A stretch of DNA of 64,000 bases from positions 17,768 through 81,767 of IMG/VR virus record IMGVR_UViG_3300033145_001320; one strand, given 5' to 3'. Origin of the DNA: a virus. The position numbers and the translations under genes were made by a program. Under the pieces are notes generated by a model that was not told where the DNA came from, made no database searches, and was given only the letters and a program-made list of their open reading frames with translations. Shown here in pieces: positions 1-64,000 of this stretch (its first letter is position 1; each line of letters opens with the position of its first letter).

Positions 1-392
1 TTATACTTAACATTCTTTTTACAATCAACCATTAAATACCTTGATGAAATATATAATCTTACATCTATTTCTCTCCTTCGATCATATGTATAATCTCGAC
101 AATCCAAAACTAACTCACATGGAGGGATTTTTGTTTTCCCTTCAATAAACTTTTCATTTAAAGTTATAATTGTTAAGTCTGGATTTTTATGAGATAATAT
201 ATCTGTTAATGCTTCTACCTTTGTCATACCAACATCAATTTGTCGATAGATGGAGTTTTTGAGATTCTTTGCTTCAACTTTATCGTGGTCTATAACTATA
301 AGAGTCTCAAGAGTTTCAATATTAGAAAGTGCATTGGCAACAAATCCTCCAAGGGTTCCAATGCCAATAACTGCGATTGTTTTATATACCAC
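1..392 (-). CDS. ThiF/E1-like adenylyltransferase (second copy; runs off window edge)
   Basis: Manual translation: VVYKTIAVIGIGTLGGFVANAL...VIDHDKVEAKNLKNSIY...DVGMTKVEAL...LVLDCRD. Has the GxGxxG Rossmann motif and ThiF D-x-V-x-x-x-NL motif. Start codon uncertain (GTG at 392). Confidence 0.8.
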   Translation of the reverse strand, partial: MVYKTIAVIGIGTLGGFVANALSNIETLETLIVIDHDKVEAKNLKNSIYRQIDVGMTKVEALTDILSHKNPDLTIITLNEKFIEGKTKIPPCELVLDCRDYTYDRRREIDVRLYISSRYLMVDCKKNVKY

Positions 393-417
393 GGTCTCAT
401 TGTTCTCCTGTTATATT

Positions 418-446
418 AAAATAGGGGGGTCTGAATCGACCCCCCT
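418..446 (-). terminator. Intrinsic terminator after Ubl gene
   Basis: AGGGGGGTC-GATTCA-GACCCCCCT hairpin followed by ATTTT on the minus strand. Confidence 0.75.
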
Positions 447-470
447 CTAACACGTTAAGCGTTAATATAG

Positions 471-935
471 TTAGCAGCCTTTCTTTCCTGCGGGTTTCAG
501 GAACTCAAGGTTATCGCTTTGTTTTAGAACATAGTCTCCGTCAACTTCTTTACCATTGATAAGTCCGGTAGAGAGTTGATCAACATTAAGAACCTCACGT
601 AGAAATTCTCCAACCTGTTTTACGGTACGTCCAACAACAGGGAAGTTTCCAGAAGAGGCACCACAAGAAACATGAATAGTAGTGGTAGCACGAGCACCGA
701 ATGCTCCGTCAGGTTTGGTTATAACGCTACGACCTGTAAATTCAATACCTGTTACAGGTCCACTCTTAGAGATGCTTGCGCTGGCTGGTGCGCCATATTC
801 TGCCATAATGGCAGCGATGACCACATCCTTGGTTTTCTTTGTCATACCAGGAATATTCAGCTCATATACACACATTCTCTTTAGTTCTCTTGAAGTTTTG
901 TCTTCTAGTTGATCTTTAGTAAAAGTTGTTCCCAT
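471..935 (-). CDS. Ubiquitin-like (beta-grasp) protein with N-terminal Rho-N/HeH-like helical domain
   Basis: C-terminal ~70 aa (IHVSCGASSGNFPVVGRTV...LINGKEVDGDYVLKQSDNLEFLKPAGKKGC) resembles a ThiS/MoaD-like fold with a GxKG tail; adjacent to E1 and JAB genes. Confidence 0.8.
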   Translation of the reverse strand: MGTTFTKDQLEDKTSRELKRMCVYELNIPGMTKKTKDVVIAAIMAEYGAPASASISKSGPVTGIEFTGRSVITKPDGAFGARATTTIHVSCGASSGNFPVVGRTVKQVGEFLREVLNVDQLSTGLINGKEVDGDYVLKQSDNLEFLKPAGKKGC

Positions 936-954
936 TTTTAAATCTCCTTCGATT

Positions 955-1638
955 TTAGTTTATTGATCTAATTTTAGAGTTTGTATTCATAGTCAGAATA
1001 TCAAAATAAACTTCTGACCGTTCATAGGACTCTTTGACAACGGCATTGTAAAAAGTCCAACACATGATAGTTGCAACTCCCAAATTCGCAAAGTAGAGTT
1101 GCGGTTCTGACACAGATAGTTCCTCACAGGACATTTCGGTAGGTAACTTATCATCGGGATTTGCGATTTCTGGATGGTATTTGCACAAGTCAGGCGTGAG
1201 ATCTTTGCTTTCTCTTCGCACATACAGTTGTACATTTCCATCTGTAAAATCATTCCCACCGGATATTAAAATAACATTTTTCATTTCTTTACAGTAATTT
1301 GATATGACCATCCGGGTTTTGTGATTATCTACACACATAAATATAATATCGCCTTCATGAATAACCTCACCAACATTTTCTGGTGTGATATATTCTTCAA
1401 AGACGTCAAACCGCAGTCTATCGAATTTAGCCTCCAATTCAGTCGCTTTTATGTCTGCCTTATTTCCAAGTCTTGTGAACTCTTGTCTTTCATAGTTCTT
1501 CGGTTCATAATCATCGCCGTCCACAAGCAAGATATCTGCGGCCATATCTTGTGAAAAGTTCATAAATCGGCATAAGCGTTCAATAAGAATAGACCCAATA
1601 CCACCAAGCCCAATAACAACAATATTATGGTCGACCAT
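955..1638 (-). CDS. ThiF/E1-like Ubl-activating enzyme
   Basis: IVVIGLGGIG, DGDDYEPKNYERQ, CVDNHKTR, SCEE (candidate catalytic Cys), PQLYFAN. Start moved to the ATG after GGAGG. Confidence 0.9.
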   Translation of the reverse strand: MVDHNIVVIGLGGIGSILIERLCRFMNFSQDMAADILLVDGDDYEPKNYERQEFTRLGNKADIKATELEAKFDRLRFDVFEEYITPENVGEVIHEGDIIFMCVDNHKTRMVISNYCKEMKNVILISGGNDFTDGNVQLYVRRESKDLTPDLCKYHPEIANPDDKLPTEMSCEELSVSEPQLYFANLGVATIMCWTFYNAVVKESYERSEVYFDILTMNTNSKIRSIN

Positions 1639-3247
1639 CTTTACCTCCAAACACACGTCTGAATTTTGACATTAATGATCCATCGTGTCGTGGATCAACA
1701 GGAATTTCTGTGATTGGAATTTGTGGTTCACTTGGATCTGGGATTTTTATTATAGTTTCTTCAATAGCTAGAGCATTTGCTTCTTCTGATTCAGTATCTA
1801 AAAATGCTCCTGTATCCATCTCTGATTGAGAGATTCTTTCTTCCTCTGTATCAACTCCTTTGATATCTTCTTCCTCAATCAATGAATAGCAAAATGGACA
1901 TATTGTTTCACCTGCAAAAGCATGGAAAGAATTTCCACATGTGTTGCATGTGAGATACTCTGTATCCTCTTTAAGACCAGGTTCCTTTTGTAGATGTGAC
2001 TGGTCAAGTTCGCTAATATAATTCTCAGGCAAGTCTTCCTCATCTAAAGGAATGAGATAGTCATCCGTTTTGCATATCGGACATAGTGGCATATCAATAG
2101 ATTCAGTATCCTCAATAACAACAGTTTCACATTGTTTACAGATATAAATTTCAGGTTCGTAATCTTCACCTGCTTCCTCAGCTAAGAATTTATGACCTCT
2201 GAATACACATGTTTGACATGGAATGAACTCATCATCTTCGCTATCTGTAACTTCAACCTTATGCATAGGAAACTTAATTACATTTCCAGACTTTGTATCA
2301 GGTAACGCTGAAGGTTTTGTAACACCTGGTTTGGATTGCGGAGGAACAAATCCTGCTTGTTTCCATAAATCAGCATCATAATGACCACCGTAACCACCGT
2401 AACCACCATACCCATACCCAGGATAACCAGGATATGTTACTCCACCTGATCTTCCAGCATACTTGTAAGTATAAGTTCCCTTTTCAACCATTTCCATCCA
2501 TTGAGGAATTACTCTATGATATTTATCAGATACATTAACTGTAAAACGTTTGTCTAGTTTTCGATAGGAATATGAGGATTGTTTGCCTGCTACAATATCT
2601 TCAACCATTTTCCCATGTTCCCATTTGAATACTCGCCTTATCGGTCTGTTTTCCATCTTATCAATATCCACGGTTTTAACTAACCGCTCAACATAGTCTT
2701 CTGGATTAATAACAAATCTATGCCCATTTGCAACAATCGAAGCTGTGATACTCACATCCTCATCTTTCATGTTTCCAATGGTAATATGAAGACCATCGAA
2801 ATGTTTTTCATCTGAATCATCAGTTCCAGAATGAAATGCAGACATATTAGCATGACTGTGAATTGTACCAATCATCTGCATACCATCTATAGTTATTCCT
2901 TTATTGTAATCACACGCAGCACCTGTAACCTTTTGATGAGGCGGGACAATTTTATATACTCTTTTTACTTCATCATAGAAAAGCAATACAATTGCTTCCC
3001 CATAATACTCGGCATATACTGCACGAAAGAAAGCAATAACCCTGGCAAATTGACCACCAGGGATTTTCTTAATGTTCATTCGTGCCATTGAATCGACGCT
3101 TTCTAATATAGAAATGTTATCAACTGGGGCAATGCTTTCCATTATCCCAACTTTCTTTTTGAGAAATACACCTTCCTTTGCCACAATGTAACATATATCA
3201 TCGTTTGGAATATCTGTCGTCCCATCATTAACATGTACTGGAAACAT
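1625..3247 (-). CDS. JAB/MPN metallopeptidase (PRTRC protein A-like) with GY-rich linker and C-terminal CxxC zinc-ribbon region
   Basis: EAIVLL...IGTIHSHANMSAFHSGTDDSDE is a JAMM motif; GYPGYGYGGYGGYGG repeat; five CxxC motifs. Confidence 0.85.
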   Translation of the reverse strand: MFPVHVNDGTTDIPNDDICYIVAKEGVFLKKKVGIMESIAPVDNISILESVDSMARMNIKKIPGGQFARVIAFFRAVYAEYYGEAIVLLFYDEVKRVYKIVPPHQKVTGAACDYNKGITIDGMQMIGTIHSHANMSAFHSGTDDSDEKHFDGLHITIGNMKDEDVSITASIVANGHRFVINPEDYVERLVKTVDIDKMENRPIRRVFKWEHGKMVEDIVAGKQSSYSYRKLDKRFTVNVSDKYHRVIPQWMEMVEKGTYTYKYAGRSGGVTYPGYPGYGYGGYGGYGGHYDADLWKQAGFVPPQSKPGVTKPSALPDTKSGNVIKFPMHKVEVTDSEDDEFIPCQTCVFRGHKFLAEEAGEDYEPEIYICKQCETVVIEDTESIDMPLCPICKTDDYLIPLDEEDLPENYISELDQSHLQKEPGLKEDTEYLTCNTCGNSFHAFAGETICPFCYSLIEEEDIKGVDTEEERISQSEMDTGAFLDTESEEANALAIEETIIKIPDPSEPQIPITEIPVDPRHDGSLMSKFRRVFGGKDGRP

Positions 3248-5825
3248 TTATTAAACTCCTTTCATCTTTTAACAAGATGTATGGCGATATCTTACTTTCC
3301 ATAAATAAACCATGAAAGTTTGGCCATGCTTTAACTGATTCTAGTTTAGCTTGCTCGCTTTGCCCAATCCGTGGATTAGGAATACAATCAAATACAGTAT
3401 GATTCTTTACATAATTATCTACCTTATAATCACTTGCGTGGGAGGCATATGCCCCAAGGGACACTATACGTGGATTCTTATATTGTTGTACTCTGCTTAC
3501 CATCCACCCAGTGCTGCTTCTAAAATCAGATAAACCCAATAACAAATCTCCACATTGTAATTTGATTTTTGTAATATCAATAGGAGCATGTGCTAATTCT
3601 GGCCATTTTTTAGATTTCATAGTTACTCGTTTAAAGTTTTCCATCATTTCACTATACCATAATGTACAGCAATTAGAGCATAAGACTAATGGGTCCTCTC
3701 CACCTGTATCTGTAATAAAACCAATAATTATATTCACATCCTTCTTTGGAAAGTGTGGAATATATCCTTTTTCTGCTACAATTTTTGTTCCTGCTGAAAC
3801 CCTCCCATATTTATTTGTGATTTTTCTTATTTTTCCAACATGAATATATGCTGCAGTTCCGCCAGATCCAGTACCATTAATATATACAACTTCTGTCAAT
3901 CTACCTTCCTTATCAGAAAGTACAAAGCTCAAGCTGTGACTGTCACCATCTGTTTTAAAACCTTCAATAGTTCTAGGTATTAGCATGTTGATAGGATTAT
4001 CCCAATCTGCATAAACAACTTTATCACCAACATTGAATGTTATATCAAGATCAAAACTTTCAATGTGAAGAGTTGTTCCAGAATTGATCAACAGATGTTT
4101 TATAACATCTGTTATGGTTGGTGTTGATACAGAATAATTATTGTTAAATGCTATCCCTTCTGGTGTTCCCCATGCATACCCGCTTTTAGGATGTCCATCA
4201 AATTTATAAGCTAGGAGTCTACGCCCACATCTAAATACTGGAGACATTAACTTTGTATGTTCTTTATTATATAGTGGTTTTTGTTCTCCAGATTGAGCAT
4301 CAATAACTATAGGTCGATCTACTTTACCTACTCCTACTGTTTGAAATTCTAATAATAGATTATTATTTCCTTCATTAACAGTCAGACCAGAAAATTTGAC
4401 TTCTTGCCCCGAGTTCATAATCCCTCCACTATTTGTGGAAGTAAAGATAATATATCTATCCTTTTTATTCAGTTCTACTCCATAGTAAGTTGGGTTGTCT
4501 ACATCAAGTACTTTACCTACTGTATTCTCCAAAATGTAGAATGAATTACCAAGGCGTGCTTCAGTTATACCATCTCTTGATTTTCTGATAAAGTAAACTC
4601 TTTTATAGACATCCCTACCTAGATGATTTTTAATTACAACAATATCATCTTCTTTAATAACTATTCCATTTTTCAATGTACCTTGTTCTTCAAACCTGAG
4701 TTTCTTAATAGCGTCATGAATAAAGGTTTTTACCTTTGGAGTTAACCTTACATTAATAAGACGTTTGTTTTCAAGCTCAAGTTGAATATAACGGATTTTA
4801 TCAGAATCATAAAATCCAATGAATGAATTGATAAATGCGGTTTGTTTCCCCCAAGCAATCGGGTCGCCAACATGAATATAAAAAGTCCTTGTAAGATATA
4901 TTCCTTGTGCAATATCATAATATAATGACTGTGTCTTACGTGCTTTTGGTGTTGGTTTTTCCTTCTTACCAGTGTCAACACTTTGTGTAAATATTCTAGA
5001 TAGCTCTCTATATTGTATATTTCCAGTTGCGGTATTATTATAATTAGTTTTGATAGAGGAGATTGTTTCATAGAGAGTTGGTTTTATTCTGATCCAATCA
5101 ACATTATAAATAAACATTGGATCTATTTTAGACATTGCTTCCCAACCAATATATGTATTTACTCCGGGAATGGAATCATACGCAGTATAGTTATATGTGT
5201 AATCTCCATTAAATTCCGCAGACCAAAATACCATAATTGCATTTTCGATTCCAGCATTTAAACTCTGTTGTCTTGTGTGTGCTTTGTCTCCAAAACAAAT
5301 TGATTGTTCTCCGCTTATATTCATCATTGGCATTTTTAGCAAGTAATCGCTATACCCTGCCAATCTTGCATTTCGTAGATATACGTGCCCCACCATTAAT
5401 GATGAATGTTTATCAAACATAAGAATGAAAATTGTATAAGGAAATGCTAATGTAAAGCTGAATGGTGCGTTATGTCCATCTTTATAATATGCAGCATTGA
5501 TCCCATACTCTTCAATCTTTCCTTCACCTTCAAGAGTTTTAAGCTCTCTATCCATACCATAGTTAACTTTTATGGTTCTGTATGCAGGAGGTTCTTCAAT
5601 AACCACAATATGACCATTTTGTAATTTTTCAAGGTATCTGCAATTCGGAGGAAGAATCCCTTGTTGTGTAATCCCCGAAGTTATCTTTTGCAAATAACCA
5701 TCTGTTCTTGTAACATGATGCCTGATCTTCGGTGTTGCAATGTCTTTCGATGTTTGGGCAAATTCCGAAGTTACATGCTGTACATAATTTGAATTAATTC
5801 TTATTTCATCCAACATTTCTGTCAT
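3228..5825 (-). CDS. Prokaryotic E2-like (family D/PRTRC protein B-like) domain fused to large unknown C-terminal region
   Basis: EEPPAYRT...LAFPYTIF...KMPMMNISGEQSICFG...FWSAEFN resembles the Prok-E2_D PxxNVxxxGxICxG...FW signature; operon context. Confidence 0.65.
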   Translation of the reverse strand: MTEMLDEIRINSNYVQHVTSEFAQTSKDIATPKIRHHVTRTDGYLQKITSGITQQGILPPNCRYLEKLQNGHIVVIEEPPAYRTIKVNYGMDRELKTLEGEGKIEEYGINAAYYKDGHNAPFSFTLAFPYTIFILMFDKHSSLMVGHVYLRNARLAGYSDYLLKMPMMNISGEQSICFGDKAHTRQQSLNAGIENAIMVFWSAEFNGDYTYNYTAYDSIPGVNTYIGWEAMSKIDPMFIYNVDWIRIKPTLYETISSIKTNYNNTATGNIQYRELSRIFTQSVDTGKKEKPTPKARKTQSLYYDIAQGIYLTRTFYIHVGDPIAWGKQTAFINSFIGFYDSDKIRYIQLELENKRLINVRLTPKVKTFIHDAIKKLRFEEQGTLKNGIVIKEDDIVVIKNHLGRDVYKRVYFIRKSRDGITEARLGNSFYILENTVGKVLDVDNPTYYGVELNKKDRYIIFTSTNSGGIMNSGQEVKFSGLTVNEGNNNLLLEFQTVGVGKVDRPIVIDAQSGEQKPLYNKEHTKLMSPVFRCGRRLLAYKFDGHPKSGYAWGTPEGIAFNNNYSVSTPTITDVIKHLLINSGTTLHIESFDLDITFNVGDKVVYADWDNPINMLIPRTIEGFKTDGDSHSLSFVLSDKEGRLTEVVYINGTGSGGTAAYIHVGKIRKITNKYGRVSAGTKIVAEKGYIPHFPKKDVNIIIGFITDTGGEDPLVLCSNCCTLWYSEMMENFKRVTMKSKKWPELAHAPIDITKIKLQCGDLLLGLSDFRSSTGWMVSRVQQYKNPRIVSLGAYASHASDYKVDNYVKNHTVFDCIPNPRIGQSEQAKLESVKAWPNFHGLFMESKISPYILLKDERSLINVSSTC

Positions 5826-6208
5826 TATTCACCTCTTAAGTATTTGTACTGTTTCGCATAACCGGTTAATATTTTTTCAGGACGTTGTTCATCAATAACC
5901 CAAACCTTTTGCCGCTTCAATCCTGAATCTGGATTAGACAATTGTGAGATTGAAATTGTATAGAGAGCTACCATATAAGTATTTTCAGTTTCTCTTTCTA
6001 ATGTTAAATACGCAACTTCTTTATCATTTCTTCCAGGAACTTCTAATGCAAGAAAGATATTAGGTCCTACTGGAACATGTGAATCATGTTCAATAGTTTT
6101 GATTTCTTCTTCAAGAATTATATCACAGAGTTCTCTGATCTGTTGAAGTTCATCTTTTCCTTCTACTTTCATTTGTTTAATTAGTTTTGTTAGAATCGTC
6201 ACTATCAT
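5825..6208 (-). CDS. Hypothetical protein
   Basis: 127-aa ORF with RBS, tightly packed in operon. Confidence 0.7.
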   Translation of the reverse strand: MIVTILTKLIKQMKVEGKDELQQIRELCDIILEEEIKTIEHDSHVPVGPNIFLALEVPGRNDKEVAYLTLERETENTYMVALYTISISQLSNPDSGLKRQKVWVIDEQRPEKILTGYAKQYKYLRGE

Positions 6209-6213
6209 TTACC

Positions 6214-6549
6214 TCACTTCTTTGGTTTGACATAATACCTTTCTTCGGCAGTATCCATATATTCAACTCTTTCAAATGGTACAGACCTCCAAGCTTTTTT
6301 ATCAAGATCATACACATGCATGATTTTGTTTTTCTGAATAAGTCCTATAATTTTTTGTATATTGACTCCTTTTGGCTTGTCTATATCAGGCACCTTTTTA
6401 AAATCAAGTGTGCATCTCATGAGTCTAGTCGAGCCATCTTTTTTTGTGAATTTGATGCTTACTTCTTTTTCATCATAAACTTTTTTCCAAAATTGTAATG
6501 CGCTTACGATTACATTAGCATCAATTTCATTATTATCGTTTTCTGCCAT
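6214..6549 (-). CDS. WYL_2-like Sm/SH3 beta-barrel protein
   Basis: IKFTKKDGSTRLMRCTL...VYDLDKKAWRSV signature. Confidence 0.8.
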   Translation of the reverse strand: MAENDNNEIDANVIVSALQFWKKVYDEKEVSIKFTKKDGSTRLMRCTLDFKKVPDIDKPKGVNIQKIIGLIQKNKIMHVYDLDKKAWRSVPFERVEYMDTAEERYYVKPKK

Positions 6550-7608
6550 TTATACTTTCTCCCTTTTGTCGGCATGAATTAAATCATCTTCTCCATCGCC
6601 CGACTCATCAATATATCGACTCATTAACAAACATGAGTGATTGCATAACCTACAAAACTTCTTTTTATCATATGTTATTGTCTCTTGAAAAACATCATTT
6701 AATGTTCCTGGATTACTTTTGTCGAAGAGATTTGTTATAGAAAATACTTTTGGTGTGGTTGTTCCTCTAATCCTTAAACATAATCTGATTGTTCCATCGG
6801 CATCAACTGTTATATTATGTATGCCTTTCTCAAGACCGCAATCCATATTTGAAGGTAACGTGTCAAACATTGCTGGTAATAGCATATCTTTCATATGTAT
6901 TAATAATGACTTATCATTATACATATCCATTAATGTAGATGCTAACTCCCAAGTTGGTTTAACTAATTGTGAATAGTCTCTAATGTTTGAAAAATCATAA
7001 TATGGATTTTTTGCAATATCAACAAATGTAATATCACTGTATATGCCTTCTGAGCTTAGATTTTTAACCAGATTATATAAAAGATGTTGATTTTCGTTCA
7101 TGACAGTTATCTCTGCAACAACATCTTTTACTTTACCACTTGTTTGAAGTTCTTTTAATTTTTTAAACCCCCAAATACTTTTCCATATTCGATCTTCTGC
7201 AAACCTATCATCAGTATCAAATTGTACTGGATCCACAGAGCTTGTAAAACCTTCTATATAATCAACTTCCTCAAATAACCGTTTTATTAATGGTTGTATT
7301 TCATCAGTATTATTGCTAATAATAGTATAATGAATATTATTATCATTACAATAGTTAATTATATCTGCAAGATCTTTCCTTAGTGTTGGCTCGCCTCCAT
7401 ACCAGATATGAAATGCTTCTGGATTATGTTTTTTGAAATTTGCTAAAGCTTTAATAATAACTTCTAAAGACATTTCATTTTTTATATAATGCTCCATCTT
7501 TGGATAGACTGATGGCATATCAGGATAATTTTTAACGATAGAACAATAATCGCAATTAATATTACATTTACGTGTTATTAACCAATTGACAATTCTAATT
7601 TGACTCAT
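6550..7608 (-). CDS. Radical SAM enzyme with Cys-rich C-terminal (SPASM/twitch-like) region
   Basis: CNINCDYC (CxxxCxxC), YGGEPTL, C-terminal C...GTIRLC...CRLCNHSC. Confidence 0.9.
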   Translation of the reverse strand: MSQIRIVNWLITRKCNINCDYCSIVKNYPDMPSVYPKMEHYIKNEMSLEVIIKALANFKKHNPEAFHIWYGGEPTLRKDLADIINYCNDNNIHYTIISNNTDEIQPLIKRLFEEVDYIEGFTSSVDPVQFDTDDRFAEDRIWKSIWGFKKLKELQTSGKVKDVVAEITVMNENQHLLYNLVKNLSSEGIYSDITFVDIAKNPYYDFSNIRDYSQLVKPTWELASTLMDMYNDKSLLIHMKDMLLPAMFDTLPSNMDCGLEKGIHNITVDADGTIRLCLRIRGTTTPKVFSITNLFDKSNPGTLNDVFQETITYDKKKFCRLCNHSCLLMSRYIDESGDGEDDLIHADKREKV

Positions 7609-8219
7609 TTGTTTTCCTTTCTATATATATCCCATCCAGAATCTACTATATAAAATCCTGTTTTATCATTAGATAAATGAAGATTGTTTTCTCTACAAAA
7701 TTTACTTAAATTTTTTATTTTAAGTAATTCGCCATTTGGATTTGTAATGAGCCAATTCTTAGATGTATAAATTGATGGGTCAAAATCTGAATTATCCTTA
7801 ATCCAGTTTTTAACTCCTATGCTGATTTTATCACGTTTTTCTGATGAGCACTCAACACCATAACTTGCATTATTCTTACCTGCTAAAGTACCCGCTTTTC
7901 TTAAATCTCTCATATTATCAAGATGAGTTCCTGTATATAGATGTTCTGGATTAACACATAATTTATTATTACACCCATGACATACCATCATATCAGGCAA
8001 AACATCTTTAATGAATAGAATATATGAAGCTCTATGTGCTGGATATGGTTTTCCTTTCATGTAAAAATCGCCATACCCCTGTTTGGGTTTTCCAGTCCAG
8101 TTCCAACATCCTGTTTTTAAATCAATTTTATACTTCTTCCTAAACCTTTTAATAATAGTTTCTCTCAAGTTGGCATTTTTCTTTACATATGTTGAACCGA
8201 ACTTTCTACCCTTTGGCAT
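7605..8219 (-). CDS. HNH homing endonuclease
   Basis: CWNWTG...YG...AHRASY...VCHGCNNKLCVNPEHLYTGTHLDNMRD. Confidence 0.9.
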   Translation of the reverse strand: MPKGRKFGSTYVKKNANLRETIIKRFRKKYKIDLKTGCWNWTGKPKQGYGDFYMKGKPYPAHRASYILFIKDVLPDMMVCHGCNNKLCVNPEHLYTGTHLDNMRDLRKAGTLAGKNNASYGVECSSEKRDKISIGVKNWIKDNSDFDPSIYTSKNWLITNPNGELLKIKNLSKFCRENNLHLSNDKTGFYIVDSGWDIYRKENK

Positions 8220-8231
8220 TCAATATACTCC

Positions 8232-8612
8232 TTACAACATTTCGGCCAGCATATCAGAATAATATTTTGATCCTTCAAATTTCTCACATATATTATAATC
8301 AACTGCCACCAATATAACTTTATGACCATCATTTATAGCTTTTAAAGATTTATCAAAAGCTTCTTGCTCCATATTTATAAGTCTTGCAGCCATTGCTTTT
8401 GAAGCCCAATCATATGGCCGTTCTGTTGCATATTCATATAATTCTTTCTTTGTATCTAACCGTTTCCAGATCTGAACGCCTTCATTTGTAGCTTCAGGAT
8501 CGCCATCCAGCTTATTGATATATTTTTCAAAACCAGGAATATCATCTTCATTAAGAGACATAATATATGCTGCTGATGAACTGTTCGCTATAAAATCTAA
8601 CTTTACTTTCAT
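8232..8612 (-). CDS. DFxxNSSS-motif protein (paralogue 1)
   Basis: N-terminus MKVKLDFIANSSSAAYI. Confidence 0.75.
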   Translation of the reverse strand: MKVKLDFIANSSSAAYIMSLNEDDIPGFEKYINKLDGDPEATNEGVQIWKRLDTKKELYEYATERPYDWASKAMAARLINMEQEAFDKSLKAINDGHKVILVAVDYNICEKFEGSKYYSDMLAEML

Positions 8613-8625
8613 TCAGAAAAACCTC

Positions 8626-10815
8626 CTATGTGAATGCTAAAATTTCATCTGCTTCTAAATGATTTTGATGCTGATGTGAAATGATATAAACTGAGTTACC
8701 AAATTTAATTTTCGATAATACTCTGGAAACATACTGGATGTTTTGTTCATCAAGCGCATCGAATATTTCATCAAACAGTAGAATGTTAAATGAAACATTT
8801 TGAATCCTTGATAATAAATCTCCTAGAGTTAAAATAATTGCTATATCAATAATACGTGTTTGTCCACCAGATAATTGAACTCTGGAATCTGCTCTAGTTT
8901 GTGTATCCAGAACATGTACAGAAATTTTATCTCTGAACTCTTTAGATTTTATTTCAGACAAAGTATCGAATGATACAACATATCGAGAATTGGTTAACAT
9001 ATCTAAATAGTAATCAACTCGTTCATTCATATATGGAATCGCTTCATCAATAAGCATTGAAGGAATCCCAGCTGATGAAAAACCTGTTTTCCAAAATTTT
9101 AACATTTCTATTGTCTTATCAATTGATATCATTGACGTTTTCAAGTCTGATATTTCTTTTGATAAGTCTATATCTTTTTTATAATAAGAGTTGAGCTGTG
9201 TTTCGTCATATTCAAGAGATTCTTGGTGACGAATTTGATCACCACATGATATAATAGCTCCTTCAAAATTACTAACATTAAGTTCAATTTTATGTAGCTC
9301 TTTTCTCAACTCTTCTTTTCTGCTTATTTCAAGATTTAATTGAAATTGTCTTTCCTGTAGTTCCTGTGTTTGGTCATTTGATTTTGATATGATTTTCTTT
9401 TCTTCAACTTTAACTAACTCAGAAACTTTTTCTTCTGCAACTTTAAATCTATAATCAATCTTTTCGTATTCTTCTTGCTCTTCCCGTTTGCATCTTCTTA
9501 TTTCTCGATCAACCATTGCAATCATTGTATTGTATTTTTCAGCTTCTTTCTTATATGCACCGCCGATTTTCTTTAATTCAATACCACATTCAGACTCTTC
9601 CTTCATAAGTTTTTTGAGATTTAATTTATATAATGCAACTTTCTGAAGCAATTTTTCTCTTGCAACATCTGTTACTTCTTGTTCACATGTTGGACATATT
9701 GAATTTTCTGTGTCCGATACATTTGATTCAAGCTCATATAAATTCTCTGTCATTAAATCAATGTCATGTATAGCATTTGATTGTTTCGTCTCAACCGTAT
9801 GAATTTGTTTCTGAAATCGTGTAGATGATTCATTAGCTTCTGTTACAAGACTATTTTTATTTTCATTCATTGATTCAAGATCTGCAGCTGTTATATTAGC
9901 AACTTCAACCTTACTTGCTGATGCAATCGCTTGAAGGTCTGATAACTTTGTTTTCTTCTGTTGATCTAATTGATCAATCATCTCTTTGAATTTTCTTGCT
10001 GAGTTTTTTAGACTATTATCAATGCCTAATAATTCTTTTTGTGGAGTTTCAATATCTATATCTTTATCGTCAAAAAGATCAAGTTCTTTTTTCCACTTGT
10101 CTAACATTCGTTCATTATCTTCTTTTTCTTTATTTTGGCGGAGAAGATCTTTTTCTTTTTTATCATGAAATTGTCTTTTAGAATTTTTAAGAATTTCAAT
10201 TTGTGACAATGCATCATCAAGAATACCTTGTTGAATTTTTACATCATTATTCAAAACTCCATGATCAGTTTCAGAAAGTTTTAATTTATAATCTGATTCT
10301 TTGTAATATAAAAGATAATGTCCAAGACCTATGATTTTTCTAAAGATTTCTTTTTTATCAGAATCGACTAAGTCTGTAAAGAAGTCTTTAACTTTTTGTC
10401 CAAACATTAAAGCATTCATAAACGCTTGCTTCGGGCAAATGAGTCTTTCAATATATGGCAATACTTCTCGATGACCTTTAAGTATATCAACTTTATTTTG
10501 ACTTACTATAACTGTATTTCCAAGTTTGGTATATTTATGGTATCGTGTTACTACATATTGCTCATCGTTAACTTTAAATTTTACCCAAGTTTTACAATTC
10601 TTTCCAACTTTATTATTAACCATATCATCGCCTTTTACACCTTTACTTGTCACTCCATAAAGAGTAAAAGGTATTGCCTCAATAGACAATGTTTTTCCGA
10701 TACCATTCGGACCTGTGATTAATGTTAGTTTGTCATTAACGAATGTCAACACCATCGGATCAATATAAGGTCCATAATTTTCCATCCCTACTTCTTGAAA
10801 GATTATGTTTTTCAT
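8626..10815 (-). CDS. Rad50/SbcC-like (T4 gp46-like) SMC ATPase
   Basis: Walker A GPNGIGKT, coiled coil with CPTC zinc hook, LSGGQ signature, LLFDEIFDALD, ISH. Confidence 0.95.
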   Translation of the reverse strand: MKNIIFQEVGMENYGPYIDPMVLTFVNDKLTLITGPNGIGKTLSIEAIPFTLYGVTSKGVKGDDMVNNKVGKNCKTWVKFKVNDEQYVVTRYHKYTKLGNTVIVSQNKVDILKGHREVLPYIERLICPKQAFMNALMFGQKVKDFFTDLVDSDKKEIFRKIIGLGHYLLYYKESDYKLKLSETDHGVLNNDVKIQQGILDDALSQIEILKNSKRQFHDKKEKDLLRQNKEKEDNERMLDKWKKELDLFDDKDIDIETPQKELLGIDNSLKNSARKFKEMIDQLDQQKKTKLSDLQAIASASKVEVANITAADLESMNENKNSLVTEANESSTRFQKQIHTVETKQSNAIHDIDLMTENLYELESNVSDTENSICPTCEQEVTDVAREKLLQKVALYKLNLKKLMKEESECGIELKKIGGAYKKEAEKYNTMIAMVDREIRRCKREEQEEYEKIDYRFKVAEEKVSELVKVEEKKIISKSNDQTQELQERQFQLNLEISRKEELRKELHKIELNVSNFEGAIISCGDQIRHQESLEYDETQLNSYYKKDIDLSKEISDLKTSMISIDKTIEMLKFWKTGFSSAGIPSMLIDEAIPYMNERVDYYLDMLTNSRYVVSFDTLSEIKSKEFRDKISVHVLDTQTRADSRVQLSGGQTRIIDIAIILTLGDLLSRIQNVSFNILLFDEIFDALDEQNIQYVSRVLSKIKFGNSVYIISHQHQNHLEADEILAFT

Positions 10816-11840
10816 AGTTCATCTCCCTTCCTTATAATTTCCATAGCAACATTCATATATAACTCATGTTGATCTTCAGGAATTTCTTTTATCTCCAAAT
10901 ATTTTTTCAACTTATCTTCAGTTGACATATTACTTGTTATTCCACGATCAGTAATATCTCTATCCCTCTTATCAATAATATTAAATTCACCTTTTAGTTC
11001 AGATACGTCAACTGTTTCTGTCATGAGTACTTTTACATGATCGCCAGCTGCTCTAGCATCAAATGCTGCCTTGATAGCTTCATCTCTATTATCTGGAGCA
11101 ATTTCAATTTGAATATGTTTTTTATAACTTGAAATTGGGATACTATCAACTTTTAATGTATCAGTGTCAACAACCAAGAAACGTTTAAATTCATTTTTTT
11201 CACCCCAGTCCAATTGAATCAAAGACCCAACATAATATAAGGTAATTCCGTCACCTCTAAGCTCCTGTGGTTTATGATAATGTCCCAATAATACCAACTC
11301 GTACTTTCCTATCAAATCTCTCATTGATACATCTGAAACAATACTCATACCTGAATTTAATACGCCTTCACTTAAACCAAAATGTGATATAAGGATTCTT
11401 GCCTTATTATCTTTAATTATTTGTGGAAGGTCTTTAGAATAAGGAACAAACAGAATGTCTTCATTATCCATTCTATATGTTTCTGAAAATTTAACCCATT
11501 TAACATTTGGAATGTTCTTTAAAGATTTTAAAGCTGATACGACTTCAACTCCCTTTCCAGATACATCGTGATTCCCATCTAATACGATGAAATGTATATC
11601 GGTGAAATCTTCGAAGAAGTCAATCATAATATCTTGAGCGATTGCATAAATAATGGATTTTCCATGAAGTGTATCGCCACCGACTATCGCTGTGGTTATT
11701 TCATGTGCTCTACAATATTCTCCTACTTCATACAATGCATTTTTTATACTATGTAATCGCTCAGGTAAATGACTTGTGTCTTCAATTTTATCTTGACCGT
11801 ATTTTGATAAATGAATATCAGCAAAATAGGCAAATTTCAT
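10812..11840 (-). CDS. Mre11/SbcD-like (T4 gp47-like) metallophosphoesterase nuclease
   Basis: ADIH, GGD, GNHD, SH, GHYH, YVGS motifs; adjacent to Rad50. Confidence 0.95.
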   Translation of the reverse strand: MKFAYFADIHLSKYGQDKIEDTSHLPERLHSIKNALYEVGEYCRAHEITTAIVGGDTLHGKSIIYAIAQDIMIDFFEDFTDIHFIVLDGNHDVSGKGVEVVSALKSLKNIPNVKWVKFSETYRMDNEDILFVPYSKDLPQIIKDNKARILISHFGLSEGVLNSGMSIVSDVSMRDLIGKYELVLLGHYHKPQELRGDGITLYYVGSLIQLDWGEKNEFKRFLVVDTDTLKVDSIPISSYKKHIQIEIAPDNRDEAIKAAFDARAAGDHVKVLMTETVDVSELKGEFNIIDKRDRDITDRGITSNMSTEDKLKKYLEIKEIPEDQHELYMNVAMEIIRKGDEL

Positions 11841-12061
11841 AGTCTGTTTTCCTCTTTATCAATCTCAGTTTTTGTTTCGATGGGAGTCGGGTTCTGTTCT
11901 TGTTCTTGTGTGATAAGTTCAACCTGTTTGTTTAATTCTCGCCGATTTAAAAAATTTTGTATTTGCGGAATGGCAATAGCACATATAATTCCCATTATTG
12001 CAATCACGATCATAAGTTCTATAAGAGTAAATGCCTTACTATTTTTTATTCTCTTTATCAT
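11837..12061 (-). CDS. Short type IV pilin-like protein (prepilin cleavage/methylation motif)
   Basis: Basic leader, then KAFTLIELMIVIAIMGIICAIAIPQ. Confidence 0.85.
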   Translation of the reverse strand: MIKRIKNSKAFTLIELMIVIAIMGIICAIAIPQIQNFLNRRELNKQVELITQEQEQNPTPIETKTEIDKEENRL

Positions 12062-12482
12062 TTTCCACCTTTATCAAATCTGTTAAGATAGTGTTATTAA
12101 TAAGTATTTCAGAAACCTTTTCCTCTTTTATTCCGAGAATAATATCCTCTCCATCACCTGGCATATCTGCGGAATTAAGAAACAATCCAGCTCCATCTAA
12201 AGCAGTTTGTATAACTGCCCATACTTTTCTATCAACTCCATCTCCGTATGAGTTACTGTAAATGCTATCTCCTGCTTTCAATGATTCAATAGAGTCATCA
12301 ATTTCTTTTCTCATATCTTTAACTGTTGGAAATTCTTCTTCTTCATCGTCCGGTTCCCACCAAGTCATTTCAGCATCTATTCCTTCTTGTATCATTTCAT
12401 CTGTAATGATAAATGAACTTGGAATAAAGACAATATAACATACTGATGAACTGTTTGTTACAAAATCAAATTTAAATTTCAT
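12039..12482 (-). CDS. DFxxNSSS-motif protein (paralogue 2)
   Basis: MKFKFDFVTNSSSVCYI; start set by analogy with the paralogues. Confidence 0.75.
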   Translation of the reverse strand: MKFKFDFVTNSSSVCYIVFIPSSFIITDEMIQEGIDAEMTWWEPDDEEEEFPTVKDMRKEIDDSIESLKAGDSIYSNSYGDGVDRKVWAVIQTALDGAGLFLNSADMPGDGEDIILGIKEEKVSEILINNTILTDLIKVENDKENKK

Positions 12483-12487
12483 CACTA

Positions 12488-12754
12488 TCACCCATCATCT
12501 TTTATATGATCATCTTCAACACCGATCATTTCTAAAAACCAGTACATATCAAAATTATCCATTGTTGTACTACCACTGATTTCTGTTTCTGTTTCTGATA
12601 TTCTCCACGGTTGCTCATAGATACTTGCACCAAACATTTTAGATGCCTGAATATGATTCCGAATAAGATTTATTTGAAGTTCTGTTAAATTTTCCTTTAA
12701 GATTATAAAACTAGAACTTGAGCTATTAGTTACAAAGTCAATTTTTGCTTTCAT
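12488..12754 (-). CDS. DFxxNSSS-motif protein (paralogue 3)
   Basis: MKAKIDFVTNSSSSSFI. Confidence 0.75.
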   Translation of the reverse strand: MKAKIDFVTNSSSSSFIILKENLTELQINLIRNHIQASKMFGASIYEQPWRISETETEISGSTTMDNFDMYWFLEMIGVEDDHIKDDG

Positions 12755-12759
12755 AATAT

Positions 12760-13110
12760 TTACCTCAGGTATTCACAAAACCTCCAATTGAAATTTTTTG
12801 ATGAACCCCCGTCCCTTAATATATAATCAAATACATTCCCAACAATAGTTCCATCCTCATCACCAAACACACAATACGTTGCTTTGCCTGCTTCGAAAAC
12901 TTCATCCCTATATTTTTCCGCTGACTCAATTAGTTTTTCTTGTGTGTAGTTTGAATTATCTTTATACCAATCGTATGTTCTTAAAAATTCATCAATCAAC
13001 TGAGGATTTTCTTTTACGAAATCAGCTATAGTCAATTCATGGTCACTTAAGTTTGTGATAATGAATGCTGTTGATGAACTGTTTGTTACGAAATCCCCTT
13101 TAAATTTCAT
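12760..13110 (-). CDS. DFxxNSSS-motif protein (paralogue 4)
   Basis: MKFKGDFVTNSSSTAFI. Confidence 0.75.
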   Translation of the reverse strand: MKFKGDFVTNSSSTAFIITNLSDHELTIADFVKENPQLIDEFLRTYDWYKDNSNYTQEKLIESAEKYRDEVFEAGKATYCVFGDEDGTIVGNVFDYILRDGGSSKNFNWRFCEYLR

Positions 13111-13118
13111 ATTATCTC

Positions 13119-13496
13119 CTATGGTCCGTCATAAAATTTATATTCAATATCTGATCCTGAAAAGAATTGGCTTATTGGTTCAGCAGTATCTTCCCAATAA
13201 AAGTGTACAGATTCCCCTCTAAGTAAGCCACTAACTATTGCTTTATATTCTTCTTCTGATAAATCTTTTAATTTCCCCTCTTTGTCCACATATTCTCTCC
13301 ACGGAGAGTCTGAATTTTCTATTTTTTCATATCTTTCTATAAATGTGTTAATATCCTCAAATGTAATGCTAACATTATCCATAAAATCAATAGTAGTTGT
13401 AACCTCCATAACTTTTCTATCAGGGACATCTCTTGAATCGAATACAATATAATTTGCTGAACTACTGTTAGTTATAAAATCAAGCTTGACTTTCAT
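13119..13496 (-). CDS. DFxxNSSS-motif protein (paralogue 5)
   Basis: MKVKLDFITNSSSANYI. Confidence 0.75.
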   Translation of the reverse strand: MKVKLDFITNSSSANYIVFDSRDVPDRKVMEVTTTIDFMDNVSITFEDINTFIERYEKIENSDSPWREYVDKEGKLKDLSEEEYKAIVSGLLRGESVHFYWEDTAEPISQFFSGSDIEYKFYDGP

Positions 13497-13497
13497 C

Positions 13498-14898
13498 TTA
13501 TCTTCCTTCTAAAATATCCAATGCAATTTGTTTATCTATTTTTTTCATTTGATTGTTTGTAAATAATATGTATTGGACATTCCATTGTTTGCTTTCATAA
13601 AAGTTTAATCGAGTATGTAAAGTCTTAGCTATTTCAGGACACCCATAATCAACCATATCAATTATTGCAGGAGTTAGTTTGTTTGGATATGTTCTCACAA
13701 CACGACCGCTTAACTGCTCAATGTTAGAGATTGGAGACGTCATTATAATTGCATCCTTCCACGGAGCATCAATCCCATCTCTACATTTTCCAGGTGTTGC
13801 AAATGTAAACCGTTTATTTAATTCAGCTAATGATGCTGATTTATAAAATTTTGATTTACTGTCAAATGGTAACCAATCATAAAGTTCATCAATCTGTTTT
13901 GTTCTTTCAAGTATCATAATTGTATTACGATCTGTTTTGAGTTTATTCATTAAACTCTTTGCCACTGTATCAAACGGTTTTGATTTCTTTATCATATTTA
14001 AATATCTTGCTCTTTGAAATTGACCGCCCCATCGAATGTATTTACTTCTTCCGGCCGAATCAATTAAATAATCAAGCATAACTACTGTAACATTTGCTGG
14101 CATTGTTCCCTCTGTATCATCGTCTTCGAATATATCACCAAGATGAAATTCAATAATATCTCCATTTCCATCATACCTATATGGAGTTGCACTTAATCCA
14201 TATACATATCTTGATGGCATGTGTATTGAACATTCCGAAAATGTTGGAGCTCCGACTGATGTATGAACTTCATCAGCGACAAATACTCCAATGTTTGCTT
14301 CATTCAATGCTATTAAAAATTCTTCTCGTTTTCTTTTTAATAATGACATGAACGTCTGTGTGGTCGCAATAATTATAGGATTTTCTAAATCCTTTTGAAA
14401 CGATGCAGATTTTAATCTAGAGATATCATCATATGATATATTTGTAAAGTCCATGAATCTTTGTCGCCATTGTTCTGCAAGACTATCCCGATGAACAAGG
14501 ATTAAACTTTTCTTTTTTCTTGTACCGATCATATAAATTGTTATAACAGTTTTTCCTACACCAGGTGATAATTGTAAAATACCTGATTCGTTTTCTAACA
14601 TGTATTGGATTGCTGCTTTTTGAGTTTGACTTCTCGGAGTAATGATATGTTCAATATCTATATCCTCTCCATCGTGTGTATAATCATCAACCTCATAATT
14701 AAAAGTATATTGTTGAAGTGGAAAGTTTCTTGGTATTAAAAGATACTTTTCCGATTCAATATAAAATGTATTAATAATGAATGATGATCTATTATACTCT
14801 TGAACCCTGCGCTGTAGGAACTCCCTGATTTTTATATAAAAATCTTCATACTGATATTTCTTTGGGATTAGCAATCCGGAGCGCTTTATAATTTTCAT
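13498..14898 (-). CDS. Superfamily 2 helicase (UvsW/ResIII-like)
   Basis: PGVGKT, DEVH, GLSATP, GID, QLSGRVVR motifs. Confidence 0.9.
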   Translation of the reverse strand: MKIIKRSGLLIPKKYQYEDFYIKIREFLQRRVQEYNRSSFIINTFYIESEKYLLIPRNFPLQQYTFNYEVDDYTHDGEDIDIEHIITPRSQTQKAAIQYMLENESGILQLSPGVGKTVITIYMIGTRKKKSLILVHRDSLAEQWRQRFMDFTNISYDDISRLKSASFQKDLENPIIIATTQTFMSLLKRKREEFLIALNEANIGVFVADEVHTSVGAPTFSECSIHMPSRYVYGLSATPYRYDGNGDIIEFHLGDIFEDDDTEGTMPANVTVVMLDYLIDSAGRSKYIRWGGQFQRARYLNMIKKSKPFDTVAKSLMNKLKTDRNTIMILERTKQIDELYDWLPFDSKSKFYKSASLAELNKRFTFATPGKCRDGIDAPWKDAIIMTSPISNIEQLSGRVVRTYPNKLTPAIIDMVDYGCPEIAKTLHTRLNFYESKQWNVQYILFTNNQMKKIDKQIALDILEGR

Positions 14899-15315
14899 TT
14901 ATTCTGTATAGGTTGCCTGTGAAGTATCTGTTTCATAAACTGTTATGTAATCCATCTGAACGGGTGATTTTAATTTTCTTTCAACGTGTACATAGATATC
15001 TTTTGCCATATTTTCTGCTGTTGGATCATAAGGTGAAGATACTATTTTTAAATCTGGCAACACATCAATTAACTTTTCAATCATTGGTTTATCAAGAGCA
15101 TTAATCATAAGAGCATGGTCAAACTTAATTATCATTTCATTTACAATATACTTCAGTTCTCCAAAATCCATAATCATGCCCGCATCATTTAGATGTTCGC
15201 TCTTTATTCCAACAATTACTTTATAATTATGACCATGGAAATTTTTACATAATCCTTTATGCCAACGAAGTCTGTGCCCCATTGCGAAGCTAAACTCTTT
15301 TGATATTTTATACAT
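14899..15315 (-). CDS. queD: 6-carboxy-5,6,7,8-tetrahydropterin synthase
   Basis: GHRL..H.GLCKNFHGHNY, MDFGELK, FDHALMIN, PTAENMA, VYET. Confidence 0.92.
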   Translation of the reverse strand: MYKISKEFSFAMGHRLRWHKGLCKNFHGHNYKVIVGIKSEHLNDAGMIMDFGELKYIVNEMIIKFDHALMINALDKPMIEKLIDVLPDLKIVSSPYDPTAENMAKDIYVHVERKLKSPVQMDYITVYETDTSQATYTE

Positions 15316-15325
15316 ATAGTCCTCC

Positions 15326-15673
15326 TTAAAATTTTGTATTTATAGTGTATCTCCACCGATCATCTATGGGTTCTTGTTGAATACTAACAGTAATTATTTG
15401 ATCTAATTTCATTCCTTCCTCTCTGATCAAATGCATTAGTCTGTGAATATTTTCATGAGAAATATGATATTGTAATGATCTCTTCTCATCTGCACGTTTC
15501 CCCATAGCATGATCAATCCAATCTTGACCGCCATTTCCATTACATTTTGGGCATATTTCCATAATCGTTCCTGGATGTTCCTTAGATGGAACAATTCTTC
15601 TTCCTCTACATTCTTTACATTCAATAATTCCTTTATCATTAAAATGCATTGTATTGCTCCAAAACATATTCAT
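15326..15673 (-). CDS. Hypothetical protein with DnaJ-type CxxCxG zinc motifs
   Basis: CKECRG...CPKCNGNG. Confidence 0.6.
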   Translation of the reverse strand: MNMFWSNTMHFNDKGIIECKECRGRRIVPSKEHPGTIMEICPKCNGNGGQDWIDHAMGKRADEKRSLQYHISHENIHRLMHLIREEGMKLDQIITVSIQQEPIDDRWRYTINTKF

Positions 15674-16937
15674 TTAAATTAGCAAGATGATGTTGTAATT
15701 CTTTCTTTGATTTATTTAATTCAGATGTATCTGTATCAAGAGTTAAAAGTTTTCTAATTTTATATTTATTCATCAATCCTTTTGATACCTCTTGTAGCAC
15801 GCCTGTCTTGGTTTCTATTTCAGCAAGGGTTTCATCTGTGCTCATCTTCTTTCCAATACACCTTGAAAGTACTGGTCTTATTTTTGCAAGGGTTTGATAT
15901 TCTATAATCATGTTATTAACATTTTCGATTTCATGAGTAAGCATACTTTCATTTGCTTGTTTGAATGATTCGAATGTATCTAATAACATTTGGTCAACTG
16001 ATTTGGTTAAGACAATACTGTCTCTATCAACAACAATTAATTCAAATGAAATAAACCCTTTATTGACTTCATATAACTTTTCAAGAAATTGTTCAAATAT
16101 TCTATCTCGATTTCTTTCACGGATAACTTGAAAAACTATATTTGTTTCTTCAACTGATAAATCTGTAAATCCAATCATTCCATCGTTTAGTTCTTTATCG
16201 AACTTATTTAGAAATGTTTGGAATCTTTTACCTGGAGGCCATGCTTTAATAGAAGCTGTGTTATTTCTTTTGTTTATTTCTACAACCCCTTCAACTTCTA
16301 TTCTTGCTTTGCCTGTTGTCAATAATTTTTCTAATTGTTTTTTATCATCAATAATATTACAATCTGATATTGGAACAATTGTTGGTTTTCTTTTTCGTAT
16401 TCCAAGTAACCATAACAATCTCTGATATAAATCCTTTACATGATAACATGGTATATATGTTTTAAACCCAAAACCAATACCTTGTGTATAGTCTGTACCC
16501 ATTAAACATATTGGAAACATTGTTGGCAAATATATTGGCTCTGTATCGCCTAATTCACTTTCAATCCAAGGAACATGCTTGACATATTTAAATGCCATAT
16601 CAAGAGTTTTCGGATGCATTTTACATTCTGTATATCTTGGAGCCGCCGGTCCTACAGGTTCGACTCCAACATTTGTTCCGAAGTTTCCTTGACCGATTAA
16701 AAATCCTTGACGAACCAATTGCACTACGGTCCCATAACATTCTCCATGAGGATGATAATGACCAATAGTATAAGCATCAATCTGTCTTGATTTTACAAGT
16801 TTCTCTCTTCCAATTTTATATGCTGAAAGTAATACTCTTCTCTCAACCGGTTTTAATCCATCAATATCTAATGGAAAATTCCTATAGTTGGAGTATTTTC
16901 CATAATCCTTGTAAAGAAGAGGTAAAAGTTTATCCAT
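15639..16937 (-). CDS. Type IIA topoisomerase, GyrA/ParC-like subunit (short, no C-terminal domain)
   Basis: DGLKPVERR, YHPHG, GQGNFG, AAPRYTE (catalytic Tyr). Confidence 0.92.
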   Translation of the reverse strand: MDKLLPLLYKDYGKYSNYRNFPLDIDGLKPVERRVLLSAYKIGREKLVKSRQIDAYTIGHYHPHGECYGTVVQLVRQGFLIGQGNFGTNVGVEPVGPAAPRYTECKMHPKTLDMAFKYVKHVPWIESELGDTEPIYLPTMFPICLMGTDYTQGIGFGFKTYIPCYHVKDLYQRLLWLLGIRKRKPTIVPISDCNIIDDKKQLEKLLTTGKARIEVEGVVEINKRNNTASIKAWPPGKRFQTFLNKFDKELNDGMIGFTDLSVEETNIVFQVIRERNRDRIFEQFLEKLYEVNKGFISFELIVVDRDSIVLTKSVDQMLLDTFESFKQANESMLTHEIENVNNMIIEYQTLAKIRPVLSRCIGKKMSTDETLAEIETKTGVLQEVSKGLMNKYKIRKLLTLDTDTSELNKSKKELQHHLANLNEYVLEQYNAF

Positions 16938-17838
16938 TTTGGTTATCCTTTTTACAAATTATTTGAGATAAATTCCATGCATCACATTCTGTTCCTGTTT
17001 TATGTCCAATTTCATAATGACATTTTTCACATAAAACTATTCCATTAGTTGGGTCTAAAGCTAACATTGGTTCTACTTTAACTGGTTGAATATGATGGCA
17101 ATGTAAATTTTCTTTTGATGCACATTTTTGACAAGTATAATTATCTTGTTCTAAAACTACTTGTCTCCAAATTTGATATTCTTGTTCTGTAAATGGAGAT
17201 TTAAATTCTTCTTTAAATGGATCATCTCTTAATTTATATAAAATACATGAATCTTTGCATTTATTAGAACAATAGAAATATGAACCATCATTACCATATT
17301 CTTTTTCTAATTGTCTTATTCGTTCATAAAACTGTGTTTTTGTAGGTGTAAACCATCCACCTTTTTCTTTTGAATTTGGACAATCATGATTTTTACAATG
17401 TACTTGTATTTCTTTTTCTTCCTGTTTATCAGGATTATATCTCATTTCTTCTTCTTTAGCAAATATTAAATATTGTTTTTTTAATTTTTTTATAGTTAAA
17501 AAGCTATGATTATTTTTTCCCAATTTAGCTTTTCGTCTAATTTCTTTTAGTAATATAGCTTTGTCTTCTCCATAAATTTCTTCATATGTTTTATTATTTC
17601 TAATTAACCTCATTTTATTTTTTGTTTCTTTAGTAATAATCTGCCCAAGATGTGAATTTCTCATTTTTTCTTTGGTTTTATCAGAATGCTTTTTATCCAA
17701 ATGCCCTTTTCTATCTTTTTCTTTATTTATAGGGCATTGACTTGTATATTTACTACAACAAAATTTGCCATTTTTAAATTGGTATTTGGCTTGTTGCCCA
17801 CACCCATAATCACATAGGTTCATTACTTGTATAACCAT
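16930..17838 (-). CDS. HNH homing endonuclease with NUMOD3-like repeats
   Basis: HSDKTKEKMR..H; DNYTCQKC...LHCHHI...NGIVLCEKCH. Confidence 0.85.
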   Translation of the reverse strand: MVIQVMNLCDYGCGQQAKYQFKNGKFCCSKYTSQCPINKEKDRKGHLDKKHSDKTKEKMRNSHLGQIITKETKNKMRLIRNNKTYEEIYGEDKAILLKEIRRKAKLGKNNHSFLTIKKLKKQYLIFAKEEEMRYNPDKQEEKEIQVHCKNHDCPNSKEKGGWFTPTKTQFYERIRQLEKEYGNDGSYFYCSNKCKDSCILYKLRDDPFKEEFKSPFTEQEYQIWRQVVLEQDNYTCQKCASKENLHCHHIQPVKVEPMLALDPTNGIVLCEKCHYEIGHKTGTECDAWNLSQIICKKDNQNG

Positions 17839-18256
17839 ACTCCCGCAATAACTCCTCTGTTTTCATTAGTTGATCGGGTAGCATAGTTGGAAAATTTGGA
17901 GTTCCGTATAATTCTATACTTTCCATTATACTATATCCTTGTAAAATTTTGAGTGGGTCGGTTACATAGTCTACACCTGATTGATACATTACAACTTTTT
18001 CTCTTGCAGTATCAAACATATATGTATAGTCTGTTATGCGACTGTCTGCCCAAGGATGATCCCATTTATCTCCTCGGTCTGCAATAACACTATCACTTTT
18101 TTTCAAGAAATCCAGAGTCAATTCTTCAAACATAGTTTGATTGACTTGGATTAGAATATTTAGTGGTATGTGACAAACATCTCCATCCTTAAAAATGCTT
18201 CCCAACCATTCCATATCATTTCCAGTTCCTACATAAAAATCTGCTTTAGTTCCCAT
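17810..18256 (-). CDS. Hypothetical protein
   Basis: 148-aa ORF with AGGAG RBS. Confidence 0.7.
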   Translation of the reverse strand: MGTKADFYVGTGNDMEWLGSIFKDGDVCHIPLNILIQVNQTMFEELTLDFLKKSDSVIADRGDKWDHPWADSRITDYTYMFDTAREKVVMYQSGVDYVTDPLKILQGYSIMESIELYGTPNFPTMLPDQLMKTEELLREYGYTSNEPM

Positions 18257-18269
18257 AACAGCTCCTTAA

Positions 18270-18518
18270 TTAAACATCTCCGTTTTCTGTTATCTTTTTA
18301 TTTTCGTATGGAGCCAACAATCTGCGCCTTATTTCTTCGCCTGCTTCGTTAAGTTCTCCGAGAAAGTTTTTGTAATTCCCATATCCGGGTTCAACATGAT
18401 ATTTAGCAAACTTATAGAGTATATAATTCAAATCTCCATTCGCTTCAACACCAGCATCGAACATGGCCCGTACTACTTGGTCCATTGCTAAACGTTTACC
18501 TTCTTTAATGTATGGCAT
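18270..18518 (-). CDS. Conserved small phage protein (DUF6899-like)
   Basis: MPYIK...GDLNY...GEL...EIRRRLLAPYENKKITENGDV pattern, family recalled from memory. Confidence 0.6.
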   Translation of the reverse strand: MPYIKEGKRLAMDQVVRAMFDAGVEANGDLNYILYKFAKYHVEPGYGNYKNFLGELNEAGEEIRRRLLAPYENKKITENGDV

Positions 18519-18522
18519 ATTA

Positions 18523-18675
18523 TCACCTTTTCAATTTGCATCGTAATGCTTTTTTACCTTTTGCAGCATACATAATTTTTGGGGTTTGTCCCCAGTTACA
18601 TACAAAATTTGTATTGTTATCTACTTTGCATAGTTTACAATTAACACAATCAATCGTAAGGGCTTTGTTTCTCAT
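18523..18675 (-). CDS. Small Cys-rich protein, 50 aa (not in ORF track)
   Basis: MRNKALTIDCVNCKLCKVDNNTNFVCNWGQTPK...RCKLKR; fills the intergenic gap. Confidence 0.55.
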   Translation of the reverse strand: MRNKALTIDCVNCKLCKVDNNTNFVCNWGQTPKIMYAAKGKKALRCKLKR

Positions 18676-19039
18676 AACGTGGTCCTTTTTTAAAATTATT
18701 TGATTTCCAATTGATATACCTTTTCATTCTATCTTCACATGTTTCATTGAACTTGTGCTCATCAAAATTATCAGCAATGAATTGTGATGCTTCTTTCTGC
18801 TTGGTTCCTGTAAATTTAATCTCTAACCTTTTTTCAATATCCTTTATGAGTCTATATTGTTTTCCGGTGATATTGTTAAATTTGAGATTATTTTTGATTT
18901 TAAATTGTTTGTTTTCTTCGGCATACTTCTGAAGAAATAAATCAGCACCTTTTCTGGTATTATAACCTGTAAATTTAACATTCAAATTTCTTTCGATATC
19001 TTCAACATATTTTCTTTGAACCTTGGTCATAACAGCCAT
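18650..19039 (-). CDS. Hypothetical protein with internal duplication
   Basis: TKVQRKYVEDIERNLNVKFTG repeated as TGKQYRLIKDIEKRLEIKFTG. Confidence 0.65.
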   Translation of the reverse strand: MAVMTKVQRKYVEDIERNLNVKFTGYNTRKGADLFLQKYAEENKQFKIKNNLKFNNITGKQYRLIKDIEKRLEIKFTGTKQKEASQFIADNFDEHKFNETCEDRMKRYINWKSNNFKKGPRYEKQSPYD

Positions 19040-19245
19040 TGTAGCTTTCTCCTATTATCATAAATCCAACTTGCTGCGTTTCTTGCTTCATATGATGATA
19101 AATCAGATTTGATATGATATAAGATCTTATATTTTCCTCGTTCCACAGTTTCCAAAATACCCAATCTTGATAAAATTCCTCTATAGTTATCATCTGTTGT
19201 ACGATATGCTGATGTACGGGAATATAGTGTTTTATTTTTTGCCAT
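19027..19245 (-). CDS. Hypothetical protein
   Basis: 72-aa ORF; competes with overlapping frame 19002..19253. Confidence 0.45.
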   Translation of the reverse strand: MAKNKTLYSRTSAYRTTDDNYRGILSRLGILETVERGKYKILYHIKSDLSSYEARNAASWIYDNRRKLQWLL

Positions 19246-19264
19246 TTGTTCATTGTCAGCTTCC

Positions 19265-19516
19265 TTATTTTATCTTATATAAGAGTCTGCCTTTTTTATC
19301 ATATATCCTTGACCCATATTTATTAGTACGAATCTTTCCTACATATTTTCCTTTTTTATCATATATCCTTGACTCATGTTTATTAACATGAATCTTCCCT
19401 GCATAACTCCCATCCTTATTATAAATTCTATGTCTTTCAGGAAAGTCATACAAGGTCCCAGTAGTTATGCACCCACATATGAAAATGGTGCATAACATAC
19501 TCATAAATAGTTTCAT
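19265..19516 (-). CDS. Small lipoprotein with RIYDKKGxYxGKI repeats
   Basis: Signal peptide plus ICGC lipobox; three ~19-aa repeats, also visible at DNA level. Confidence 0.65.
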   Translation of the reverse strand: MKLFMSMLCTIFICGCITTGTLYDFPERHRIYNKDGSYAGKIHVNKHESRIYDKKGKYVGKIRTNKYGSRIYDKKGRLLYKIK

Positions 19517-19639
19517 TTTATTGGTCTCCTTATTTTAGGAATCCAAATTTATATACTCTTTGGTATAACCGTGTTTTTATCAATCAACCCAACTTCAGGG
19601 ATTAATCTTGTGTTCATATCAAGATTCATAACCATTTCT

Positions 19640-19915
19640 TTATTTTCTGGAATTATATATTTCCAACCGATAGCGGTTAATACCTTTAAAATTCTTGATA
19701 CATCCTCGAATGGTTCCAGTTGGATTTTCTTTCATGACTTTAAAGTTTACATCAGTCATTGTGGCTGTTTTTGTTTTTTTATTTATTTTTAATGAGTAAT
19801 GTGATGTTATCCATATAAATCCATCTGTTTGGTCATTTAAAAAATTTTCAGTCCATTCAAGATCAGATTTGTTTGGGGTCCATTTACTAAAATTTAACAT
19901 TTTGTTCGTGTCCAT
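19640..19915 (-). CDS. Hypothetical protein (probably frameshifted near 19715; alternate frame continues to ~19536)
   Basis: Alternate frame reads LEPFEDVSRILKVLTAIGWKYIIPENKEMV...NLDS*. Confidence 0.55.
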   Translation of the reverse strand: MDTNKMLNFSKWTPNKSDLEWTENFLNDQTDGFIWITSHYSLKINKKTKTATMTDVNFKVMKENPTGTIRGCIKNFKGINRYRLEIYNSRK

Positions 19916-19924
19916 TATTCTCCT

Positions 19925-20704
19925 TTATTTTAAAAAACCAAATTTATAAACTCCTTCCCTCATTCGATCTTCGAATGTTTTGTAGAGAATAGCAAACTTG
20001 TCTAAATCATTTTTGAAGTATTTTTCCAATACAAAGTTTTTTATTTGCCACCATCCAGCATCCCATCTATCTAAATTCCAATGAGGGGTTTTTTGATGTA
20101 CAATTTTTCTTGCCTCAATGGACATCTTTATCAAGGATGCAGCTGTTGTCAAAACTTCTTCAGCATCTGAAGACAATCTTAAATTATGAATATTATGATG
20201 GTTCAGTAAAAATCTTTCGTTATTATCTTGATATGAATTTTGAACTAACTCTGTAAAATTTATAGATGAGGAAAGATCAACCATTTCTTCTTTTTTTATA
20301 AAGAACCATTGATTCAGTATATTAAATTTTTCATTCTTGAATGAAAATTGATAGCTTTTTGTATTAAATAAACAATATATGATCGAATCTATATACCATT
20401 GAAAATAATCTTCTTGTGAATCGTCTGGCCATACATATTCTTGTATTCTCTCATAAAAATGAGTCCATTTATCTGTCAATAAATTAGCGGTAGCAGCAGG
20501 CACAACTTTATGAAAATTAGATCTATCCACATAAATTCCACCGGTTACTGTCAAATTTGTTGATGATATTGCAATATTCGCTTCCTCTCTATTATATGCT
20601 AATGTAACATATCCTAAATATGGAAGTTCTTTCTTTGATTCGATTTCATACCCAGTTCCATTTGAAAATAATTTTTTTGGGGATGTAATTATCATTGTTG
20701 TCAT
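19925..20704 (-). CDS. C-terminal (specificity-like) part of a type IIG-like restriction-modification protein
   Basis: WDAGWWQIK...MREGVYKFGFLK ending; translationally coupled to the upstream MTase-like ORF. Confidence 0.5.
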   Translation of the reverse strand: MTTMIITSPKKLFSNGTGYEIESKKELPYLGYVTLAYNREEANIAISSTNLTVTGGIYVDRSNFHKVVPAATANLLTDKWTHFYERIQEYVWPDDSQEDYFQWYIDSIIYCLFNTKSYQFSFKNEKFNILNQWFFIKKEEMVDLSSSINFTELVQNSYQDNNERFLLNHHNIHNLRLSSDAEEVLTTAASLIKMSIEARKIVHQKTPHWNLDRWDAGWWQIKNFVLEKYFKNDLDKFAILYKTFEDRMREGVYKFGFLK

Positions 20705-22527
20705 AGAGTTACCTCACTAACTACACGTTCCTTTAAACAATTTTGCATTTCATCACAATTATATAGTTTTATTTTTCCATTAGATTCTAAATTTTTATCA
20801 TATAAATCAAATTCAAATTCATATTTAGATGTTTCTTCTTTAGGGGAAAAGATGCAAAAACACATTACAAAGTCATCAGTTAAAGATGGAAAAACTGTTG
20901 CTGGAAACATAACTCCTTTTTCCATCTTATAATAGTTAAACCATAAATTTCTAAAATCTCTATTATTAAATCCTGTAAAGAAAGTACCTAATAGAAATGT
21001 TGAAACATATTGATTATCATTTTTATAGTATCTTCTATTAAATAAAATTCTATATAGAAAATTGATGTATAGTTCTGAGTTAACACGGGCCAATTCTGGA
21101 TCCTCTTTCATATAAAGTTTGGTAATATCATTTTCATCAGGAAAAAGACGTTCTTTTTCATTATATCCGCCTGGCGTACTCATTGGAGGATTTTGTAATA
21201 TGTGAATATTTTTATTTTGTAACATTGCCAATATTAAGTCAACCGGAATTTTTGAATTTTCATGAAAAATCAAGGAAGATGAGTTCTGCATATTTTTAAA
21301 AACTTTTTTGATTTCACTTTTATCAACTGTTATTTTGCCTTTTTTATTTATTTTTTTAACAACTGATAAATCATCATTTAAGAAATCTAATTGAAATTTA
21401 ATAGCATTAATATTATTTTCTTTTGAAATTGTAAAATCGTCCTTAAATAAATTTGAACAATATAATCTCTCAATTGCATATCCGTATTTATGGTTAGTTA
21501 GATTTTGTGTTGCACAACATGTATCCCACCACCACAATTCATTGAATGGATTAATGTCAATTCCTTCAAAATAAGGAAGAATATATTTCTCATATAGAAA
21601 TTCCGCCAAAGGTATAGGTGTGTAATATTCGCCTGTTGCTCTTCTATATTTATCTTCGCTAAGATCATCAAATTCACTTGAAATATTATCTAACGTTTCT
21701 TTATTTGAAATTGGAAAATCATATTTTGATATAAACATTGATAATGCTAAAGGAATTATTTCTAGATCATAAATGATATTATCAACTGTAGTTATCATTA
21801 TTTTTTCATCTACATGATACTTGCCTAAAATAATAGCATGATAAAAAATTACTTTTAATTGATTAAAGTTATATTTTTCTTGATCTGATAGAACTGTATT
21901 TTTAAATTCTCTATATATAAGACTCAGATTTTTCATACTCACAACCTTTTTATTAATCTTTAGTTTTCCACTTTTAAAACAATATTCAATATAATTATAA
22001 ATATCATCGACACTAGTTTCTTTATTTTCAAAATATGTGATTTTATTAAAGTCCAGTATCTCTTTTTTTATATCATATCTTAACCATTTATAATTATTCT
22101 CTGTATCATCATATAATTTTCTGGCTGAACTTGTTGGGATTCTTTCATCGTGAAAATATTTTTCTATATTTTTTGTTTCTAAAATAAAACAAAAATCTTT
22201 TAAAACCCCAACTAACAATGATGGATTCTCTTGTGGAAGATTATTTATAGCTTTTGCATACACAATTAACTGTGATATAACTCGACTACACTCATCTTCA
22301 GACAAATTGATGTTTTTCCCCTCAACTAAAAATGAGAAATCAAGAACATAGTGATATCCATCACTATTCACTAAAGATATATTTGTAGTTCCTCGCTTTT
22401 TTAATCCACTATTAATAATTTCTAATATATCAGTCTCAACTAAGTTTGTAGGTATTTTTAATTCTTCTTTTTCTTTTATTAAATATGTAATTGTTTCTTT
22501 TTGCATGATAAACTCCATTTTATACAC
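20701..22527 (-). CDS. N6-adenine DNA methyltransferase-like protein with degenerate motifs
   Basis: RRATGEYYTP (motif X), WDTCCATQNL (motif I-like), FQLDFLND, QNPPM (motif IV-like); very AT-rich. Confidence 0.7.
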   Translation of the reverse strand: MYKMEFIMQKETITYLIKEKEELKIPTNLVETDILEIINSGLKKRGTTNISLVNSDGYHYVLDFSFLVEGKNINLSEDECSRVISQLIVYAKAINNLPQENPSLLVGVLKDFCFILETKNIEKYFHDERIPTSSARKLYDDTENNYKWLRYDIKKEILDFNKITYFENKETSVDDIYNYIEYCFKSGKLKINKKVVSMKNLSLIYREFKNTVLSDQEKYNFNQLKVIFYHAIILGKYHVDEKIMITTVDNIIYDLEIIPLALSMFISKYDFPISNKETLDNISSEFDDLSEDKYRRATGEYYTPIPLAEFLYEKYILPYFEGIDINPFNELWWWDTCCATQNLTNHKYGYAIERLYCSNLFKDDFTISKENNINAIKFQLDFLNDDLSVVKKINKKGKITVDKSEIKKVFKNMQNSSSLIFHENSKIPVDLILAMLQNKNIHILQNPPMSTPGGYNEKERLFPDENDITKLYMKEDPELARVNSELYINFLYRILFNRRYYKNDNQYVSTFLLGTFFTGFNNRDFRNLWFNYYKMEKGVMFPATVFPSLTDDFVMCFCIFSPKEETSKYEFEFDLYDKNLESNGKIKLYNCDEMQNCLKERVVSEVTL

Positions 22528-24312
22528 TCATGATATCAGTTTCCTTTTTTCTTCTGCACTTGAAAACAATATTGATAACTTGTCGATATCTTTACTATAT
22601 TCAATCGGTATTAGATTTCTTGTTGCTTCATCAAGTAAACATATTCTTAATTGTGCAGGATTCATTTCCCCAAGTCCTTTGTACCTTTGAATCTTTCGAC
22701 CCTTTGCTCTAGCTTTTTCCAATTCTTTTTCTGACCATAAAGGGATAAATGTTTTTCCTTCATGAATTGCAAACAAAGGAGTTTGAGCGATAAAATAGTT
22801 TCCTGCTTGAACAATTTCTGGAACTAAGATTCCCATAACCATTGATACAAGACATGCAATATGATTTCCATCATGATCAGCATCAGTCGAACATACGATT
22901 TTGTCATACCTTAATTTACTAATATCAAAGTCTGGACCAACTCCAGTTCCCAACGCTTTAATTAATTCTCCTACTTCTTTATTTTCGAGAATGTTTTTCT
23001 TTGTTGTGACATTCGGAATTGATTTTCCTCTTAGTGGAAGGATTGCATGAATGGTTGGATTCCTTGATTGTATAATTGAACCACCTGCTGAATCTCCCTC
23101 AACTATAAATAATTCACCATTTCGACTTGTACAGTCTCTTAGTTTTGTGAATTGTGTAGATGCTCTTCTTCCTCCTGATCCGTTTGTTTTCAACTTCTTT
23201 GCATCTAAACGTTTTCTATATTCAGAAAATCGTTCAAGCCATTCAATCATTAATGGTTCTTGAACCTGTGCAAATTCTTCCAGTTGTGATCTGAAATCTT
23301 TTGCGAATTTATCAAAATCTGTTTTTCGATTTGTTAGTTTATCTTTTGTCTGCCCTGAAAACTTTGGTTCAATTAAATTCAACATCAGATATGCTCGTAA
23401 ACCATACAAACAATCATTTGGTTGAAATGATAAACCATGTTTCTTTGCTTTTGATGTGAAGAACTCTTTCAAAATATCTTGAAATAATAAAACATGTGTA
23501 CCGCCTGCATTAACAGGTAGTAGATTCACAGATGAAATCATTTTTGGAGATACTGATCCATCTGTTTCATAAGCAAATAATACATGAAATTTTTCAGGTG
23601 CTTTGTCTGAATTTAAAAATGTTGCTATAGTTTTGCCTTTACCTGTCAAGCAATTACGAGCAAAATGTTCTTCAATGCTTAATTGAAATACTTCCTTTTC
23701 GCCATCGACAATCAACACGAAGCTAATATCATTTGACATTTCTGCTGATGCTGTTGTTAAGCGTCTTCTAATTCTATCAAGATCAGGTGTTAGTGTTTCG
23801 AAGAATTTAGCATCAGGAGTAAACTCAATTTTTGTTGAGAATGGTCTTTCGTCTTTATAAGGTTCAATTTTCGAACGTTTTAATTTAGCATTGTTAAACT
23901 CGAATATACCATATTGCTTATCTCGATATACTTCAACTGTATAATCTGTGCTTAGAGCATTAACAACAATCAATCCAACACCGTGTAATCCTGAACTTAT
24001 TTCATATGCTGTTTTTCTATCTTGAAACTTTCCCCCTGAGAATAGTTTTGATGAAATTATGATCGGAGTGTTATCATCAAGTGGGATTCCTCTCCCATCA
24101 TCAAGTACTGAAAATTTATTTAATTTTGTGTCTATTATAACAGCAATAATTTTTGCATGACCGGATAAAGCCTCATCAAGAGAATTATCTAAAATTTCTT
24201 CAAGCAGATGTGTTGGAGTCTCACTAGATCCAATGTACATACCAGAATTTAACTGTATATGTTCTATTTCTTCAAGAACTTGAATATCTTTTGCCGTGTA
24301 TCTTTTTGCCAT
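22528..24312 (-). CDS. Type IIA topoisomerase, GyrB/ParE-like subunit
   Basis: EILDNSLDE, DDGRGIP, GLHGVG, VEGDSAGG, PLRGK, TDADHDG, RYKGLGEM. Confidence 0.95.
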   Translation of the reverse strand: MAKRYTAKDIQVLEEIEHIQLNSGMYIGSSETPTHLLEEILDNSLDEALSGHAKIIAVIIDTKLNKFSVLDDGRGIPLDDNTPIIISSKLFSGGKFQDRKTAYEISSGLHGVGLIVVNALSTDYTVEVYRDKQYGIFEFNNAKLKRSKIEPYKDERPFSTKIEFTPDAKFFETLTPDLDRIRRRLTTASAEMSNDISFVLIVDGEKEVFQLSIEEHFARNCLTGKGKTIATFLNSDKAPEKFHVLFAYETDGSVSPKMISSVNLLPVNAGGTHVLLFQDILKEFFTSKAKKHGLSFQPNDCLYGLRAYLMLNLIEPKFSGQTKDKLTNRKTDFDKFAKDFRSQLEEFAQVQEPLMIEWLERFSEYRKRLDAKKLKTNGSGGRRASTQFTKLRDCTSRNGELFIVEGDSAGGSIIQSRNPTIHAILPLRGKSIPNVTTKKNILENKEVGELIKALGTGVGPDFDISKLRYDKIVCSTDADHDGNHIACLVSMVMGILVPEIVQAGNYFIAQTPLFAIHEGKTFIPLWSEKELEKARAKGRKIQRYKGLGEMNPAQLRICLLDEATRNLIPIEYSKDIDKLSILFSSAEEKRKLIS

Positions 24313-24386
24313 TCAGAGTCCTCCTTTAATACTCTAATACAAGTCCATCCATTTTTATGGCTACTTATTTTATTATTAGCAACTAA

Positions 24387-25049
24387 TTACATACACCCAT
24401 AATTTAATTTATTCTCGTTACAAAACATTTTTAAATTATAAACTTCATATATAAGTTCATTTGGAGAAGTACATACATACTTAAATTTAGTTCTTCCAGT
24501 TAAAGAATCACTGAGTTTTTCTCTAGCTCCCGGTTTATGCATAGATGGTTTTTGTTTCATAAACATAGAATGATCTGGTCTTTTTCTTCCCTTTAAAGTA
24601 TTTGCATGCTTTATACATTCATCGGGGTTATTCATCCTACCACGTCCTTTATTTATCATATCCTGAGCATTATCTTTAGAAGTTCCAACAAACAAATGAT
24701 CTGGGTTTACACAATAAGTTATATCACACTTATGACAAATATACATATCATTAGGAATAGATCCCACATATAATTCATAAAAAATTCTATGAGCTTGATT
24801 ATCATTATAACAACCATAATTATTATTTTTCTTTCCTTGTATCCATTCCCAGCAATTAGTTTTATCATTTATAATATATCTATCTGCTAATTCTATCTTT
24901 AAATATTCTTTTAACAGACTTGAATGCTCATTCCAATAAATCTCTTTATTTGGATGATCTAGCATACGAGTTAAATGTTGGTTTAAATATCTAAGAGACC
25001 TGAATGTTTTTCCGCAAATTTTACAGTTAAAAATGTTTTCCTCTGTCAT
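24387..25049 (-). CDS. HNH homing endonuclease with N-terminal C2H2-like finger
   Basis: CKICGKTF..L..H; CWEW..AHRIFY..ICHKCDITYCVNPDHLFVGTSKDNAQDM. Confidence 0.88.
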   Translation of the reverse strand: MTEENIFNCKICGKTFRSLRYLNQHLTRMLDHPNKEIYWNEHSSLLKEYLKIELADRYIINDKTNCWEWIQGKKNNNYGCYNDNQAHRIFYELYVGSIPNDMYICHKCDITYCVNPDHLFVGTSKDNAQDMINKGRGRMNNPDECIKHANTLKGRKRPDHSMFMKQKPSMHKPGAREKLSDSLTGRTKFKYVCTSPNELIYEVYNLKMFCNENKLNYGCM

Positions 25050-25079
25050 TTCCCATCGTTTGCCTCCTTTAAAATTATA

Positions 25080-25116
25080 GTAACCAGACTTAAAACTAAT
25101 TTTTAAGTCTGGTTAC
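25080..25116. repeat. 16-bp perfect inverted repeat (terminator or operator)
   Basis: gtaaccagacttaaaa-ctaat-ttttaagtctggttac. Confidence 0.8.
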
Positions 25117-25124
25117 CATTTTGA

Positions 25125-25295
25125 TCAGTCCTGTGTGTTTTGATCATATGGAAATACTGGGTACCATTTAACACACATAAAATAAACATATAATATATCA
25201 ACGGCTAATAGAACCGTATTTCCTGTAATACCTGCAACCATAGCTAATCTCCATGCAGCCATCCATAGTAACATAACCCAAATTATATGTAACAT
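25125..25295 (-). CDS. Small membrane protein, 56 aa (not in ORF track)
   Basis: MLHIIWVMLLWMAAWRLAMVAGITGNTVLLAVDILYVYFMCVKWYPVF...; two hydrophobic segments. Confidence 0.55.
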   Translation of the reverse strand: MLHIIWVMLLWMAAWRLAMVAGITGNTVLLAVDILYVYFMCVKWYPVFPYDQNTQD

Positions 25296-25298
25296 AGT

Positions 25299-26732
25299 CT
25301 ATATCCTTACCACATATCCAGTCTTGTTCACAGCATCAGCAGTACCATTAGGAGTTATAACCCAAATTAATTTATTCGGGAGAAGCTTCCGTGGTATTTC
25401 ATTAATGTTTTCAGTGTAACCATCTGTAAAAGCAAGGCACACATCACAACATAATTCTTTTGCTCTTTTAAGACCAGGATATAATGTTGTTCCACCTCGA
25501 CCTTTAATGTCGAATTGGATGTCTCGAAGTTTCTTTACAGCATATTCTTTCTCAACTACGGCATCAACTTCAAGAACTGTTGTATAACAATGTCTATCTT
25601 TTTCGATTATATTCTTAACGCCTGACAATCCTTCTAAAATATCATCAGACGACATACTACCAGACGTATCAATCAAAACACAAATATCAAATGTCATGTC
25701 TCGAGTCTTACCCGGAAATGGAGATATTTGAGGAACATTCTTGTTGTCCTTCAATAGAAAAGTATATGTTCTCTTTCGATTTATTTTTGTAGGGGAACGT
25801 CTGAATTTACTGAATCGTGTACCCCTTACAAGTTTTCTGATTATCTGATAGTAAGGTGCCTTTGGTGGTGCTAAAGCACTTTGTATTAATTGTGAAATGT
25901 GTGATGGAATCGACCCTCGATCTTTATTAAAACTTTTCACAGATTCTTTAACAATGTTCGAAATGTGTTGATCAATTTTTCTGGATAATGCACTTAAATC
26001 GGGAACACCTTTTGTTCCATTAATCCAATCCCTATGAGTATCAAGTCCACCATGTGCAGGACACCCTTCGGCACCAAAACCAGGGCATGAGTTATCTTCT
26101 GATTGATCAGATTTTCCTTCGCCCTGACCTTTACCCTGACCTTCTTCTTTTCCTTCGCCTTTTCCATCACCATCACATTTATCACCATCCTGATTGTTAT
26201 TTTTTGGACAGCTTTTACACATTTGTTGTATTAACTGTTGTATAGTTTCATCATGATTTTGAAGTAAGTGTAGATAATATTCTTCTGTTACCTTTCCTTC
26301 CTCCATATCATATGTTGCAGGCAATTGGGGTGGCCACGCTTTCCCTGCAACAATTATAGGTTCTCTTATATTGGCTTGAACATTAACTGAACAATCAGCA
26401 GCAATATTCCAAGCCTGGATTTTTAAAGCTTTTCTATCGTTGATAGTCTCATTTGCTAATATTCTTAACAAACGTGTGATATGCTTATTTAATAAATGCA
26501 TACCCTCATGTTCAATGATTTTATATATTTCTTTATCATCTGTTGCCATAAAGAGATCAGGTTCATATAATAATGTTATTGTTCCGTCAGGTTGAGGAGC
26601 AACACCCATAATAGAACCAAAGTTCTTTGCAGGTTTTCTTCTGACTCTTGAAAACAGATATCCCCAGTAATTATACTTCAATACGAATCTTGCAATTAAT
26701 TGTTTTAATCTATCTCCGGCATTCTGTTCCAT
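25299..26732 (-). CDS. DUF2201-like metallopeptidase-vWA protein
   Basis: HEGMH (HExxH), WNIAADCSVN, IDTSGSMS, GRGGT, FTDGY. Confidence 0.88.
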   Translation of the reverse strand: MEQNAGDRLKQLIARFVLKYNYWGYLFSRVRRKPAKNFGSIMGVAPQPDGTITLLYEPDLFMATDDKEIYKIIEHEGMHLLNKHITRLLRILANETINDRKALKIQAWNIAADCSVNVQANIREPIIVAGKAWPPQLPATYDMEEGKVTEEYYLHLLQNHDETIQQLIQQMCKSCPKNNNQDGDKCDGDGKGEGKEEGQGKGQGEGKSDQSEDNSCPGFGAEGCPAHGGLDTHRDWINGTKGVPDLSALSRKIDQHISNIVKESVKSFNKDRGSIPSHISQLIQSALAPPKAPYYQIIRKLVRGTRFSKFRRSPTKINRKRTYTFLLKDNKNVPQISPFPGKTRDMTFDICVLIDTSGSMSSDDILEGLSGVKNIIEKDRHCYTTVLEVDAVVEKEYAVKKLRDIQFDIKGRGGTTLYPGLKRAKELCCDVCLAFTDGYTENINEIPRKLLPNKLIWVITPNGTADAVNKTGYVVRI

Positions 26733-26741
26733 AGCAACTCC

Positions 26742-28007
26742 TTATAAAGAACCTTCGCCAGCCTGCACAACTGGATCATAGAAATTTTTCTTATATGACT
26801 TTGAACTCTTCAACAATACCATGTGAATTTTTGTCATATACATAAATGCTGGCGATGACCTATCAAAAGAATCAATCTGCGAAATAAATAACGCCGCAGT
26901 ATCAATTGGCATAATCAATAGAAAATCAAGCACGTTTTTCAATTTCTTATCATCATATTTAGGCATTGTTGTTGTCATATATGTGCAAAACCCAACCATC
27001 AATTCACTCAATTTTGAGTTATCATTGTCTTTCAACAATTTATTAATTTCAGGTTTAACAGCGCGGAAATTATGAAATACATCTTTTGGGTTAATGTCTT
27101 TCTTATCCCTTGCAAATTCAATGAATAATCGAGTCATGTGGGTATTTAAAAGACCTGATGCCTTGACTTCGATTTCAGCAAAGTCAATTGTTTTTCTTCG
27201 CATTTCCATTTTCCACAGAATATCTGAAAGTTTTTCATAACTTGCAGGGTTGGCATAAACTGATCCCAACTTTTGAGATTGAAAATCATATAGATATTCA
27301 GGATGAGTTTGAATAAACTCAACAATGTATGGATGAAAATCATGTTCAATTGCATAGTTCAAAAAGTCTACTGCACTAACTTCTGTATAAACATGAAGCT
27401 GCCGTCTAAGTCCTGCGGCATCCTCAAGGTTATCCATAGAATACTCAGAATCATCAGGGTTGTCAATTGATATAACAAACCATCCTTTTGGAAAGGGATA
27501 CCGATGAACTGAGTATTCATCTTGGATTTGCCACAATAACTGTTGTAATTGATGGTCTCCACGTGAAAATTCATCAATAACAAATATTCCATATGTATCT
27601 TCATATTTCGGAACGAAGTCCGAATATAACATTTTGAATGAAAATTGTTCATCCCCTTCAACTTCAACTGGGAATGGAATAATAAAATCGTCCCTTGAAA
27701 GAACAGGGGACTTAACCATAATACAACCGAAATCTTTTATATTGTCCGGATTCTTTTTGTTATGGCTACCAAACATTTCTTCCTGTAATTCATTTGCGAT
27801 TTGGTAGCAGATTTGAGTTTTACCAACTCCCGCTGGTCCGATGATGTGGTAACATTGTCTGACAACATCTCGCCCCAAATTCCATGTGGCGACTGTGTCC
27901 ATGATATCATTTTTGATTAAGCTTTTAATTTTATCAATTGATAAAACAGAGATATTTAAACGTTCGTGATATTTTAATTCAGCATCTTTTGTATTTTCAT
28001 CAGCCAT
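26742..28007 (-). CDS. MoxR-like AAA+ ATPase
   Basis: GPAGVGKT, VIDEFSR, LRRQ; paired with the vWA gene. Confidence 0.85.
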   Translation of the reverse strand: MADENTKDAELKYHERLNISVLSIDKIKSLIKNDIMDTVATWNLGRDVVRQCYHIIGPAGVGKTQICYQIANELQEEMFGSHNKKNPDNIKDFGCIMVKSPVLSRDDFIIPFPVEVEGDEQFSFKMLYSDFVPKYEDTYGIFVIDEFSRGDHQLQQLLWQIQDEYSVHRYPFPKGWFVISIDNPDDSEYSMDNLEDAAGLRRQLHVYTEVSAVDFLNYAIEHDFHPYIVEFIQTHPEYLYDFQSQKLGSVYANPASYEKLSDILWKMEMRRKTIDFAEIEVKASGLLNTHMTRLFIEFARDKKDINPKDVFHNFRAVKPEINKLLKDNDNSKLSELMVGFCTYMTTTMPKYDDKKLKNVLDFLLIMPIDTAALFISQIDSFDRSSPAFMYMTKIHMVLLKSSKSYKKNFYDPVVQAGEGSL

Positions 28008-28043
28008 TATTTGTAACTCCTTATCGGAATAAATTATTTATGG

Positions 28044-29018
28044 TTAAAATTCGATATCATCAAAGCTGAATGTTTTCTTTTCTTCAGCTGCTGGTGTTGC
28101 TGCTTGGGTTTCTGTTTGACCTGCATCTCCTGATGAAACTTGTGGTTCAGCTTCAGATGAAACAGGTTCTCCAATTTCCATAATCCCTTCTGGTCTGCTT
28201 CCATAACCGGTAGACGCTGCTTGCTTACTGTTTGCCCAGTTGAACTTACTTACGAATTGCTCGAGAGTATCCTTAGACAGCTTCAATATTTTCATGACAG
28301 CTTCTTTTGGAATTTCTGTTCCCTTGGTCAATTCGAATACATTAACATCATTTCCAAATGATGATCGTGCTGTTGATTTTGTCAACCTGGTAACAAAGCG
28401 TTTGTTGTTTACAATAGATTTTTCAAATTGTTTACTTTGATCAGTAACCGGTTCAAATATTGGATCTAAATCCTCATTGTAACGATCATTCAGATATTCA
28501 GAAACATTTGAATACTTCATTCCTTTACCACGGATAAATACAAAGATTGGTTTCTTTGCATCTGTTAATATAGGACTTCCATATGCATCACAGTAAATGC
28601 CTGCAACTAAAATTTGAGCACGACATTCACTACAGAAATCATTTGCTGCTCTTTCTGCTGATGTTAATGGGCAAGCACGATTACTTCCATCTGGTAAAGT
28701 TGATGTTCCGTACCACGGTGCAGAACCATCTTTATAAGAAAAACATTTAATGTTATCACGACCTTGTTCATTTTTGATTTTTGCTAAAATGTCCTTGGTA
28801 TGGGTAATCACTAAATTCACTTCATCCAAATTGTATTCAACACCACGAACCTGAAACTTGTCTTCAGCTTCTTCGATATTGATATGGTTCTTTCGAGTCT
28901 TTCCAGAAATATAAACACTATGGAAAAACTCATCTTCCGGAGCAGTAGCTTCTCCGCCTCCACCTTGAAACCCTGTTCCTGATAAATCTTGATAATCTTC
29001 AAAAGACTGTTGCGACAT
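28044..29018 (-). CDS. Putative single-stranded DNA-binding protein
   Basis: Low-complexity linker and acidic/aromatic C-terminal tail FSFDDIEF; internal Cys cluster. Confidence 0.45.
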   Translation of the reverse strand: MSQQSFEDYQDLSGTGFQGGGGEATAPEDEFFHSVYISGKTRKNHINIEEAEDKFQVRGVEYNLDEVNLVITHTKDILAKIKNEQGRDNIKCFSYKDGSAPWYGTSTLPDGSNRACPLTSAERAANDFCSECRAQILVAGIYCDAYGSPILTDAKKPIFVFIRGKGMKYSNVSEYLNDRYNEDLDPIFEPVTDQSKQFEKSIVNNKRFVTRLTKSTARSSFGNDVNVFELTKGTEIPKEAVMKILKLSKDTLEQFVSKFNWANSKQAASTGYGSRPEGIMEIGEPVSSEAEPQVSSGDAGQTETQAATPAAEEKKTFSFDDIEF

Positions 29019-29046
29019 AAATTGTCCCTCCTTCTTATTTTTCTGG

Positions 29047-29628
29047 TTACTTATTTGAGATTAAGCACCAGTTTTGACCATTTCGATCTTCGGGTATTGT
29101 TATAAGCGAAAACTCATTGCTAAACCAACACCTCAAATTCTTATCTAATAAATCTGACGAAATAAATTCGTGCACCTTGTCATAAGGCGGTAAACTTGTT
29201 AACTCTGGATCTTCAATTGTTATCGGATTGATCTTTCTTGTTTTTGAATCAGTAATCTCTCCGGTAATCAATTTTGGATGTGGACAATATACGATAACCA
29301 ATCTCTTGCCAACCATTCTGTATATCTCATTTCGGTATAGATAAACATTGGTATCTAAATCATATGCCACATTGTTTGCATTAAGGACTCGATCAATTGA
29401 TGTATGCTGTCTGCATAAGACTCCATCAGATTTCTTTTCTTCACAAATCTTGCAGTCTGAATGATCTACTGTATATTTAACTCGAAGTTCAAATGATTCA
29501 TCTGCAGCTTTCGAGAAGTATGACAGAATCCTTCTTTTGTTCAATAGGAATTTTACTATTGTAATTGGGTAAACTGATGCCCCCAATTTCTCAATAAATT
29601 TTTCCACCGAAACTTGTTTCATTAACAT
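29047..29628 (-). CDS. Hypothetical protein with CxxC..CxxH zinc motif
   Basis: CKIC...LCRQH; GGAG RBS. Confidence 0.65.
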   Translation of the reverse strand: MLMKQVSVEKFIEKLGASVYPITIVKFLLNKRRILSYFSKAADESFELRVKYTVDHSDCKICEEKKSDGVLCRQHTSIDRVLNANNVAYDLDTNVYLYRNEIYRMVGKRLVIVYCPHPKLITGEITDSKTRKINPITIEDPELTSLPPYDKVHEFISSDLLDKNLRCWFSNEFSLITIPEDRNGQNWCLISNK

Positions 29629-29677
29629 AACTCCTTCACATTTGGTTTTAGAACAAAAAACCTTTTAATTTTATAGG

Positions 29678-29747
29678 CACATGTGGCTGTCGACTAATAA
29701 TATTATTCAATAATTCGAATAACAGTATTGCCAACAGCCACTATGTG
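29678..29747 (-). ncRNA. 70-nt long imperfect hairpin downstream of the vWA/ARPP operon
   Basis: CACAT-A-GTGGCTGTTGGC...GTCGACAGCCAC-ATGTG; G-U pairs form only on the minus strand. Confidence 0.5.
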
Positions 29748-29758
29748 ACAGGACGGTA

Positions 29759-29929
29759 CTATTCATTCATATCATATTCTCCATACTTATACCTTAAAGC
29801 TTTTGGAACACTTATACCACAAATAACTGCAATCTTAATTAATACAGCTGGAGTAGTATGTCGTAAAAAATCTTCGATCCTACGCCTCAGCTTTCTGGTT
29901 TGTTTTTCAAGAAGATCAGATTCAGTCAC
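29759..29929 (-). CDS. Small basic protein, 56 aa (not in ORF track)
   Basis: AAGGAG RBS, GTG start; VTESDLLEKQTRKLRRRIEDFLRH...EYDMNE*. Confidence 0.6.
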   Translation of the reverse strand: MTESDLLEKQTRKLRRRIEDFLRHTTPAVLIKIAVICGISVPKALRYKYGEYDMNE

Positions 29930-29939
29930 ATTATACTCC

Positions 29940-30908
29940 TTATAATACTAATGATAAATAAACTGGAGTATTGTTTTGCTGAATCAAATCTCCGCCACCG
30001 CCAGATGTTGTTTCTAACATAGTTGTCCTGAGTGAGTCATCAGTACTCATTATTCCTTGAGCTTTAATATCAATTGACTCCAATATTGGAAGAATCTCTG
30101 ATCTTAAATGCTGACCAAAATCTTCTAACGTTTTCTTGACAACCTCTGCTGACGCACCTTTAGGAATCTCAGGTAATATCAATGCAGTTTCCTGAAGTTT
30201 TCCAAGCATTTTTAATCGGAGCATTTCAGCTCCATAACAACCACGAAGCAGAAGCTTCCAATAAGCTTCCCAATGTTCACTTGAGGGCATTATTTCAATA
30301 CCGACAGGAACTCCAGAAAACATAATGATGGCACCTATTTGCCCGTCAACAGGTTCAAATTCTGCTGCAAACTGTTCAAGAGCATCTTTGATTTCTGGTG
30401 TATCATAGAAATACCTAAGATGAGCAGCGTTTCTTTTTACTGAAAGAGGCAATCCACTCAACCATGTTTTGATTGATCCCCAAAGTTTGCTGTAACTATT
30501 CGCTTGTCGTAACGATGGATTTACTAATGCTTTTCGCAGGGCAATTGGTAGAATATCTTCTTCGTTTTTATCACCACGAAGATATCCTCCTTGCTCTTGT
30601 TCAATACAACATGCAGTATCAAAACTACCACTTGCATTTGCCTGAATAACTCCAGAACCTGCCATTGCATGATCCTGACCTGCTTTTCCTCGTACCATCA
30701 TATTGGATGGAACAATTGCTGGCATTCCTATATCATCATTATCAAATACCATTGTTCCATAATCCGAGGTAGTTCTGAACTTCAAATGTTCAGGTCCTGC
30801 TATTTCCCCTCTGCTATCTCCAAGTATCGGAACGACGGTCATCTCATTGACTGATTGTACGTTGCCAATTTCTATGCCAGTGAACTTCAACTTATTAAAA
30901 ATGTTCAT
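29940..30908 (-). CDS. ARPP-like (DUF6569/ARPP family) protein
   Basis: QSVNEMTVVPIL, GQDHAM, CCIEQEQGG, FEPVDGQIGAII..G..VGIEIMPS...W..LL..CY pattern, family recalled from memory. Confidence 0.55.
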   Translation of the reverse strand: MNIFNKLKFTGIEIGNVQSVNEMTVVPILGDSRGEIAGPEHLKFRTTSDYGTMVFDNDDIGMPAIVPSNMMVRGKAGQDHAMAGSGVIQANASGSFDTACCIEQEQGGYLRGDKNEEDILPIALRKALVNPSLRQANSYSKLWGSIKTWLSGLPLSVKRNAAHLRYFYDTPEIKDALEQFAAEFEPVDGQIGAIIMFSGVPVGIEIMPSSEHWEAYWKLLLRGCYGAEMLRLKMLGKLQETALILPEIPKGASAEVVKKTLEDFGQHLRSEILPILESIDIKAQGIMSTDDSLRTTMLETTSGGGGDLIQQNNTPVYLSLVL

Positions 30909-30922
30909 AATTTAATGACCTC

Positions 30923-32443
30923 CTATCCGAGTAATGTTTGATATTTTTGAACTAACAATGACTTGACCATATCACGATTTTGTAACATTCGATTAAAAAT
31001 AATCTCAGTTTCCAAAAATCTATAATCGGTCAATGGCATTGCATCAACCCCTTCTACCAAACTACGAGTTGTACCGCTTTTTGCATCTGCTGAAAATACT
31101 GGATTTAAATGAAGAAGGTTAAATTTCGCACCTTCACTTTTAAAGTGTTTATAGGTATGTTCAAACATACCTTTTATTTCATTTTCATATCCGTCAGACA
31201 CGACCACGATATTTTCAACCCCTGTTTGAATAGCATCAACAAGTCCGCTCCACAAATTAGTTGCACCATTTGGAACCAACACATTGACTTTGCTTTTGGT
31301 TGGAGTTTCTACAACTTTACCGCCTATGTAAAAGACATCCTTGATATTGTCCAATGCCGATACTAAACATAGTGATGTGATAAATGGATGCAATGGACGC
31401 TGTTCACTTCCTATCATTGATTTTGATGCATCAATGATAACAACACATTCTCCTATGGTGAGACGTTTCTGTCTACCGCTTACTACAACGATAGCTTCTT
31501 CTATCTCATCCATATTATCAGATTCATCGTTTAGAAGTTTATAGTAGAAAGATTTCCATAGATCATACAAGTCCTGTTTCTGATAATCGACTTTGAATGA
31601 TGTTGCTCCACTTTTCTTGGCTGCGCTTTCCAGCTGAATCTTTTCACGATCAGTCATCTTTGCAGTTGAATATATTTCTGAAATATCAATATCAACTCCA
31701 TAAGTATTACGAAATCCCATAACTGTTCGCTGAGGCATACCCTTCATATATTTTCTAAATGAAGTAGTAAGACCTGATTGCGCTGCTTGTCTTAAAGACC
31801 AATAGTTATCAATCTTTGGAAAATATGTTGAGAGTCCTTCACGACGAGGTTCTTTATCAAAGATGTGACAAAATACAGGATATGATTCCATATTGTATCT
31901 TCCAATCCACTTTGAGAAAAGTTTCATGTCACCATTCAATATTTTGAATAAGTCCTGTTTACCTAATGCATGTCGTACAAGGGTTTTCAATTTTCCTTTA
32001 TAGTTTACTGCCAGTCCATCAAGATCTCTGGAATCACGGTCGAAGATAAAACTCAATATAAGTTTTCTTGTTCTTGCATTATTAACTCTATTAAATCCTT
32101 CTGCACCTGTTAGCATTAAAAGATTTTTTAATGCTCTTGGGATACGCTCTTTTGACAGATTGTAAAGAATGACTTTCGATTCATAATCAAAGGAAAGACC
32201 ATCAACAGCAGGAAGATTACTTGAAGGTACAGGATTACCAAGTAACATATGTGTCATTGCACCTTTCGAAAAACCTGTTCCTTTAAGAAGAGTTATTAAA
32301 CAGAATAGCGTTCTATCATAATTGAATAAATCGCTCCACATTTGAACTACACGGCTAAATTGTTCGTCTGCATCCTCATAATATGCGCCTTTTGGTACGT
32401 ATTGAAGAATCCCTGAGTCAATTTTGGTTTTGCTTAAATCCAT
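30923..32443 (-). CDS. Helical domain plus vWA protein, divergent TROVE/Ro60-like architecture
   Basis: C-terminal MIDAS vWA (VIIDASKSM, GATNL, VVSDGYEN, HLNPVF) after a ~330-aa basic, helix-rich region; 506 aa; adjacent ncRNA array. Confidence 0.6.
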   Translation of the reverse strand: MDLSKTKIDSGILQYVPKGAYYEDADEQFSRVVQMWSDLFNYDRTLFCLITLLKGTGFSKGAMTHMLLGNPVPSSNLPAVDGLSFDYESKVILYNLSKERIPRALKNLLMLTGAEGFNRVNNARTRKLILSFIFDRDSRDLDGLAVNYKGKLKTLVRHALGKQDLFKILNGDMKLFSKWIGRYNMESYPVFCHIFDKEPRREGLSTYFPKIDNYWSLRQAAQSGLTTSFRKYMKGMPQRTVMGFRNTYGVDIDISEIYSTAKMTDREKIQLESAAKKSGATSFKVDYQKQDLYDLWKSFYYKLLNDESDNMDEIEEAIVVVSGRQKRLTIGECVVIIDASKSMIGSEQRPLHPFITSLCLVSALDNIKDVFYIGGKVVETPTKSKVNVLVPNGATNLWSGLVDAIQTGVENIVVVSDGYENEIKGMFEHTYKHFKSEGAKFNLLHLNPVFSADAKSGTTRSLVEGVDAMPLTDYRFLETEIIFNRMLQNRDMVKSLLVQKYQTLLG

Positions 32444-32532
32444 TATTCGTTAGTCCTCCCTTATTAAATTTCATTCCAACGTAAGTAAAACATATCCAAT
32501 TTTTTAGTGTGAAAAATAAAAATCAATAATGC

Positions 32533-32625
32533 ACCTCAAATAATTGGGTGGACTAGTTATTAGTATAATTACAATAGTTATCTATTATAGTTACCTAACA
32601 CTAATCCACCCCAAGCTAAGGAGGT
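32533..32625 (-). ncRNA. Long imperfect hairpin between the RNA array and the vWA gene
   Basis: ACCTC..TTGGGGTGGATTAG..GTTAG...CTAATAACTAGTCCACCCAA..GAGGT. Confidence 0.5.
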
Positions 32626-32626
32626 T

Positions 32627-32751
32627 TCTTGAAAGTGTAAATGTATTATGTTTGGGTGAAAAACAGGTATCGAAACCTGCTACCTATTGCTTTAAATGCA
32701 ATTGCTCTACCAAATGAGCTATTTTCAGAAAATACAAAAAGTCTTTCAAGA
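32627..32751 (-). ncRNA. Array unit D: Y-RNA-like stem enclosing a tRNA-like domain (anticodon UUA)
   Basis: TCTTGAAAG/CTTTCAAGA terminal stem, AGACTTTTTGTATTTTCTGA motif. Cloverleaf TGAAAA-TA-GCTC-ATTTGGTA-GAGC-A-ATTGC-ATTTAAA-GCAAT-AGGTA-GCAGG-TTTCGATA-CCTGT-TTTTCA-C-CCA (about 32653-32727). Confidence 0.75.
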
Positions 32752-32760
32752 GAAAAATAG

Positions 32761-32820
32761 ATGGAGGAATATATGCAGTTGTTGATTTTAAAGTAATCTG
32801 AATCTGCATAAAGTCTCCAT
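32761..32820 (-). ncRNA. Array unit C: minimal unit without tRNA domain
   Basis: ATGGAG/CTCCAT stem, AGACTTTATGCAGATTCAGA motif, TATGCAG/CTGCATA inner stem. Confidence 0.7.
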
Positions 32821-32836
32821 GAAATAAACATAGTGA

Positions 32837-32908
32837 AATAGAAGCTGTAAATGTAATTGTAGTTATTTTCTCCAAATGAAAAACAGAAATTACATTAAGT
32901 CTTCTATT
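32837..32908 (-). ncRNA. Array unit B
   Basis: AATAGAAG/CTTCTATT stem, AGACTTAATGTAATTTCTGT motif, AATGTAATT/AATTACATT inner stem. Confidence 0.7.
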
Positions 32909-32920
32909 AGAAATTTTGAA

Positions 32921-33029
32921 GCCCGAAGTGGAAATTGTATTATGTTGAGGGACTTGAACCCTATACGCTTGTTTATCATACAAGTGCTGAACCAATCAGC
33001 TATCAGAAAATACAAAAAGTCTTCTGGGC
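32921..33029 (-). ncRNA. Array unit A: Y-RNA-like stem enclosing a tRNA-like domain (anticodon GAU, truncated acceptor stem)
   Basis: GCCC(A)GAAG/CTTCGGGC stem, AGACTTTTTGTATTTTCTGA motif; D arm GCTG/CAGC, anticodon arm CTTGT-ATGATAA-ACAAG, T arm AGGG-TTCAAGT-CCCT. Confidence 0.75.
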
Positions 33030-33092
33030 ATAAATGATAATAAAAAATGATATTGGAGTTGAATCCAAAATAGTTTTTGCCGATAATCATTC

Positions 33093-33114
33093 ATTCAGTT
33101 ATTAATATATATAG
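33093..33114 (-). promoter_or_regulatory. Phage promoter-like motif copy 1 (CTATATATATTAATWANTGAAT)
   Basis: 22-bp motif recurring at 43297 and 47051; always intergenic, upstream of a minus-strand unit. Confidence 0.7.
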
Positions 33115-33135
33115 ACAATAATTTTTAAAATGAAT

Positions 33136-33396
33136 TTATGTGGCGTCTACGAGGACAGGTTTTTTTGCATCACCCAAATCAAATATTAACTTTCTGCCTG
33201 GGTAATTGTCAGCAGTAGATGACATAATTTGTTTTACAGAATGAGGCATAGAATTATTTGTGTAATATAATTGGACCCCGCCTTTAAAATTAAATACAAT
33301 TCCATCATGAGTCTCTGAAACATCTACTAACTCACTTCTATCGACACTTAAATTTAAAGATTTATGTTTGATTATTATTTGTGTGTTGTCTGCCAT
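33136..33396 (-). CDS. Hypothetical protein
   Basis: 86-aa ORF with AAGGAG RBS. Confidence 0.7.
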   Translation of the reverse strand: MADNTQIIIKHKSLNLSVDRSELVDVSETHDGIVFNFKGGVQLYYTNNSMPHSVKQIMSSTADNYPGRKLIFDLGDAKKPVLVDAT

Positions 33397-33402
33397 TCTT
33401 TT

Positions 33403-34020
33403 TTACTCCTTTCGTATTAATGTTATTAAAATAGAACTTCTCAAATTCTTTGATTTTTTACAAAACCATTTGATAATGTTGTCTTTATTATATGTTCTTA
33501 AAAAATCAGCAATCATCTCAGAGTAATAATGCAGATCTAATTGTTCCTCAATCTCTCGAATTATTTTGATATCATTATGTTCGCAGAACTTTTCAACTTG
33601 GAACGAGTTAGTATCTGGATTTAAAAGACTCCATATATCAACTATAAATTTTTCATGATCATATTCGACAAATTCTATAAATTTATACAATTCATTTATA
33701 TCATCTTGATTATAGAATGGATCAAGATTTATTGAAAATTCAAAATCATATTTTTCAGGCATTTTCTGAACAATTGAAAATGCAAGTACCCTTTGATATG
33801 CAAGAGGAAACTTTTTGATCTTTCCAATAACAGATTGATAGTTTGTCATAAATTCTGGATGACCCATGTAATCCGTAACATTCACATAATAGAATTGCAT
33901 AAGTCCTGAGTCGATTACAGAATTTCCATAATATTCATCTATCTCTGTATCGTCAATTTCCATTTCTGGTTCTTCAATTGTGTTTCCACATAATACTTTT
34001 AATTCTTCTGAGTCATACAT
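33403..34020 (-). CDS. Hypothetical protein
   Basis: 205-aa acidic ORF directly after RNAP beta. Confidence 0.75.
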   Translation of the reverse strand: MYDSEELKVLCGNTIEEPEMEIDDTEIDEYYGNSVIDSGLMQFYYVNVTDYMGHPEFMTNYQSVIGKIKKFPLAYQRVLAFSIVQKMPEKYDFEFSINLDPFYNQDDINELYKFIEFVEYDHEKFIVDIWSLLNPDTNSFQVEKFCEHNDIKIIREIEEQLDLHYYSEMIADFLRTYNKDNIIKWFCKKSKNLRSSILITLIRKE

Positions 34021-34023
34021 TCT

Positions 34024-37000
34024 TTAATCCCTCGTCAACATTAATGATATAAAATATGAGTTTAATAAATCTCTTGCAGGTGATGTTTTTGGTTCACGAT
34101 ATTCGGCACCACCAGTTTTAATAATTTCTGCTAACATTTCTTCTTTTGTTATATAATCATCTGATAGTGGACCCATGAACTCTGCAAGCACGCTAGGACA
34201 GTTATAAGAAATGAATGAATAGGTATCAAGCTCTCCTAACCTCTGTCCTCCTTCACGCCTTTTACCAGCAGTAGGTTGTGCTGTTTTTCCTGTCATTGGT
34301 CCTGTTGAACGTCCGTATATTTTTGCATCGCCCATATGCTCCAACTTTGCTATATACATATAACCTACTGGAACAGCATGAGTAGTAGATGTATTATATT
34401 CAGGTAGTTTTAATTTATATGTTGATTTCAATCCAATAGATTTTAATGCATTTTCAATATCTTTATGACTTGGTGCTTTAAAAGGTGGAATAATAATTGG
34501 ATAGAATCCACTTTTCTTAATTTCAGCTATGAATTTAGTATATGCTGTTGCACTCAAACTTGATATATTCTTACCGAGTCTTTCTGTTGTTTCTTTATTT
34601 TTTGACTTATCTAAATGACCATATACTTTTTTAATTAAAGCAACAACTTGTGTTTTTGTTTTCAGAGTTGGAATGATTTTTCCAAGTTCTTTTGCTATTA
34701 GTCCACAATACATTTCATACAATTGCCCGATATTCATTCGACCTAATAACCCAAGAGGATTCAAAAGAATTTCAACACGGTCACCATTTGGCATTCTTGG
34801 CATCAATTCATCTTTTTCAATTATTGAAATGATACCCTTGTTTCCATAACGGTTGCAGAGTTTATCACTTACTTTAATATCTAACTCTTGTTCAATTTTA
34901 AATCGAATATAAACTCCCTTTATTGTTTCACCTTTATATGTAAATTTATCTTTTGGAAGTTTTGGATTTCGTTTGTTTGTCCTTGCAATGAGATCTTTTA
35001 ACATTGGAAATTTAGAATCACCAACATTAGAAAATATATCAATATCAACAATTCGACCACCCTGACTCTTTTTAATAAATTGACCTGAATGCATATCAGT
35101 AGTTTCATCTTCTTCAAAGCCAATAATATCTTCAACGTCTCCAAATGTCTTTCTTAATATTGGTTTTCCTTTTGCAATTGAATCGCCGACCTCTGCAATA
35201 TAAAGAAGTCTGTCATTTTCAGCAACTATAACTTCTTCTTCAATTCCATGAAGGGATGTTAGTTTTCCTTCTTTAGCAACACTCTCACTTATAACAGCAC
35301 CATCCTCAAAGTTATATCCTTTGTATGGCATTAAGGCAGCTAGTAATGGTCTACCTAATGCAATTGCACCATTAGACATACAAGCACCTTCTGCAATAAC
35401 TTGGTTTTCTTTGACTCTTTCATTCTTTTCAACAACAGGATTGAATACACTCAAGGTATTCTTTCCTGAACCAGAACGAAGATGTACAGGTGATATATCG
35501 ACCGTCTTAGACCCCTTAGAACCGCATTGAATCTTAATTGCATCCTTGGATATACTTAGTATCTTACCGTTGCATGGGGACCGCTTTACGAAGTTGTCAG
35601 ACAGAACGTCCGTAAGGATTGACTCGTATCCTGACTGTACAATAGGCGCTTGAGGATCCTTTAATGGAACCATCTGCTTTGCTTGATTTGCAAGCATTAT
35701 TATTCTAGCACCATCTACATTTTCAAGGAATGGCACCATTGATGTAGTCGTTGACAACATTCCTGATTTTTCGGTATTGGTTATATTTTTACTTGAGAAC
35801 ATGCCACGTGAAGATGAGATTAAAGCATCAATTGTTAGCTGTTGAGCAATACCAATATTATCACTTTCAGGAGTATCTAATGGATCAATATTTCCAAAAT
35901 AGCTTGGGTGAATATTACGAGCTATTGTTTGAATTGCTCTCTTATCAGGTATGCCGCCTACCTTTTGGCCAACAGGAGAAACTCGAGTCATAGTTGACAT
36001 CTCTTCAATTGGATTTGCGTATTCCATATCAACAACTAATTCTGTCATTAAGAAATCGCTTAATACTTTTGTTGATGGAATTTCAAATTGTGCTTGTTCA
36101 TTTCCTGATAATACTTGTTCTTTATACACTGTATATGCAGCAAGAATTTGTTTCTGTGTTAAATGAACCAATACTTCTGAATTTCTAATACGTTGATTTG
36201 ATAAATCATTACGTTCAATGACATATCCTTGTACAACTTTATCAGCCATATAGTTCATAATCAAATCAAGACTAGTTGGAAACTGTTGACTTTTCAATAC
36301 TTGCTTTGCAACAGGATCAACAATATTTTGTAAGTTTGAACTGATTAAGAATGTTGAGTTCATTCTTCCAGTTAGACTAATAATTAAATCTTCAAAGTAT
36401 TCTTTTGATGGAAATTCTTTTTCAATTGTATATTGTTCTGGTTTCCCATGTATAAAACCTACAACCATTTGCTCTTGAAGTTCAGTGTTTATATTTTTAA
36501 ATACACAATACTGCCCTTCTTTGATTTTAGCAAAATACTTTTCACCTGTTGGTTTTGTATCAACAATTTCATATTTTATTTTGTATTGGTTACATGTTTT
36601 TTCAAAACCAAAACTAAATGATAATAAGAAAAACAAAGGCATTTTATATGACATAAATGCTTCTAGATATTTAACACGTCTTAAACTTTTAACATAGATT
36701 CTAAATACAGAATATGAACTTTCGAATCGTGAATGTCCTGGTTTCGGAAACGTTATCGGATTCTGTACAATTTGATTAACAAGACATTTTTGTTTTCCAT
36801 TTAATCTAAAGACTCCTGTACTTGGATTAATACGTGGAAGTTCTAGTTTGATATTATGTACATTGCCAAATTGATCTTTCAATGTAACGGTTGCAATGTT
36901 AATATCTGATTTTAATATTTCTCCAGCTCGTCCTGGTTTATGAGAAATAGAAAATTTTTCAAACTTCAATGGAAGATCTTTTGATTCCAATACCTTAAAT

Positions 37001-38112
37001 GAACTAATCAAATCTTTTCTTAGATTTGTTTCAAAGTCTAACTGTCTTTTCTTAAATATATGTTTTGGAGCTTTTCCGTCAACCATCTTTACAGGATCGT
37101 ATGTTTTGATGGTTTCGTTTATTGCTAAACTTTCTGCTTTTGTAGGAGGAATTATATCCCCCGCTAATGTTGAACTGATTGCAGTTAAAGCTTTTGTTTT
37201 CCCTTTAGCTGGAATTTTCTTTGCAATAGCTGTAGCTCTGTTTATATCTCCACTAGTTCCATATAAAATAGAAGATGTTGCAATGGTTTTAATTTCATCT
37301 GCATTTGCATCACCAGAGACAATTTTTGTAACCTCATCAGGATCTTTTTGTAAGTATGTTTGGATTGCTCCTTTTATGCTAGCTACATTTTTTGAGTCAA
37401 TATTTTTATCGAGTACTTTCATTATAATTTTTGTAGCTTTATTTGTTTCTGTTTCTTGTTCTGTATCAGTCAGGACACCTTTTAAATTTCTTACATAATG
37501 AAGTACTCTTTGAAATGTAAATTCTCCATCCTTTACAAGAAGTCTATAATTTGATTTTCCATTAGTTACTGTATTCAATATCATATCATCAAATAGAAAA
37601 CTTCCATCTTTCATATCACGAACAATTGGAAATATCTTTCTATTGACAAATGTATTAACTTCTCTATTTAAATCTATAGAATATAAAAGAATTTTTTGAT
37701 AGTTGTCTGGGAACTGTGCAGTTGCTGTCTTTAAAATATTTTTTAATAGAAACCCAGCTCTTTGTCTGTAGTTGGTTGGTTTATGCATTACATCAATAGC
37801 ATTTGTGTATTGTGATAAATCAAGGATAACGTTTTTTCCTGGTGGGACTTTTTGGTTGGCTGCATATGGTATTAATTTTAAAGCACGATATGCTCTCACA
37901 AGATCAGGAGTCATTCTTGTTCTTGGAACTGTTGTCAATGGAACTGATACATTCTTAAAATCAATCTTCCTCAAATTCATTTTCGCATAATCTTCAATAA
38001 AATTTGAGTTCTCAGGAAAATATATTAAAAGAAACGGTTCTTTTATATCCTGTGGAAATCTAACTCCATCAACAATATGTGTATATTGTCTCCAATTTTT
38101 AAATTGAATCAT
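34024..38112 (-). CDS. Phage multisubunit RNA polymerase beta-like subunit with N-terminal extension
   Basis: DPLDTPESDNIG, ANQAKQMVPL, GYNFEDG, DKLCNRYGNKG, LNPLG..GRMNIGQL, KLEHM, GGQRLGELD. Confidence 0.95.
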   Translation of the reverse strand: MIQFKNWRQYTHIVDGVRFPQDIKEPFLLIYFPENSNFIEDYAKMNLRKIDFKNVSVPLTTVPRTRMTPDLVRAYRALKLIPYAANQKVPPGKNVILDLSQYTNAIDVMHKPTNYRQRAGFLLKNILKTATAQFPDNYQKILLYSIDLNREVNTFVNRKIFPIVRDMKDGSFLFDDMILNTVTNGKSNYRLLVKDGEFTFQRVLHYVRNLKGVLTDTEQETETNKATKIIMKVLDKNIDSKNVASIKGAIQTYLQKDPDEVTKIVSGDANADEIKTIATSSILYGTSGDINRATAIAKKIPAKGKTKALTAISSTLAGDIIPPTKAESLAINETIKTYDPVKMVDGKAPKHIFKKRQLDFETNLRKDLISSFKVLESKDLPLKFEKFSISHKPGRAGEILKSDINIATVTLKDQFGNVHNIKLELPRINPSTGVFRLNGKQKCLVNQIVQNPITFPKPGHSRFESSYSVFRIYVKSLRRVKYLEAFMSYKMPLFFLLSFSFGFEKTCNQYKIKYEIVDTKPTGEKYFAKIKEGQYCVFKNINTELQEQMVVGFIHGKPEQYTIEKEFPSKEYFEDLIISLTGRMNSTFLISSNLQNIVDPVAKQVLKSQQFPTSLDLIMNYMADKVVQGYVIERNDLSNQRIRNSEVLVHLTQKQILAAYTVYKEQVLSGNEQAQFEIPSTKVLSDFLMTELVVDMEYANPIEEMSTMTRVSPVGQKVGGIPDKRAIQTIARNIHPSYFGNIDPLDTPESDNIGIAQQLTIDALISSSRGMFSSKNITNTEKSGMLSTTTSMVPFLENVDGARIIMLANQAKQMVPLKDPQAPIVQSGYESILTDVLSDNFVKRSPCNGKILSISKDAIKIQCGSKGSKTVDISPVHLRSGSGKNTLSVFNPVVEKNERVKENQVIAEGACMSNGAIALGRPLLAALMPYKGYNFEDGAVISESVAKEGKLTSLHGIEEEVIVAENDRLLYIAEVGDSIAKGKPILRKTFGDVEDIIGFEEDETTDMHSGQFIKKSQGGRIVDIDIFSNVGDSKFPMLKDLIARTNKRNPKLPKDKFTYKGETIKGVYIRFKIEQELDIKVSDKLCNRYGNKGIISIIEKDELMPRMPNGDRVEILLNPLGLLGRMNIGQLYEMYCGLIAKELGKIIPTLKTKTQVVALIKKVYGHLDKSKNKETTERLGKNISSLSATAYTKFIAEIKKSGFYPIIIPPFKAPSHKDIENALKSIGLKSTYKLKLPEYNTSTTHAVPVGYMYIAKLEHMGDAKIYGRSTGPMTGKTAQPTAGKRREGGQRLGELDTYSFISYNCPSVLAEFMGPLSDDYITKEEMLAEIIKTGGAEYREPKTSPARDLLNSYFISLMLTRD

Positions 38113-38114
38113 TC

Positions 38115-41100
38115 TTATCTCCTACGTTTTTTAGTTTCAACCAATGTTCCTGTAAGGACTTTTTCAAGAATACTTGGGTCACCACCATCATCTGTAATGA
38201 GTCCAGTTTTTATAGCTTCGTTTACATTTTCGAATGCCAGTCCCTGGATAAAACTTGTTTTGAATACAATTTGTTTTATGTTAATCATTGTGGGATCCCA
38301 TTTCTGTCCAAGTCTTGCTGGAATGCTTTGATTCTTTTTATCTCTCAATGCTTGTGATAATAAGACTTCAAGGTGTACAGAATCCATATTTCTCAATGTT
38401 CCATAAACAGCAAACAGTTTTAAGAATAAATGATTTGCATCTTTATAGATTTCTCGACCACCTAATAAACGTCTTACATATTGAATTTGTGCTTTTGTAT
38501 CGTCAGTCTGTATTGGTATTTCTAATACAGTACTATTTGCTTCATATGATATCTTTGTAAATTCTTTTCCTACTTTTTCATCATTATATGTTTTTAGAAT
38601 GGCTGGATAATCTAATATAATATTAAAAATAGAATCATCATATTCAACCTTACATACTAATGCTTTAACAATAATTTCATTATCAATTTCATTATAAACT
38701 AAATCATCAGGTAAAGGATAATCTTCTTTATTTAAAGTCAGTACCATAGGACGTTTTGTAAATAATTCAGTATTATTCTGACCCAAATTTTTCATGATAT
38801 TTTCTTTTGTGGTTAATGGATCGTTTTGAATAATGTCATATCTGATATCTCTATCTTTAATCTTTACTGCTCCACCTGTATGGAATGATTTCATGATTGT
38901 TTGTGTACCTGCTTCTCCAACAAGCTGTGCTGCTAAAACTCCAACGTAAGGACTTTTGTGTCGTTTTAATAAATCACCATAACAAGTATGACATAATTTA
39001 GTAGACTCACATAATATAGGACTTCTTAAATTAACAACATCTCCAACTTTTGTTTTACCTGGATCAAATCTTTCAACAGAATTTCCATTTAGGATATATC
39101 TACCTGTGAATATTCCTTTCATTTCTTTTGTCATTCTGAAACTCAAATGACGTTTTGTTTTGCAATCTTTTAAACTCCTATCAATTTCAACAGTATTTAA
39201 AACATATGCAAGCTGGCGTGACATATAACCTGTATCAGCAGTATTTAAAACACGATCAATTATACCTTTTCTTGAACCAGATGCTGCTGTAAAATATTCT
39301 TTATTTGTTAGACCATCTGCAAACGAACCTTTAATTGCAGGAAGCACTTTTCCAGTTGGATCAGCAATCAATCCTTTTGCAACTAAAATTTGCATTGGTT
39401 GAGTCCATCCTTTTCCAGATCCAGATTGGACCAGATCATATAGTCCTGTACCCTTTAAATGTTCAACTAATAATTTTTCCATCTCTTCTAACAATACGGC
39501 AGCTTCTTCTGTTGTTGCACCATCTAACTTTTTCTTTAATTGTAGAATTGATGTTGGTAATTGAATATCATCTAATGTTATACTTGGTGAAGAAATTGTT
39601 GCAAATTTAAAACCTATTGTTTTCAATGCTGAGAATGTATTGATTGCTTGTTCACGCCCATACATTTCAAGAATTACAGGAATAAGACCATTTACAATTT
39701 TGCTATTAACTTCTTGATCAATAAAAGGATACGATAGTGGGAATGTACTATTGAATATTGCTTTTCCCATAGTTGTAGTTTTCCCACGATATTTAACAGG
39801 GATATATGGATCAGATGCATTTTGTAAATCTGTATTAGTAACAGAAATGGGTGGTGCTGTTCTTTTGACATTTTTTGTGATTGTATATAAACCAACACAC
39901 ATTTCTTTTGACAACTCAAATGTTACGGCAGTGGCAGAGTCTCCACTTTCTCCATTCATCATTTTACTTATAACTTCAGCTTGTGCTTCAGTTGTTATAG
40001 GATGATAAATTGCCATTGTGTCTCCATCAAAATCAGCATTGAATCCGCCTACTTGGAGAGTACATAATCGTACTGTATTTCCATCAACTAAAATTGGTTT
40101 GAATCCACGAACAGATTCAGGTCGAAGTGCAGGATCACGTTTTGCTAATACACTACGATTCATCATTGCTACTTCTGCCGCATCCCATATAATTTTATAT
40201 AACTCTGGTGGAAGAACATCTCCACTTCCTACAGCTTTAAATACAGATTTAATACTATCAATTGATAATTCTAATTCTGTATGCTTTGTTACAGCTGCTG
40301 CTAATTTTGCTTGATCTACTTGACCAGAATAAAACAACCGATGAATAATAAAAGGTTCAAACAAACTTATTGCTAACCTTAACGGGATACCAATCTCATT
40401 TACTTTTAAGTCTGGACCAGGCGTAATAACAGCGCGACCAGAAAAGTCTGTACGTTTGGCTAATAGACTTGAACGAATCAACCCATTCTTCTTTTGAATT
40501 AATTTACGAATGAATCCATCATGGGCAATTACTGCCTTTTGAAGTTCATAATTTAAAAGATCGAATAAAGGTCCTGATTTAGATGCACTCTTAATTTGAT
40601 ATGCTCGTCTAATTAAAGAAATGTAATGATCATTTATTGGATCGTATATCCACATTCCTTTCTCATCCTGATATGCATCACGTTGTTCGGGTGGAATGAC
40701 AGGAACTGTATCAATAAATAGATTGTTTTCTTTTATAGATTGTTTTATCTTTTTAATGAATTTATCTCTAGTTTCTGTCCCGCCTCTAAATTTTATCTTT
40801 GGTAGAATCTTAATAAACTCTGAAATGCCTGTTACTCCATCAGGGTCAGTAATCAATAATCCTTGTGAATTAACTTTATATGTTTCCTCAGTTGATAGGA
40901 ATTTTTCAATCTTTCTATCTAGCTGAAGTAATAACATATATGCTGATGGATGAATAACTAATGCATTTAGTTTAATATATGAAAATGTCTTTTTACGATC
41001 TGTAGACTCTTCTGGACCAAAAATAATTTCTGAAAACAACCCCTCAGGATGCCATTCGCCTGGCTTTGAGAAAAACTCTGTTGTAGTAACAGGAGTAAGT

Positions 41101-41138
41101 CCTTGTTTGAACTTTTTGATATCCAAAAATTGTATCAT
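38115..41138 (-). CDS. Phage multisubunit RNA polymerase beta'-like subunit
   Basis: KRTDFSGRAVI, RDPAL, catalytic NADFDGD, TADTGYMSRQL, GEAGTQTIMKSFHTGG. Confidence 0.96.
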   Translation of the reverse strand: MIQFLDIKKFKQGLTPVTTTEFFSKPGEWHPEGLFSEIIFGPEESTDRKKTFSYIKLNALVIHPSAYMLLLQLDRKIEKFLSTEETYKVNSQGLLITDPDGVTGISEFIKILPKIKFRGGTETRDKFIKKIKQSIKENNLFIDTVPVIPPEQRDAYQDEKGMWIYDPINDHYISLIRRAYQIKSASKSGPLFDLLNYELQKAVIAHDGFIRKLIQKKNGLIRSSLLAKRTDFSGRAVITPGPDLKVNEIGIPLRLAISLFEPFIIHRLFYSGQVDQAKLAAAVTKHTELELSIDSIKSVFKAVGSGDVLPPELYKIIWDAAEVAMMNRSVLAKRDPALRPESVRGFKPILVDGNTVRLCTLQVGGFNADFDGDTMAIYHPITTEAQAEVISKMMNGESGDSATAVTFELSKEMCVGLYTITKNVKRTAPPISVTNTDLQNASDPYIPVKYRGKTTTMGKAIFNSTFPLSYPFIDQEVNSKIVNGLIPVILEMYGREQAINTFSALKTIGFKFATISSPSITLDDIQLPTSILQLKKKLDGATTEEAAVLLEEMEKLLVEHLKGTGLYDLVQSGSGKGWTQPMQILVAKGLIADPTGKVLPAIKGSFADGLTNKEYFTAASGSRKGIIDRVLNTADTGYMSRQLAYVLNTVEIDRSLKDCKTKRHLSFRMTKEMKGIFTGRYILNGNSVERFDPGKTKVGDVVNLRSPILCESTKLCHTCYGDLLKRHKSPYVGVLAAQLVGEAGTQTIMKSFHTGGAVKIKDRDIRYDIIQNDPLTTKENIMKNLGQNNTELFTKRPMVLTLNKEDYPLPDDLVYNEIDNEIIVKALVCKVEYDDSIFNIILDYPAILKTYNDEKVGKEFTKISYEANSTVLEIPIQTDDTKAQIQYVRRLLGGREIYKDANHLFLKLFAVYGTLRNMDSVHLEVLLSQALRDKKNQSIPARLGQKWDPTMINIKQIVFKTSFIQGLAFENVNEAIKTGLITDDGGDPSILEKVLTGTLVETKKRRR

Positions 41139-41141
41139 TCT

Positions 41142-41603
41142 TTAGTCACCCATTGCTTTCGTTTTATTCATGTCCAAATGTTGTTTAATATTTTTGAACA
41201 TTCTTGTTACTTTAGCTTTCTTAGCTCCCATACTCATGGGTTTCGGTACAGTTTTTGATAAAATGCTATTTCTATGATTCAATTGATTCAATACTTTTTG
41301 AATATCATTTATATCGAACATATCGCTTTTCTCAGCCATAAGTTTCTGAACCATTTTAAGTGCAATTGCAATAACTTTCGGATCTTCAAAACCTGCTCTA
41401 TTACATAACGGTAGTAGATACGGTGAAGTATCACGACCAATAGGTAACAGTTTTAAGAAACATTTTGGCTTCTCGCCATACAAACGATCTCTTATATCTT
41501 TCTTCTGAAGATATGCTACAGAATCTTCTGGATTAATTAATTCATTCGCTTTTCTAATTAATTCAGATAAATGCTGAATATCTTGTTTTATATCATCTCT
41601 CAT
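41142..41603 (-). CDS. Hypothetical protein
   Basis: 153-aa ORF with GGAGG RBS directly upstream of beta'. Confidence 0.7.
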   Translation of the reverse strand: MRDDIKQDIQHLSELIRKANELINPEDSVAYLQKKDIRDRLYGEKPKCFLKLLPIGRDTSPYLLPLCNRAGFEDPKVIAIALKMVQKLMAEKSDMFDINDIQKVLNQLNHRNSILSKTVPKPMSMGAKKAKVTRMFKNIKQHLDMNKTKAMGD

Positions 41604-41667
41604 CTAACAAATCCTCCATTGTGGGTGGATGTATCCTATTTGTTTTTTGTTCTGAATTTATAGATAC

Positions 41668-41700
41668 AAAAAAATAAAATGGGGGACTTACATCCCCCAA
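41668..41700 (-). terminator. Intrinsic terminator
   Basis: TGGGGGA-TGTAAG-TCCCCCA followed by TTTTATTTTTTT. Confidence 0.8.
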
Positions 41701-41705
41701 ATCAT

Positions 41706-43154
41706 TTAAAAATCAGCATTCATTAACTTTGTCATAACTGCAATTTCATCTTCCATCTTATTTGCGAAATATAATGTGAAGAATTGTATCATACTATGTT
41801 CAATCTTTGATAATGGAATACCACCAAGTTTCCTTCCTGAAAGTAAATCACGAAAGTCAACTCTAGATACTCTACCAACATAGTGACAAAGTAATGTATG
41901 TGGAAGAATCTTTACATTAAACCCATAGAAGTCTTGATGTTTATCTGCTGCAGCAATAAATTCATGAACAGACTTAATCTTATATGTAGTTGTTAACGAT
42001 GGACTTCTTGTTGGATAATAATTCAATAATGCAAATAAATCCTTATAATCAGTTGAAAATGCAAGTCTAAATAGATTTTGCATATAAACTGAAATGACAG
42101 CTGAATGTTCAGGTGATAATGTCTTAAAGTGATGATATGGTATTTGCGTCATCTTTGACAATATTGGGTATATCAATGTTTCAGATAATGGTGAAATAAA
42201 TTCGATTTCACTTGCTCTTTCATGAAAGGTTATAATATCTTTATCGCTTTCATCCGGTTTATTATCAACAGTCAATGTTACCTGTTTCTGAAGCAATTCA
42301 TATATCTTCTCATATGCAATGCCTTTCAACCGACCCAATGTATCATTGAAACTATATGTCTTTAAGTTATCTGTATTAATTCCCTGAATATCCTCAGTTG
42401 AAATACTATCATCATAAACAATTGACCCTTTATAAACTGATCGAAGAAACCATTTTACCGATTCATCAATTACCCCAACAAAATATGTAATCGGATTTTT
42501 GTCTTCTTCACACAGGATTAGAATATGATTCATGATAAAGTTAAATATTTCAACAACATGTATTCCGATATCTTTACCTTGAACATTTTTAATATATTCC
42601 CACATAAATCTATCTGTGAGATTGTATCTAAATGTTTTAGTTTTGATAACATCATAAATTTTTCTTACAACATCTGATTCAACAATTTCAGAAGCTAACT
42701 TATTGTAAACTTCACGATGCAAGGTTTGCCCTAACTTTAACTTTTCGTTATTCGATATAGCTGAATATATTTTTAAATAGCACGATAAACGAATAATTGT
42801 TTCAATTTCATCGGGCATAAATAGAATTGAATTTTTCTTAGCTTTAGTTATATCAACAAACTGTGAAAAATCAATTTGTCTATAGTCTAAATATTTATTA
42901 ACATATTCTTTAAGTTTTGGAATATTATCAATAATAGCTTTCGGTCTTAATTCTTCGTCCTCGCAATCAGTCAATAATTTCATAAACCAGTCACTGAACT
43001 CTTCTCCACATAATTCAGCAACGCCCTCTATAAATTTAGTTACAATAAAATATTTATTTGTAACAGAAGAAGATAAGAGCATGAGTTTTATTGGTTCATG
43101 TTTTTCATCAATTACTGTCCATTGTTTCGGACCACCCTGTTCGATTCGTAGCAA
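41706..43154 (-). CDS. Hypothetical protein, 482 aa (possible RNAP specificity subunit)
   Basis: AGGAGG RBS plus TTG start; own promoter motif and terminator; adjacent to RNAP genes. Function is inference only. Confidence 0.7.
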   Translation of the reverse strand: MLRIEQGGPKQWTVIDEKHEPIKLMLLSSSVTNKYFIVTKFIEGVAELCGEEFSDWFMKLLTDCEDEELRPKAIIDNIPKLKEYVNKYLDYRQIDFSQFVDITKAKKNSILFMPDEIETIIRLSCYLKIYSAISNNEKLKLGQTLHREVYNKLASEIVESDVVRKIYDVIKTKTFRYNLTDRFMWEYIKNVQGKDIGIHVVEIFNFIMNHILILCEEDKNPITYFVGVIDESVKWFLRSVYKGSIVYDDSISTEDIQGINTDNLKTYSFNDTLGRLKGIAYEKIYELLQKQVTLTVDNKPDESDKDIITFHERASEIEFISPLSETLIYPILSKMTQIPYHHFKTLSPEHSAVISVYMQNLFRLAFSTDYKDLFALLNYYPTRSPSLTTTYKIKSVHEFIAAADKHQDFYGFNVKILPHTLLCHYVGRVSRVDFRDLLSGRKLGGIPLSKIEHSMIQFFTLYFANKMEDEIAVMTKLMNADF

Positions 43155-43296
43155 AAAATACCTCCTATGGCATGTAGTGAAATAACCCCGACATATAATT
43201 AAATATGCCGAGGTTATTCTAATGGTCTTCCATTGTTGTCAGGGTTGGGGTGATTTCAACAGAAGACCAAAATTATACAGCGAACAATTCCCATCT

Positions 43297-43318
43297 ATTC
43301 AATAATTAATATATATAG
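43297..43318 (-). promoter_or_regulatory. Phage promoter-like motif copy 2
   Basis: attcaataattaatatatatag on the + strand. Confidence 0.7.
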
Positions 43319-43337
43319 TTGAGTATTGTATAATTGA

Positions 43338-44249
43338 TTATTTTTCAATGATATGTTTAAAGGGTTTCATAAAAAGTCTCTTTGATACAACAGTTGTCCC
43401 TGGTTGAGTAACAACATCCTGAGCACATCTATTTGCATGTCTTGCCGCATCCAATTCTTTTACTCCCATTGCAATACATACTGACATAACAGCAACAACT
43501 GTATCCCCTGCACCAGAAACATTATAAATTTCAACTGGTTCCGCAGGGATGCGCCAATAATAATCACCTCCAGATTTAATCAATGTCATTCCATCTTTTC
43601 CCTTTGTTACAAGAAAGAATTGAACATCAGTTAGTATATATGAAGAAGAAACTTGCATAGTATCCCATTCTTTTTCATTTGGGGTCATCATATAAACACC
43701 ATTATACATATAAGCATTAATGGGTTTTGGATCAACAATTATTTTTACATTTTTTGATTTTAAATAAACCATCAAGTCTTCTGTGATCATACCTTTTGCA
43801 TAATCCGAAATGACAATCATATCATAATCATTAATGTTTATACTTTCAAGTCTTTTGATAGCTGATTCAGCTTTAACAGGTCTAATTGTTTCCCGATCTA
43901 TTCTCAACATTTGAACTTGTCTTTGATCTGAAATGATTCTTTCTTTGGCTATTGTTTGATAAGAACCCATTAATATTAGATTGGTATTTACTCCAATGTG
44001 ATTAAGTTCATCCAAAACTTTTTTACCATCACGGTCACCTCCAATTGAAGCTAGGCAATCAACCGTTGCGCCTAGTTCTCTTATGTTTCTTGCAACATTA
44101 CCACACCCTCCAAGAGTATGATATTCCTCAGAAACATTAACAATAGGAACTGGTGCTTCAGGTGAAATTCTTGATACATCTCCAACAACATATTTGTCAA
44201 GCATGATATCGCCAACAACTAAAATTCTAACATCCTCTGGGGTTTTCAT
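43338..44249 (-). CDS. rfaE1: D-glycero-D-manno-heptose-7-phosphate kinase (HldE/RfaE kinase domain, PfkB family)
   Basis: VVGDIMLDKY..GDVSRISPEAPVP, QMLRID, SDYAKG, VDPK, TPNEKE, VSGAGDT. Confidence 0.92.
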   Translation of the reverse strand: MKTPEDVRILVVGDIMLDKYVVGDVSRISPEAPVPIVNVSEEYHTLGGCGNVARNIRELGATVDCLASIGGDRDGKKVLDELNHIGVNTNLILMGSYQTIAKERIISDQRQVQMLRIDRETIRPVKAESAIKRLESININDYDMIVISDYAKGMITEDLMVYLKSKNVKIIVDPKPINAYMYNGVYMMTPNEKEWDTMQVSSSYILTDVQFFLVTKGKDGMTLIKSGGDYYWRIPAEPVEIYNVSGAGDTVVAVMSVCIAMGVKELDAARHANRCAQDVVTQPGTTVVSKRLFMKPFKHIIEK

Positions 44250-44274
44250 ATATCTTAATGCTCCTTTATATTAC

Positions 44275-44310
44275 AAAAAAAGAGTGAGGATAACTATCAT
44301 CCCCACTCTT
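44275..44310 (-). terminator. Intrinsic terminator
   Basis: AAGAGTGGGGAT-loop-ATCCTCACTCTT followed by a T run. Confidence 0.75.
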
Positions 44311-44344
44311 TATTATGTTCTAACTACTGGTAAAATCGACCGGT

Positions 44345-45059
44345 CTATCTGGTCATTTTCTTCTTTACGGGTTGTTCAAGGTCGTAATCAACCAGAGCAA
44401 AACCTTGCAACCAGGGTAGATCTCTTGTTCCAGCTTGGGCACTTGAATATCCCATGCCGCTGGAACTTACATTTGTGTGACCTGCACCATTGACCTGAGC
44501 TTGAGTCGTATTAAGACCAACGCCCCAACCAGATGAGAACACATCACGTACAGCACCCTGAGCTGTGAAATGAATCACGTTGGCGCCTGCTTCTAATGCT
44601 TCCTTAGCAGCTGCGGCCATAACTTCAACCATAGTTGCATTTCGGCCATCGGACTTGGCAGTAACATAACCCGATTTTGATATACCGAGTGTCGCCGTTT
44701 TCTCTGCGGGTCGGTGCATCGTTGTAAGTAAGATCAGCTATTTCAAGTTCGGCCTCAGCATCATCAAAACCCTTGAGTATACTGTCCAAAGCACCATCGC
44801 TAAACCAACATACATACATCAGTATGGTTTCAACGGGCTGGAATCCTTCACTCGGTAATGGTTTGCCGAAGTAGTTAATGGCCGGACCGTATGCAGCACC
44901 ACCGGGAATCGGGGCGGCAATACTTGTATTGTAAGAGTTAATGGGACCCTGAGTTATATCAGCATCAGACACAGCATCAGCGTCACTATCAGCCATGGCC
45001 GGGATTGCAAACAGAATGAACATTGCTGCAATTACACTTACGAAAATATTTTTCATCAT
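44345..45059 (-). CDS. Secreted protein split by an apparent frameshift near 44675
   Basis: Signal peptide (AIPAMA-D); frame 1 ...RYIKI continues plausibly as GYVTAKSDGRNATMVEV... in the overlapping ORF. Confidence 0.6.
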
Positions 45060-45099
45060 TATTTTTTGAACTCCTGTATTTAGGTGTTTATATTTTAAA

Positions 45100-45133
45100 G
45101 AATGTGACAGATAAATATTTATCTGTCACATTC
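45100..45133. repeat. 34-bp perfect palindrome
   Basis: gaatgtgacagataaat|atttatctgtcacattc. Confidence 0.85.
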
Positions 45134-45157
45134 AACATAAGTCAATCAAATCTGATA

Positions 45158-46075
45158 TTACCTGGGGTCACCTATTGACCCGTTAACTGTTGCTTGTGAA
45201 GAACCATGAACAGATATTACAGTCATGTTACCGGTCGTAGATATATTCCCATTTAGAGAAGCATTACCAGAACCTGAAACTCCACCGTTATAAGAGAAAG
45301 TGGTGGTACCGCCGGCAAAGCTATTTCCATTAGTAATTATACCACTGACCATACCAGAACCGGACACATTTGAAGCTACCAGATTCTTAGCATTTGTAGT
45401 AACACTATTTTGAGCATAACCGGAGATGCTTACACCCGGATTGATTGTAACAATGCTACTACCTTGGGTAGAAATTCCACCACTCAAACAATCAGCGCCG
45501 ATTGCAAGACCGCGTCCAGAAGCATAGTCACTACTTTCGTTCATGAAATAACCATTACTCATTTGCTGGGCACCGATACCACTTCCATTAGGGTATCCAA
45601 TTTCGTTGACCCAGGTTTCCTGAGCAACGTTCCCACTAACACTGAGGTTAGTAACTACGGTTTCACGATCTCCACACAATCCAAGAGCAAGGCCGCCACC
45701 AATAATATGGCCATTGGTTGCTGCACTCGCTTCCGCTGCTGATGTATAACCGGAATCATTTACATCTGTCTTGGCACTGGACTCATCCATTCCTGTGAGA
45801 CCGCCTGTCTCATATGCATATCCGGGAATCGTAAAACACCAAATTTTAATCGGCGCTGCTGAGGCCGATGTGGCAACTGTTCCATATGCAATACCGTTCG
45901 ACGAGGCGATGGCACCATCATTACCTGGGGTTTTACTGGAATAATCGTCAGATGCTGCTCCACCTTCATAAAAACCGGTAACGGTTGCATTACCAGATCC
46001 ACCACCTGCGATTGCCAAACTACCAAAACTGAACATCAGTCCTGCTGCGATTAACGCAATAATTCTTTTCTTCAT
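45158..46075 (-). CDS. Secreted Gly/Ser/Ala/Asn-rich protein
   Basis: Signal peptide MKKRIIALIAAGLMFSFGSLAIA; low-complexity, beta-prone mature region; GC higher than the flanks. Confidence 0.75.
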   Translation of the reverse strand: MKKRIIALIAAGLMFSFGSLAIAGGGSGNATVTGFYEGGAASDDYSSKTPGNDGAIASSNGIAYGTVATSASAAPIKIWCFTIPGYAYETGGLTGMDESSAKTDVNDSGYTSAAEASAATNGHIIGGGLALGLCGDRETVVTNLSVSGNVAQETWVNEIGYPNGSGIGAQQMSNGYFMNESSDYASGRGLAIGADCLSGGISTQGSSIVTINPGVSISGYAQNSVTTNAKNLVASNVSGSGMVSGIITNGNSFAGGTTTFSYNGGVSGSGNASLNGNISTTGNMTVISVHGSSQATVNGSIGDPR

Positions 46076-46172
46076 TTTAAAACTCCTTGCTATTTAAGGT
46101 TTATGTTTCAATTTGTTATAAGCTTATACTAAATTCCTACTTCCATGCAGACCTCATGATTAGTCTGCGGCA

Positions 46173-46430
46173 TCAGTTCTTTTGACGATCTGATACTTCT
46201 TTGATACGATCCTCTGTTGCCGGAGTAATCGCACCTTCTTCAACTCTATCCTGAATGTTCGTTTCATTATCAGATGTTTCTTTGGGTGGTTCTGCTGTCC
46301 AGAGATAATGGGGACCAAGCAATTCCGGTGATACAATTGTATTTGGAATCGGGGTCTTTTCATCATCTGCAAAAGCAATCCCAGTGATAATAAAGCATAC
46401 AAGCATTAATGCAACAGCGATCTTCTTCAC
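46173..46430 (-). CDS. Small secreted acidic protein
   Basis: AGGAGG RBS, GTG start, signal peptide ending AFA. Confidence 0.7.
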   Translation of the reverse strand: MKKIAVALMLVCFIITGIAFADDEKTPIPNTIVSPELLGPHYLWTAEPPKETSDNETNIQDRVEEGAITPATEDRIKEVSDRQKN

Positions 46431-46447
46431 GATCTCACCTCCTTTCT

Positions 46448-47014
46448 TTAATTGGTTAATCTATAATTGATATTCCCGAAATGCATAATTGGGAAATTAT
46501 CAACTGTAACTAAGTCCACTCCATATTGAATCTTGCCTATATCTTCTTTATGGAATGGAAGGTTAATTATAAACTGTCTGTAAGGCAAATCGCTTATACC
46601 CACAACCTTCCTGTTATATTTTGCATAACTTTCATGTTTCTTCATAGTCGTAATTTTTTCAACAAGTTTATACTCTATACGCTTCGGATTTCTAACTTCA
46701 ATCGTAAGGCATACATGTGAATATTTTTTCATTGAAAATTTATAATCCTTGGTATAAGGAATGAAGGTTGGATGTTGAATAATTGACCCATCTAAATCTT
46801 GTTTCGATTTAAATGTTGCCCAATATGATACTGTTTGAATGTTTAAATCAGATGTGCTCATTAACATATAATGAGGAGTTGGTATTTGTCTTCCGGTTGG
46901 ATCAATTAGTTGAATGTTTTTGACACCGCATCCTGAAAATAACAAGATGCTCAATAATAAGATACCCCAATATTTTAACATTTTACATCCTTTCATTTTT
47001 ATAGGTTGATTCAA
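46448..47014 (-). CDS. Putative lipoprotein
   Basis: ILLLSILLFSGC lipobox; true start probably 46981. Confidence 0.7.
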   Translation of the reverse strand: MNQPIKMKGCKMLKYWGILLLSILLFSGCGVKNIQLIDPTGRQIPTPHYMLMSTSDLNIQTVSYWATFKSKQDLDGSIIQHPTFIPYTKDYKFSMKKYSHVCLTIEVRNPKRIEYKLVEKITTMKKHESYAKYNRKVVGISDLPYRQFIINLPFHKEDIGKIQYGVDLVTVDNFPIMHFGNINYRLTN

Positions 47015-47050
47015 TAGTTATAAAAAATTAACGAAATACCCTTCATTATT

Positions 47051-47072
47051 ATTCACTAATTAATATATATAG
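47051..47072 (-). promoter_or_regulatory. Phage promoter-like motif copy 3
   Basis: attcactaattaatatatatag on the + strand. Confidence 0.7.
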
Positions 47073-47092
47073 ATCTGTATGGATTTAAATGG

Positions 47093-47809
47093 TTACTTAA
47101 AAGATAGTAAAGTTTCTAATGTAATAGTTGAATGGATACTTTTGGATCTGTTTAATTGTTTTGGAATGACTTGTAAATTTTTATGGTGAGCTATTTTATT
47201 TGGAGGGATATTATTCAAAAACCCATCATATATAGAATATATATGATCTAATTCATAATTATATTTATTCCCTCTTAAGTTGAGGTTGTTTATTTTAAAA
47301 AAATATTTTTTTAAAGTTTTGTAAGTTTCTCGATGCACTAATGAAGAATATCGTTTGAATTTTTCAAGTTGTTTAGGATCAACTTTTCTATCAAATTCTT
47401 CACATTTATCTTTACAAATTTCTGAGCAATAGAAATAGCTATTCCCGCTCACTTCATAATTTCGATCAAATCTTCTTAATCTTTCATATAATTGTGATCT
47501 TGTTGGTGTAAAATATTTATCACAGAATTTACATTTTACTTTAATTTGTCCATTTTCAAATTTTGGATTTTCTTCCTTAATAAAGGTTGGGTATTTTTCT
47601 TTATATTCTTCTATTGTGTATATTCTTGATTTGCTTACTGCTTTTGCATTTTTTCTAACTCGTTCATCAGTTTCTTTTGTCAGTCCTTTATTCCATGTAC
47701 TTTTTCCTTTTCTTACTTTTTTAAAATGTTTGCTTCTCTGTTCTCTCAAAAGTTTAGCTTTTTCAGGACCATGAATTTTTTCATATGTTTTTCCTTTTAA
47801 CGATGCCAT
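47093..47809 (-). CDS. HNH-type homing endonuclease
   Basis: WNKGLTKETDER (NUMOD-like), ELDHIYS...NLQVIPKQLNRSK; shares a FTPTxxQxYER...YFYCSxxCKD segment with the 16930 ORF. Confidence 0.75.
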   Translation of the reverse strand: MASLKGKTYEKIHGPEKAKLLREQRSKHFKKVRKGKSTWNKGLTKETDERVRKNAKAVSKSRIYTIEEYKEKYPTFIKEENPKFENGQIKVKCKFCDKYFTPTRSQLYERLRRFDRNYEVSGNSYFYCSEICKDKCEEFDRKVDPKQLEKFKRYSSLVHRETYKTLKKYFFKINNLNLRGNKYNYELDHIYSIYDGFLNNIPPNKIAHHKNLQVIPKQLNRSKSIHSTITLETLLSFK

Positions 47810-48327
47810 TATTTAATTACAAACCTTCTTACTTGTGTAATAAGTCTATCTTTATCAAAAAACTCTCCGGGACAATATACATCTTTATCTGTTGATACTT
47901 CTTTATGAAGTTTAATTTTACTTGGTGTGATGTTAAACATTTTCATCATTGGATTTACTAATCTGTAAGCCATAATTTCATATAATCGTTTTGGTGGGAT
48001 TTTAAAATCATAATTACCTAAAATACTAATATGAATCGCTCTCGAATTTATTTCATCTGGAATTGAATCCCACTCACAAAGATATGGATATGGACGAGTT
48101 GCAATAGCTACGTAATCTTCTTTAATCTTTTCAATAACATAATGATAATTTACATCGCCTTGTTTTAATTCTAATACTCCTTTAAATATTCCAGGCATTT
48201 GATATTTCGGATTGTCAATACGTGCTTCAGGATTCTTATACATTTCTGCCGTATGATGTATGATAATCCACTTGACCGACTGTCGTCTTATCTTTAATAA
48301 AGAAGGTCTTAAAATAATTTTGGCCAT
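47809..48327 (-). CDS. N-acetylmuramoyl-L-alanine amidase (Amidase_2/T7 lysozyme-like)
   Basis: IIIHHTA, YHYVI, ISILGNYD, LHKEV...CPG. Confidence 0.8.
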   Translation of the reverse strand: MAKIILRPSLLKIRRQSVKWIIIHHTAEMYKNPEARIDNPKYQMPGIFKGVLELKQGDVNYHYVIEKIKEDYVAIATRPYPYLCEWDSIPDEINSRAIHISILGNYDFKIPPKRLYEIMAYRLVNPMMKMFNITPSKIKLHKEVSTDKDVYCPGEFFDKDRLITQVRRFVIK

Positions 48328-48336
48328 TGTAACTCC

Positions 48337-49266
48337 TTATAATATAATATCTAAACTAGCTGAAACATATCTATTCTTACCAAGTTCCATTGATGCTAAC
48401 ATGCATATAACTTCTGATGGATAAAAGAGCTCCTGATATGGTGTTGTTGCTGCATCAAATTTAAATGCGACTTTATACGCTTTCATGAGACCTCGAAATA
48501 TAAATGGATATTTGTTAATTATACTATTTAAGTTTGAGTCATTAGCACCATAAGACTCAAATGCATATTCTAATATAGCATTAACTCTAGTATCGAAAGC
48601 ATCTCCTGAAAATTTTGAATATGGTTTAACTGCATTTATAATTTTATCGGCATACACTTTTCCATTTAATTTAACATTTCCAGTTTCAAACCTTCGAATA
48701 TACATTATCCAATCAAGAATTGATTTTTTATCGTTACCCTTCATATCAAATATTATATCTAAAAAGTTTGAATAATATTGATGTAATGGAACAATATTTA
48801 TTCTAGTGAATTTAGTTTGGTTTTTTTCAGCAGCCATATGCATACATTCATGTAATGTTACACTTGCTAAATGTTTATCAGGAACCCAAGTAAGAATTTT
48901 ATAACTCGTGTCAATTAAAACAATTATTGTGTTGCTATCATGCATATAGATGCCATATGCTCCAGAATATTTATGCTTTAGACCGGTGAAGAAATGTTTT
49001 AAATAATATGAAAAACTTGATTTAGTCAAAAATGCAGGAATGATAGTTTTTTCATTAACCAATTTTATAACTGTTTTATGACTTTTTACTGGAGTATTTT
49101 TTAACAAACTTAATATAAACTTTTGTCTTAATTTTTCATTTGTATAAAACTCAACTCCACCAAGCTTTATAGTTTCCCTATCTTTTCTTGTAATGCCGGG
49201 AGTAGTAGCCATTTCGTTTTGGGTATATTTAAAATTAATTTCTTTTAAATCATCCTCGTAACTCAT
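48337..49266 (-). CDS. Putative zinc metallopeptidase-like protein
   Basis: TLHECMH (HExxH), later QELFYPSE. Confidence 0.5.
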   Translation of the reverse strand: MSYEDDLKEINFKYTQNEMATTPGITRKDRETIKLGGVEFYTNEKLRQKFILSLLKNTPVKSHKTVIKLVNEKTIIPAFLTKSSFSYYLKHFFTGLKHKYSGAYGIYMHDSNTIIVLIDTSYKILTWVPDKHLASVTLHECMHMAAEKNQTKFTRINIVPLHQYYSNFLDIIFDMKGNDKKSILDWIMYIRRFETGNVKLNGKVYADKIINAVKPYSKFSGDAFDTRVNAILEYAFESYGANDSNLNSIINKYPFIFRGLMKAYKVAFKFDAATTPYQELFYPSEVICMLASMELGKNRYVSASLDIIL

Positions 49267-49276
49267 GCTCTTCTCC

Positions 49277-49573
49277 TTAACCAGTTATGTGTGTTGGATT
49301 ACCTGCAGTTATTGATCCTATTAAACATCCTGTGGTAGTACTTCCGACATGTGCTTTTGATTTTCCGTTTGTAAAATTTGTTGCACTACCTGAATTAATA
49401 GTTCCTGTATGTCCACATTTGCCTTGCACAGTATCTCCTACTCTTGCTACTGCTGGTCCACCAGAAAAATGATCTGGGCTTCCAGTTATAATCACACCAG
49501 TCATAGGAGTTGGCTGTTGATGACATATACATATTCCTACCCATGGATCTCCTATCCTTGCTACATCTGGCAT
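49277..49573 (-). CDS. PAAR-repeat spike tip protein
   Basis: VARIGD, VARVGD, KAHVGS repeats with Cys/His ligands. Confidence 0.9.
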   Translation of the reverse strand: MPDVARIGDPWVGICICHQQPTPMTGVIITGSPDHFSGGPAVARVGDTVQGKCGHTGTINSGSATNFTNGKSKAHVGSTTTGCLIGSITAGNPTHITG

Positions 49574-49593
49574 TATATAATCTCCTAGATACT

Positions 49594-51234
49594 CTATGAT
49601 ATGTTTTCAAGTATTCTATCAACTTCTGTGTTTGTTACTGGAGGCCATTTCTTAATAGCTTGTCTTAGTGCTTCCTTCATGAGAGCGGGAATTATAGTTG
49701 TGTCGCTTATCCATTCAGATGAAGGTATTTTATCTGAATATGTAACTCCTACATTACCAAAATTGTCTCTGAATATAGGTCTAAATCTTCCAGTAGTCAA
49801 GTTTCTTATACTAAGATTACCAGACATAAATCCTCCAACTGCCCAATAATTATGTTTCACTCCATCTATCATTTTTTCTTTTAGTTCATGCACCAATGAA
49901 TAAACATATGTTGAAATATCTACAGTTAGTTGGTCGGGGGAAGGTAAATCTATAATAATTTTCCATACCAAATGATTATATGCATCTGACATAAAAACTG
50001 GTTTCCATGATCTGTTTGGATCATAGTCAGTATAATTGTTAGCATATTTAGTATAAAACAATCCCTGATCTACAACATATTTAGCTAATGCTACTTTCGG
50101 AGGTGGTGGATCAGGTGGCTCGCCAGGTGTTACTAATACTGGTTGATAAGGTTCTGGTGCCGGCATCTCTACTAATCTTGCTGGAGTACTTCCTGAATCT
50201 GGTTTTACAAATACAGTTTTTGAATTATCTTCCATGTATTGTTTTTTTATAGCTATAGAATCAGATTGTGTTTTGCCCATTGCAGATGATTCAACCGTTA
50301 ATGTGTTTGCTCCCATTTTTACTGCTGCCTGTGTATTGCCTTGACTTTTTGCTTGAAGATTCATACCCTTTTTAATGTTACTTGCTTTAATTGGATCAAC
50401 ACCAAGTAAAAATTTATCAATATCAAATTCTCCATAATTTGATTTGGCTGGATCACTGTGTAACCCAACTGTGTCATAAAAACAATCAAGTTCTGCTGTC
50501 ATGCCATCAACTTGATCTGCAAAAGCAGAACCTCCAATTGAATTAGTACATTCGACCATTGAGTCCATCATTTTTAAACTTTTTGCTACGTCACTAACAA
50601 CTGTTTTCCTTATATTGACTTCACTAAATCCTGAAGGGATTACATCACTTGCTGCTTCAGCAGGATCTGTAACTGATGTTTTCGGAATACTATTTGAAGG
50701 TCGTGGTGCGCCAGCTAGAGTATCTAGTTCAGCACCAAGTCCTAATTCTTCAAAAGGTACACCCGGAAATTCTTTTTTCATTTCGTCAATTACATCATTA
50801 ACTACCTGTGTAGTATTTGTACTTGCTCCTGCATTTAAAGCATCAGTTAACTTACCTGGTTCTGAAAACTTTGGAACTTCCGTAGCATAAGATGCGAAGA
50901 AACTACATTTGTTAATTGTATCTGTTATATTGTTCGCCAGCGCATCAGAGGTTGCCCACGCCGAACTTCCATACGCAGCATCTAATGAATTTACCATCAT
51001 CGAATTAATAACGGTGGGTGGACTTGTTTTACAGTTGGTTATTCTTGATTTTATATCACTTAACTGTCCTTCTAACTCACTACATTTACTAGTCAAAGGA
51101 CCCATAAAAGAATCAAATTCATCAACTAATGTATTAGCAACAGAAGCATCAAATGCACCTGTTGAATCATAAACAATAATAGTAGTTGTATCATAGAAAG
51201 ATGTTGTGTCAATGTATGCTGTTGAGTCTGCCAT
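49594..51234 (-). CDS. Putative virion/baseplate-associated protein
   Basis: 546 aa between the gp5-like and PAAR genes; Pro-rich linker. Confidence 0.55.
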   Translation of the reverse strand: MADSTAYIDTTSFYDTTTIIVYDSTGAFDASVANTLVDEFDSFMGPLTSKCSELEGQLSDIKSRITNCKTSPPTVINSMMVNSLDAAYGSSAWATSDALANNITDTINKCSFFASYATEVPKFSEPGKLTDALNAGASTNTTQVVNDVIDEMKKEFPGVPFEELGLGAELDTLAGAPRPSNSIPKTSVTDPAEAASDVIPSGFSEVNIRKTVVSDVAKSLKMMDSMVECTNSIGGSAFADQVDGMTAELDCFYDTVGLHSDPAKSNYGEFDIDKFLLGVDPIKASNIKKGMNLQAKSQGNTQAAVKMGANTLTVESSAMGKTQSDSIAIKKQYMEDNSKTVFVKPDSGSTPARLVEMPAPEPYQPVLVTPGEPPDPPPPKVALAKYVVDQGLFYTKYANNYTDYDPNRSWKPVFMSDAYNHLVWKIIIDLPSPDQLTVDISTYVYSLVHELKEKMIDGVKHNYWAVGGFMSGNLSIRNLTTGRFRPIFRDNFGNVGVTYSDKIPSSEWISDTTIIPALMKEALRQAIKKWPPVTNTEVDRILENIS

Positions 51235-52238
51235 TATAATTCTCTACTCCCATCTGGATTTGATGGTGAAGCAGGAGTTGCATCAACAGTGGTTGCAGGT
51301 GGTGGGGTTGATGCTCCTGAATTATCTTGAATAGTAGGGGATGCATCTCTAGCAATCATACCACCAGATTGAGTATGCATATCTCCAGCAGATTGCACAT
51401 ACAGTTCATCTCCAACCTTTGTAATTTTTGTCCCACCTACTTCTTCAATAGCATGAGATCCACTTTTTACATTATATTCACCTGATGATTGACTGTTGAT
51501 TGTACCTCCAGATAAGAAATTAATATCTTTTGTTGCTGTAAGATACATTGCACCTCCAGATAAAAAATGTTGATCTCCACTGGTTGTTACTAATAAGTGA
51601 CCACCTGATTTTATATGAATATCACTAGCCACTTGTATTTCAATAGTTCTATCATCAATGTCTAATTTAATAAAGTCGCCTTTATATGTTTTGATTAATA
51701 ATTTTTGTTTGTCAACTCTTTCATCAAGTAATATTGTGGTTTGATTATCTTCAATTTCAAATACAGAAACTGTATCTCCAGAAGGAGGATTTGTCAGCTT
51801 TCTTTTTCTACCTGTTATTTCAGTCCTTTCATCATCGGGATCATCAGAGACAACAATTGCTCTACCGTCTCCACTTTTAATTAATGTCCATTTATTTTCA
51901 AAATTTGATCCTACCTGATTTTCCGGTAAGACTTTTGTATTTTCTAAATCTAGTGCACCAAAATAATATGGTCTGTTAATATTACCACCTTCAAAAAATA
52001 CAAAAACCCAAGCCCCTTTTTGTGGAATGTATGATGATCCAGCATAGTAGTTATCCATATTATCTTCTTTATTTCTTCCACCAAGAGGATTGTTTGCGGG
52101 TCTTGCCCAAATTCCTTTTGTTCTGTCAACCTCAGGCATAAAATCAGGAATGTGTACAAGGACTCTACCGAACTGCTCTTTATCTTTATTGTTAACAACA
52201 ACAGCTCTATAGTTTCCAAATGCAGATGCTTTTTCCAT
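51234..52238 (-). CDS. Baseplate central spike (T4 gp5/VgrG-like OB fold plus beta-helix)
   Basis: YRAVVVNNKD..FGRV.V.IP...WARP...PQKGAWVFVFFEGGNINRPYYFG; C-terminal 8-aa SGG repeats. Confidence 0.88.
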   Translation of the reverse strand: MEKASAFGNYRAVVVNNKDKEQFGRVLVHIPDFMPEVDRTKGIWARPANNPLGGRNKEDNMDNYYAGSSYIPQKGAWVFVFFEGGNINRPYYFGALDLENTKVLPENQVGSNFENKWTLIKSGDGRAIVVSDDPDDERTEITGRKRKLTNPPSGDTVSVFEIEDNQTTILLDERVDKQKLLIKTYKGDFIKLDIDDRTIEIQVASDIHIKSGGHLLVTTSGDQHFLSGGAMYLTATKDINFLSGGTINSQSSGEYNVKSGSHAIEEVGGTKITKVGDELYVQSAGDMHTQSGGMIARDASPTIQDNSGASTPPPATTVDATPASPSNPDGSREL

Positions 52239-53138
52239 TTATTTCCTTTTAAATATAACTTTAGAAATTTCTAATATTTTTGAAAACTCTCTTTCATTAT
52301 ATTTTGATAAATATGTTGATATGACATTACTTCCTTTAATATCAGAAGTTGCAATTGTAGCGATGAATCTTGAACAATCCTCAAATGCAGGCATTACATT
52401 TAAACCAAAGAATCTCAATAACTTAGCTGCAAATACATGTTTATTTATATTTGGCATTACACCAAAATCTGATAATGCTTGAATGAAATTGCTTATGTTT
52501 TCAAAGTCATATTTCTTTAAATCACTCTCAATTTCTTTATAATCAAATGCAGATGCAGAGGATGCTTTTCTATATGCATACGTCCCGTGTTTTCCAAAAA
52601 ATGCAGTTAACACATAAAGGTTTGTCAAAAATTTCATTTTTGGAATTTCAGTTGAGAAACTTCCTAATAATCCATACTGTTTTCCAAATAGTCTCATTAA
52701 AACACTAAGAAGATAATTTGATATTACTTCACTATATTTGTCTGTGATTGGTATCTTACCTGATATCAACTCACTAAAAACAATACCATATACCATAAGA
52801 GCATATAAATTAAATGTTCCTGGTTTTGTTGTTTCTATATCAGTAACACCAAAAGGACTAACATTTAATATCATACTTTTTGTTGGGATATTATATGTGA
52901 TTGGTAATGGGTAATCTGGCATGTTCACAACATTGATAAATTTCCGTTCGTTTAAATTTGTTAATTTGTTAAACACCTTATCTTTTGTATAATGACTTAT
53001 TCTGTTTTTCATTAATTCAACCATTACAAAAATTCTACGTGGCCCATTTTCGACAGTATATTTTGCAATAGTTGCCTTAGGCATTCTTAAAATATTATCA
53101 ACTCCCTTTAATAAATCAAACTTTTCTTTAACTATCAT
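52239..53138 (-). CDS. Hypothetical protein (possibly virion)
   Basis: 299-aa ORF in the structural cluster. Confidence 0.7.
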   Translation of the reverse strand: MIVKEKFDLLKGVDNILRMPKATIAKYTVENGPRRIFVMVELMKNRISHYTKDKVFNKLTNLNERKFINVVNMPDYPLPITYNIPTKSMILNVSPFGVTDIETTKPGTFNLYALMVYGIVFSELISGKIPITDKYSEVISNYLLSVLMRLFGKQYGLLGSFSTEIPKMKFLTNLYVLTAFFGKHGTYAYRKASSASAFDYKEIESDLKKYDFENISNFIQALSDFGVMPNINKHVFAAKLLRFFGLNVMPAFEDCSRFIATIATSDIKGSNVISTYLSKYNEREFSKILEISKVIFKRK

Positions 53139-53530
53139 TACCAGCTTACCTCCTCAAGTTCACTGACAGGTCGTTTTGGGAATTTGTCCTTTAACATTTC
53201 TGTTATTGCAGACATTGTAGGTATAATAACAGTCTCTAGCTCAAAAAATTCAATTGATGGTACAGCATTTACATACATTAATAATTGTGCGAGAGCAACT
53301 GTTCCATATTCATCGTAACTAAGATAATCCGGACGCATCAAATATTGTCTTTCAAATTTTACTTCTTTTGAATTTGTTAATAAAAAATATAAATATTGGT
53401 CAATTGTTTCAAGTGCCGGCGCAGGGAATGTAAAATATCCATTTGCAGTTCGATATCTATCTCCTGAGAAATTGATATCAATTGCTAAATTTGCCCTTTG
53501 ACGACTTTCTCTATCAATTGTTTCTGCCAT
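53138..53530 (-). CDS. Baseplate wedge protein (gp53/LysM-like)
   Basis: RPDYLSYDEYGTVALAQLLMYVN. Confidence 0.7.
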   Translation of the reverse strand: MAETIDRESRQRANLAIDINFSGDRYRTANGYFTFPAPALETIDQYLYFLLTNSKEVKFERQYLMRPDYLSYDEYGTVALAQLLMYVNAVPSIEFFELETVIIPTMSAITEMLKDKFPKRPVSELEEVSW

Positions 53531-53541
53531 ATATTATCCGC

Positions 53542-54198
53542 CTAATTAGAAACAGCTTCTTTTATTTCTTCTTGATAGTTGTTTCTACTCCATGAACAAT
53601 TATGTTCTTTAATAGCTAACCTCGATTGTATTGTTTCAATGTCACCCTCATCCAAATATTTTGAATGGTTTCTTATAAAGTTATTATAATCTCCTTGTAC
53701 AAGTTCAATCGGAATATCAAGTCTGCCATTGTGGAATTTTTCATGCATACTTTTTATTAAAGTTGTATAACCAACTCTATTTTGAAAATGAAGTTCGATT
53801 GCTTCTTGACAAATATCAAACGTACAGAACTCCTCATTTTCTTCAATGTGTTTGTTAACTAATGCTGTTACGAGAACAAAAAGGGATGGAAGGTGATGAT
53901 GGACTTCTATTGTTACCTCGTCCATTCTTTCGTGGGTAATCATACATTCGTTGATTTGAAGTACGTCAACAATGTAATTTCTCCAATCTTTATATTCAAT
54001 ACTTCTCCTAATTGACATTTCACAGTTTTTAACGAACTTCTTATATTCAGCTTCATTTTCAAAATTATTAATTCTTAAAGAAAGACTAAACGGATGTCTT
54101 TCACTATAAATTTCTAAGATATCAGGATTACTTTGAATATCTCCATTACTTTTTGTATCTTCAATAAGAGCATCTAAATTAATATCTGATCCGCCCAT
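53542..54198 (-). CDS. Conserved phage protein, HNH-like fold possible
   Basis: C...TIEVHHH...VGYTTLIKSMHEKFHNG. Confidence 0.55.
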   Translation of the reverse strand: MGGSDINLDALIEDTKSNGDIQSNPDILEIYSERHPFSLSLRINNFENEAEYKKFVKNCEMSIRRSIEYKDWRNYIVDVLQINECMITHERMDEVTIEVHHHLPSLFVLVTALVNKHIEENEEFCTFDICQEAIELHFQNRVGYTTLIKSMHEKFHNGRLDIPIELVQGDYNNFIRNHSKYLDEGDIETIQSRLAIKEHNCSWSRNNYQEEIKEAVSN

Positions 54199-54201
54199 AA
54201 T

Positions 54202-55227
54202 TTATTTTCCTTGTATTAACTCTAAGTATTTGTCTACTGATGTTTTTGATTCAGAAAACGCCTTACGTCTGTTAGTTCTCATATTGAAAAATGGTCCAGA
54301 CGCTTTTTTAAGATCCTCTAGATCTTCATATGCTTGGTTCATATCTTTTCCAAGTGATGTGAACATGTAATTAAAAGGTACTACTGAACATACTCCCTTA
54401 AATTCTTTCATACAGAAAGTGGCTCTTCTGTTTACATCATCAACAATAATAAATGATGCCCAACCAAGTTTTTGTACCTTTTGAACATTTGCTGGGCTTG
54501 AGAATACTTCATCATTATCTAAATCCATTTGATTCATACAAATGAACATGTTCTTTCCGTAAACACTTTGACCTAACAAAACATCTTGCCTTGGATCTCC
54601 TGTAATTGGTTTGTCTTTTAGAACTGGAACCTTCAGTTTCTTCATTAATCTAAAGACTACTCTTACCATACCACGAGTATACTTGGTCCCTAAATAGCTC
54701 AAAAATTTTAGTTGCACATCCTTCATTACGAGTGATGTAATTGGTTCAGATGATTTAATTCTAAAGGGAACTACTTTAACACCTAGAAGTTGCAATCCTT
54801 TCTTTTGAGTAGTAACTTGAAGCCATGTAGGTTCAAGTGAAATGGCATCACCTCTTGGAATATCGAGTGATGGTTTTACTCCACCTCCACCTCCACCTCC
54901 GGTTTTAACTGTAACGTTTACAGGTTTAGTTGGTTGTGGTTTAGTTTTAGACGTTGGAGCTTCTGATATTGGATTTCCATCCTCTATTGTATTGTCGAAA
55001 AACTTTTTAGCTAAGTATCCTCCAGCTCCAGCTGCTACGGCACCTGCCACTCCGGCAATAACTTTTCCTCCGGTTGACATGATTTTACCTGCGGTTGAGA
55101 CGCCTGCTGCTTTTAAGACTTCATCGGTATTGTATAATAAGATATATTTTTCAACCGCTTTAACAAGTCCCGGTAACACATTTGGAGAAATGCTTTCTGA
55201 GGTTAACATTGGGTATACTATAATCAT
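54202..55227 (-). CDS. Hypothetical protein (possibly virion)
   Basis: Ala/Gly hydrophobic segment and poly-Gly linker. Confidence 0.7.
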   Translation of the reverse strand: MIIVYPMLTSESISPNVLPGLVKAVEKYILLYNTDEVLKAAGVSTAGKIMSTGGKVIAGVAGAVAAGAGGYLAKKFFDNTIEDGNPISEAPTSKTKPQPTKPVNVTVKTGGGGGGGVKPSLDIPRGDAISLEPTWLQVTTQKKGLQLLGVKVVPFRIKSSEPITSLVMKDVQLKFLSYLGTKYTRGMVRVVFRLMKKLKVPVLKDKPITGDPRQDVLLGQSVYGKNMFICMNQMDLDNDEVFSSPANVQKVQKLGWASFIIVDDVNRRATFCMKEFKGVCSVVPFNYMFTSLGKDMNQAYEDLEDLKKASGPFFNMRTNRRKAFSESKTSVDKYLELIQGK

Positions 55228-55239
55228 TTTAATTATCTC

Positions 55240-56199
55240 CTATAATAAAAACACTGTATCATCATGCTTTGGTTTATCTTCCTTTGGTGTGTCTTTATTT
55301 TTTTTCTTTTTTATAAAAGGTGGAACGAGTTTAACAGTTTCATCGTTTACACAATAATCCTTATAAGGGCACCATTGACATGAGTCTTTTGTCGCCCCAA
55401 TCGGATCAGGTGGAACATTATCTGCAAGCGCTGTTAATAATACTGGAGCTCTTTGAAGGAACTTTTCAGCTAATTTTAAATCTACATCTAAATCAAAAGC
55501 TCTTACAGTTTTCAAATCTCTCAAGACATATATAATTGTAATCTTATCAATTGTATATCCGTATTCAGTAATCAATATATAAGCATATATCAATCCCTGA
55601 AACCAATGTTCTTTGATAAATTTACCTTTATATTTTTTTGGATCTATACTTTTTATTTCATATAAGTTCGATCCTTTTATTGCATCAACTCGTCCTTTGA
55701 CTTTAAACTTTTCACTTACAACAGTTTTTTCAACCTCAGAAAAGTTGTACAACTTTTGAAAAATATCATGTATTACATCTCCTATCTTTTGTATTAAATA
55801 CAAATAAGAAAATTTAAACTGAGATGTTATATCTATTTGATATCTACTTCTTGCATAATACGATTGTCTAAGACAATTATATAATTCACTACAAGAAATA
55901 TAAGGTCTTTCATAAGTCTGACTTGTTTTATATTTCTCAACAAGTTTTGATCTCATCATTGATTCAAATTCAAGAACACTAAACCCGTCAGACCCCCCTT
56001 CAACTTGATTGTGCGTATGAGGAATCTCTATGAAATCATTAATAGTTGATTCCTCTAAAATCTGCTTAGTGGTTACAGAAGCTTTTGCCTTTTTTATTTC
56101 TTTTTTTCTTTCTTTTTTATTCTTAACTGGACTGGTGGCACCTTTCTCATTTTCTAAATAACGTAAAAGTTTTTCGTATTCATTTGATAATTCTACCAT
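55240..56199 (-). CDS. Solo Cas4-like PD-(D/E)xK exonuclease
   Basis: CLRQ, G..IH, GRVDAI..YEIKS, Q...Y, CQWCPYKDYC (4-Cys Fe-S set). Confidence 0.85.
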   Translation of the reverse strand: MVELSNEYEKLLRYLENEKGATSPVKNKKERKKEIKKAKASVTTKQILEESTINDFIEIPHTHNQVEGGSDGFSVLEFESMMRSKLVEKYKTSQTYERPYISCSELYNCLRQSYYARSRYQIDITSQFKFSYLYLIQKIGDVIHDIFQKLYNFSEVEKTVVSEKFKVKGRVDAIKGSNLYEIKSIDPKKYKGKFIKEHWFQGLIYAYILITEYGYTIDKITIIYVLRDLKTVRAFDLDVDLKLAEKFLQRAPVLLTALADNVPPDPIGATKDSCQWCPYKDYCVNDETVKLVPPFIKKKKNKDTPKEDKPKHDDTVFLL

Positions 56200-56224
56200 T
56201 CGTCACCTTTCAGTTAATTATTGT

Positions 56225-56992
56225 TTAACTGGGTTTTTTCATGCTTGCTTTAACACATTCTTTATATTTTGCTTTATCTTCTTTATGTTGACCACATGCT
56301 TTTTTAGCTCTACTTTTTAAAGCCAGCCACTTAGCACCTTTTGCAGCAGCTAATGCTCCAATAGCACCGGCAGCAGCTGCAGGTCCGGCACCTATTTCAG
56401 ATACTTCTTCTTCTTTAGTTAACTTTTTTTTTACTTCGTCGTCAGTAACATCATAAAGAATTTGATAAGCAGATTCTACAAGACTATCACGAAGAATCTT
56501 ATATGAATCTTCAACAATACGACCTTCCCATTCATTCATCTTTTCAGGTTGTTTTGCCTCAGTTAAAGAACGTGCAACCATCAGATTATCAACAGCAAGA
56601 CCAAATGCTTTTGAGCGGATTGCTTTTTCAACAATACCACCAACATCAGCATCAGGATCACTTTTCAATTCATCCTGTAAAGATTCCTTGATGTTACCTC
56701 TTGATTTTTGTGTAGTAACGATTTTTTCTGAATTTTCACGAGCAATGTTTGCTGATTTCTTAGCCATTGTATTAAGAACTTTGCCATCAATAGATTCTTG
56801 AACTGTTCCTGGTTTATGGTCAAGTATTTTTAACATTTCAACAAATACTGATAGAAGTGCGCCTTTGACAGAAAGATATTCTTCTTTCACAATAGGGCAG
56901 CACATCTCTACTTCATTAACTGGTTTCCCGAAGAAAATATAGTCAAGTGCATAGAAATTTTCTAACACTCTAATTTTAGACTCTTTTAACAT
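56225..56992 (-). CDS. Hypothetical protein (possibly virion/head)
   Basis: 255-aa ORF, GGGGG RBS-like element, Ala-rich C-terminal segment. Confidence 0.7.
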   Translation of the reverse strand: MLKESKIRVLENFYALDYIFFGKPVNEVEMCCPIVKEEYLSVKGALLSVFVEMLKILDHKPGTVQESIDGKVLNTMAKKSANIARENSEKIVTTQKSRGNIKESLQDELKSDPDADVGGIVEKAIRSKAFGLAVDNLMVARSLTEAKQPEKMNEWEGRIVEDSYKILRDSLVESAYQILYDVTDDEVKKKLTKEEEVSEIGAGPAAAAGAIGALAAAKGAKWLALKSRAKKACGQHKEDKAKYKECVKASMKKPS

Positions 56993-57007
56993 TTTTTAAA
57001 CCCCCTA

Positions 57008-57298
57008 TTATTTGTATGAAAACTCTGTGTCTTCATCCTCCAGAACTTCAAGCATAATTCGTCTTGAATCTTCTGGATATTGTGTATTTTTAATATTTAA
57101 GCACTGGACCTTCATTGAATCAATAGATCGTCCTTGTTTCCCTATAATCTTCCCACAATCACTTTCGTGAACTCTTATTTGAATAATAATTGATTTGGTA
57201 GACATTGATGTTTTGACTTCTACTTCTTCTGGTCGGTCAACACTTAGTTTTGCAAGATATTCAACAACTTCTTTTAATAAACTTGTCATCTCACCCAT
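57008..57298 (-). CDS. khpA: KH-domain RNA-binding protein (KhpA-like)
   Basis: VDRPEEVEV...DCGKIIGKQGRSI (GxxG KH loop). Confidence 0.85.
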   Translation of the reverse strand: MGEMTSLLKEVVEYLAKLSVDRPEEVEVKTSMSTKSIIIQIRVHESDCGKIIGKQGRSIDSMKVQCLNIKNTQYPEDSRRIMLEVLEDEDTEFSYK

Positions 57299-57378
57299 TT
57301 TAATATTCTCCCTTTCGATTGTCTCATTTCAATCTATAACATATTTACTTTTTGTTCTAAAATAATGAAAGTGTTAGA

Positions 57379-58566
57379 TTATATCTCTGGTGAATACTTC
57401 CCAATTATTTCAGTATTTAATGCTTCTTCTACAGAATCTTTAAATGCGGATTTGTTTTGTATTTATGAGGAGCATCTTTAGTTCTGAACTTATATTTAGG
57501 GTCAGGTAATGTTATTAAATAGTTCCATGCTCCTGACTTCAACCTCTTCGTATTTTTCAAGAAATTATAGTTTGTCCAGAAATTTGAAAATCCTGATACA
57601 AATGAACCAACAAGTTCAATTTCAATATTTGGTGGAAAGAGTTTGTTTTTAACACACTTCAATTTACAGATTACACCTTCAAATCCATATTTATTAGAAT
57701 CTTCTGCTTTACCTGGAGCAATTGCAGACTTAACTTTCATCTCAACTAGGTGAAATGCATTGTATTTTAATATTGTTCCACCAGGCATGTCTTTTGTATT
57801 ACTCATAAATTTTAAATCTTTAGGAGCACCATAAGGACCCATAGATAAAACATCTCTCAATTGATTAACTGCGATCAATGCAATATTATTCTGAGCAACA
57901 TTTTGCAACATACTTCGGTATTAATAATGAAAGAGTTCTAGCTTTTCTACCAATGACCTGATTTATATCATCTGCTTCAATTTCAGCTTGACATAATGTA
58001 TTTGCAATACTATCCCAAACTACCATTGAAGGAGTGTCAAGAATATCTTTTTCTTGTTTGAATAAACATACCCCTTCAATAACTTTGAATACTTTCTCTA
58101 CTGTAATATCAGAGATAGGTTCTATTGGTGGATAGTTAACTCCTAGATTTGAAAGTCTTATTTTTGTTGTTGCTTCTTCTGAATCAAGAAACAATGGGAT
58201 CATCTTTCCCTTATATTGTCTTTCTCCAGCTCCCATTGTCTGAATTGCAAGCATTGACTTTCCACTGCCTGGTTGACCAACAATAATACTTAAAGCTCCG
58301 ATAGCAAATCCACCACCGAGAATAGCATCTAATAGATCAATTCCTGTAGAAATTGTTTGTTTGATTCCAGTATCACCCTTAATTTCAGTAGTTTTTTCAA
58401 GAAAAGAACTAAACTCTGAATATAGGTCCATAGCTTCTTCACTATTATCAACCTTTAATTCTTCTGCATCCAAATCAATGATTTCAGGATCTTCATTTGA
58501 AGGTAATGCTTCTTCTTCTGTTTCAACGTTTTTTAAAATTTCTTGTGCCTCATTTTCGTTTGTCAT
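57379..58566 (-). CDS. recA: RecA/UvsX recombinase with two apparent frameshifts (~57897 and ~57447)
   Basis: STGIDLLD..LGGG, GQPGSGKS, LDSE, WDSIA in the first ORF; IAVNQLRD, PGG..LKY, VKNK in the second; a third frame gives AFKDSVEEALNTEIIGKYSPEI*. Confidence 0.85.
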
Positions 58567-58578
58567 AAACTTCCTCCG

Positions 58579-59028
58579 TTAACCGCTTTCTTGAACGGTT
58601 ACAATTTCGCTTGCGATTTCATCTGTTTCTCTCTGAGCTTTCTCAAGAGTTTTGTGACGCATCTTTTTACGATCATCTTGAAATGTTTCAACCCTATCTG
58701 CTAATTGTCTTATATCAATAATCTTTTCGATATCCCTTTCATCATCAACTACATTAACCTTTCTACGAATATCAATTTCTTCTTTAAGACTTTTTTGAAT
58801 TTCTTTCCTCATCTCCAAAAGAGTTTTAAACAATTCGGTTACTGACTTAATTTTTTCTTCAAAAAATCTAGCATAACGAGCATCAAGTTTTTTTGGAATC
58901 AGTCTATCAATATCCTGTTTGATTACTTCAAGGTCATTGATCATAACCATTATAGCATCTCGATGTGATCGAAATTCTGTTAGAAGTTCAAAAATAATAT
59001 CGGCATTTGATTGTTCCATGATTACCAC
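58579..59028 (-). CDS. Hypothetical coiled-coil protein
   Basis: 149-aa ORF. Confidence 0.7.
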   Translation of the reverse strand: MVIMEQSNADIIFELLTEFRSHRDAIMVMINDLEVIKQDIDRLIPKKLDARYARFFEEKIKSVTELFKTLLEMRKEIQKSLKEEIDIRRKVNVVDDERDIEKIIDIRQLADRVETFQDDRKKMRHKTLEKAQRETDEIASEIVTVQESG

Positions 59029-59050
59029 CTTTTTTATATTTTGTTCTTAA

Positions 59051-59251
59051 TTATTCCAGAATGATTTTCATTCTTCCTGTTTTATCTCCTGGTATTCTCA
59101 TTGAATGCCCATCAAGTATTTTACCATCTTTAACATAATCACAAACAAATTCATTGTCTCTTCCTGACTTAGCTCCAAAACAACTGTCATTTGAATTATA
59201 TGGACATTGTATAGCTAATGAACATATTTCATATTCTTTTAAAATCATCAT
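59051..59251 (-). CDS. Small Cys-rich protein
   Basis: Four Cys; AAGGAG RBS. Confidence 0.6.
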   Translation of the reverse strand: MMILKEYEICSLAIQCPYNSNDSCFGAKSGRDNEFVCDYVKDGKILDGHSMRIPGDKTGRMKIILE

Positions 59252-59265
59252 TGTTTATATACTCC

Positions 59266-59649
59266 TTAATCAATATTTTCCGGTATTTCATTTGGTTTTA
59301 AATATTTACTTAACTTAACTACTTCGTATCGTATGATAGAATTAATAATATCAGACCATGTATCTTCATCAAATATGCCATCTGCCAAATCATTACCACG
59401 TAACCAATCTTCACCAGCTCTTGCTTTTCTTACTTGGACTTGACAACCAAGATATCCCTCATCTTTTTCTCTATCTATTGCAATTATAAAATATTGATAT
59501 TCTTCTGTGTAAAATGCAAATCTTCGATATACTTCTACGCCTGGTTCGCATTGTCCTTCTATATCCTGTATAAAATCTGAAAGTTTACCAGGATATATTA
59601 ATTGATTGAGCCAACGGTCTAGTTGCTGCATTTTGGTTTCTTCATCCAT
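59266..59649 (-). CDS. Hypothetical protein
   Basis: 127-aa ORF with RBS. Confidence 0.7.
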   Translation of the reverse strand: MDEETKMQQLDRWLNQLIYPGKLSDFIQDIEGQCEPGVEVYRRFAFYTEEYQYFIIAIDREKDEGYLGCQVQVRKARAGEDWLRGNDLADGIFDEDTWSDIINSIIRYEVVKLSKYLKPNEIPENID

Positions 59650-59653
59650 TTCA

Positions 59654-60028
59654 TTACTCCTTCCATAACTGAAATATTGGGTCTATCCATTCAGGGCACT
59701 TTGACCTAGCAAATATAACTACTCCCTGTATGTTCATTTTTGAAGACAAGACATGTTCTTTTTTTGCTTGTTCCATTGATTTTCCTGTTGTTAACACATC
59801 ATCTACAATAAGAATGGTTTCATATTGATCATTACAATATTGTTTTAGTTCGTTTGCTAATTTAATACCGCCAGTTGGAATACCATATATATATATATAT
59901 TTAAAATTGTATTTTTGCGCTATTATATATGCTATAGTTTGTGTATCTTCGTCTATTAAACTATCACATTCAATTTTAAAATATAGATTTAAACCAGAAT
60001 GTGAAACAAAGTCTTTTCGTATAAACAT
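59654..60028 (-). CDS. Type I phosphoribosyltransferase (short orotate-PRT-like)
   Basis: FVSHSG, GIPTGG, LIVDDVLTTGKSM (PRPP loop). Confidence 0.85.
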   Translation of the reverse strand: MFIRKDFVSHSGLNLYFKIECDSLIDEDTQTIAYIIAQKYNFKYIYIYGIPTGGIKLANELKQYCNDQYETILIVDDVLTTGKSMEQAKKEHVLSSKMNIQGVVIFARSKCPEWIDPIFQLWKE

Positions 60029-60038
60029 CTAATTCTCC

Positions 60039-61769
60039 TTATATTTCACAAGATCCTGTTCCACACTTGACCTGATCTTCATTAAGATTATTATCTGTAT
60101 CAGAATCACTTTTAATATAAGATATAACCTCTTCTTCTGACACTCTATTTAAAATCTGGCCTTCTCTTGATCCGTCACGATAAACAGTAACACCTTTTAG
60201 ATCATGAATATATTCTAACAACAAATTACTTAAATCTGCATCCGTTGTTTTATTTGGAAGATTGATTGTTTTACTTACAGATGCATCACAGAACTTTTGA
60301 CATGCAACCTGCATTTCAAAATGATCTTTTGGTTCAAGATCAAATGAATCAACAAACCATTCAGGAACTTCTTCATCGTTTAAAATCATATCTTGATATT
60401 GTGGATGAACATACATTCTATCTCCAACTCTATCTTTACGAATCATTGCTTTTGCAAACAAGGGTTCGATTGCACTTGTATAATCAGCAATAAGAGAAAT
60501 GGTTCCTGTTGGTGCGAGCGCCATTGAAGTACAATTACGGATGCCACGTTTCTTTATATCCATTCTTAATGTAGCTGGAAGTTTTCTAACAAATGATGCT
60601 TTTCCATATGAGATTGGATCAAATTGTGGGAATGCTCCCTTTTCAATTGCCAGTTCCATTGATGCTTGATAACATGAGTTTCTAATGAATTGCATTAACC
60701 TTTCAGTTTCATCTACTGCTTTTTGAGATCCATATCGAACTTTTTTAGCAAATAGATATTCTGCTAATCCAATAACACCAATACCAATACGTCTGGATTT
60801 ATGAGCATTAATATCAATATCTTTTAATACATATTTATTTACTTCAATTACATTATCAAGAAAACGAACTACAAGTTTAATTGTTGCTTCAAGTTTTTTC
60901 CAGTTTGTATTAATGTTTCCTGTAATGAAATTAGGTAGGACTAATGAACCAAGATCACAAACTCCATATGGTCCGAGGGTTGTTTCTCCGCATGGATTTG
61001 TACCCATAACAGGTTCAAAATAATATGAATTGTTCTTTGAGAAATTTGTCCAATTGATAAGACCTGGTTCAGCACAATCAACCATATTCGTTACAATCTT
61101 ATTCCAAATATCTCTAGCTTTAATTTTACCATAATCTTTTTGTTTGAATTTAAATGTCCAATATATATCCGCTTCAACTGCTAATAAGAAATCATCATTA
61201 ACAGAAACAGATATATTAAAATGCGAAAGTTTTCCATGTGCTAACTTTGCATCAATAAAATCAATAACTTCAGGATGTGAAACATCAACATGAGCAATTG
61301 CTGCTGCACGTCTTGATCCTCCACTTTCAATTGTGTCTGCTACTCGATCAAATGATTCTAAGAAACTCACAAGTCCTGATGAGGTTCCACCCTTACCAAA
61401 TATACGATCTCCAGCTGGTCTTAAAGGTGTAAAATTGATCCCTACTCCACCACCTTCACTCCATAAAATTAAACTATCTTTTAAACATTGCCCGATTTCT
61501 TCAATTGAATCTCCTATTGGTAAATGATAACAATTGAATAATGAACCACGTGGTCGTCCGCAATTTCTTAAAATACGTCCGCCGGGAAGAAAGTCCATAT
61601 TGTATATCATACTTGCAAAGTCATCATTATATTTTTCTCTTTGATTTACCTCTGGTAATGATATTGTGTTAGCTACACGCTCAGCACACTTTTCCCAATT
61701 CTCACCATCCATAAAGTATCTACTGTTTGCTACTTCTAATGCATTATCAGATAATGTCACTTGTTTCAT
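60039..61769 (-). CDS. nrdJ: Class II (adenosylcobalamin-dependent) ribonucleotide reductase
   Basis: PGGRIL, FNC, GGGVG, FNISV, TNPCGE, CDLGS, APTGTIS, SKTIN, YRDGSR, C-terminal CxxGxC; no R2 gene adjacent. Confidence 0.88.
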   Translation of the reverse strand: MKQVTLSDNALEVANSRYFMDGENWEKCAERVANTISLPEVNQREKYNDDFASMIYNMDFLPGGRILRNCGRPRGSLFNCYHLPIGDSIEEIGQCLKDSLILWSEGGGVGINFTPLRPAGDRIFGKGGTSSGLVSFLESFDRVADTIESGGSRRAAAIAHVDVSHPEVIDFIDAKLAHGKLSHFNISVSVNDDFLLAVEADIYWTFKFKQKDYGKIKARDIWNKIVTNMVDCAEPGLINWTNFSKNNSYYFEPVMGTNPCGETTLGPYGVCDLGSLVLPNFITGNINTNWKKLEATIKLVVRFLDNVIEVNKYVLKDIDINAHKSRRIGIGVIGLAEYLFAKKVRYGSQKAVDETERLMQFIRNSCYQASMELAIEKGAFPQFDPISYGKASFVRKLPATLRMDIKKRGIRNCTSMALAPTGTISLIADYTSAIEPLFAKAMIRKDRVGDRMYVHPQYQDMILNDEEVPEWFVDSFDLEPKDHFEMQVACQKFCDASVSKTINLPNKTTDADLSNLLLEYIHDLKGVTVYRDGSREGQILNRVSEEEVISYIKSDSDTDNNLNEDQVKCGTGSCEI

Positions 61770-61782
61770 AATTGTTTGTCTC

Positions 61783-62655
61783 CTAATAATCTGTAGTGAT
61801 TGTAAGATGGAATTTTTCTGTTGCTTGATGTCTCTTTGTAAATAAATACCCATCAACTTCAGCTATATTCCATTCAGTTAATTTACATAGTTCTCGCATT
61901 GCGAGTATTGTCGCCGAACGGATCTCACATTCTTCTTTTGAGTTTTTTGGAATTAGTTTGTCTTCAGTAATGGACATTGAAAGGTAAGGATGATATGTAA
62001 TACAATCAAGCGATTCTAACATTTTAGGGATTTGATAATCCGCAGGAACATGTAACATTTTTAATTCCTCTTTGAACCAACCAAATCTTCTGTTTAGTTG
62101 GATAAAAAATAACGATGCTCGTTTTAAAAATATGTCTGATGCAAAACCTGGGAATGATATAATCATTAACTTAAAAAAATCTTCAAATTCATGATAACGA
62201 CTCATACCAATAGTATAACAATTGTCAATTTCATTGCAAAAATCAAGTGCTCCATTTTTTAATTCATTGAGATGTTTGATTCTTTCTTCTAATAGTGGAA
62301 ATCTTTGAATCGCTAAATGTTTTACAAATGTATCAATACAACTTGAAAATCGTTTTGCATTTGGTATAAAGTTATAAAAGCTCTCATCCAATAGTTCATA
62401 CATAACTGTTGATGATGCACCATTCGGTCTCACCGTACTTTTACCATACCAATAACAATAATTTATTGATGCTGCTACCAGTTCCATTACAACACCCTTG
62501 AGCGAGTCCGTTACAACCGGTAGCGGGAATTTTGGTGGGTCTGCTGAAGTCATTGTTCGTGCTAATTCGCTTAAATTCTCATAGTTTATCTTAACCCATT
62601 CTGAGTCAGACATAAACTGTTCTGCAATTTCATAAACGTTATTTATCAAATTCAT
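61783..62655 (-). CDS. Queuosine salvage protein (QNG1/DUF2419-like Q-nucleotide glycosylase)
   Basis: INYCYW, FPLLEER, FPGFASD.FLKRA.L, PADYQIPKML, ECEIRSA, EVD.YL, HLTITTDY. Confidence 0.85.
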   Translation of the reverse strand: MNLINNVYEIAEQFMSDSEWVKINYENLSELARTMTSADPPKFPLPVVTDSLKGVVMELVAASINYCYWYGKSTVRPNGASSTVMYELLDESFYNFIPNAKRFSSCIDTFVKHLAIQRFPLLEERIKHLNELKNGALDFCNEIDNCYTIGMSRYHEFEDFFKLMIISFPGFASDIFLKRASLFFIQLNRRFGWFKEELKMLHVPADYQIPKMLESLDCITYHPYLSMSITEDKLIPKNSKEECEIRSATILAMRELCKLTEWNIAEVDGYLFTKRHQATEKFHLTITTDY

Positions 62656-62713
62656 ACCTTCTCCTTTCACATTTACAAACATTTGTTCTAAATTCTTATG
62701 AGGATGACCAATC

Positions 62714-63166
62714 TTATTCTTCGTGGTCTACTCCAGCTTCTTTCTCCATTTTTGATAATCGAGTATAATAATCAGGGATTTCTGCTAAGTGATCCCATGC
62801 TATCTTTTCAGAAATTGTTGGACACGTTGTATGCTCCATTTCAACTTTAATGCCCATCTTAATTTGCTCTGGATCATAATTACTATTTTTTCCTTTTGAC
62901 CTTCCTTCGCTTAATATGGAACTTAAGACTGCATAAATATACTTTTCAAATTCATGTTTATCAATTCCCATTTCATTTGCAAGTTTATGAATAGCATCAT
63001 CATTCGGATAAGGATTTTTCATAAACCATAAAACAATTGATTTCTTTATTTCGTTTTCCTTTTGATTATCCTGTTCCATTAATATTTGTTCTTTATTTTC
63101 GATCTTTAACTTTTTTGGGTTACTTGTATTTAGATCTTTTAAAGCGCTTAAATATTGTGGATCCAT
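62714..63166 (-). CDS. DUF5661-like protein
   Basis: MGIKVEMEHT...IAWDHLAEIPDYYTRL. Confidence 0.75.
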   Translation of the reverse strand: MDPQYLSALKDLNTSNPKKLKIENKEQILMEQDNQKENEIKKSIVLWFMKNPYPNDDAIHKLANEMGIDKHEFEKYIYAVLSSILSEGRSKGKNSNYDPEQIKMGIKVEMEHTTCPTISEKIAWDHLAEIPDYYTRLSKMEKEAGVDHEE

Positions 63167-63190
63167 TTTAATATACTCCTTAGAAATTTA

Positions 63191-63685
63191 TTAATTCTTT
63201 AAATATGTCATTTTCTTTTCAATAATCTTATATCTAGAGTCATCTGGAAATATAATGTCTCTAATCGGTATGTCTTTTAAGTATAAATATTCATCAAATA
63301 GTTTTTGTTCAAGTTTTTTAGGGTTTAAATAATCCAAGTATTTACTTTCAACTTTAACTAATAATACTGGACCTCTATGCTTCTTAAATAATTCAGCTTT
63401 TATACTCATACCTATAGAAAATGATTTAGCAAATTTATAATATGATGTTACCCATAGTACCTTAGCATTGTAATATTTACCTTTAGGTTTAAATTCAGGA
63501 TAACCTGTATAATCCTTCATATGTTCTCTTTTTAAACCTTGCCTTTTAATAACTGATTCATTCTTTTTAATAGTCCCATGATACAACCACATATATTTAT
63601 TCTTTAACTTGTATGTTAATACCTCTTTCCTTTCAGCTTCATTAAGATATGCTAAGTATTTATCAATCATCCTATCTTGTTTCAT
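63191..63685 (-). CDS. ADP-ribosyltransferase / Tpt1-KptA-like fold protein
   Basis: LYHGT...IKRQGLK...LWVT...FAKSFS...VLLVKV...EYLYLKDIP. Confidence 0.65.
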   Translation of the reverse strand: MKQDRMIDKYLAYLNEAERKEVLTYKLKNKYMWLYHGTIKKNESVIKRQGLKREHMKDYTGYPEFKPKGKYYNAKVLWVTSYYKFAKSFSIGMSIKAELFKKHRGPVLLVKVESKYLDYLNPKKLEQKLFDEYLYLKDIPIRDIIFPDDSRYKIIEKKMTYLKN

Positions 63686-64000
63686 TAATATACTCCTATA
63701 TCCTTTAAAAATTTATCAATATCAAGTTGTTTCATTCTGATTCTAAAGAACTCTGATATAGTTGGTGCATATGGTTGTACTTTCATATACATTTTTGCTT
63801 CAGTTGGGGTTCTGTCATTTTTCTTATTGTTGCATGATCGACATGAGGCAACGCAATTTTCAAATGATGATTTTCCACCTCTTGAAGATGGAATAATATG
63901 ATCAACTGAAAGATCATGAATACTCCCACAATATACACATTTATTGTTATCCCTTGTTAAAACATTTTTCTTGCTATAAGGAACACGATTACGGTATATC
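63685..64000 (-). CDS. HNH endonuclease (McrA/HNH_5-like), 5' end outside window
   Basis: Manual translation: RDNNKCVYCG...VDHIIPSSRGGKSSFENCVASCRSCNNKKNDRTP. Confidence 0.9.
   Translation of the reverse strand, partial: IYRNRVPYSKKNVLTRDNNKCVYCGSIHDLSVDHIIPSSRGGKSSFENCVASCRSCNNKKNDRTPTEAKMYMKVQPYAPTISEFFRIRMKQLDIDKFLKDIGVY

What the first reader, a model, noticed from the sequence alone, without database searches (positions are those of the whole stretch)
29678..33114. Candidate new Ro60/Y-RNA-like system: tandem structured ncRNA array, TROVE-like vWA protein, ARPP-like protein and small ORF behind one promoter motif
Seen: the 670-bp gap upstream of the vWA gene holds four back-to-back minus-strand units (A 32921-33029, B 32837-32908, C 32761-32820, D 32627-32751). 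Each is closed by its own 6-9-bp terminal stem of different sequence. All share a gap-free 20-nt 5' motif (A and D AGACTTTTTGTATTTTCTGA; B AGACTTAATGTAATTTCTGT; C AGACTTTATGCAGATTCAGA). Each has a pyrimidine-rich internal loop and an inner helix with compensatory changes (TGTATT/AATACA, TGTAATT/AATTACA, TGCAG/CTGCA). The apical parts vary: two are tRNA-like and two are short. Known: bacterial Ro60 (TROVE plus vWA) genes lie beside Y RNAs built from a protein-binding stem and a tRNA-like domain (YrlA). Inference: the conserved stem is the docking site for the 506-aa helical+vWA protein and the apical domains are interchangeable effector or decoy modules. The motif does not match the Y-RNA Ro-binding consensus I recall, so this may be an undescribed RNP family, perhaps countering host anticodon nucleases or other RNA-targeting defences.
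Basis: partly seen in the sequence, partly recalled or inferred. Interest (0 to 1): 0.93.

Follow-up and report, generated by a model that had tools for sequence, protein, structure and literature searches.

The report
Divergent Ro60-like RNP with cassette RNAs
A giant phage carries a row of small structured RNAs, some shaped like tRNAs, in front of a very divergent relative of the Ro60 RNA-binding ring protein and an unknown enzyme, and the same trio recurs in many bacteria next to large tRNA gene clusters, so it looks like an undescribed branch of the Ro60/Y-RNA particle family.

Summary
Four back-to-back minus-strand RNA cassettes (32627-33029) share one plan. Each has a closing stem P1, an ACUU loop, an inner helix P2, a UCWG box and a variable tip. 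The tip is tRNA-like in A and D and a short hairpin in B and C.

A covariance model finds 57 such cassettes in the window and 12 related phage loci, all upstream of the same gene. All 14 modelled pairs covary.

The 506-aa protein has no Pfam or PHROG hit. Its model matches Ro60/TROVE+vWA structures along its length (Z 13-16). ARPP-1 follows it in 13 of 13 phage and 48 of 53 bacterial loci. ARPP-1 is predicted to dock on the vWA MIDAS face (score 0.61, best control 0.00).

Bacterial relatives carry a related RNA motif upstream, often at the end of arrays of 13-24 tRNA genes. Anticodon arms are the fastest-changing part of the RNAs.

The canonical Y-RNA motif and any Rfam Y-RNA match are absent.

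Verdict: a real, apparently undescribed deep branch of Ro60/Y-RNA-type particles. RNA binding and function are untested.

The parts
33093..33114 (-). Promoter-like motif CTATATATATTAATAACTGAAT ahead of the RNA array
   Evidence: Near-identical 22-nt block at two other intergenic sites of the window (about 43300 and 47060, minus strand) and upstream of the array in L010. Promoter function is inferred, not shown.
32921..33029 (-). Cassette A: P1 with a one-base bulge, ACUU loop, P2, then a tRNA-like D arm, anticodon arm and T arm without an acceptor stem
   Evidence: Fold. Rfam tRNA positions 8-63, 31.3 bits. Model R1 28.0 bits with filters off. Orthologue in L010 differs mainly in the anticodon arm.
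32837..32908 (-). Cassette B: P1, ACUU, 9-bp P2, short apical hairpin
   Evidence: Fold z -4.1. R1 65.8 bits.
32761..32820 (-). Cassette C: P1, ACUU, 7-bp P2, short apical hairpin; no counterpart aligned in the closest fetched relative L010
   Evidence: Fold z -4.6. R1 65.4 bits. Opposite a gap in the L010 alignment.
32627..32751 (-). Cassette D: P1, ACUUUU, P2, then a full cloverleaf with anticodon UUA (6 of 7 acceptor pairs, no encoded CCA)
   Evidence: ARAGORN and Rfam, 47.7 bits. R1 31.0 bits. The L010 orthologue has a UUG loop, with 4 of 7 loop bases changed.
32546..32611 (-). Near-perfect long hairpin at the place where L010 has a fifth true cassette; a degenerate cassette or a processing/terminator hairpin
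   Evidence: MFE -32.5, z -5.45. Aligned to L010 unit 3312-3372. Not matched by R1.
30923..32443 (-). Ro60-like protein (506 aa): helical-repeat ring domain plus C-terminal vWA with an intact MIDAS motif (D338, S340, S342, D417)
   Evidence: No Pfam or PHROG hit. Model pLDDT 84. Ro60/TROVE structures are top hits over both domains. Invariant MIDAS residues.
29940..30908 (-). ARPP-1 family protein (322 aa), predicted partner of the vWA MIDAS face
   Evidence: Pfam PF20208, 77.3 bits. Always follows the Ro-like gene. Complex prediction 0.61 against 0.00. No fold relative in the PDB.
29759..29929 (-). Small ORF (56 aa, GTG start behind AGGAG), conserved in part of the phage group only
   Evidence: tblastn hits in 8 of 12 distinct phage loci and in no bacterial locus.
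29680..29745 (-). Long hairpin after the small ORF, the likely end of the transcription unit
   Evidence: MFE -32.4, z -6.1. Terminator function is inferred.

Best explanation
The locus encodes a deep-branching relative of the Ro60/Y-RNA ribonucleoprotein. One transcript starts at the promoter-like motif (33093-33114). It carries four cassette RNAs and probably the mRNA for the Ro60-like protein, ARPP-1 and a small ORF.

Each cassette has a constant basal module and a swappable tip. The basal module is the closing stem P1, the ACUU/UAYUA internal loop, helix P2 and a UCWG box. I take it to be the docking site for the ring protein. The tip is either a short hairpin or a tRNA-like cloverleaf in the normal D, anticodon, T order, whose acceptor end runs into P2 and P1.

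The protein's vWA MIDAS face holds ARPP-1, an enzyme of unknown chemistry predicted to act on ribose or ADP-ribose groups. The tRNA-like tips show anticodon arms that change quickly between relatives. I therefore think the particles work on tRNA-directed events in phage-host conflict. They may act as baits or decoys for enzymes that cut or modify anticodon loops. Alternatively they may be adaptors that bring damaged tRNA ends to ARPP-1.

Shown here: cassette anatomy and covariation, a predicted Ro60-like fold, and strict gene linkage in phages and bacteria. Predicted: the protein-ARPP contact. Inferred: RNA binding, RNA processing and the tRNA-conflict role.
For: RNA.
- R1, built from 11 short cassettes, finds 58 matches at E <= 1 in 172 kb searched on both strands (window plus 13 loci). 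Of these, 57 are on the gene strand inside the array upstream of the homologous gene, 2-8 per locus. One is the antisense of palindromic unit B.
- 94.9% of cells pair. All 14 pairs show double changes. Slid controls pair at 33-52%.

Protein.
- Ro60/TROVE entries are the top structural matches over residues 5-505. Foldseek E is 5e-6 to 7e-4. VIA gives Z 13.3-16.2 with 398-410 residues aligned.
- 7 of the 30 nearest ESM-Atlas clusters are TROVE clusters (a lead only).

Linkage.
- ARPP follows directly in 13 of 13 phage loci and in LR756500.
- ARPP follows in 48 of 53 bacterial loci. The other 5 loci end within 425 nt of the gene.

The RNA motif tracks the protein.
- Phages have ACUU-nn-UGUAAUUUCAG. 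Bacteria have ACU-N5-GUCAUUACAG.
- The regex gives 61 hits in the 39.7 kb within 800 nt upstream on the gene strand, against 25 in 674.6 kb elsewhere. 33 of 45 loci have a nearby hit.

Anticodon arms.
- Window and L010 units A and D differ mainly there.
- Among 8 close bacterial RNAs, the loop differs at 0.332 per site against 0.036 elsewhere.

Not ordinary tRNAs.
- Related phages hold about 25-28 good tRNAs 80-100 kb away.
- D's UUA anticodon would read TAA, which ends 42 of 60 long ORFs.

Protein complex.
- ipSAE 0.61 (runs 0.61, 0.66, 0.60); the best of 3 controls scored 0.00.
- In the tool's calibration, 116 of 157 solved complexes and 2 of 215 mismatched pairs reached the mark.
- Runs agree in at least 93% of contacts, and partner pLDDT is at least 87.
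- The interface joins MIDAS residues 340-342, 392-394 and 419-426 to ARPP 16-21, 182-188 (including invariant E185) and 243-268.
- No solved ARPP relative exists from which the model could recall it.
Against: - Sequence methods do not link the protein to TROVE. Pfam gives nothing for the window protein or for 19 distant representatives. A 68-sequence profile finds no Ro60 chain in the PDB. hhalign against a canonical Ro60 aligns only the vWA part, at probability 10.6%. The fold match rests on a predicted model, and TM-scores are moderate (0.44-0.51).
- The published Ro-binding motifs (GGUCCGA in animals, GNCGAAN0-1G in bacteria; PMC4201824) are absent. No Y-RNA family matched in Rfam.
- The tRNA-like domain has a different topology from YrlA.
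- No expression, processing or binding data exist.
- The regex was written after I had seen about ten of the same loci. Alignment A5 was fitted to the model, which favours pairing.
- 8 of the 14 bacterial RNAs share the same CUU loop, so 'hypervariable' is relative.
- The phage loci are all one phage group, so their synteny alone is weak. The bacterial loci carry the linkage argument.
Confidence: 0.6

Rival explanations
1. The cassettes are binding sites in the 5' leader of the operon, not stand-alone RNAs. The Ro-like protein, or another factor, binds them to control translation or stability of its own mRNA. The tRNA-like tips sense a tRNA-related signal.
For: The array lies directly upstream of the gene on the same strand, with no clear terminator between. 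Only a long hairpin sits at 32546-32611. One promoter-like motif precedes the whole block.
Against: - Copy number varies from 2 to 8, and whole cassettes are gained or lost between close relatives.
- In LR756500 three motif copies lie 2.5-3 kb upstream, with other genes in between.
- In L042 the motif copies lie downstream of ARPP.
- Bacterial copies are followed by their own small hairpin.
- Each cassette closes on itself with its own P1, as stand-alone Y RNAs and tRNAs do.
Confidence: 0.12
2. The cassettes are ordinary phage tRNA and small-RNA genes. Their conserved flanks are processing or stabilising signals for host RNases. The Ro-like gene is only a neighbour. Unit D would then be an ochre suppressor tRNA.
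For: Unit D scores 47.7 bits as a tRNA with 6 of 7 acceptor pairs. Cassette-embedded tRNA-likes in relatives reach 67 bits (L004). Bacterial relatives sit at the ends of true tRNA arrays.
Against: - About half of the cassettes (29 of 57) are too short to hold a tRNA.
- Unit A and several relatives lack an acceptor stem.
- ARAGORN reads A34 anticodons (ATG, ATC, ATA, AAT) in relatives' cassettes. That these are unusual for bacterial tRNAs rests on my own knowledge.
- The phage group keeps about 25-28 better tRNAs elsewhere.
- A TAA suppressor would read through 42 of 60 of the phage's own long ORFs.
- The flank motif follows the Ro-like gene across phyla, while ordinary array tRNAs lack it.
Confidence: 0.12
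3. The repeats are remnants of a small mobile element or a recombination hotspot with terminal inverted repeats. They have no RNA function.
For: Cassette number varies, and the unit ends are inverted repeats.
Against: - P1 sequences differ between units yet stay complementary: 6 of 6 P1 pairs show double changes.
- All 57 phage cassettes lie on the gene strand, upstream of the Ro-like gene. None occurs elsewhere in the 81.8-kb record.
- The internal motif is conserved from phages to several bacterial phyla.
Confidence: 0.03

Closest known systems
Ro60 (Rsr)/Y-RNA particles of bacteria and phages: Salmonella and Mycobacterium YrlA, Deinococcus Yrn1, and Thermus phage phiLo Ro60 with Yrl1/Yrl2 (PMC4201824 section 4 read; PMC12135203 passages read; PDB 1yvp, 2nvo, 9kop, 9l5y)
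   Same: - Ring-plus-vWA protein fold (predicted).
- Small RNAs encoded just upstream on the same strand.
- RNA ends paired in a stem with an internal loop.
- A tRNA-like domain in some RNAs.
- More than one RNA per locus, and presence in large phages.
   Different: - No detectable TROVE sequence signature.
- No GNCGAA/CGAA or GGUCCGA box; the motif here is ACU(U)...GUNAUUNCAG.
- The tRNA-like part keeps its anticodon arm and is joined to the stem through the acceptor end. In YrlA the stem replaces the anticodon arm.
- Arrays of 2-8 cassettes.
- An obligatory ARPP-1 partner gene.
- Bacterial copies sit at tRNA arrays rather than in rtcBA-type operons (the rtcBA context of canonical rsr is from PMC7790460 and PMC9879122, abstracts and listing only).
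Rsr-like gene of Listeria phage CKA15 (P100-like) with three very abundant RNAs upstream (PMC12282133, discussion passage read)
   Same: A phage protein recognisable as Ro-like only by remote methods, with highly transcribed non-coding regions within 2 kb upstream on the same strand.
   Different: No similarity found by tblastn of the window protein or of ARPP against 50,697 phage records; only LR756500 was hit. I did not inspect the CKA15 RNAs, so whether they are related is open.
ARG-centred ADP-ribose systems with ARPP and vWA proteins (Iyer et al. 2022, PMC9503650, passages read)
   Same: An ARPP-1 domain with invariant Cys and Gln residues. A vWA protein in the same neighbourhood.
   Different: In the passages I read, that paper lists ARPP with ARG, rhodanese-phosphatase, HIRAN, WYL and deacetylase partners, and not with a TROVE-like ring or RNA genes. 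Here the vWA is fused to a Ro60-like ring, and RNA cassettes are part of the unit.
tRNA array units of bacteria and phages (PMC4758250 and PMC5966550, listing and abstracts only)
   Same: Dense same-strand runs of 13-24 tRNA genes lie directly upstream of the bacterial relatives. Related giant phages hold about 25-28 tRNAs.
   Different: The window's cassettes are not plain tRNA genes. A link between tRNA arrays and a Ro-like/ARPP pair did not appear in my searches.

Membership tests
Ro60 / TROVE proteins (Pfam PF05731 with PF25045 vWA_Ro60) | Match to the TROVE sequence model | tested here: not met
   No Pfam hit for the window protein or for 19 distant representatives. PF05731 finds nothing in the 81.8-kb record, while its controls ring in Deinococcus and Bacteroides. 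A canonical Ro60 from a Haliangium contig scores 176 bits in the same test.
Ro60 / TROVE proteins (Pfam PF05731 with PF25045 vWA_Ro60) | Helical-repeat ring followed by a vWA domain (fold) | tested here: met
   Predicted model only. Foldseek: all 11 shown rows with E <= 1e-3 are Ro60/TROVE entries. VIA: Z 13.3-16.2, rmsd 4.6-5.3, 398-410 residues aligned over model residues 5-505, against Z <= 11.5 for vWA-only chains.
Ro60 / TROVE proteins (Pfam PF05731 with PF25045 vWA_Ro60) | Sequence-profile homology to canonical Ro60 | tested here: inconclusive
   A profile of 68 sequences finds no Ro60 chain in the PDB. hhalign against one canonical Ro60 aligns only the vWA part (probability 10.6%, E 0.003). 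No profile of canonical Ro60 was built.
Ro60 / TROVE proteins (Pfam PF05731 with PF25045 vWA_Ro60) | MIDAS motif in the vWA domain | tested here: met
   D338, S342 and D417 are invariant and S340 nearly invariant across 68 sequences. All four are invariant in the 39 close ones.
Ro60 / TROVE proteins (Pfam PF05731 with PF25045 vWA_Ro60) | Binds a small non-coding RNA encoded nearby | not testable with these tools
   Only co-location was tested. Cassettes lie upstream in 12 of 13 distinct phage loci and 33 of 45 bacterial loci.
Y RNA / YrlA | Conserved Ro-binding box (GNCGAAN0-1G in bacteria, GGUCCGA in animals; PMC4201824) | tested here: not met
   No GNCGAA between 32369 and 33663, a span that contains the array. 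No Y-RNA family up to E 10 in Rfam 15 over 32400-33200.
Y RNA / YrlA | 5' and 3' ends paired in a stem interrupted by an internal loop or bulge | tested here: met
   Folds. P1 and P2 covary: 14 of 14 pairs.
Y RNA / YrlA | tRNA-like domain with T, acceptor-like and D arms, joined to the Ro stem where the anticodon stem would be | tested here: not met
   Units A and D have D, anticodon and T arms in tRNA order, and the stem continues from the acceptor end. Units B and C have no tRNA-like part.
Y RNA / YrlA | Encoded within about 4 kb of the Ro60 gene on the same strand | tested here: met
tRNA genes | Full cloverleaf with a 7-bp acceptor stem and a usable anticodon | tested here: not met
   Only D is a full match (47.7 bits), with a C-C mismatch at 1-72 and a UUA anticodon. 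A matches positions 8-63 only. B and C do not match. TAA ends 42 of 60 long ORFs.
ARPP-1 (Pfam PF20208) | Match above the curated cut-off, with the conserved Cys and Gln noted by its describers | tested here: met
   77.3 bits against a cut-off of 27. Q18, Q78, C101, Q106 and C224 are invariant in 21 sequences.

The most novel reading that the evidence does not exclude
This is a new class of modular, 'programmable' tRNA-mimic particle. A Ro60-like ring holds a constant RNA handle. The exchangeable tip copies the anticodon arm of whichever tRNA is under attack. The vWA-docked ARPP-1 is the effector that reverses or exploits a ribose-linked modification or cleavage.

Arrays of such cassettes would let giant phages answer several tRNA-targeting immune nucleases at once. 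The same would apply to the bacterial elements that carry tRNA arrays. The reading would also give a first function to the enigmatic vWA/MIDAS domain of Ro60 proteins: effector docking.
Probability: 0.3. Interest if true: 0.9.

Novelty: new variant of a known kind. Interest (0 to 1): 0.8.

Why it matters
Ro60/Y-RNA particles are conserved from bacteria to humans, yet in bacteria their partners and the role of the vWA/MIDAS domain remain unclear (PMC12135203 says so for MIDAS).

This locus defines a large, unannotated sister family. It has 443 proteins at E <= 1e-3 in one search and 347 cluster representatives in another. It spans giant phages and at least Planctomycetota, Myxococcota, Bacteroidota, Actinomycetota and Gammaproteobacteria.

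The family offers three testable handles:
- a new RNA handle motif;
- a fixed enzyme partner predicted to sit on the MIDAS face;
- tRNA-like tips whose anticodon arms change fast.

It also ties a Ro-like system physically to tRNA gene arrays, whose biology is itself poorly understood. Cultured hosts exist for the bacterial version (Stieleria, Novipirellula, Roseiconus and Yinghuangia records), so experiments are feasible.

Tried and rejected
- Rfam at gathering and at E <= 10 returned only tRNA plus chance-level snoRNA and U4atac rows.
- megablast of 29000-34000 against the phage collection found no match.
- tblastn of the protein and of ARPP against phages hit only LR756500.
- A single-protein scan of viral contigs gave 1 locus, so I switched to an alignment.
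- The genome scan with the 68-sequence alignment failed because no stretch was conserved enough. I repeated it with the 25-sequence distant clade.
- phmmer and the profile search against PDB sequences found no Ro60.
- R1 on 40 bacterial loci gave 1 weak hit (E 0.68). The bacterial variant is too different for the phage model, so I used inspection, RNAalifold and a regex instead.
- RNA evidence: no RNA holder was listed by the look-up of sequencing runs.
- ARPP fold: Foldseek gave no row at E <= 1e-3, and VIA-wide gave a best Z of 4.3. This gives no functional lead.
- The sigma-70 promoter and terminator scan was no better than shuffles.
- Papers not held, so not read: Burroughs and Aravind 2016 (NAR) and Sim et al. 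2020 (Annu Rev Microbiol). Either might describe related TROVE-like families. Supplements of PMC9503650, which hold its ARPP neighbourhoods, were not opened.
- An alternative genetic code was considered because of the UUA anticodon. I rejected it because coding density is 0.89 under table 11, with TAA as the main stop.
- A K-turn reading of the UCWG box was considered by eye. I dropped it because there is no GA on the opposite strand.

Full report
CONTEXT

The window is part of an 81.8-kb virus record that CheckV rates 26% complete. All long ORFs lie on the minus strand, GC is about 32%, and coding density is 0.89. PHROG hits include the multisubunit RNA polymerase beta and beta' (34024-41138), topoisomerase II, an SbcC-like protein and ribonucleotide reductase. 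It is therefore a giant phage. Related records reach 223-248 kb.

THE OBSERVATION

Each folds as described and better than shuffles (z -2.8 to -4.6). The 12-nt core AGACTTWWTGYA occurs exactly four times in 64 kb, once per unit.

Rfam and ARAGORN see a full tRNA in D (47.7 bits, anticodon UUA). In A they see a cloverleaf without an acceptor stem (31.3 bits, model positions 8-63). No other RNA family reaches threshold.

A structure-aware parse of the window and related loci refined the plan:
- P1 is 6-13 bp and its sequence is unique to each unit.
- 5' ACUU lies opposite a 3' UAYUA-like 5-mer.
- P2 is about 8-10 bp (nnUGUAAUU / AAUUACAnn).
- A UCWG(A) box follows.
- The tip is variable.

IS THE RNA REAL?

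I fetched 13 loci encoding homologues of the 506-aa protein from viral contigs (39-73% identity). L008 duplicates L007 and was left out of later searches. I also took one distant phage record, LR756500 (26% identity).

I built covariance model R1 from 11 short cassettes. It finds 58 matches at E <= 1 in 172 kb searched on both strands. Of these, 57 lie on the gene strand inside the array upstream of the homologous gene, 2-8 per locus. One is the antisense of the palindromic unit B. LR756500 gave none. With filters off, all four window units are found: B 65.8, C 65.4, D 31.0 and A 28.0 bits.

On the resulting alignment, 94.9% of cells pair. All 14 pairs have double changes, in 203 cells. No shuffle of 500 reaches the observed values on four of the five measures, and one of 500 does on the fifth. 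Sliding the partner by 1-3 columns drops pairing to 33-52%. The alignment was fitted to the model, which favours pairing. The size of the effect, and P1 sequences that differ completely between units, make chance unlikely.

About half of the cassettes are short and half are long enough for a tRNA-like insert (29 against 28). No further copy lies in the rest of the record.

THE PROTEIN

The 506-aa protein has no Pfam or PHROG match. It has a large family:
- 443 proteins at E <= 1e-3 among 8000 scored candidates, and none of the 120 listed carries a Pfam domain.
- 347 cluster representatives at E <= 1e-3, of which 210 are at <= 1e-10.
- None of 19 representatives scanned has TROVE.

An AlphaFold model from a 39-sequence alignment (pLDDT 84, pTM 0.75) matches Ro60/TROVE structures first:
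- All 11 shown Foldseek rows with E <= 1e-3 are Ro60 or TROVE entries. These are Xenopus and human Ro60, Deinococcus Rsr and Thermus phage phiLo Ro60. They align over about 540 columns with TM 0.30-0.51.
- VIA gives Z 13.3-16.2 with 398-410 residues aligned across both domains for ten Ro60/TROVE entries. The next rows are vWA domains alone (Z <= 11.5, up to 134 residues).

The MIDAS residues D338, S340, S342 and D417 are conserved.

Sequence methods do not see the relationship. The profile search of PDB sequences finds no Ro60. hhalign against a canonical Ro60 aligns only the vWA part. The TROVE model finds nothing in the record. The ESM Atlas lists 7 TROVE clusters among the 30 nearest (a lead only).

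I therefore call the protein Ro60-like by predicted fold. It is not a member of Pfam TROVE.

THE PARTNER GENE

The next gene is an ARPP-1 protein (77.3 bits). In the phage group the order is fixed: RNAP beta, g205, g86, array, Ro-like, ARPP, (g56), g193, g324, ATPase. These phages are all relatives, so that synteny says little on its own.

The decisive evidence comes from cellular genomes. A scan with the distant clade of the protein family found 53 loci. They lie in Planctomycetota (several complete chromosomes), Myxococcota, Bacteroidota, Actinomycetota, Gammaproteobacteria and two MAGs labelled archaeal. ARPP lies directly downstream in 48 of the 53. The other five loci end within 425 nt of the gene. 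The remaining neighbours differ from locus to locus. LR756500 also has the pair.

ARPP is known only from one comparative-genomics paper, which predicts an enzyme acting on ribose or ADP-ribose. In the passages I read, that paper lists other partners and no TROVE-like one (PMC9503650, passages read).

The ARPP model is confident (pLDDT 90). It has no relative among solved structures.

A complex prediction supports binding of ARPP to the Ro-like protein:
- The score is 0.61 (runs 0.61, 0.66, 0.60), and the best of three controls scored 0.00.
- In the tool's calibration, 116 of 157 solved complexes and 2 of 215 mismatched pairs reached the mark. These counts hold only roughly, because my own alignments were used.
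- The runs agree in at least 93% of contacts, and partner pLDDT is at least 87.
- The interface joins the MIDAS face (340-342, 392-394, 419-426) to ARPP 16-21, 182-188 (with invariant E185) and 243-268.

This is a model's confidence and not a measurement.

THE BACTERIAL RNAS AND tRNA ARRAYS

In 24 of 40 bacterial loci scanned, ARAGORN finds tRNAs upstream on the gene strand. Eight loci have 13-24 of them within 4 kb (Rfam agrees).

In Pirellulaceae the last 'tRNA' before the gene is embedded in a long stem. RNAalifold on 14 of these gives the following plan:
- a 9-bp P1 with compensatory changes;
- ACUA;
- a GC clamp;
- P2 (GUCAU/AUGAC);
- a 3-bp acceptor remnant;
- D, anticodon and T arms.

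The same plan appears in Myxococcota, Bacteroidota and the MAGs labelled archaeal, with the box ACU-N4-5-GUNAUUNCAG. It is often followed by a second, hairpin-tipped copy. The phage box ACUU-nn-UGUAAUUUCAG is plainly the same motif.

I wrote a regex for it after seeing about ten of these loci. I applied it to the 45 loci that contain the start of the gene; 8 of the 53 lack it and were dropped. It hits 61 times in the 39.7 kb within 800 nt upstream on the gene strand, and 25 times in the other 674.6 kb of both strands. 33 of 45 loci have at least one nearby hit.

So the RNA handle follows the protein across phages and bacteria, and it changes with the protein's clade.

ANTICODON ARMS

Window units A and D align with their L010 orthologues almost base for base except in the anticodon arm. 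In A both stem and loop differ, and the stem changes are compensated. In D, 4 of 7 loop bases differ (UUA against UUG anticodon).

Among 14 Pirellulaceae RNAs the anticodon is CUU (8), AUG (2), UAG (2), UUU, AUU or ACG. Among the 8 closest RNAs the loop differs at 0.332 per site, against 0.036 elsewhere.

Whole cassettes also come and go: unit C has no counterpart aligned in L010, and L010 has two extra units.

NOT ORDINARY tRNA GENES

Two related phage records hold 29 and 26 tRNA-model matches. All but 1 and 2 of them, which are the cassette tRNA-likes, lie in a separate region 80-100 kb from the Ro-like locus and score higher. TAA, the codon D's anticodon would read, ends 42 of 60 long ORFs.

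COMPARISON WITH KNOWN SYSTEMS

The system works like a Ro60/Y-RNA particle in gene layout, protein fold and RNA logic, that is a stem handle plus an effector or tRNA-like tip.

It fails several membership tests for that family:
- no TROVE sequence signature;
- no GNCGAA/CGAA box (the motif is from PMC4201824 and was used again for phage phiLo in PMC12135203);
- a tRNA-like part with the opposite connectivity to YrlA.

It adds three features not reported for Ro60 in what I could read: arrays of cassettes, an obligatory ARPP partner, and placement at tRNA arrays.

One Haliangium contig carries a canonical Ro60, then a 20-tRNA array, then the Ro-like/ARPP pair. The two kinds are therefore distinct and can coexist.

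My literature searches found no description of this family. Two likely relevant papers are not held, and I did not open the supplements of PMC9503650.

MECHANISM AND CONFIDENCE

Well supported: a real, conserved structured-RNA family; a Ro60-like predicted fold; and a three-part unit of RNA, ring protein and ARPP that is conserved across phages and bacteria.

Predicted: ARPP docks on the MIDAS face.

Inferred: the ring binds the handle, the cassettes are cut out as separate RNAs, and the particles act on tRNA-directed attack or damage. No expression data could be found.

I put 0.6 on the overall explanation. Within it, I put about 0.3 on the specific bait, decoy or adaptor role in tRNA conflict.

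Noticed in passing
window 33093-33114, about 43300 and about 47060 (minus strand): A shared 22-nt intergenic motif (CTATATATATTAAT-nn(n)-TGAAT) precedes the RNA array and two other genes. It is conserved upstream of the array in L010. It is probably a promoter of this phage group's own RNA polymerase.
   Followed up: partly
L072/L077 plus L022 (one Haliangium MAG contig): A canonical Ro60 (TROVE 176 bits, vWA_Ro60 227 bits), a 20-tRNA array and the divergent Ro-like/ARPP pair lie in a row on one contig. Both kinds of Ro protein flank the same tRNA array.
   Followed up: partly
L021, L022, L027, L028, L029, L034, L043, L065 (bacterial loci): Dense same-strand arrays of 13-24 tRNA genes within 4 kb upstream of the Ro-like gene. 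In Pirellulaceae a tRNA-Cys(GCA) always precedes the cassette RNA.
   Followed up: partly
L026 (Stieleria chromosome) 56-3321 and 7001-9334: The neighbours of the pair are a DDE transposase, a Band-7/SPFH protein, an endonuclease V-like protein and a HIT-PLD-helicase fusion. This looks like a mobile or conflict island.
   Followed up: no
L015 (LR756500) 640-1360, 1435-2241, 2475-2957: The distant giant phage has three copies of the handle motif, one with an acceptor-less tRNA-like part. They lie 2.5-3 kb upstream of its Ro-like/ARPP pair. An R2K ATP-grasp gene, a tRNA-Leu and a CYTH-domain gene lie in between.
   Followed up: partly
window 26742-29628: Downstream genes g193, g324 (weak double zinc-ribbon hit) and a 421-aa ATPase (phrog_1297) keep fixed positions behind the operon in the phage group. 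They are absent from the bacterial loci. Function unknown.
   Followed up: no
G006 53.8-82.8 kb and G007 156.7-176 kb (related phage records): Each related giant phage carries about 25-28 well-scoring tRNA genes spread over a 20-30-kb region far from the Ro-like locus.
   Followed up: no
L042 6593-7042: In this planctomycete locus the three handle-motif hits lie downstream of ARPP instead of upstream of the Ro-like gene.
   Followed up: no
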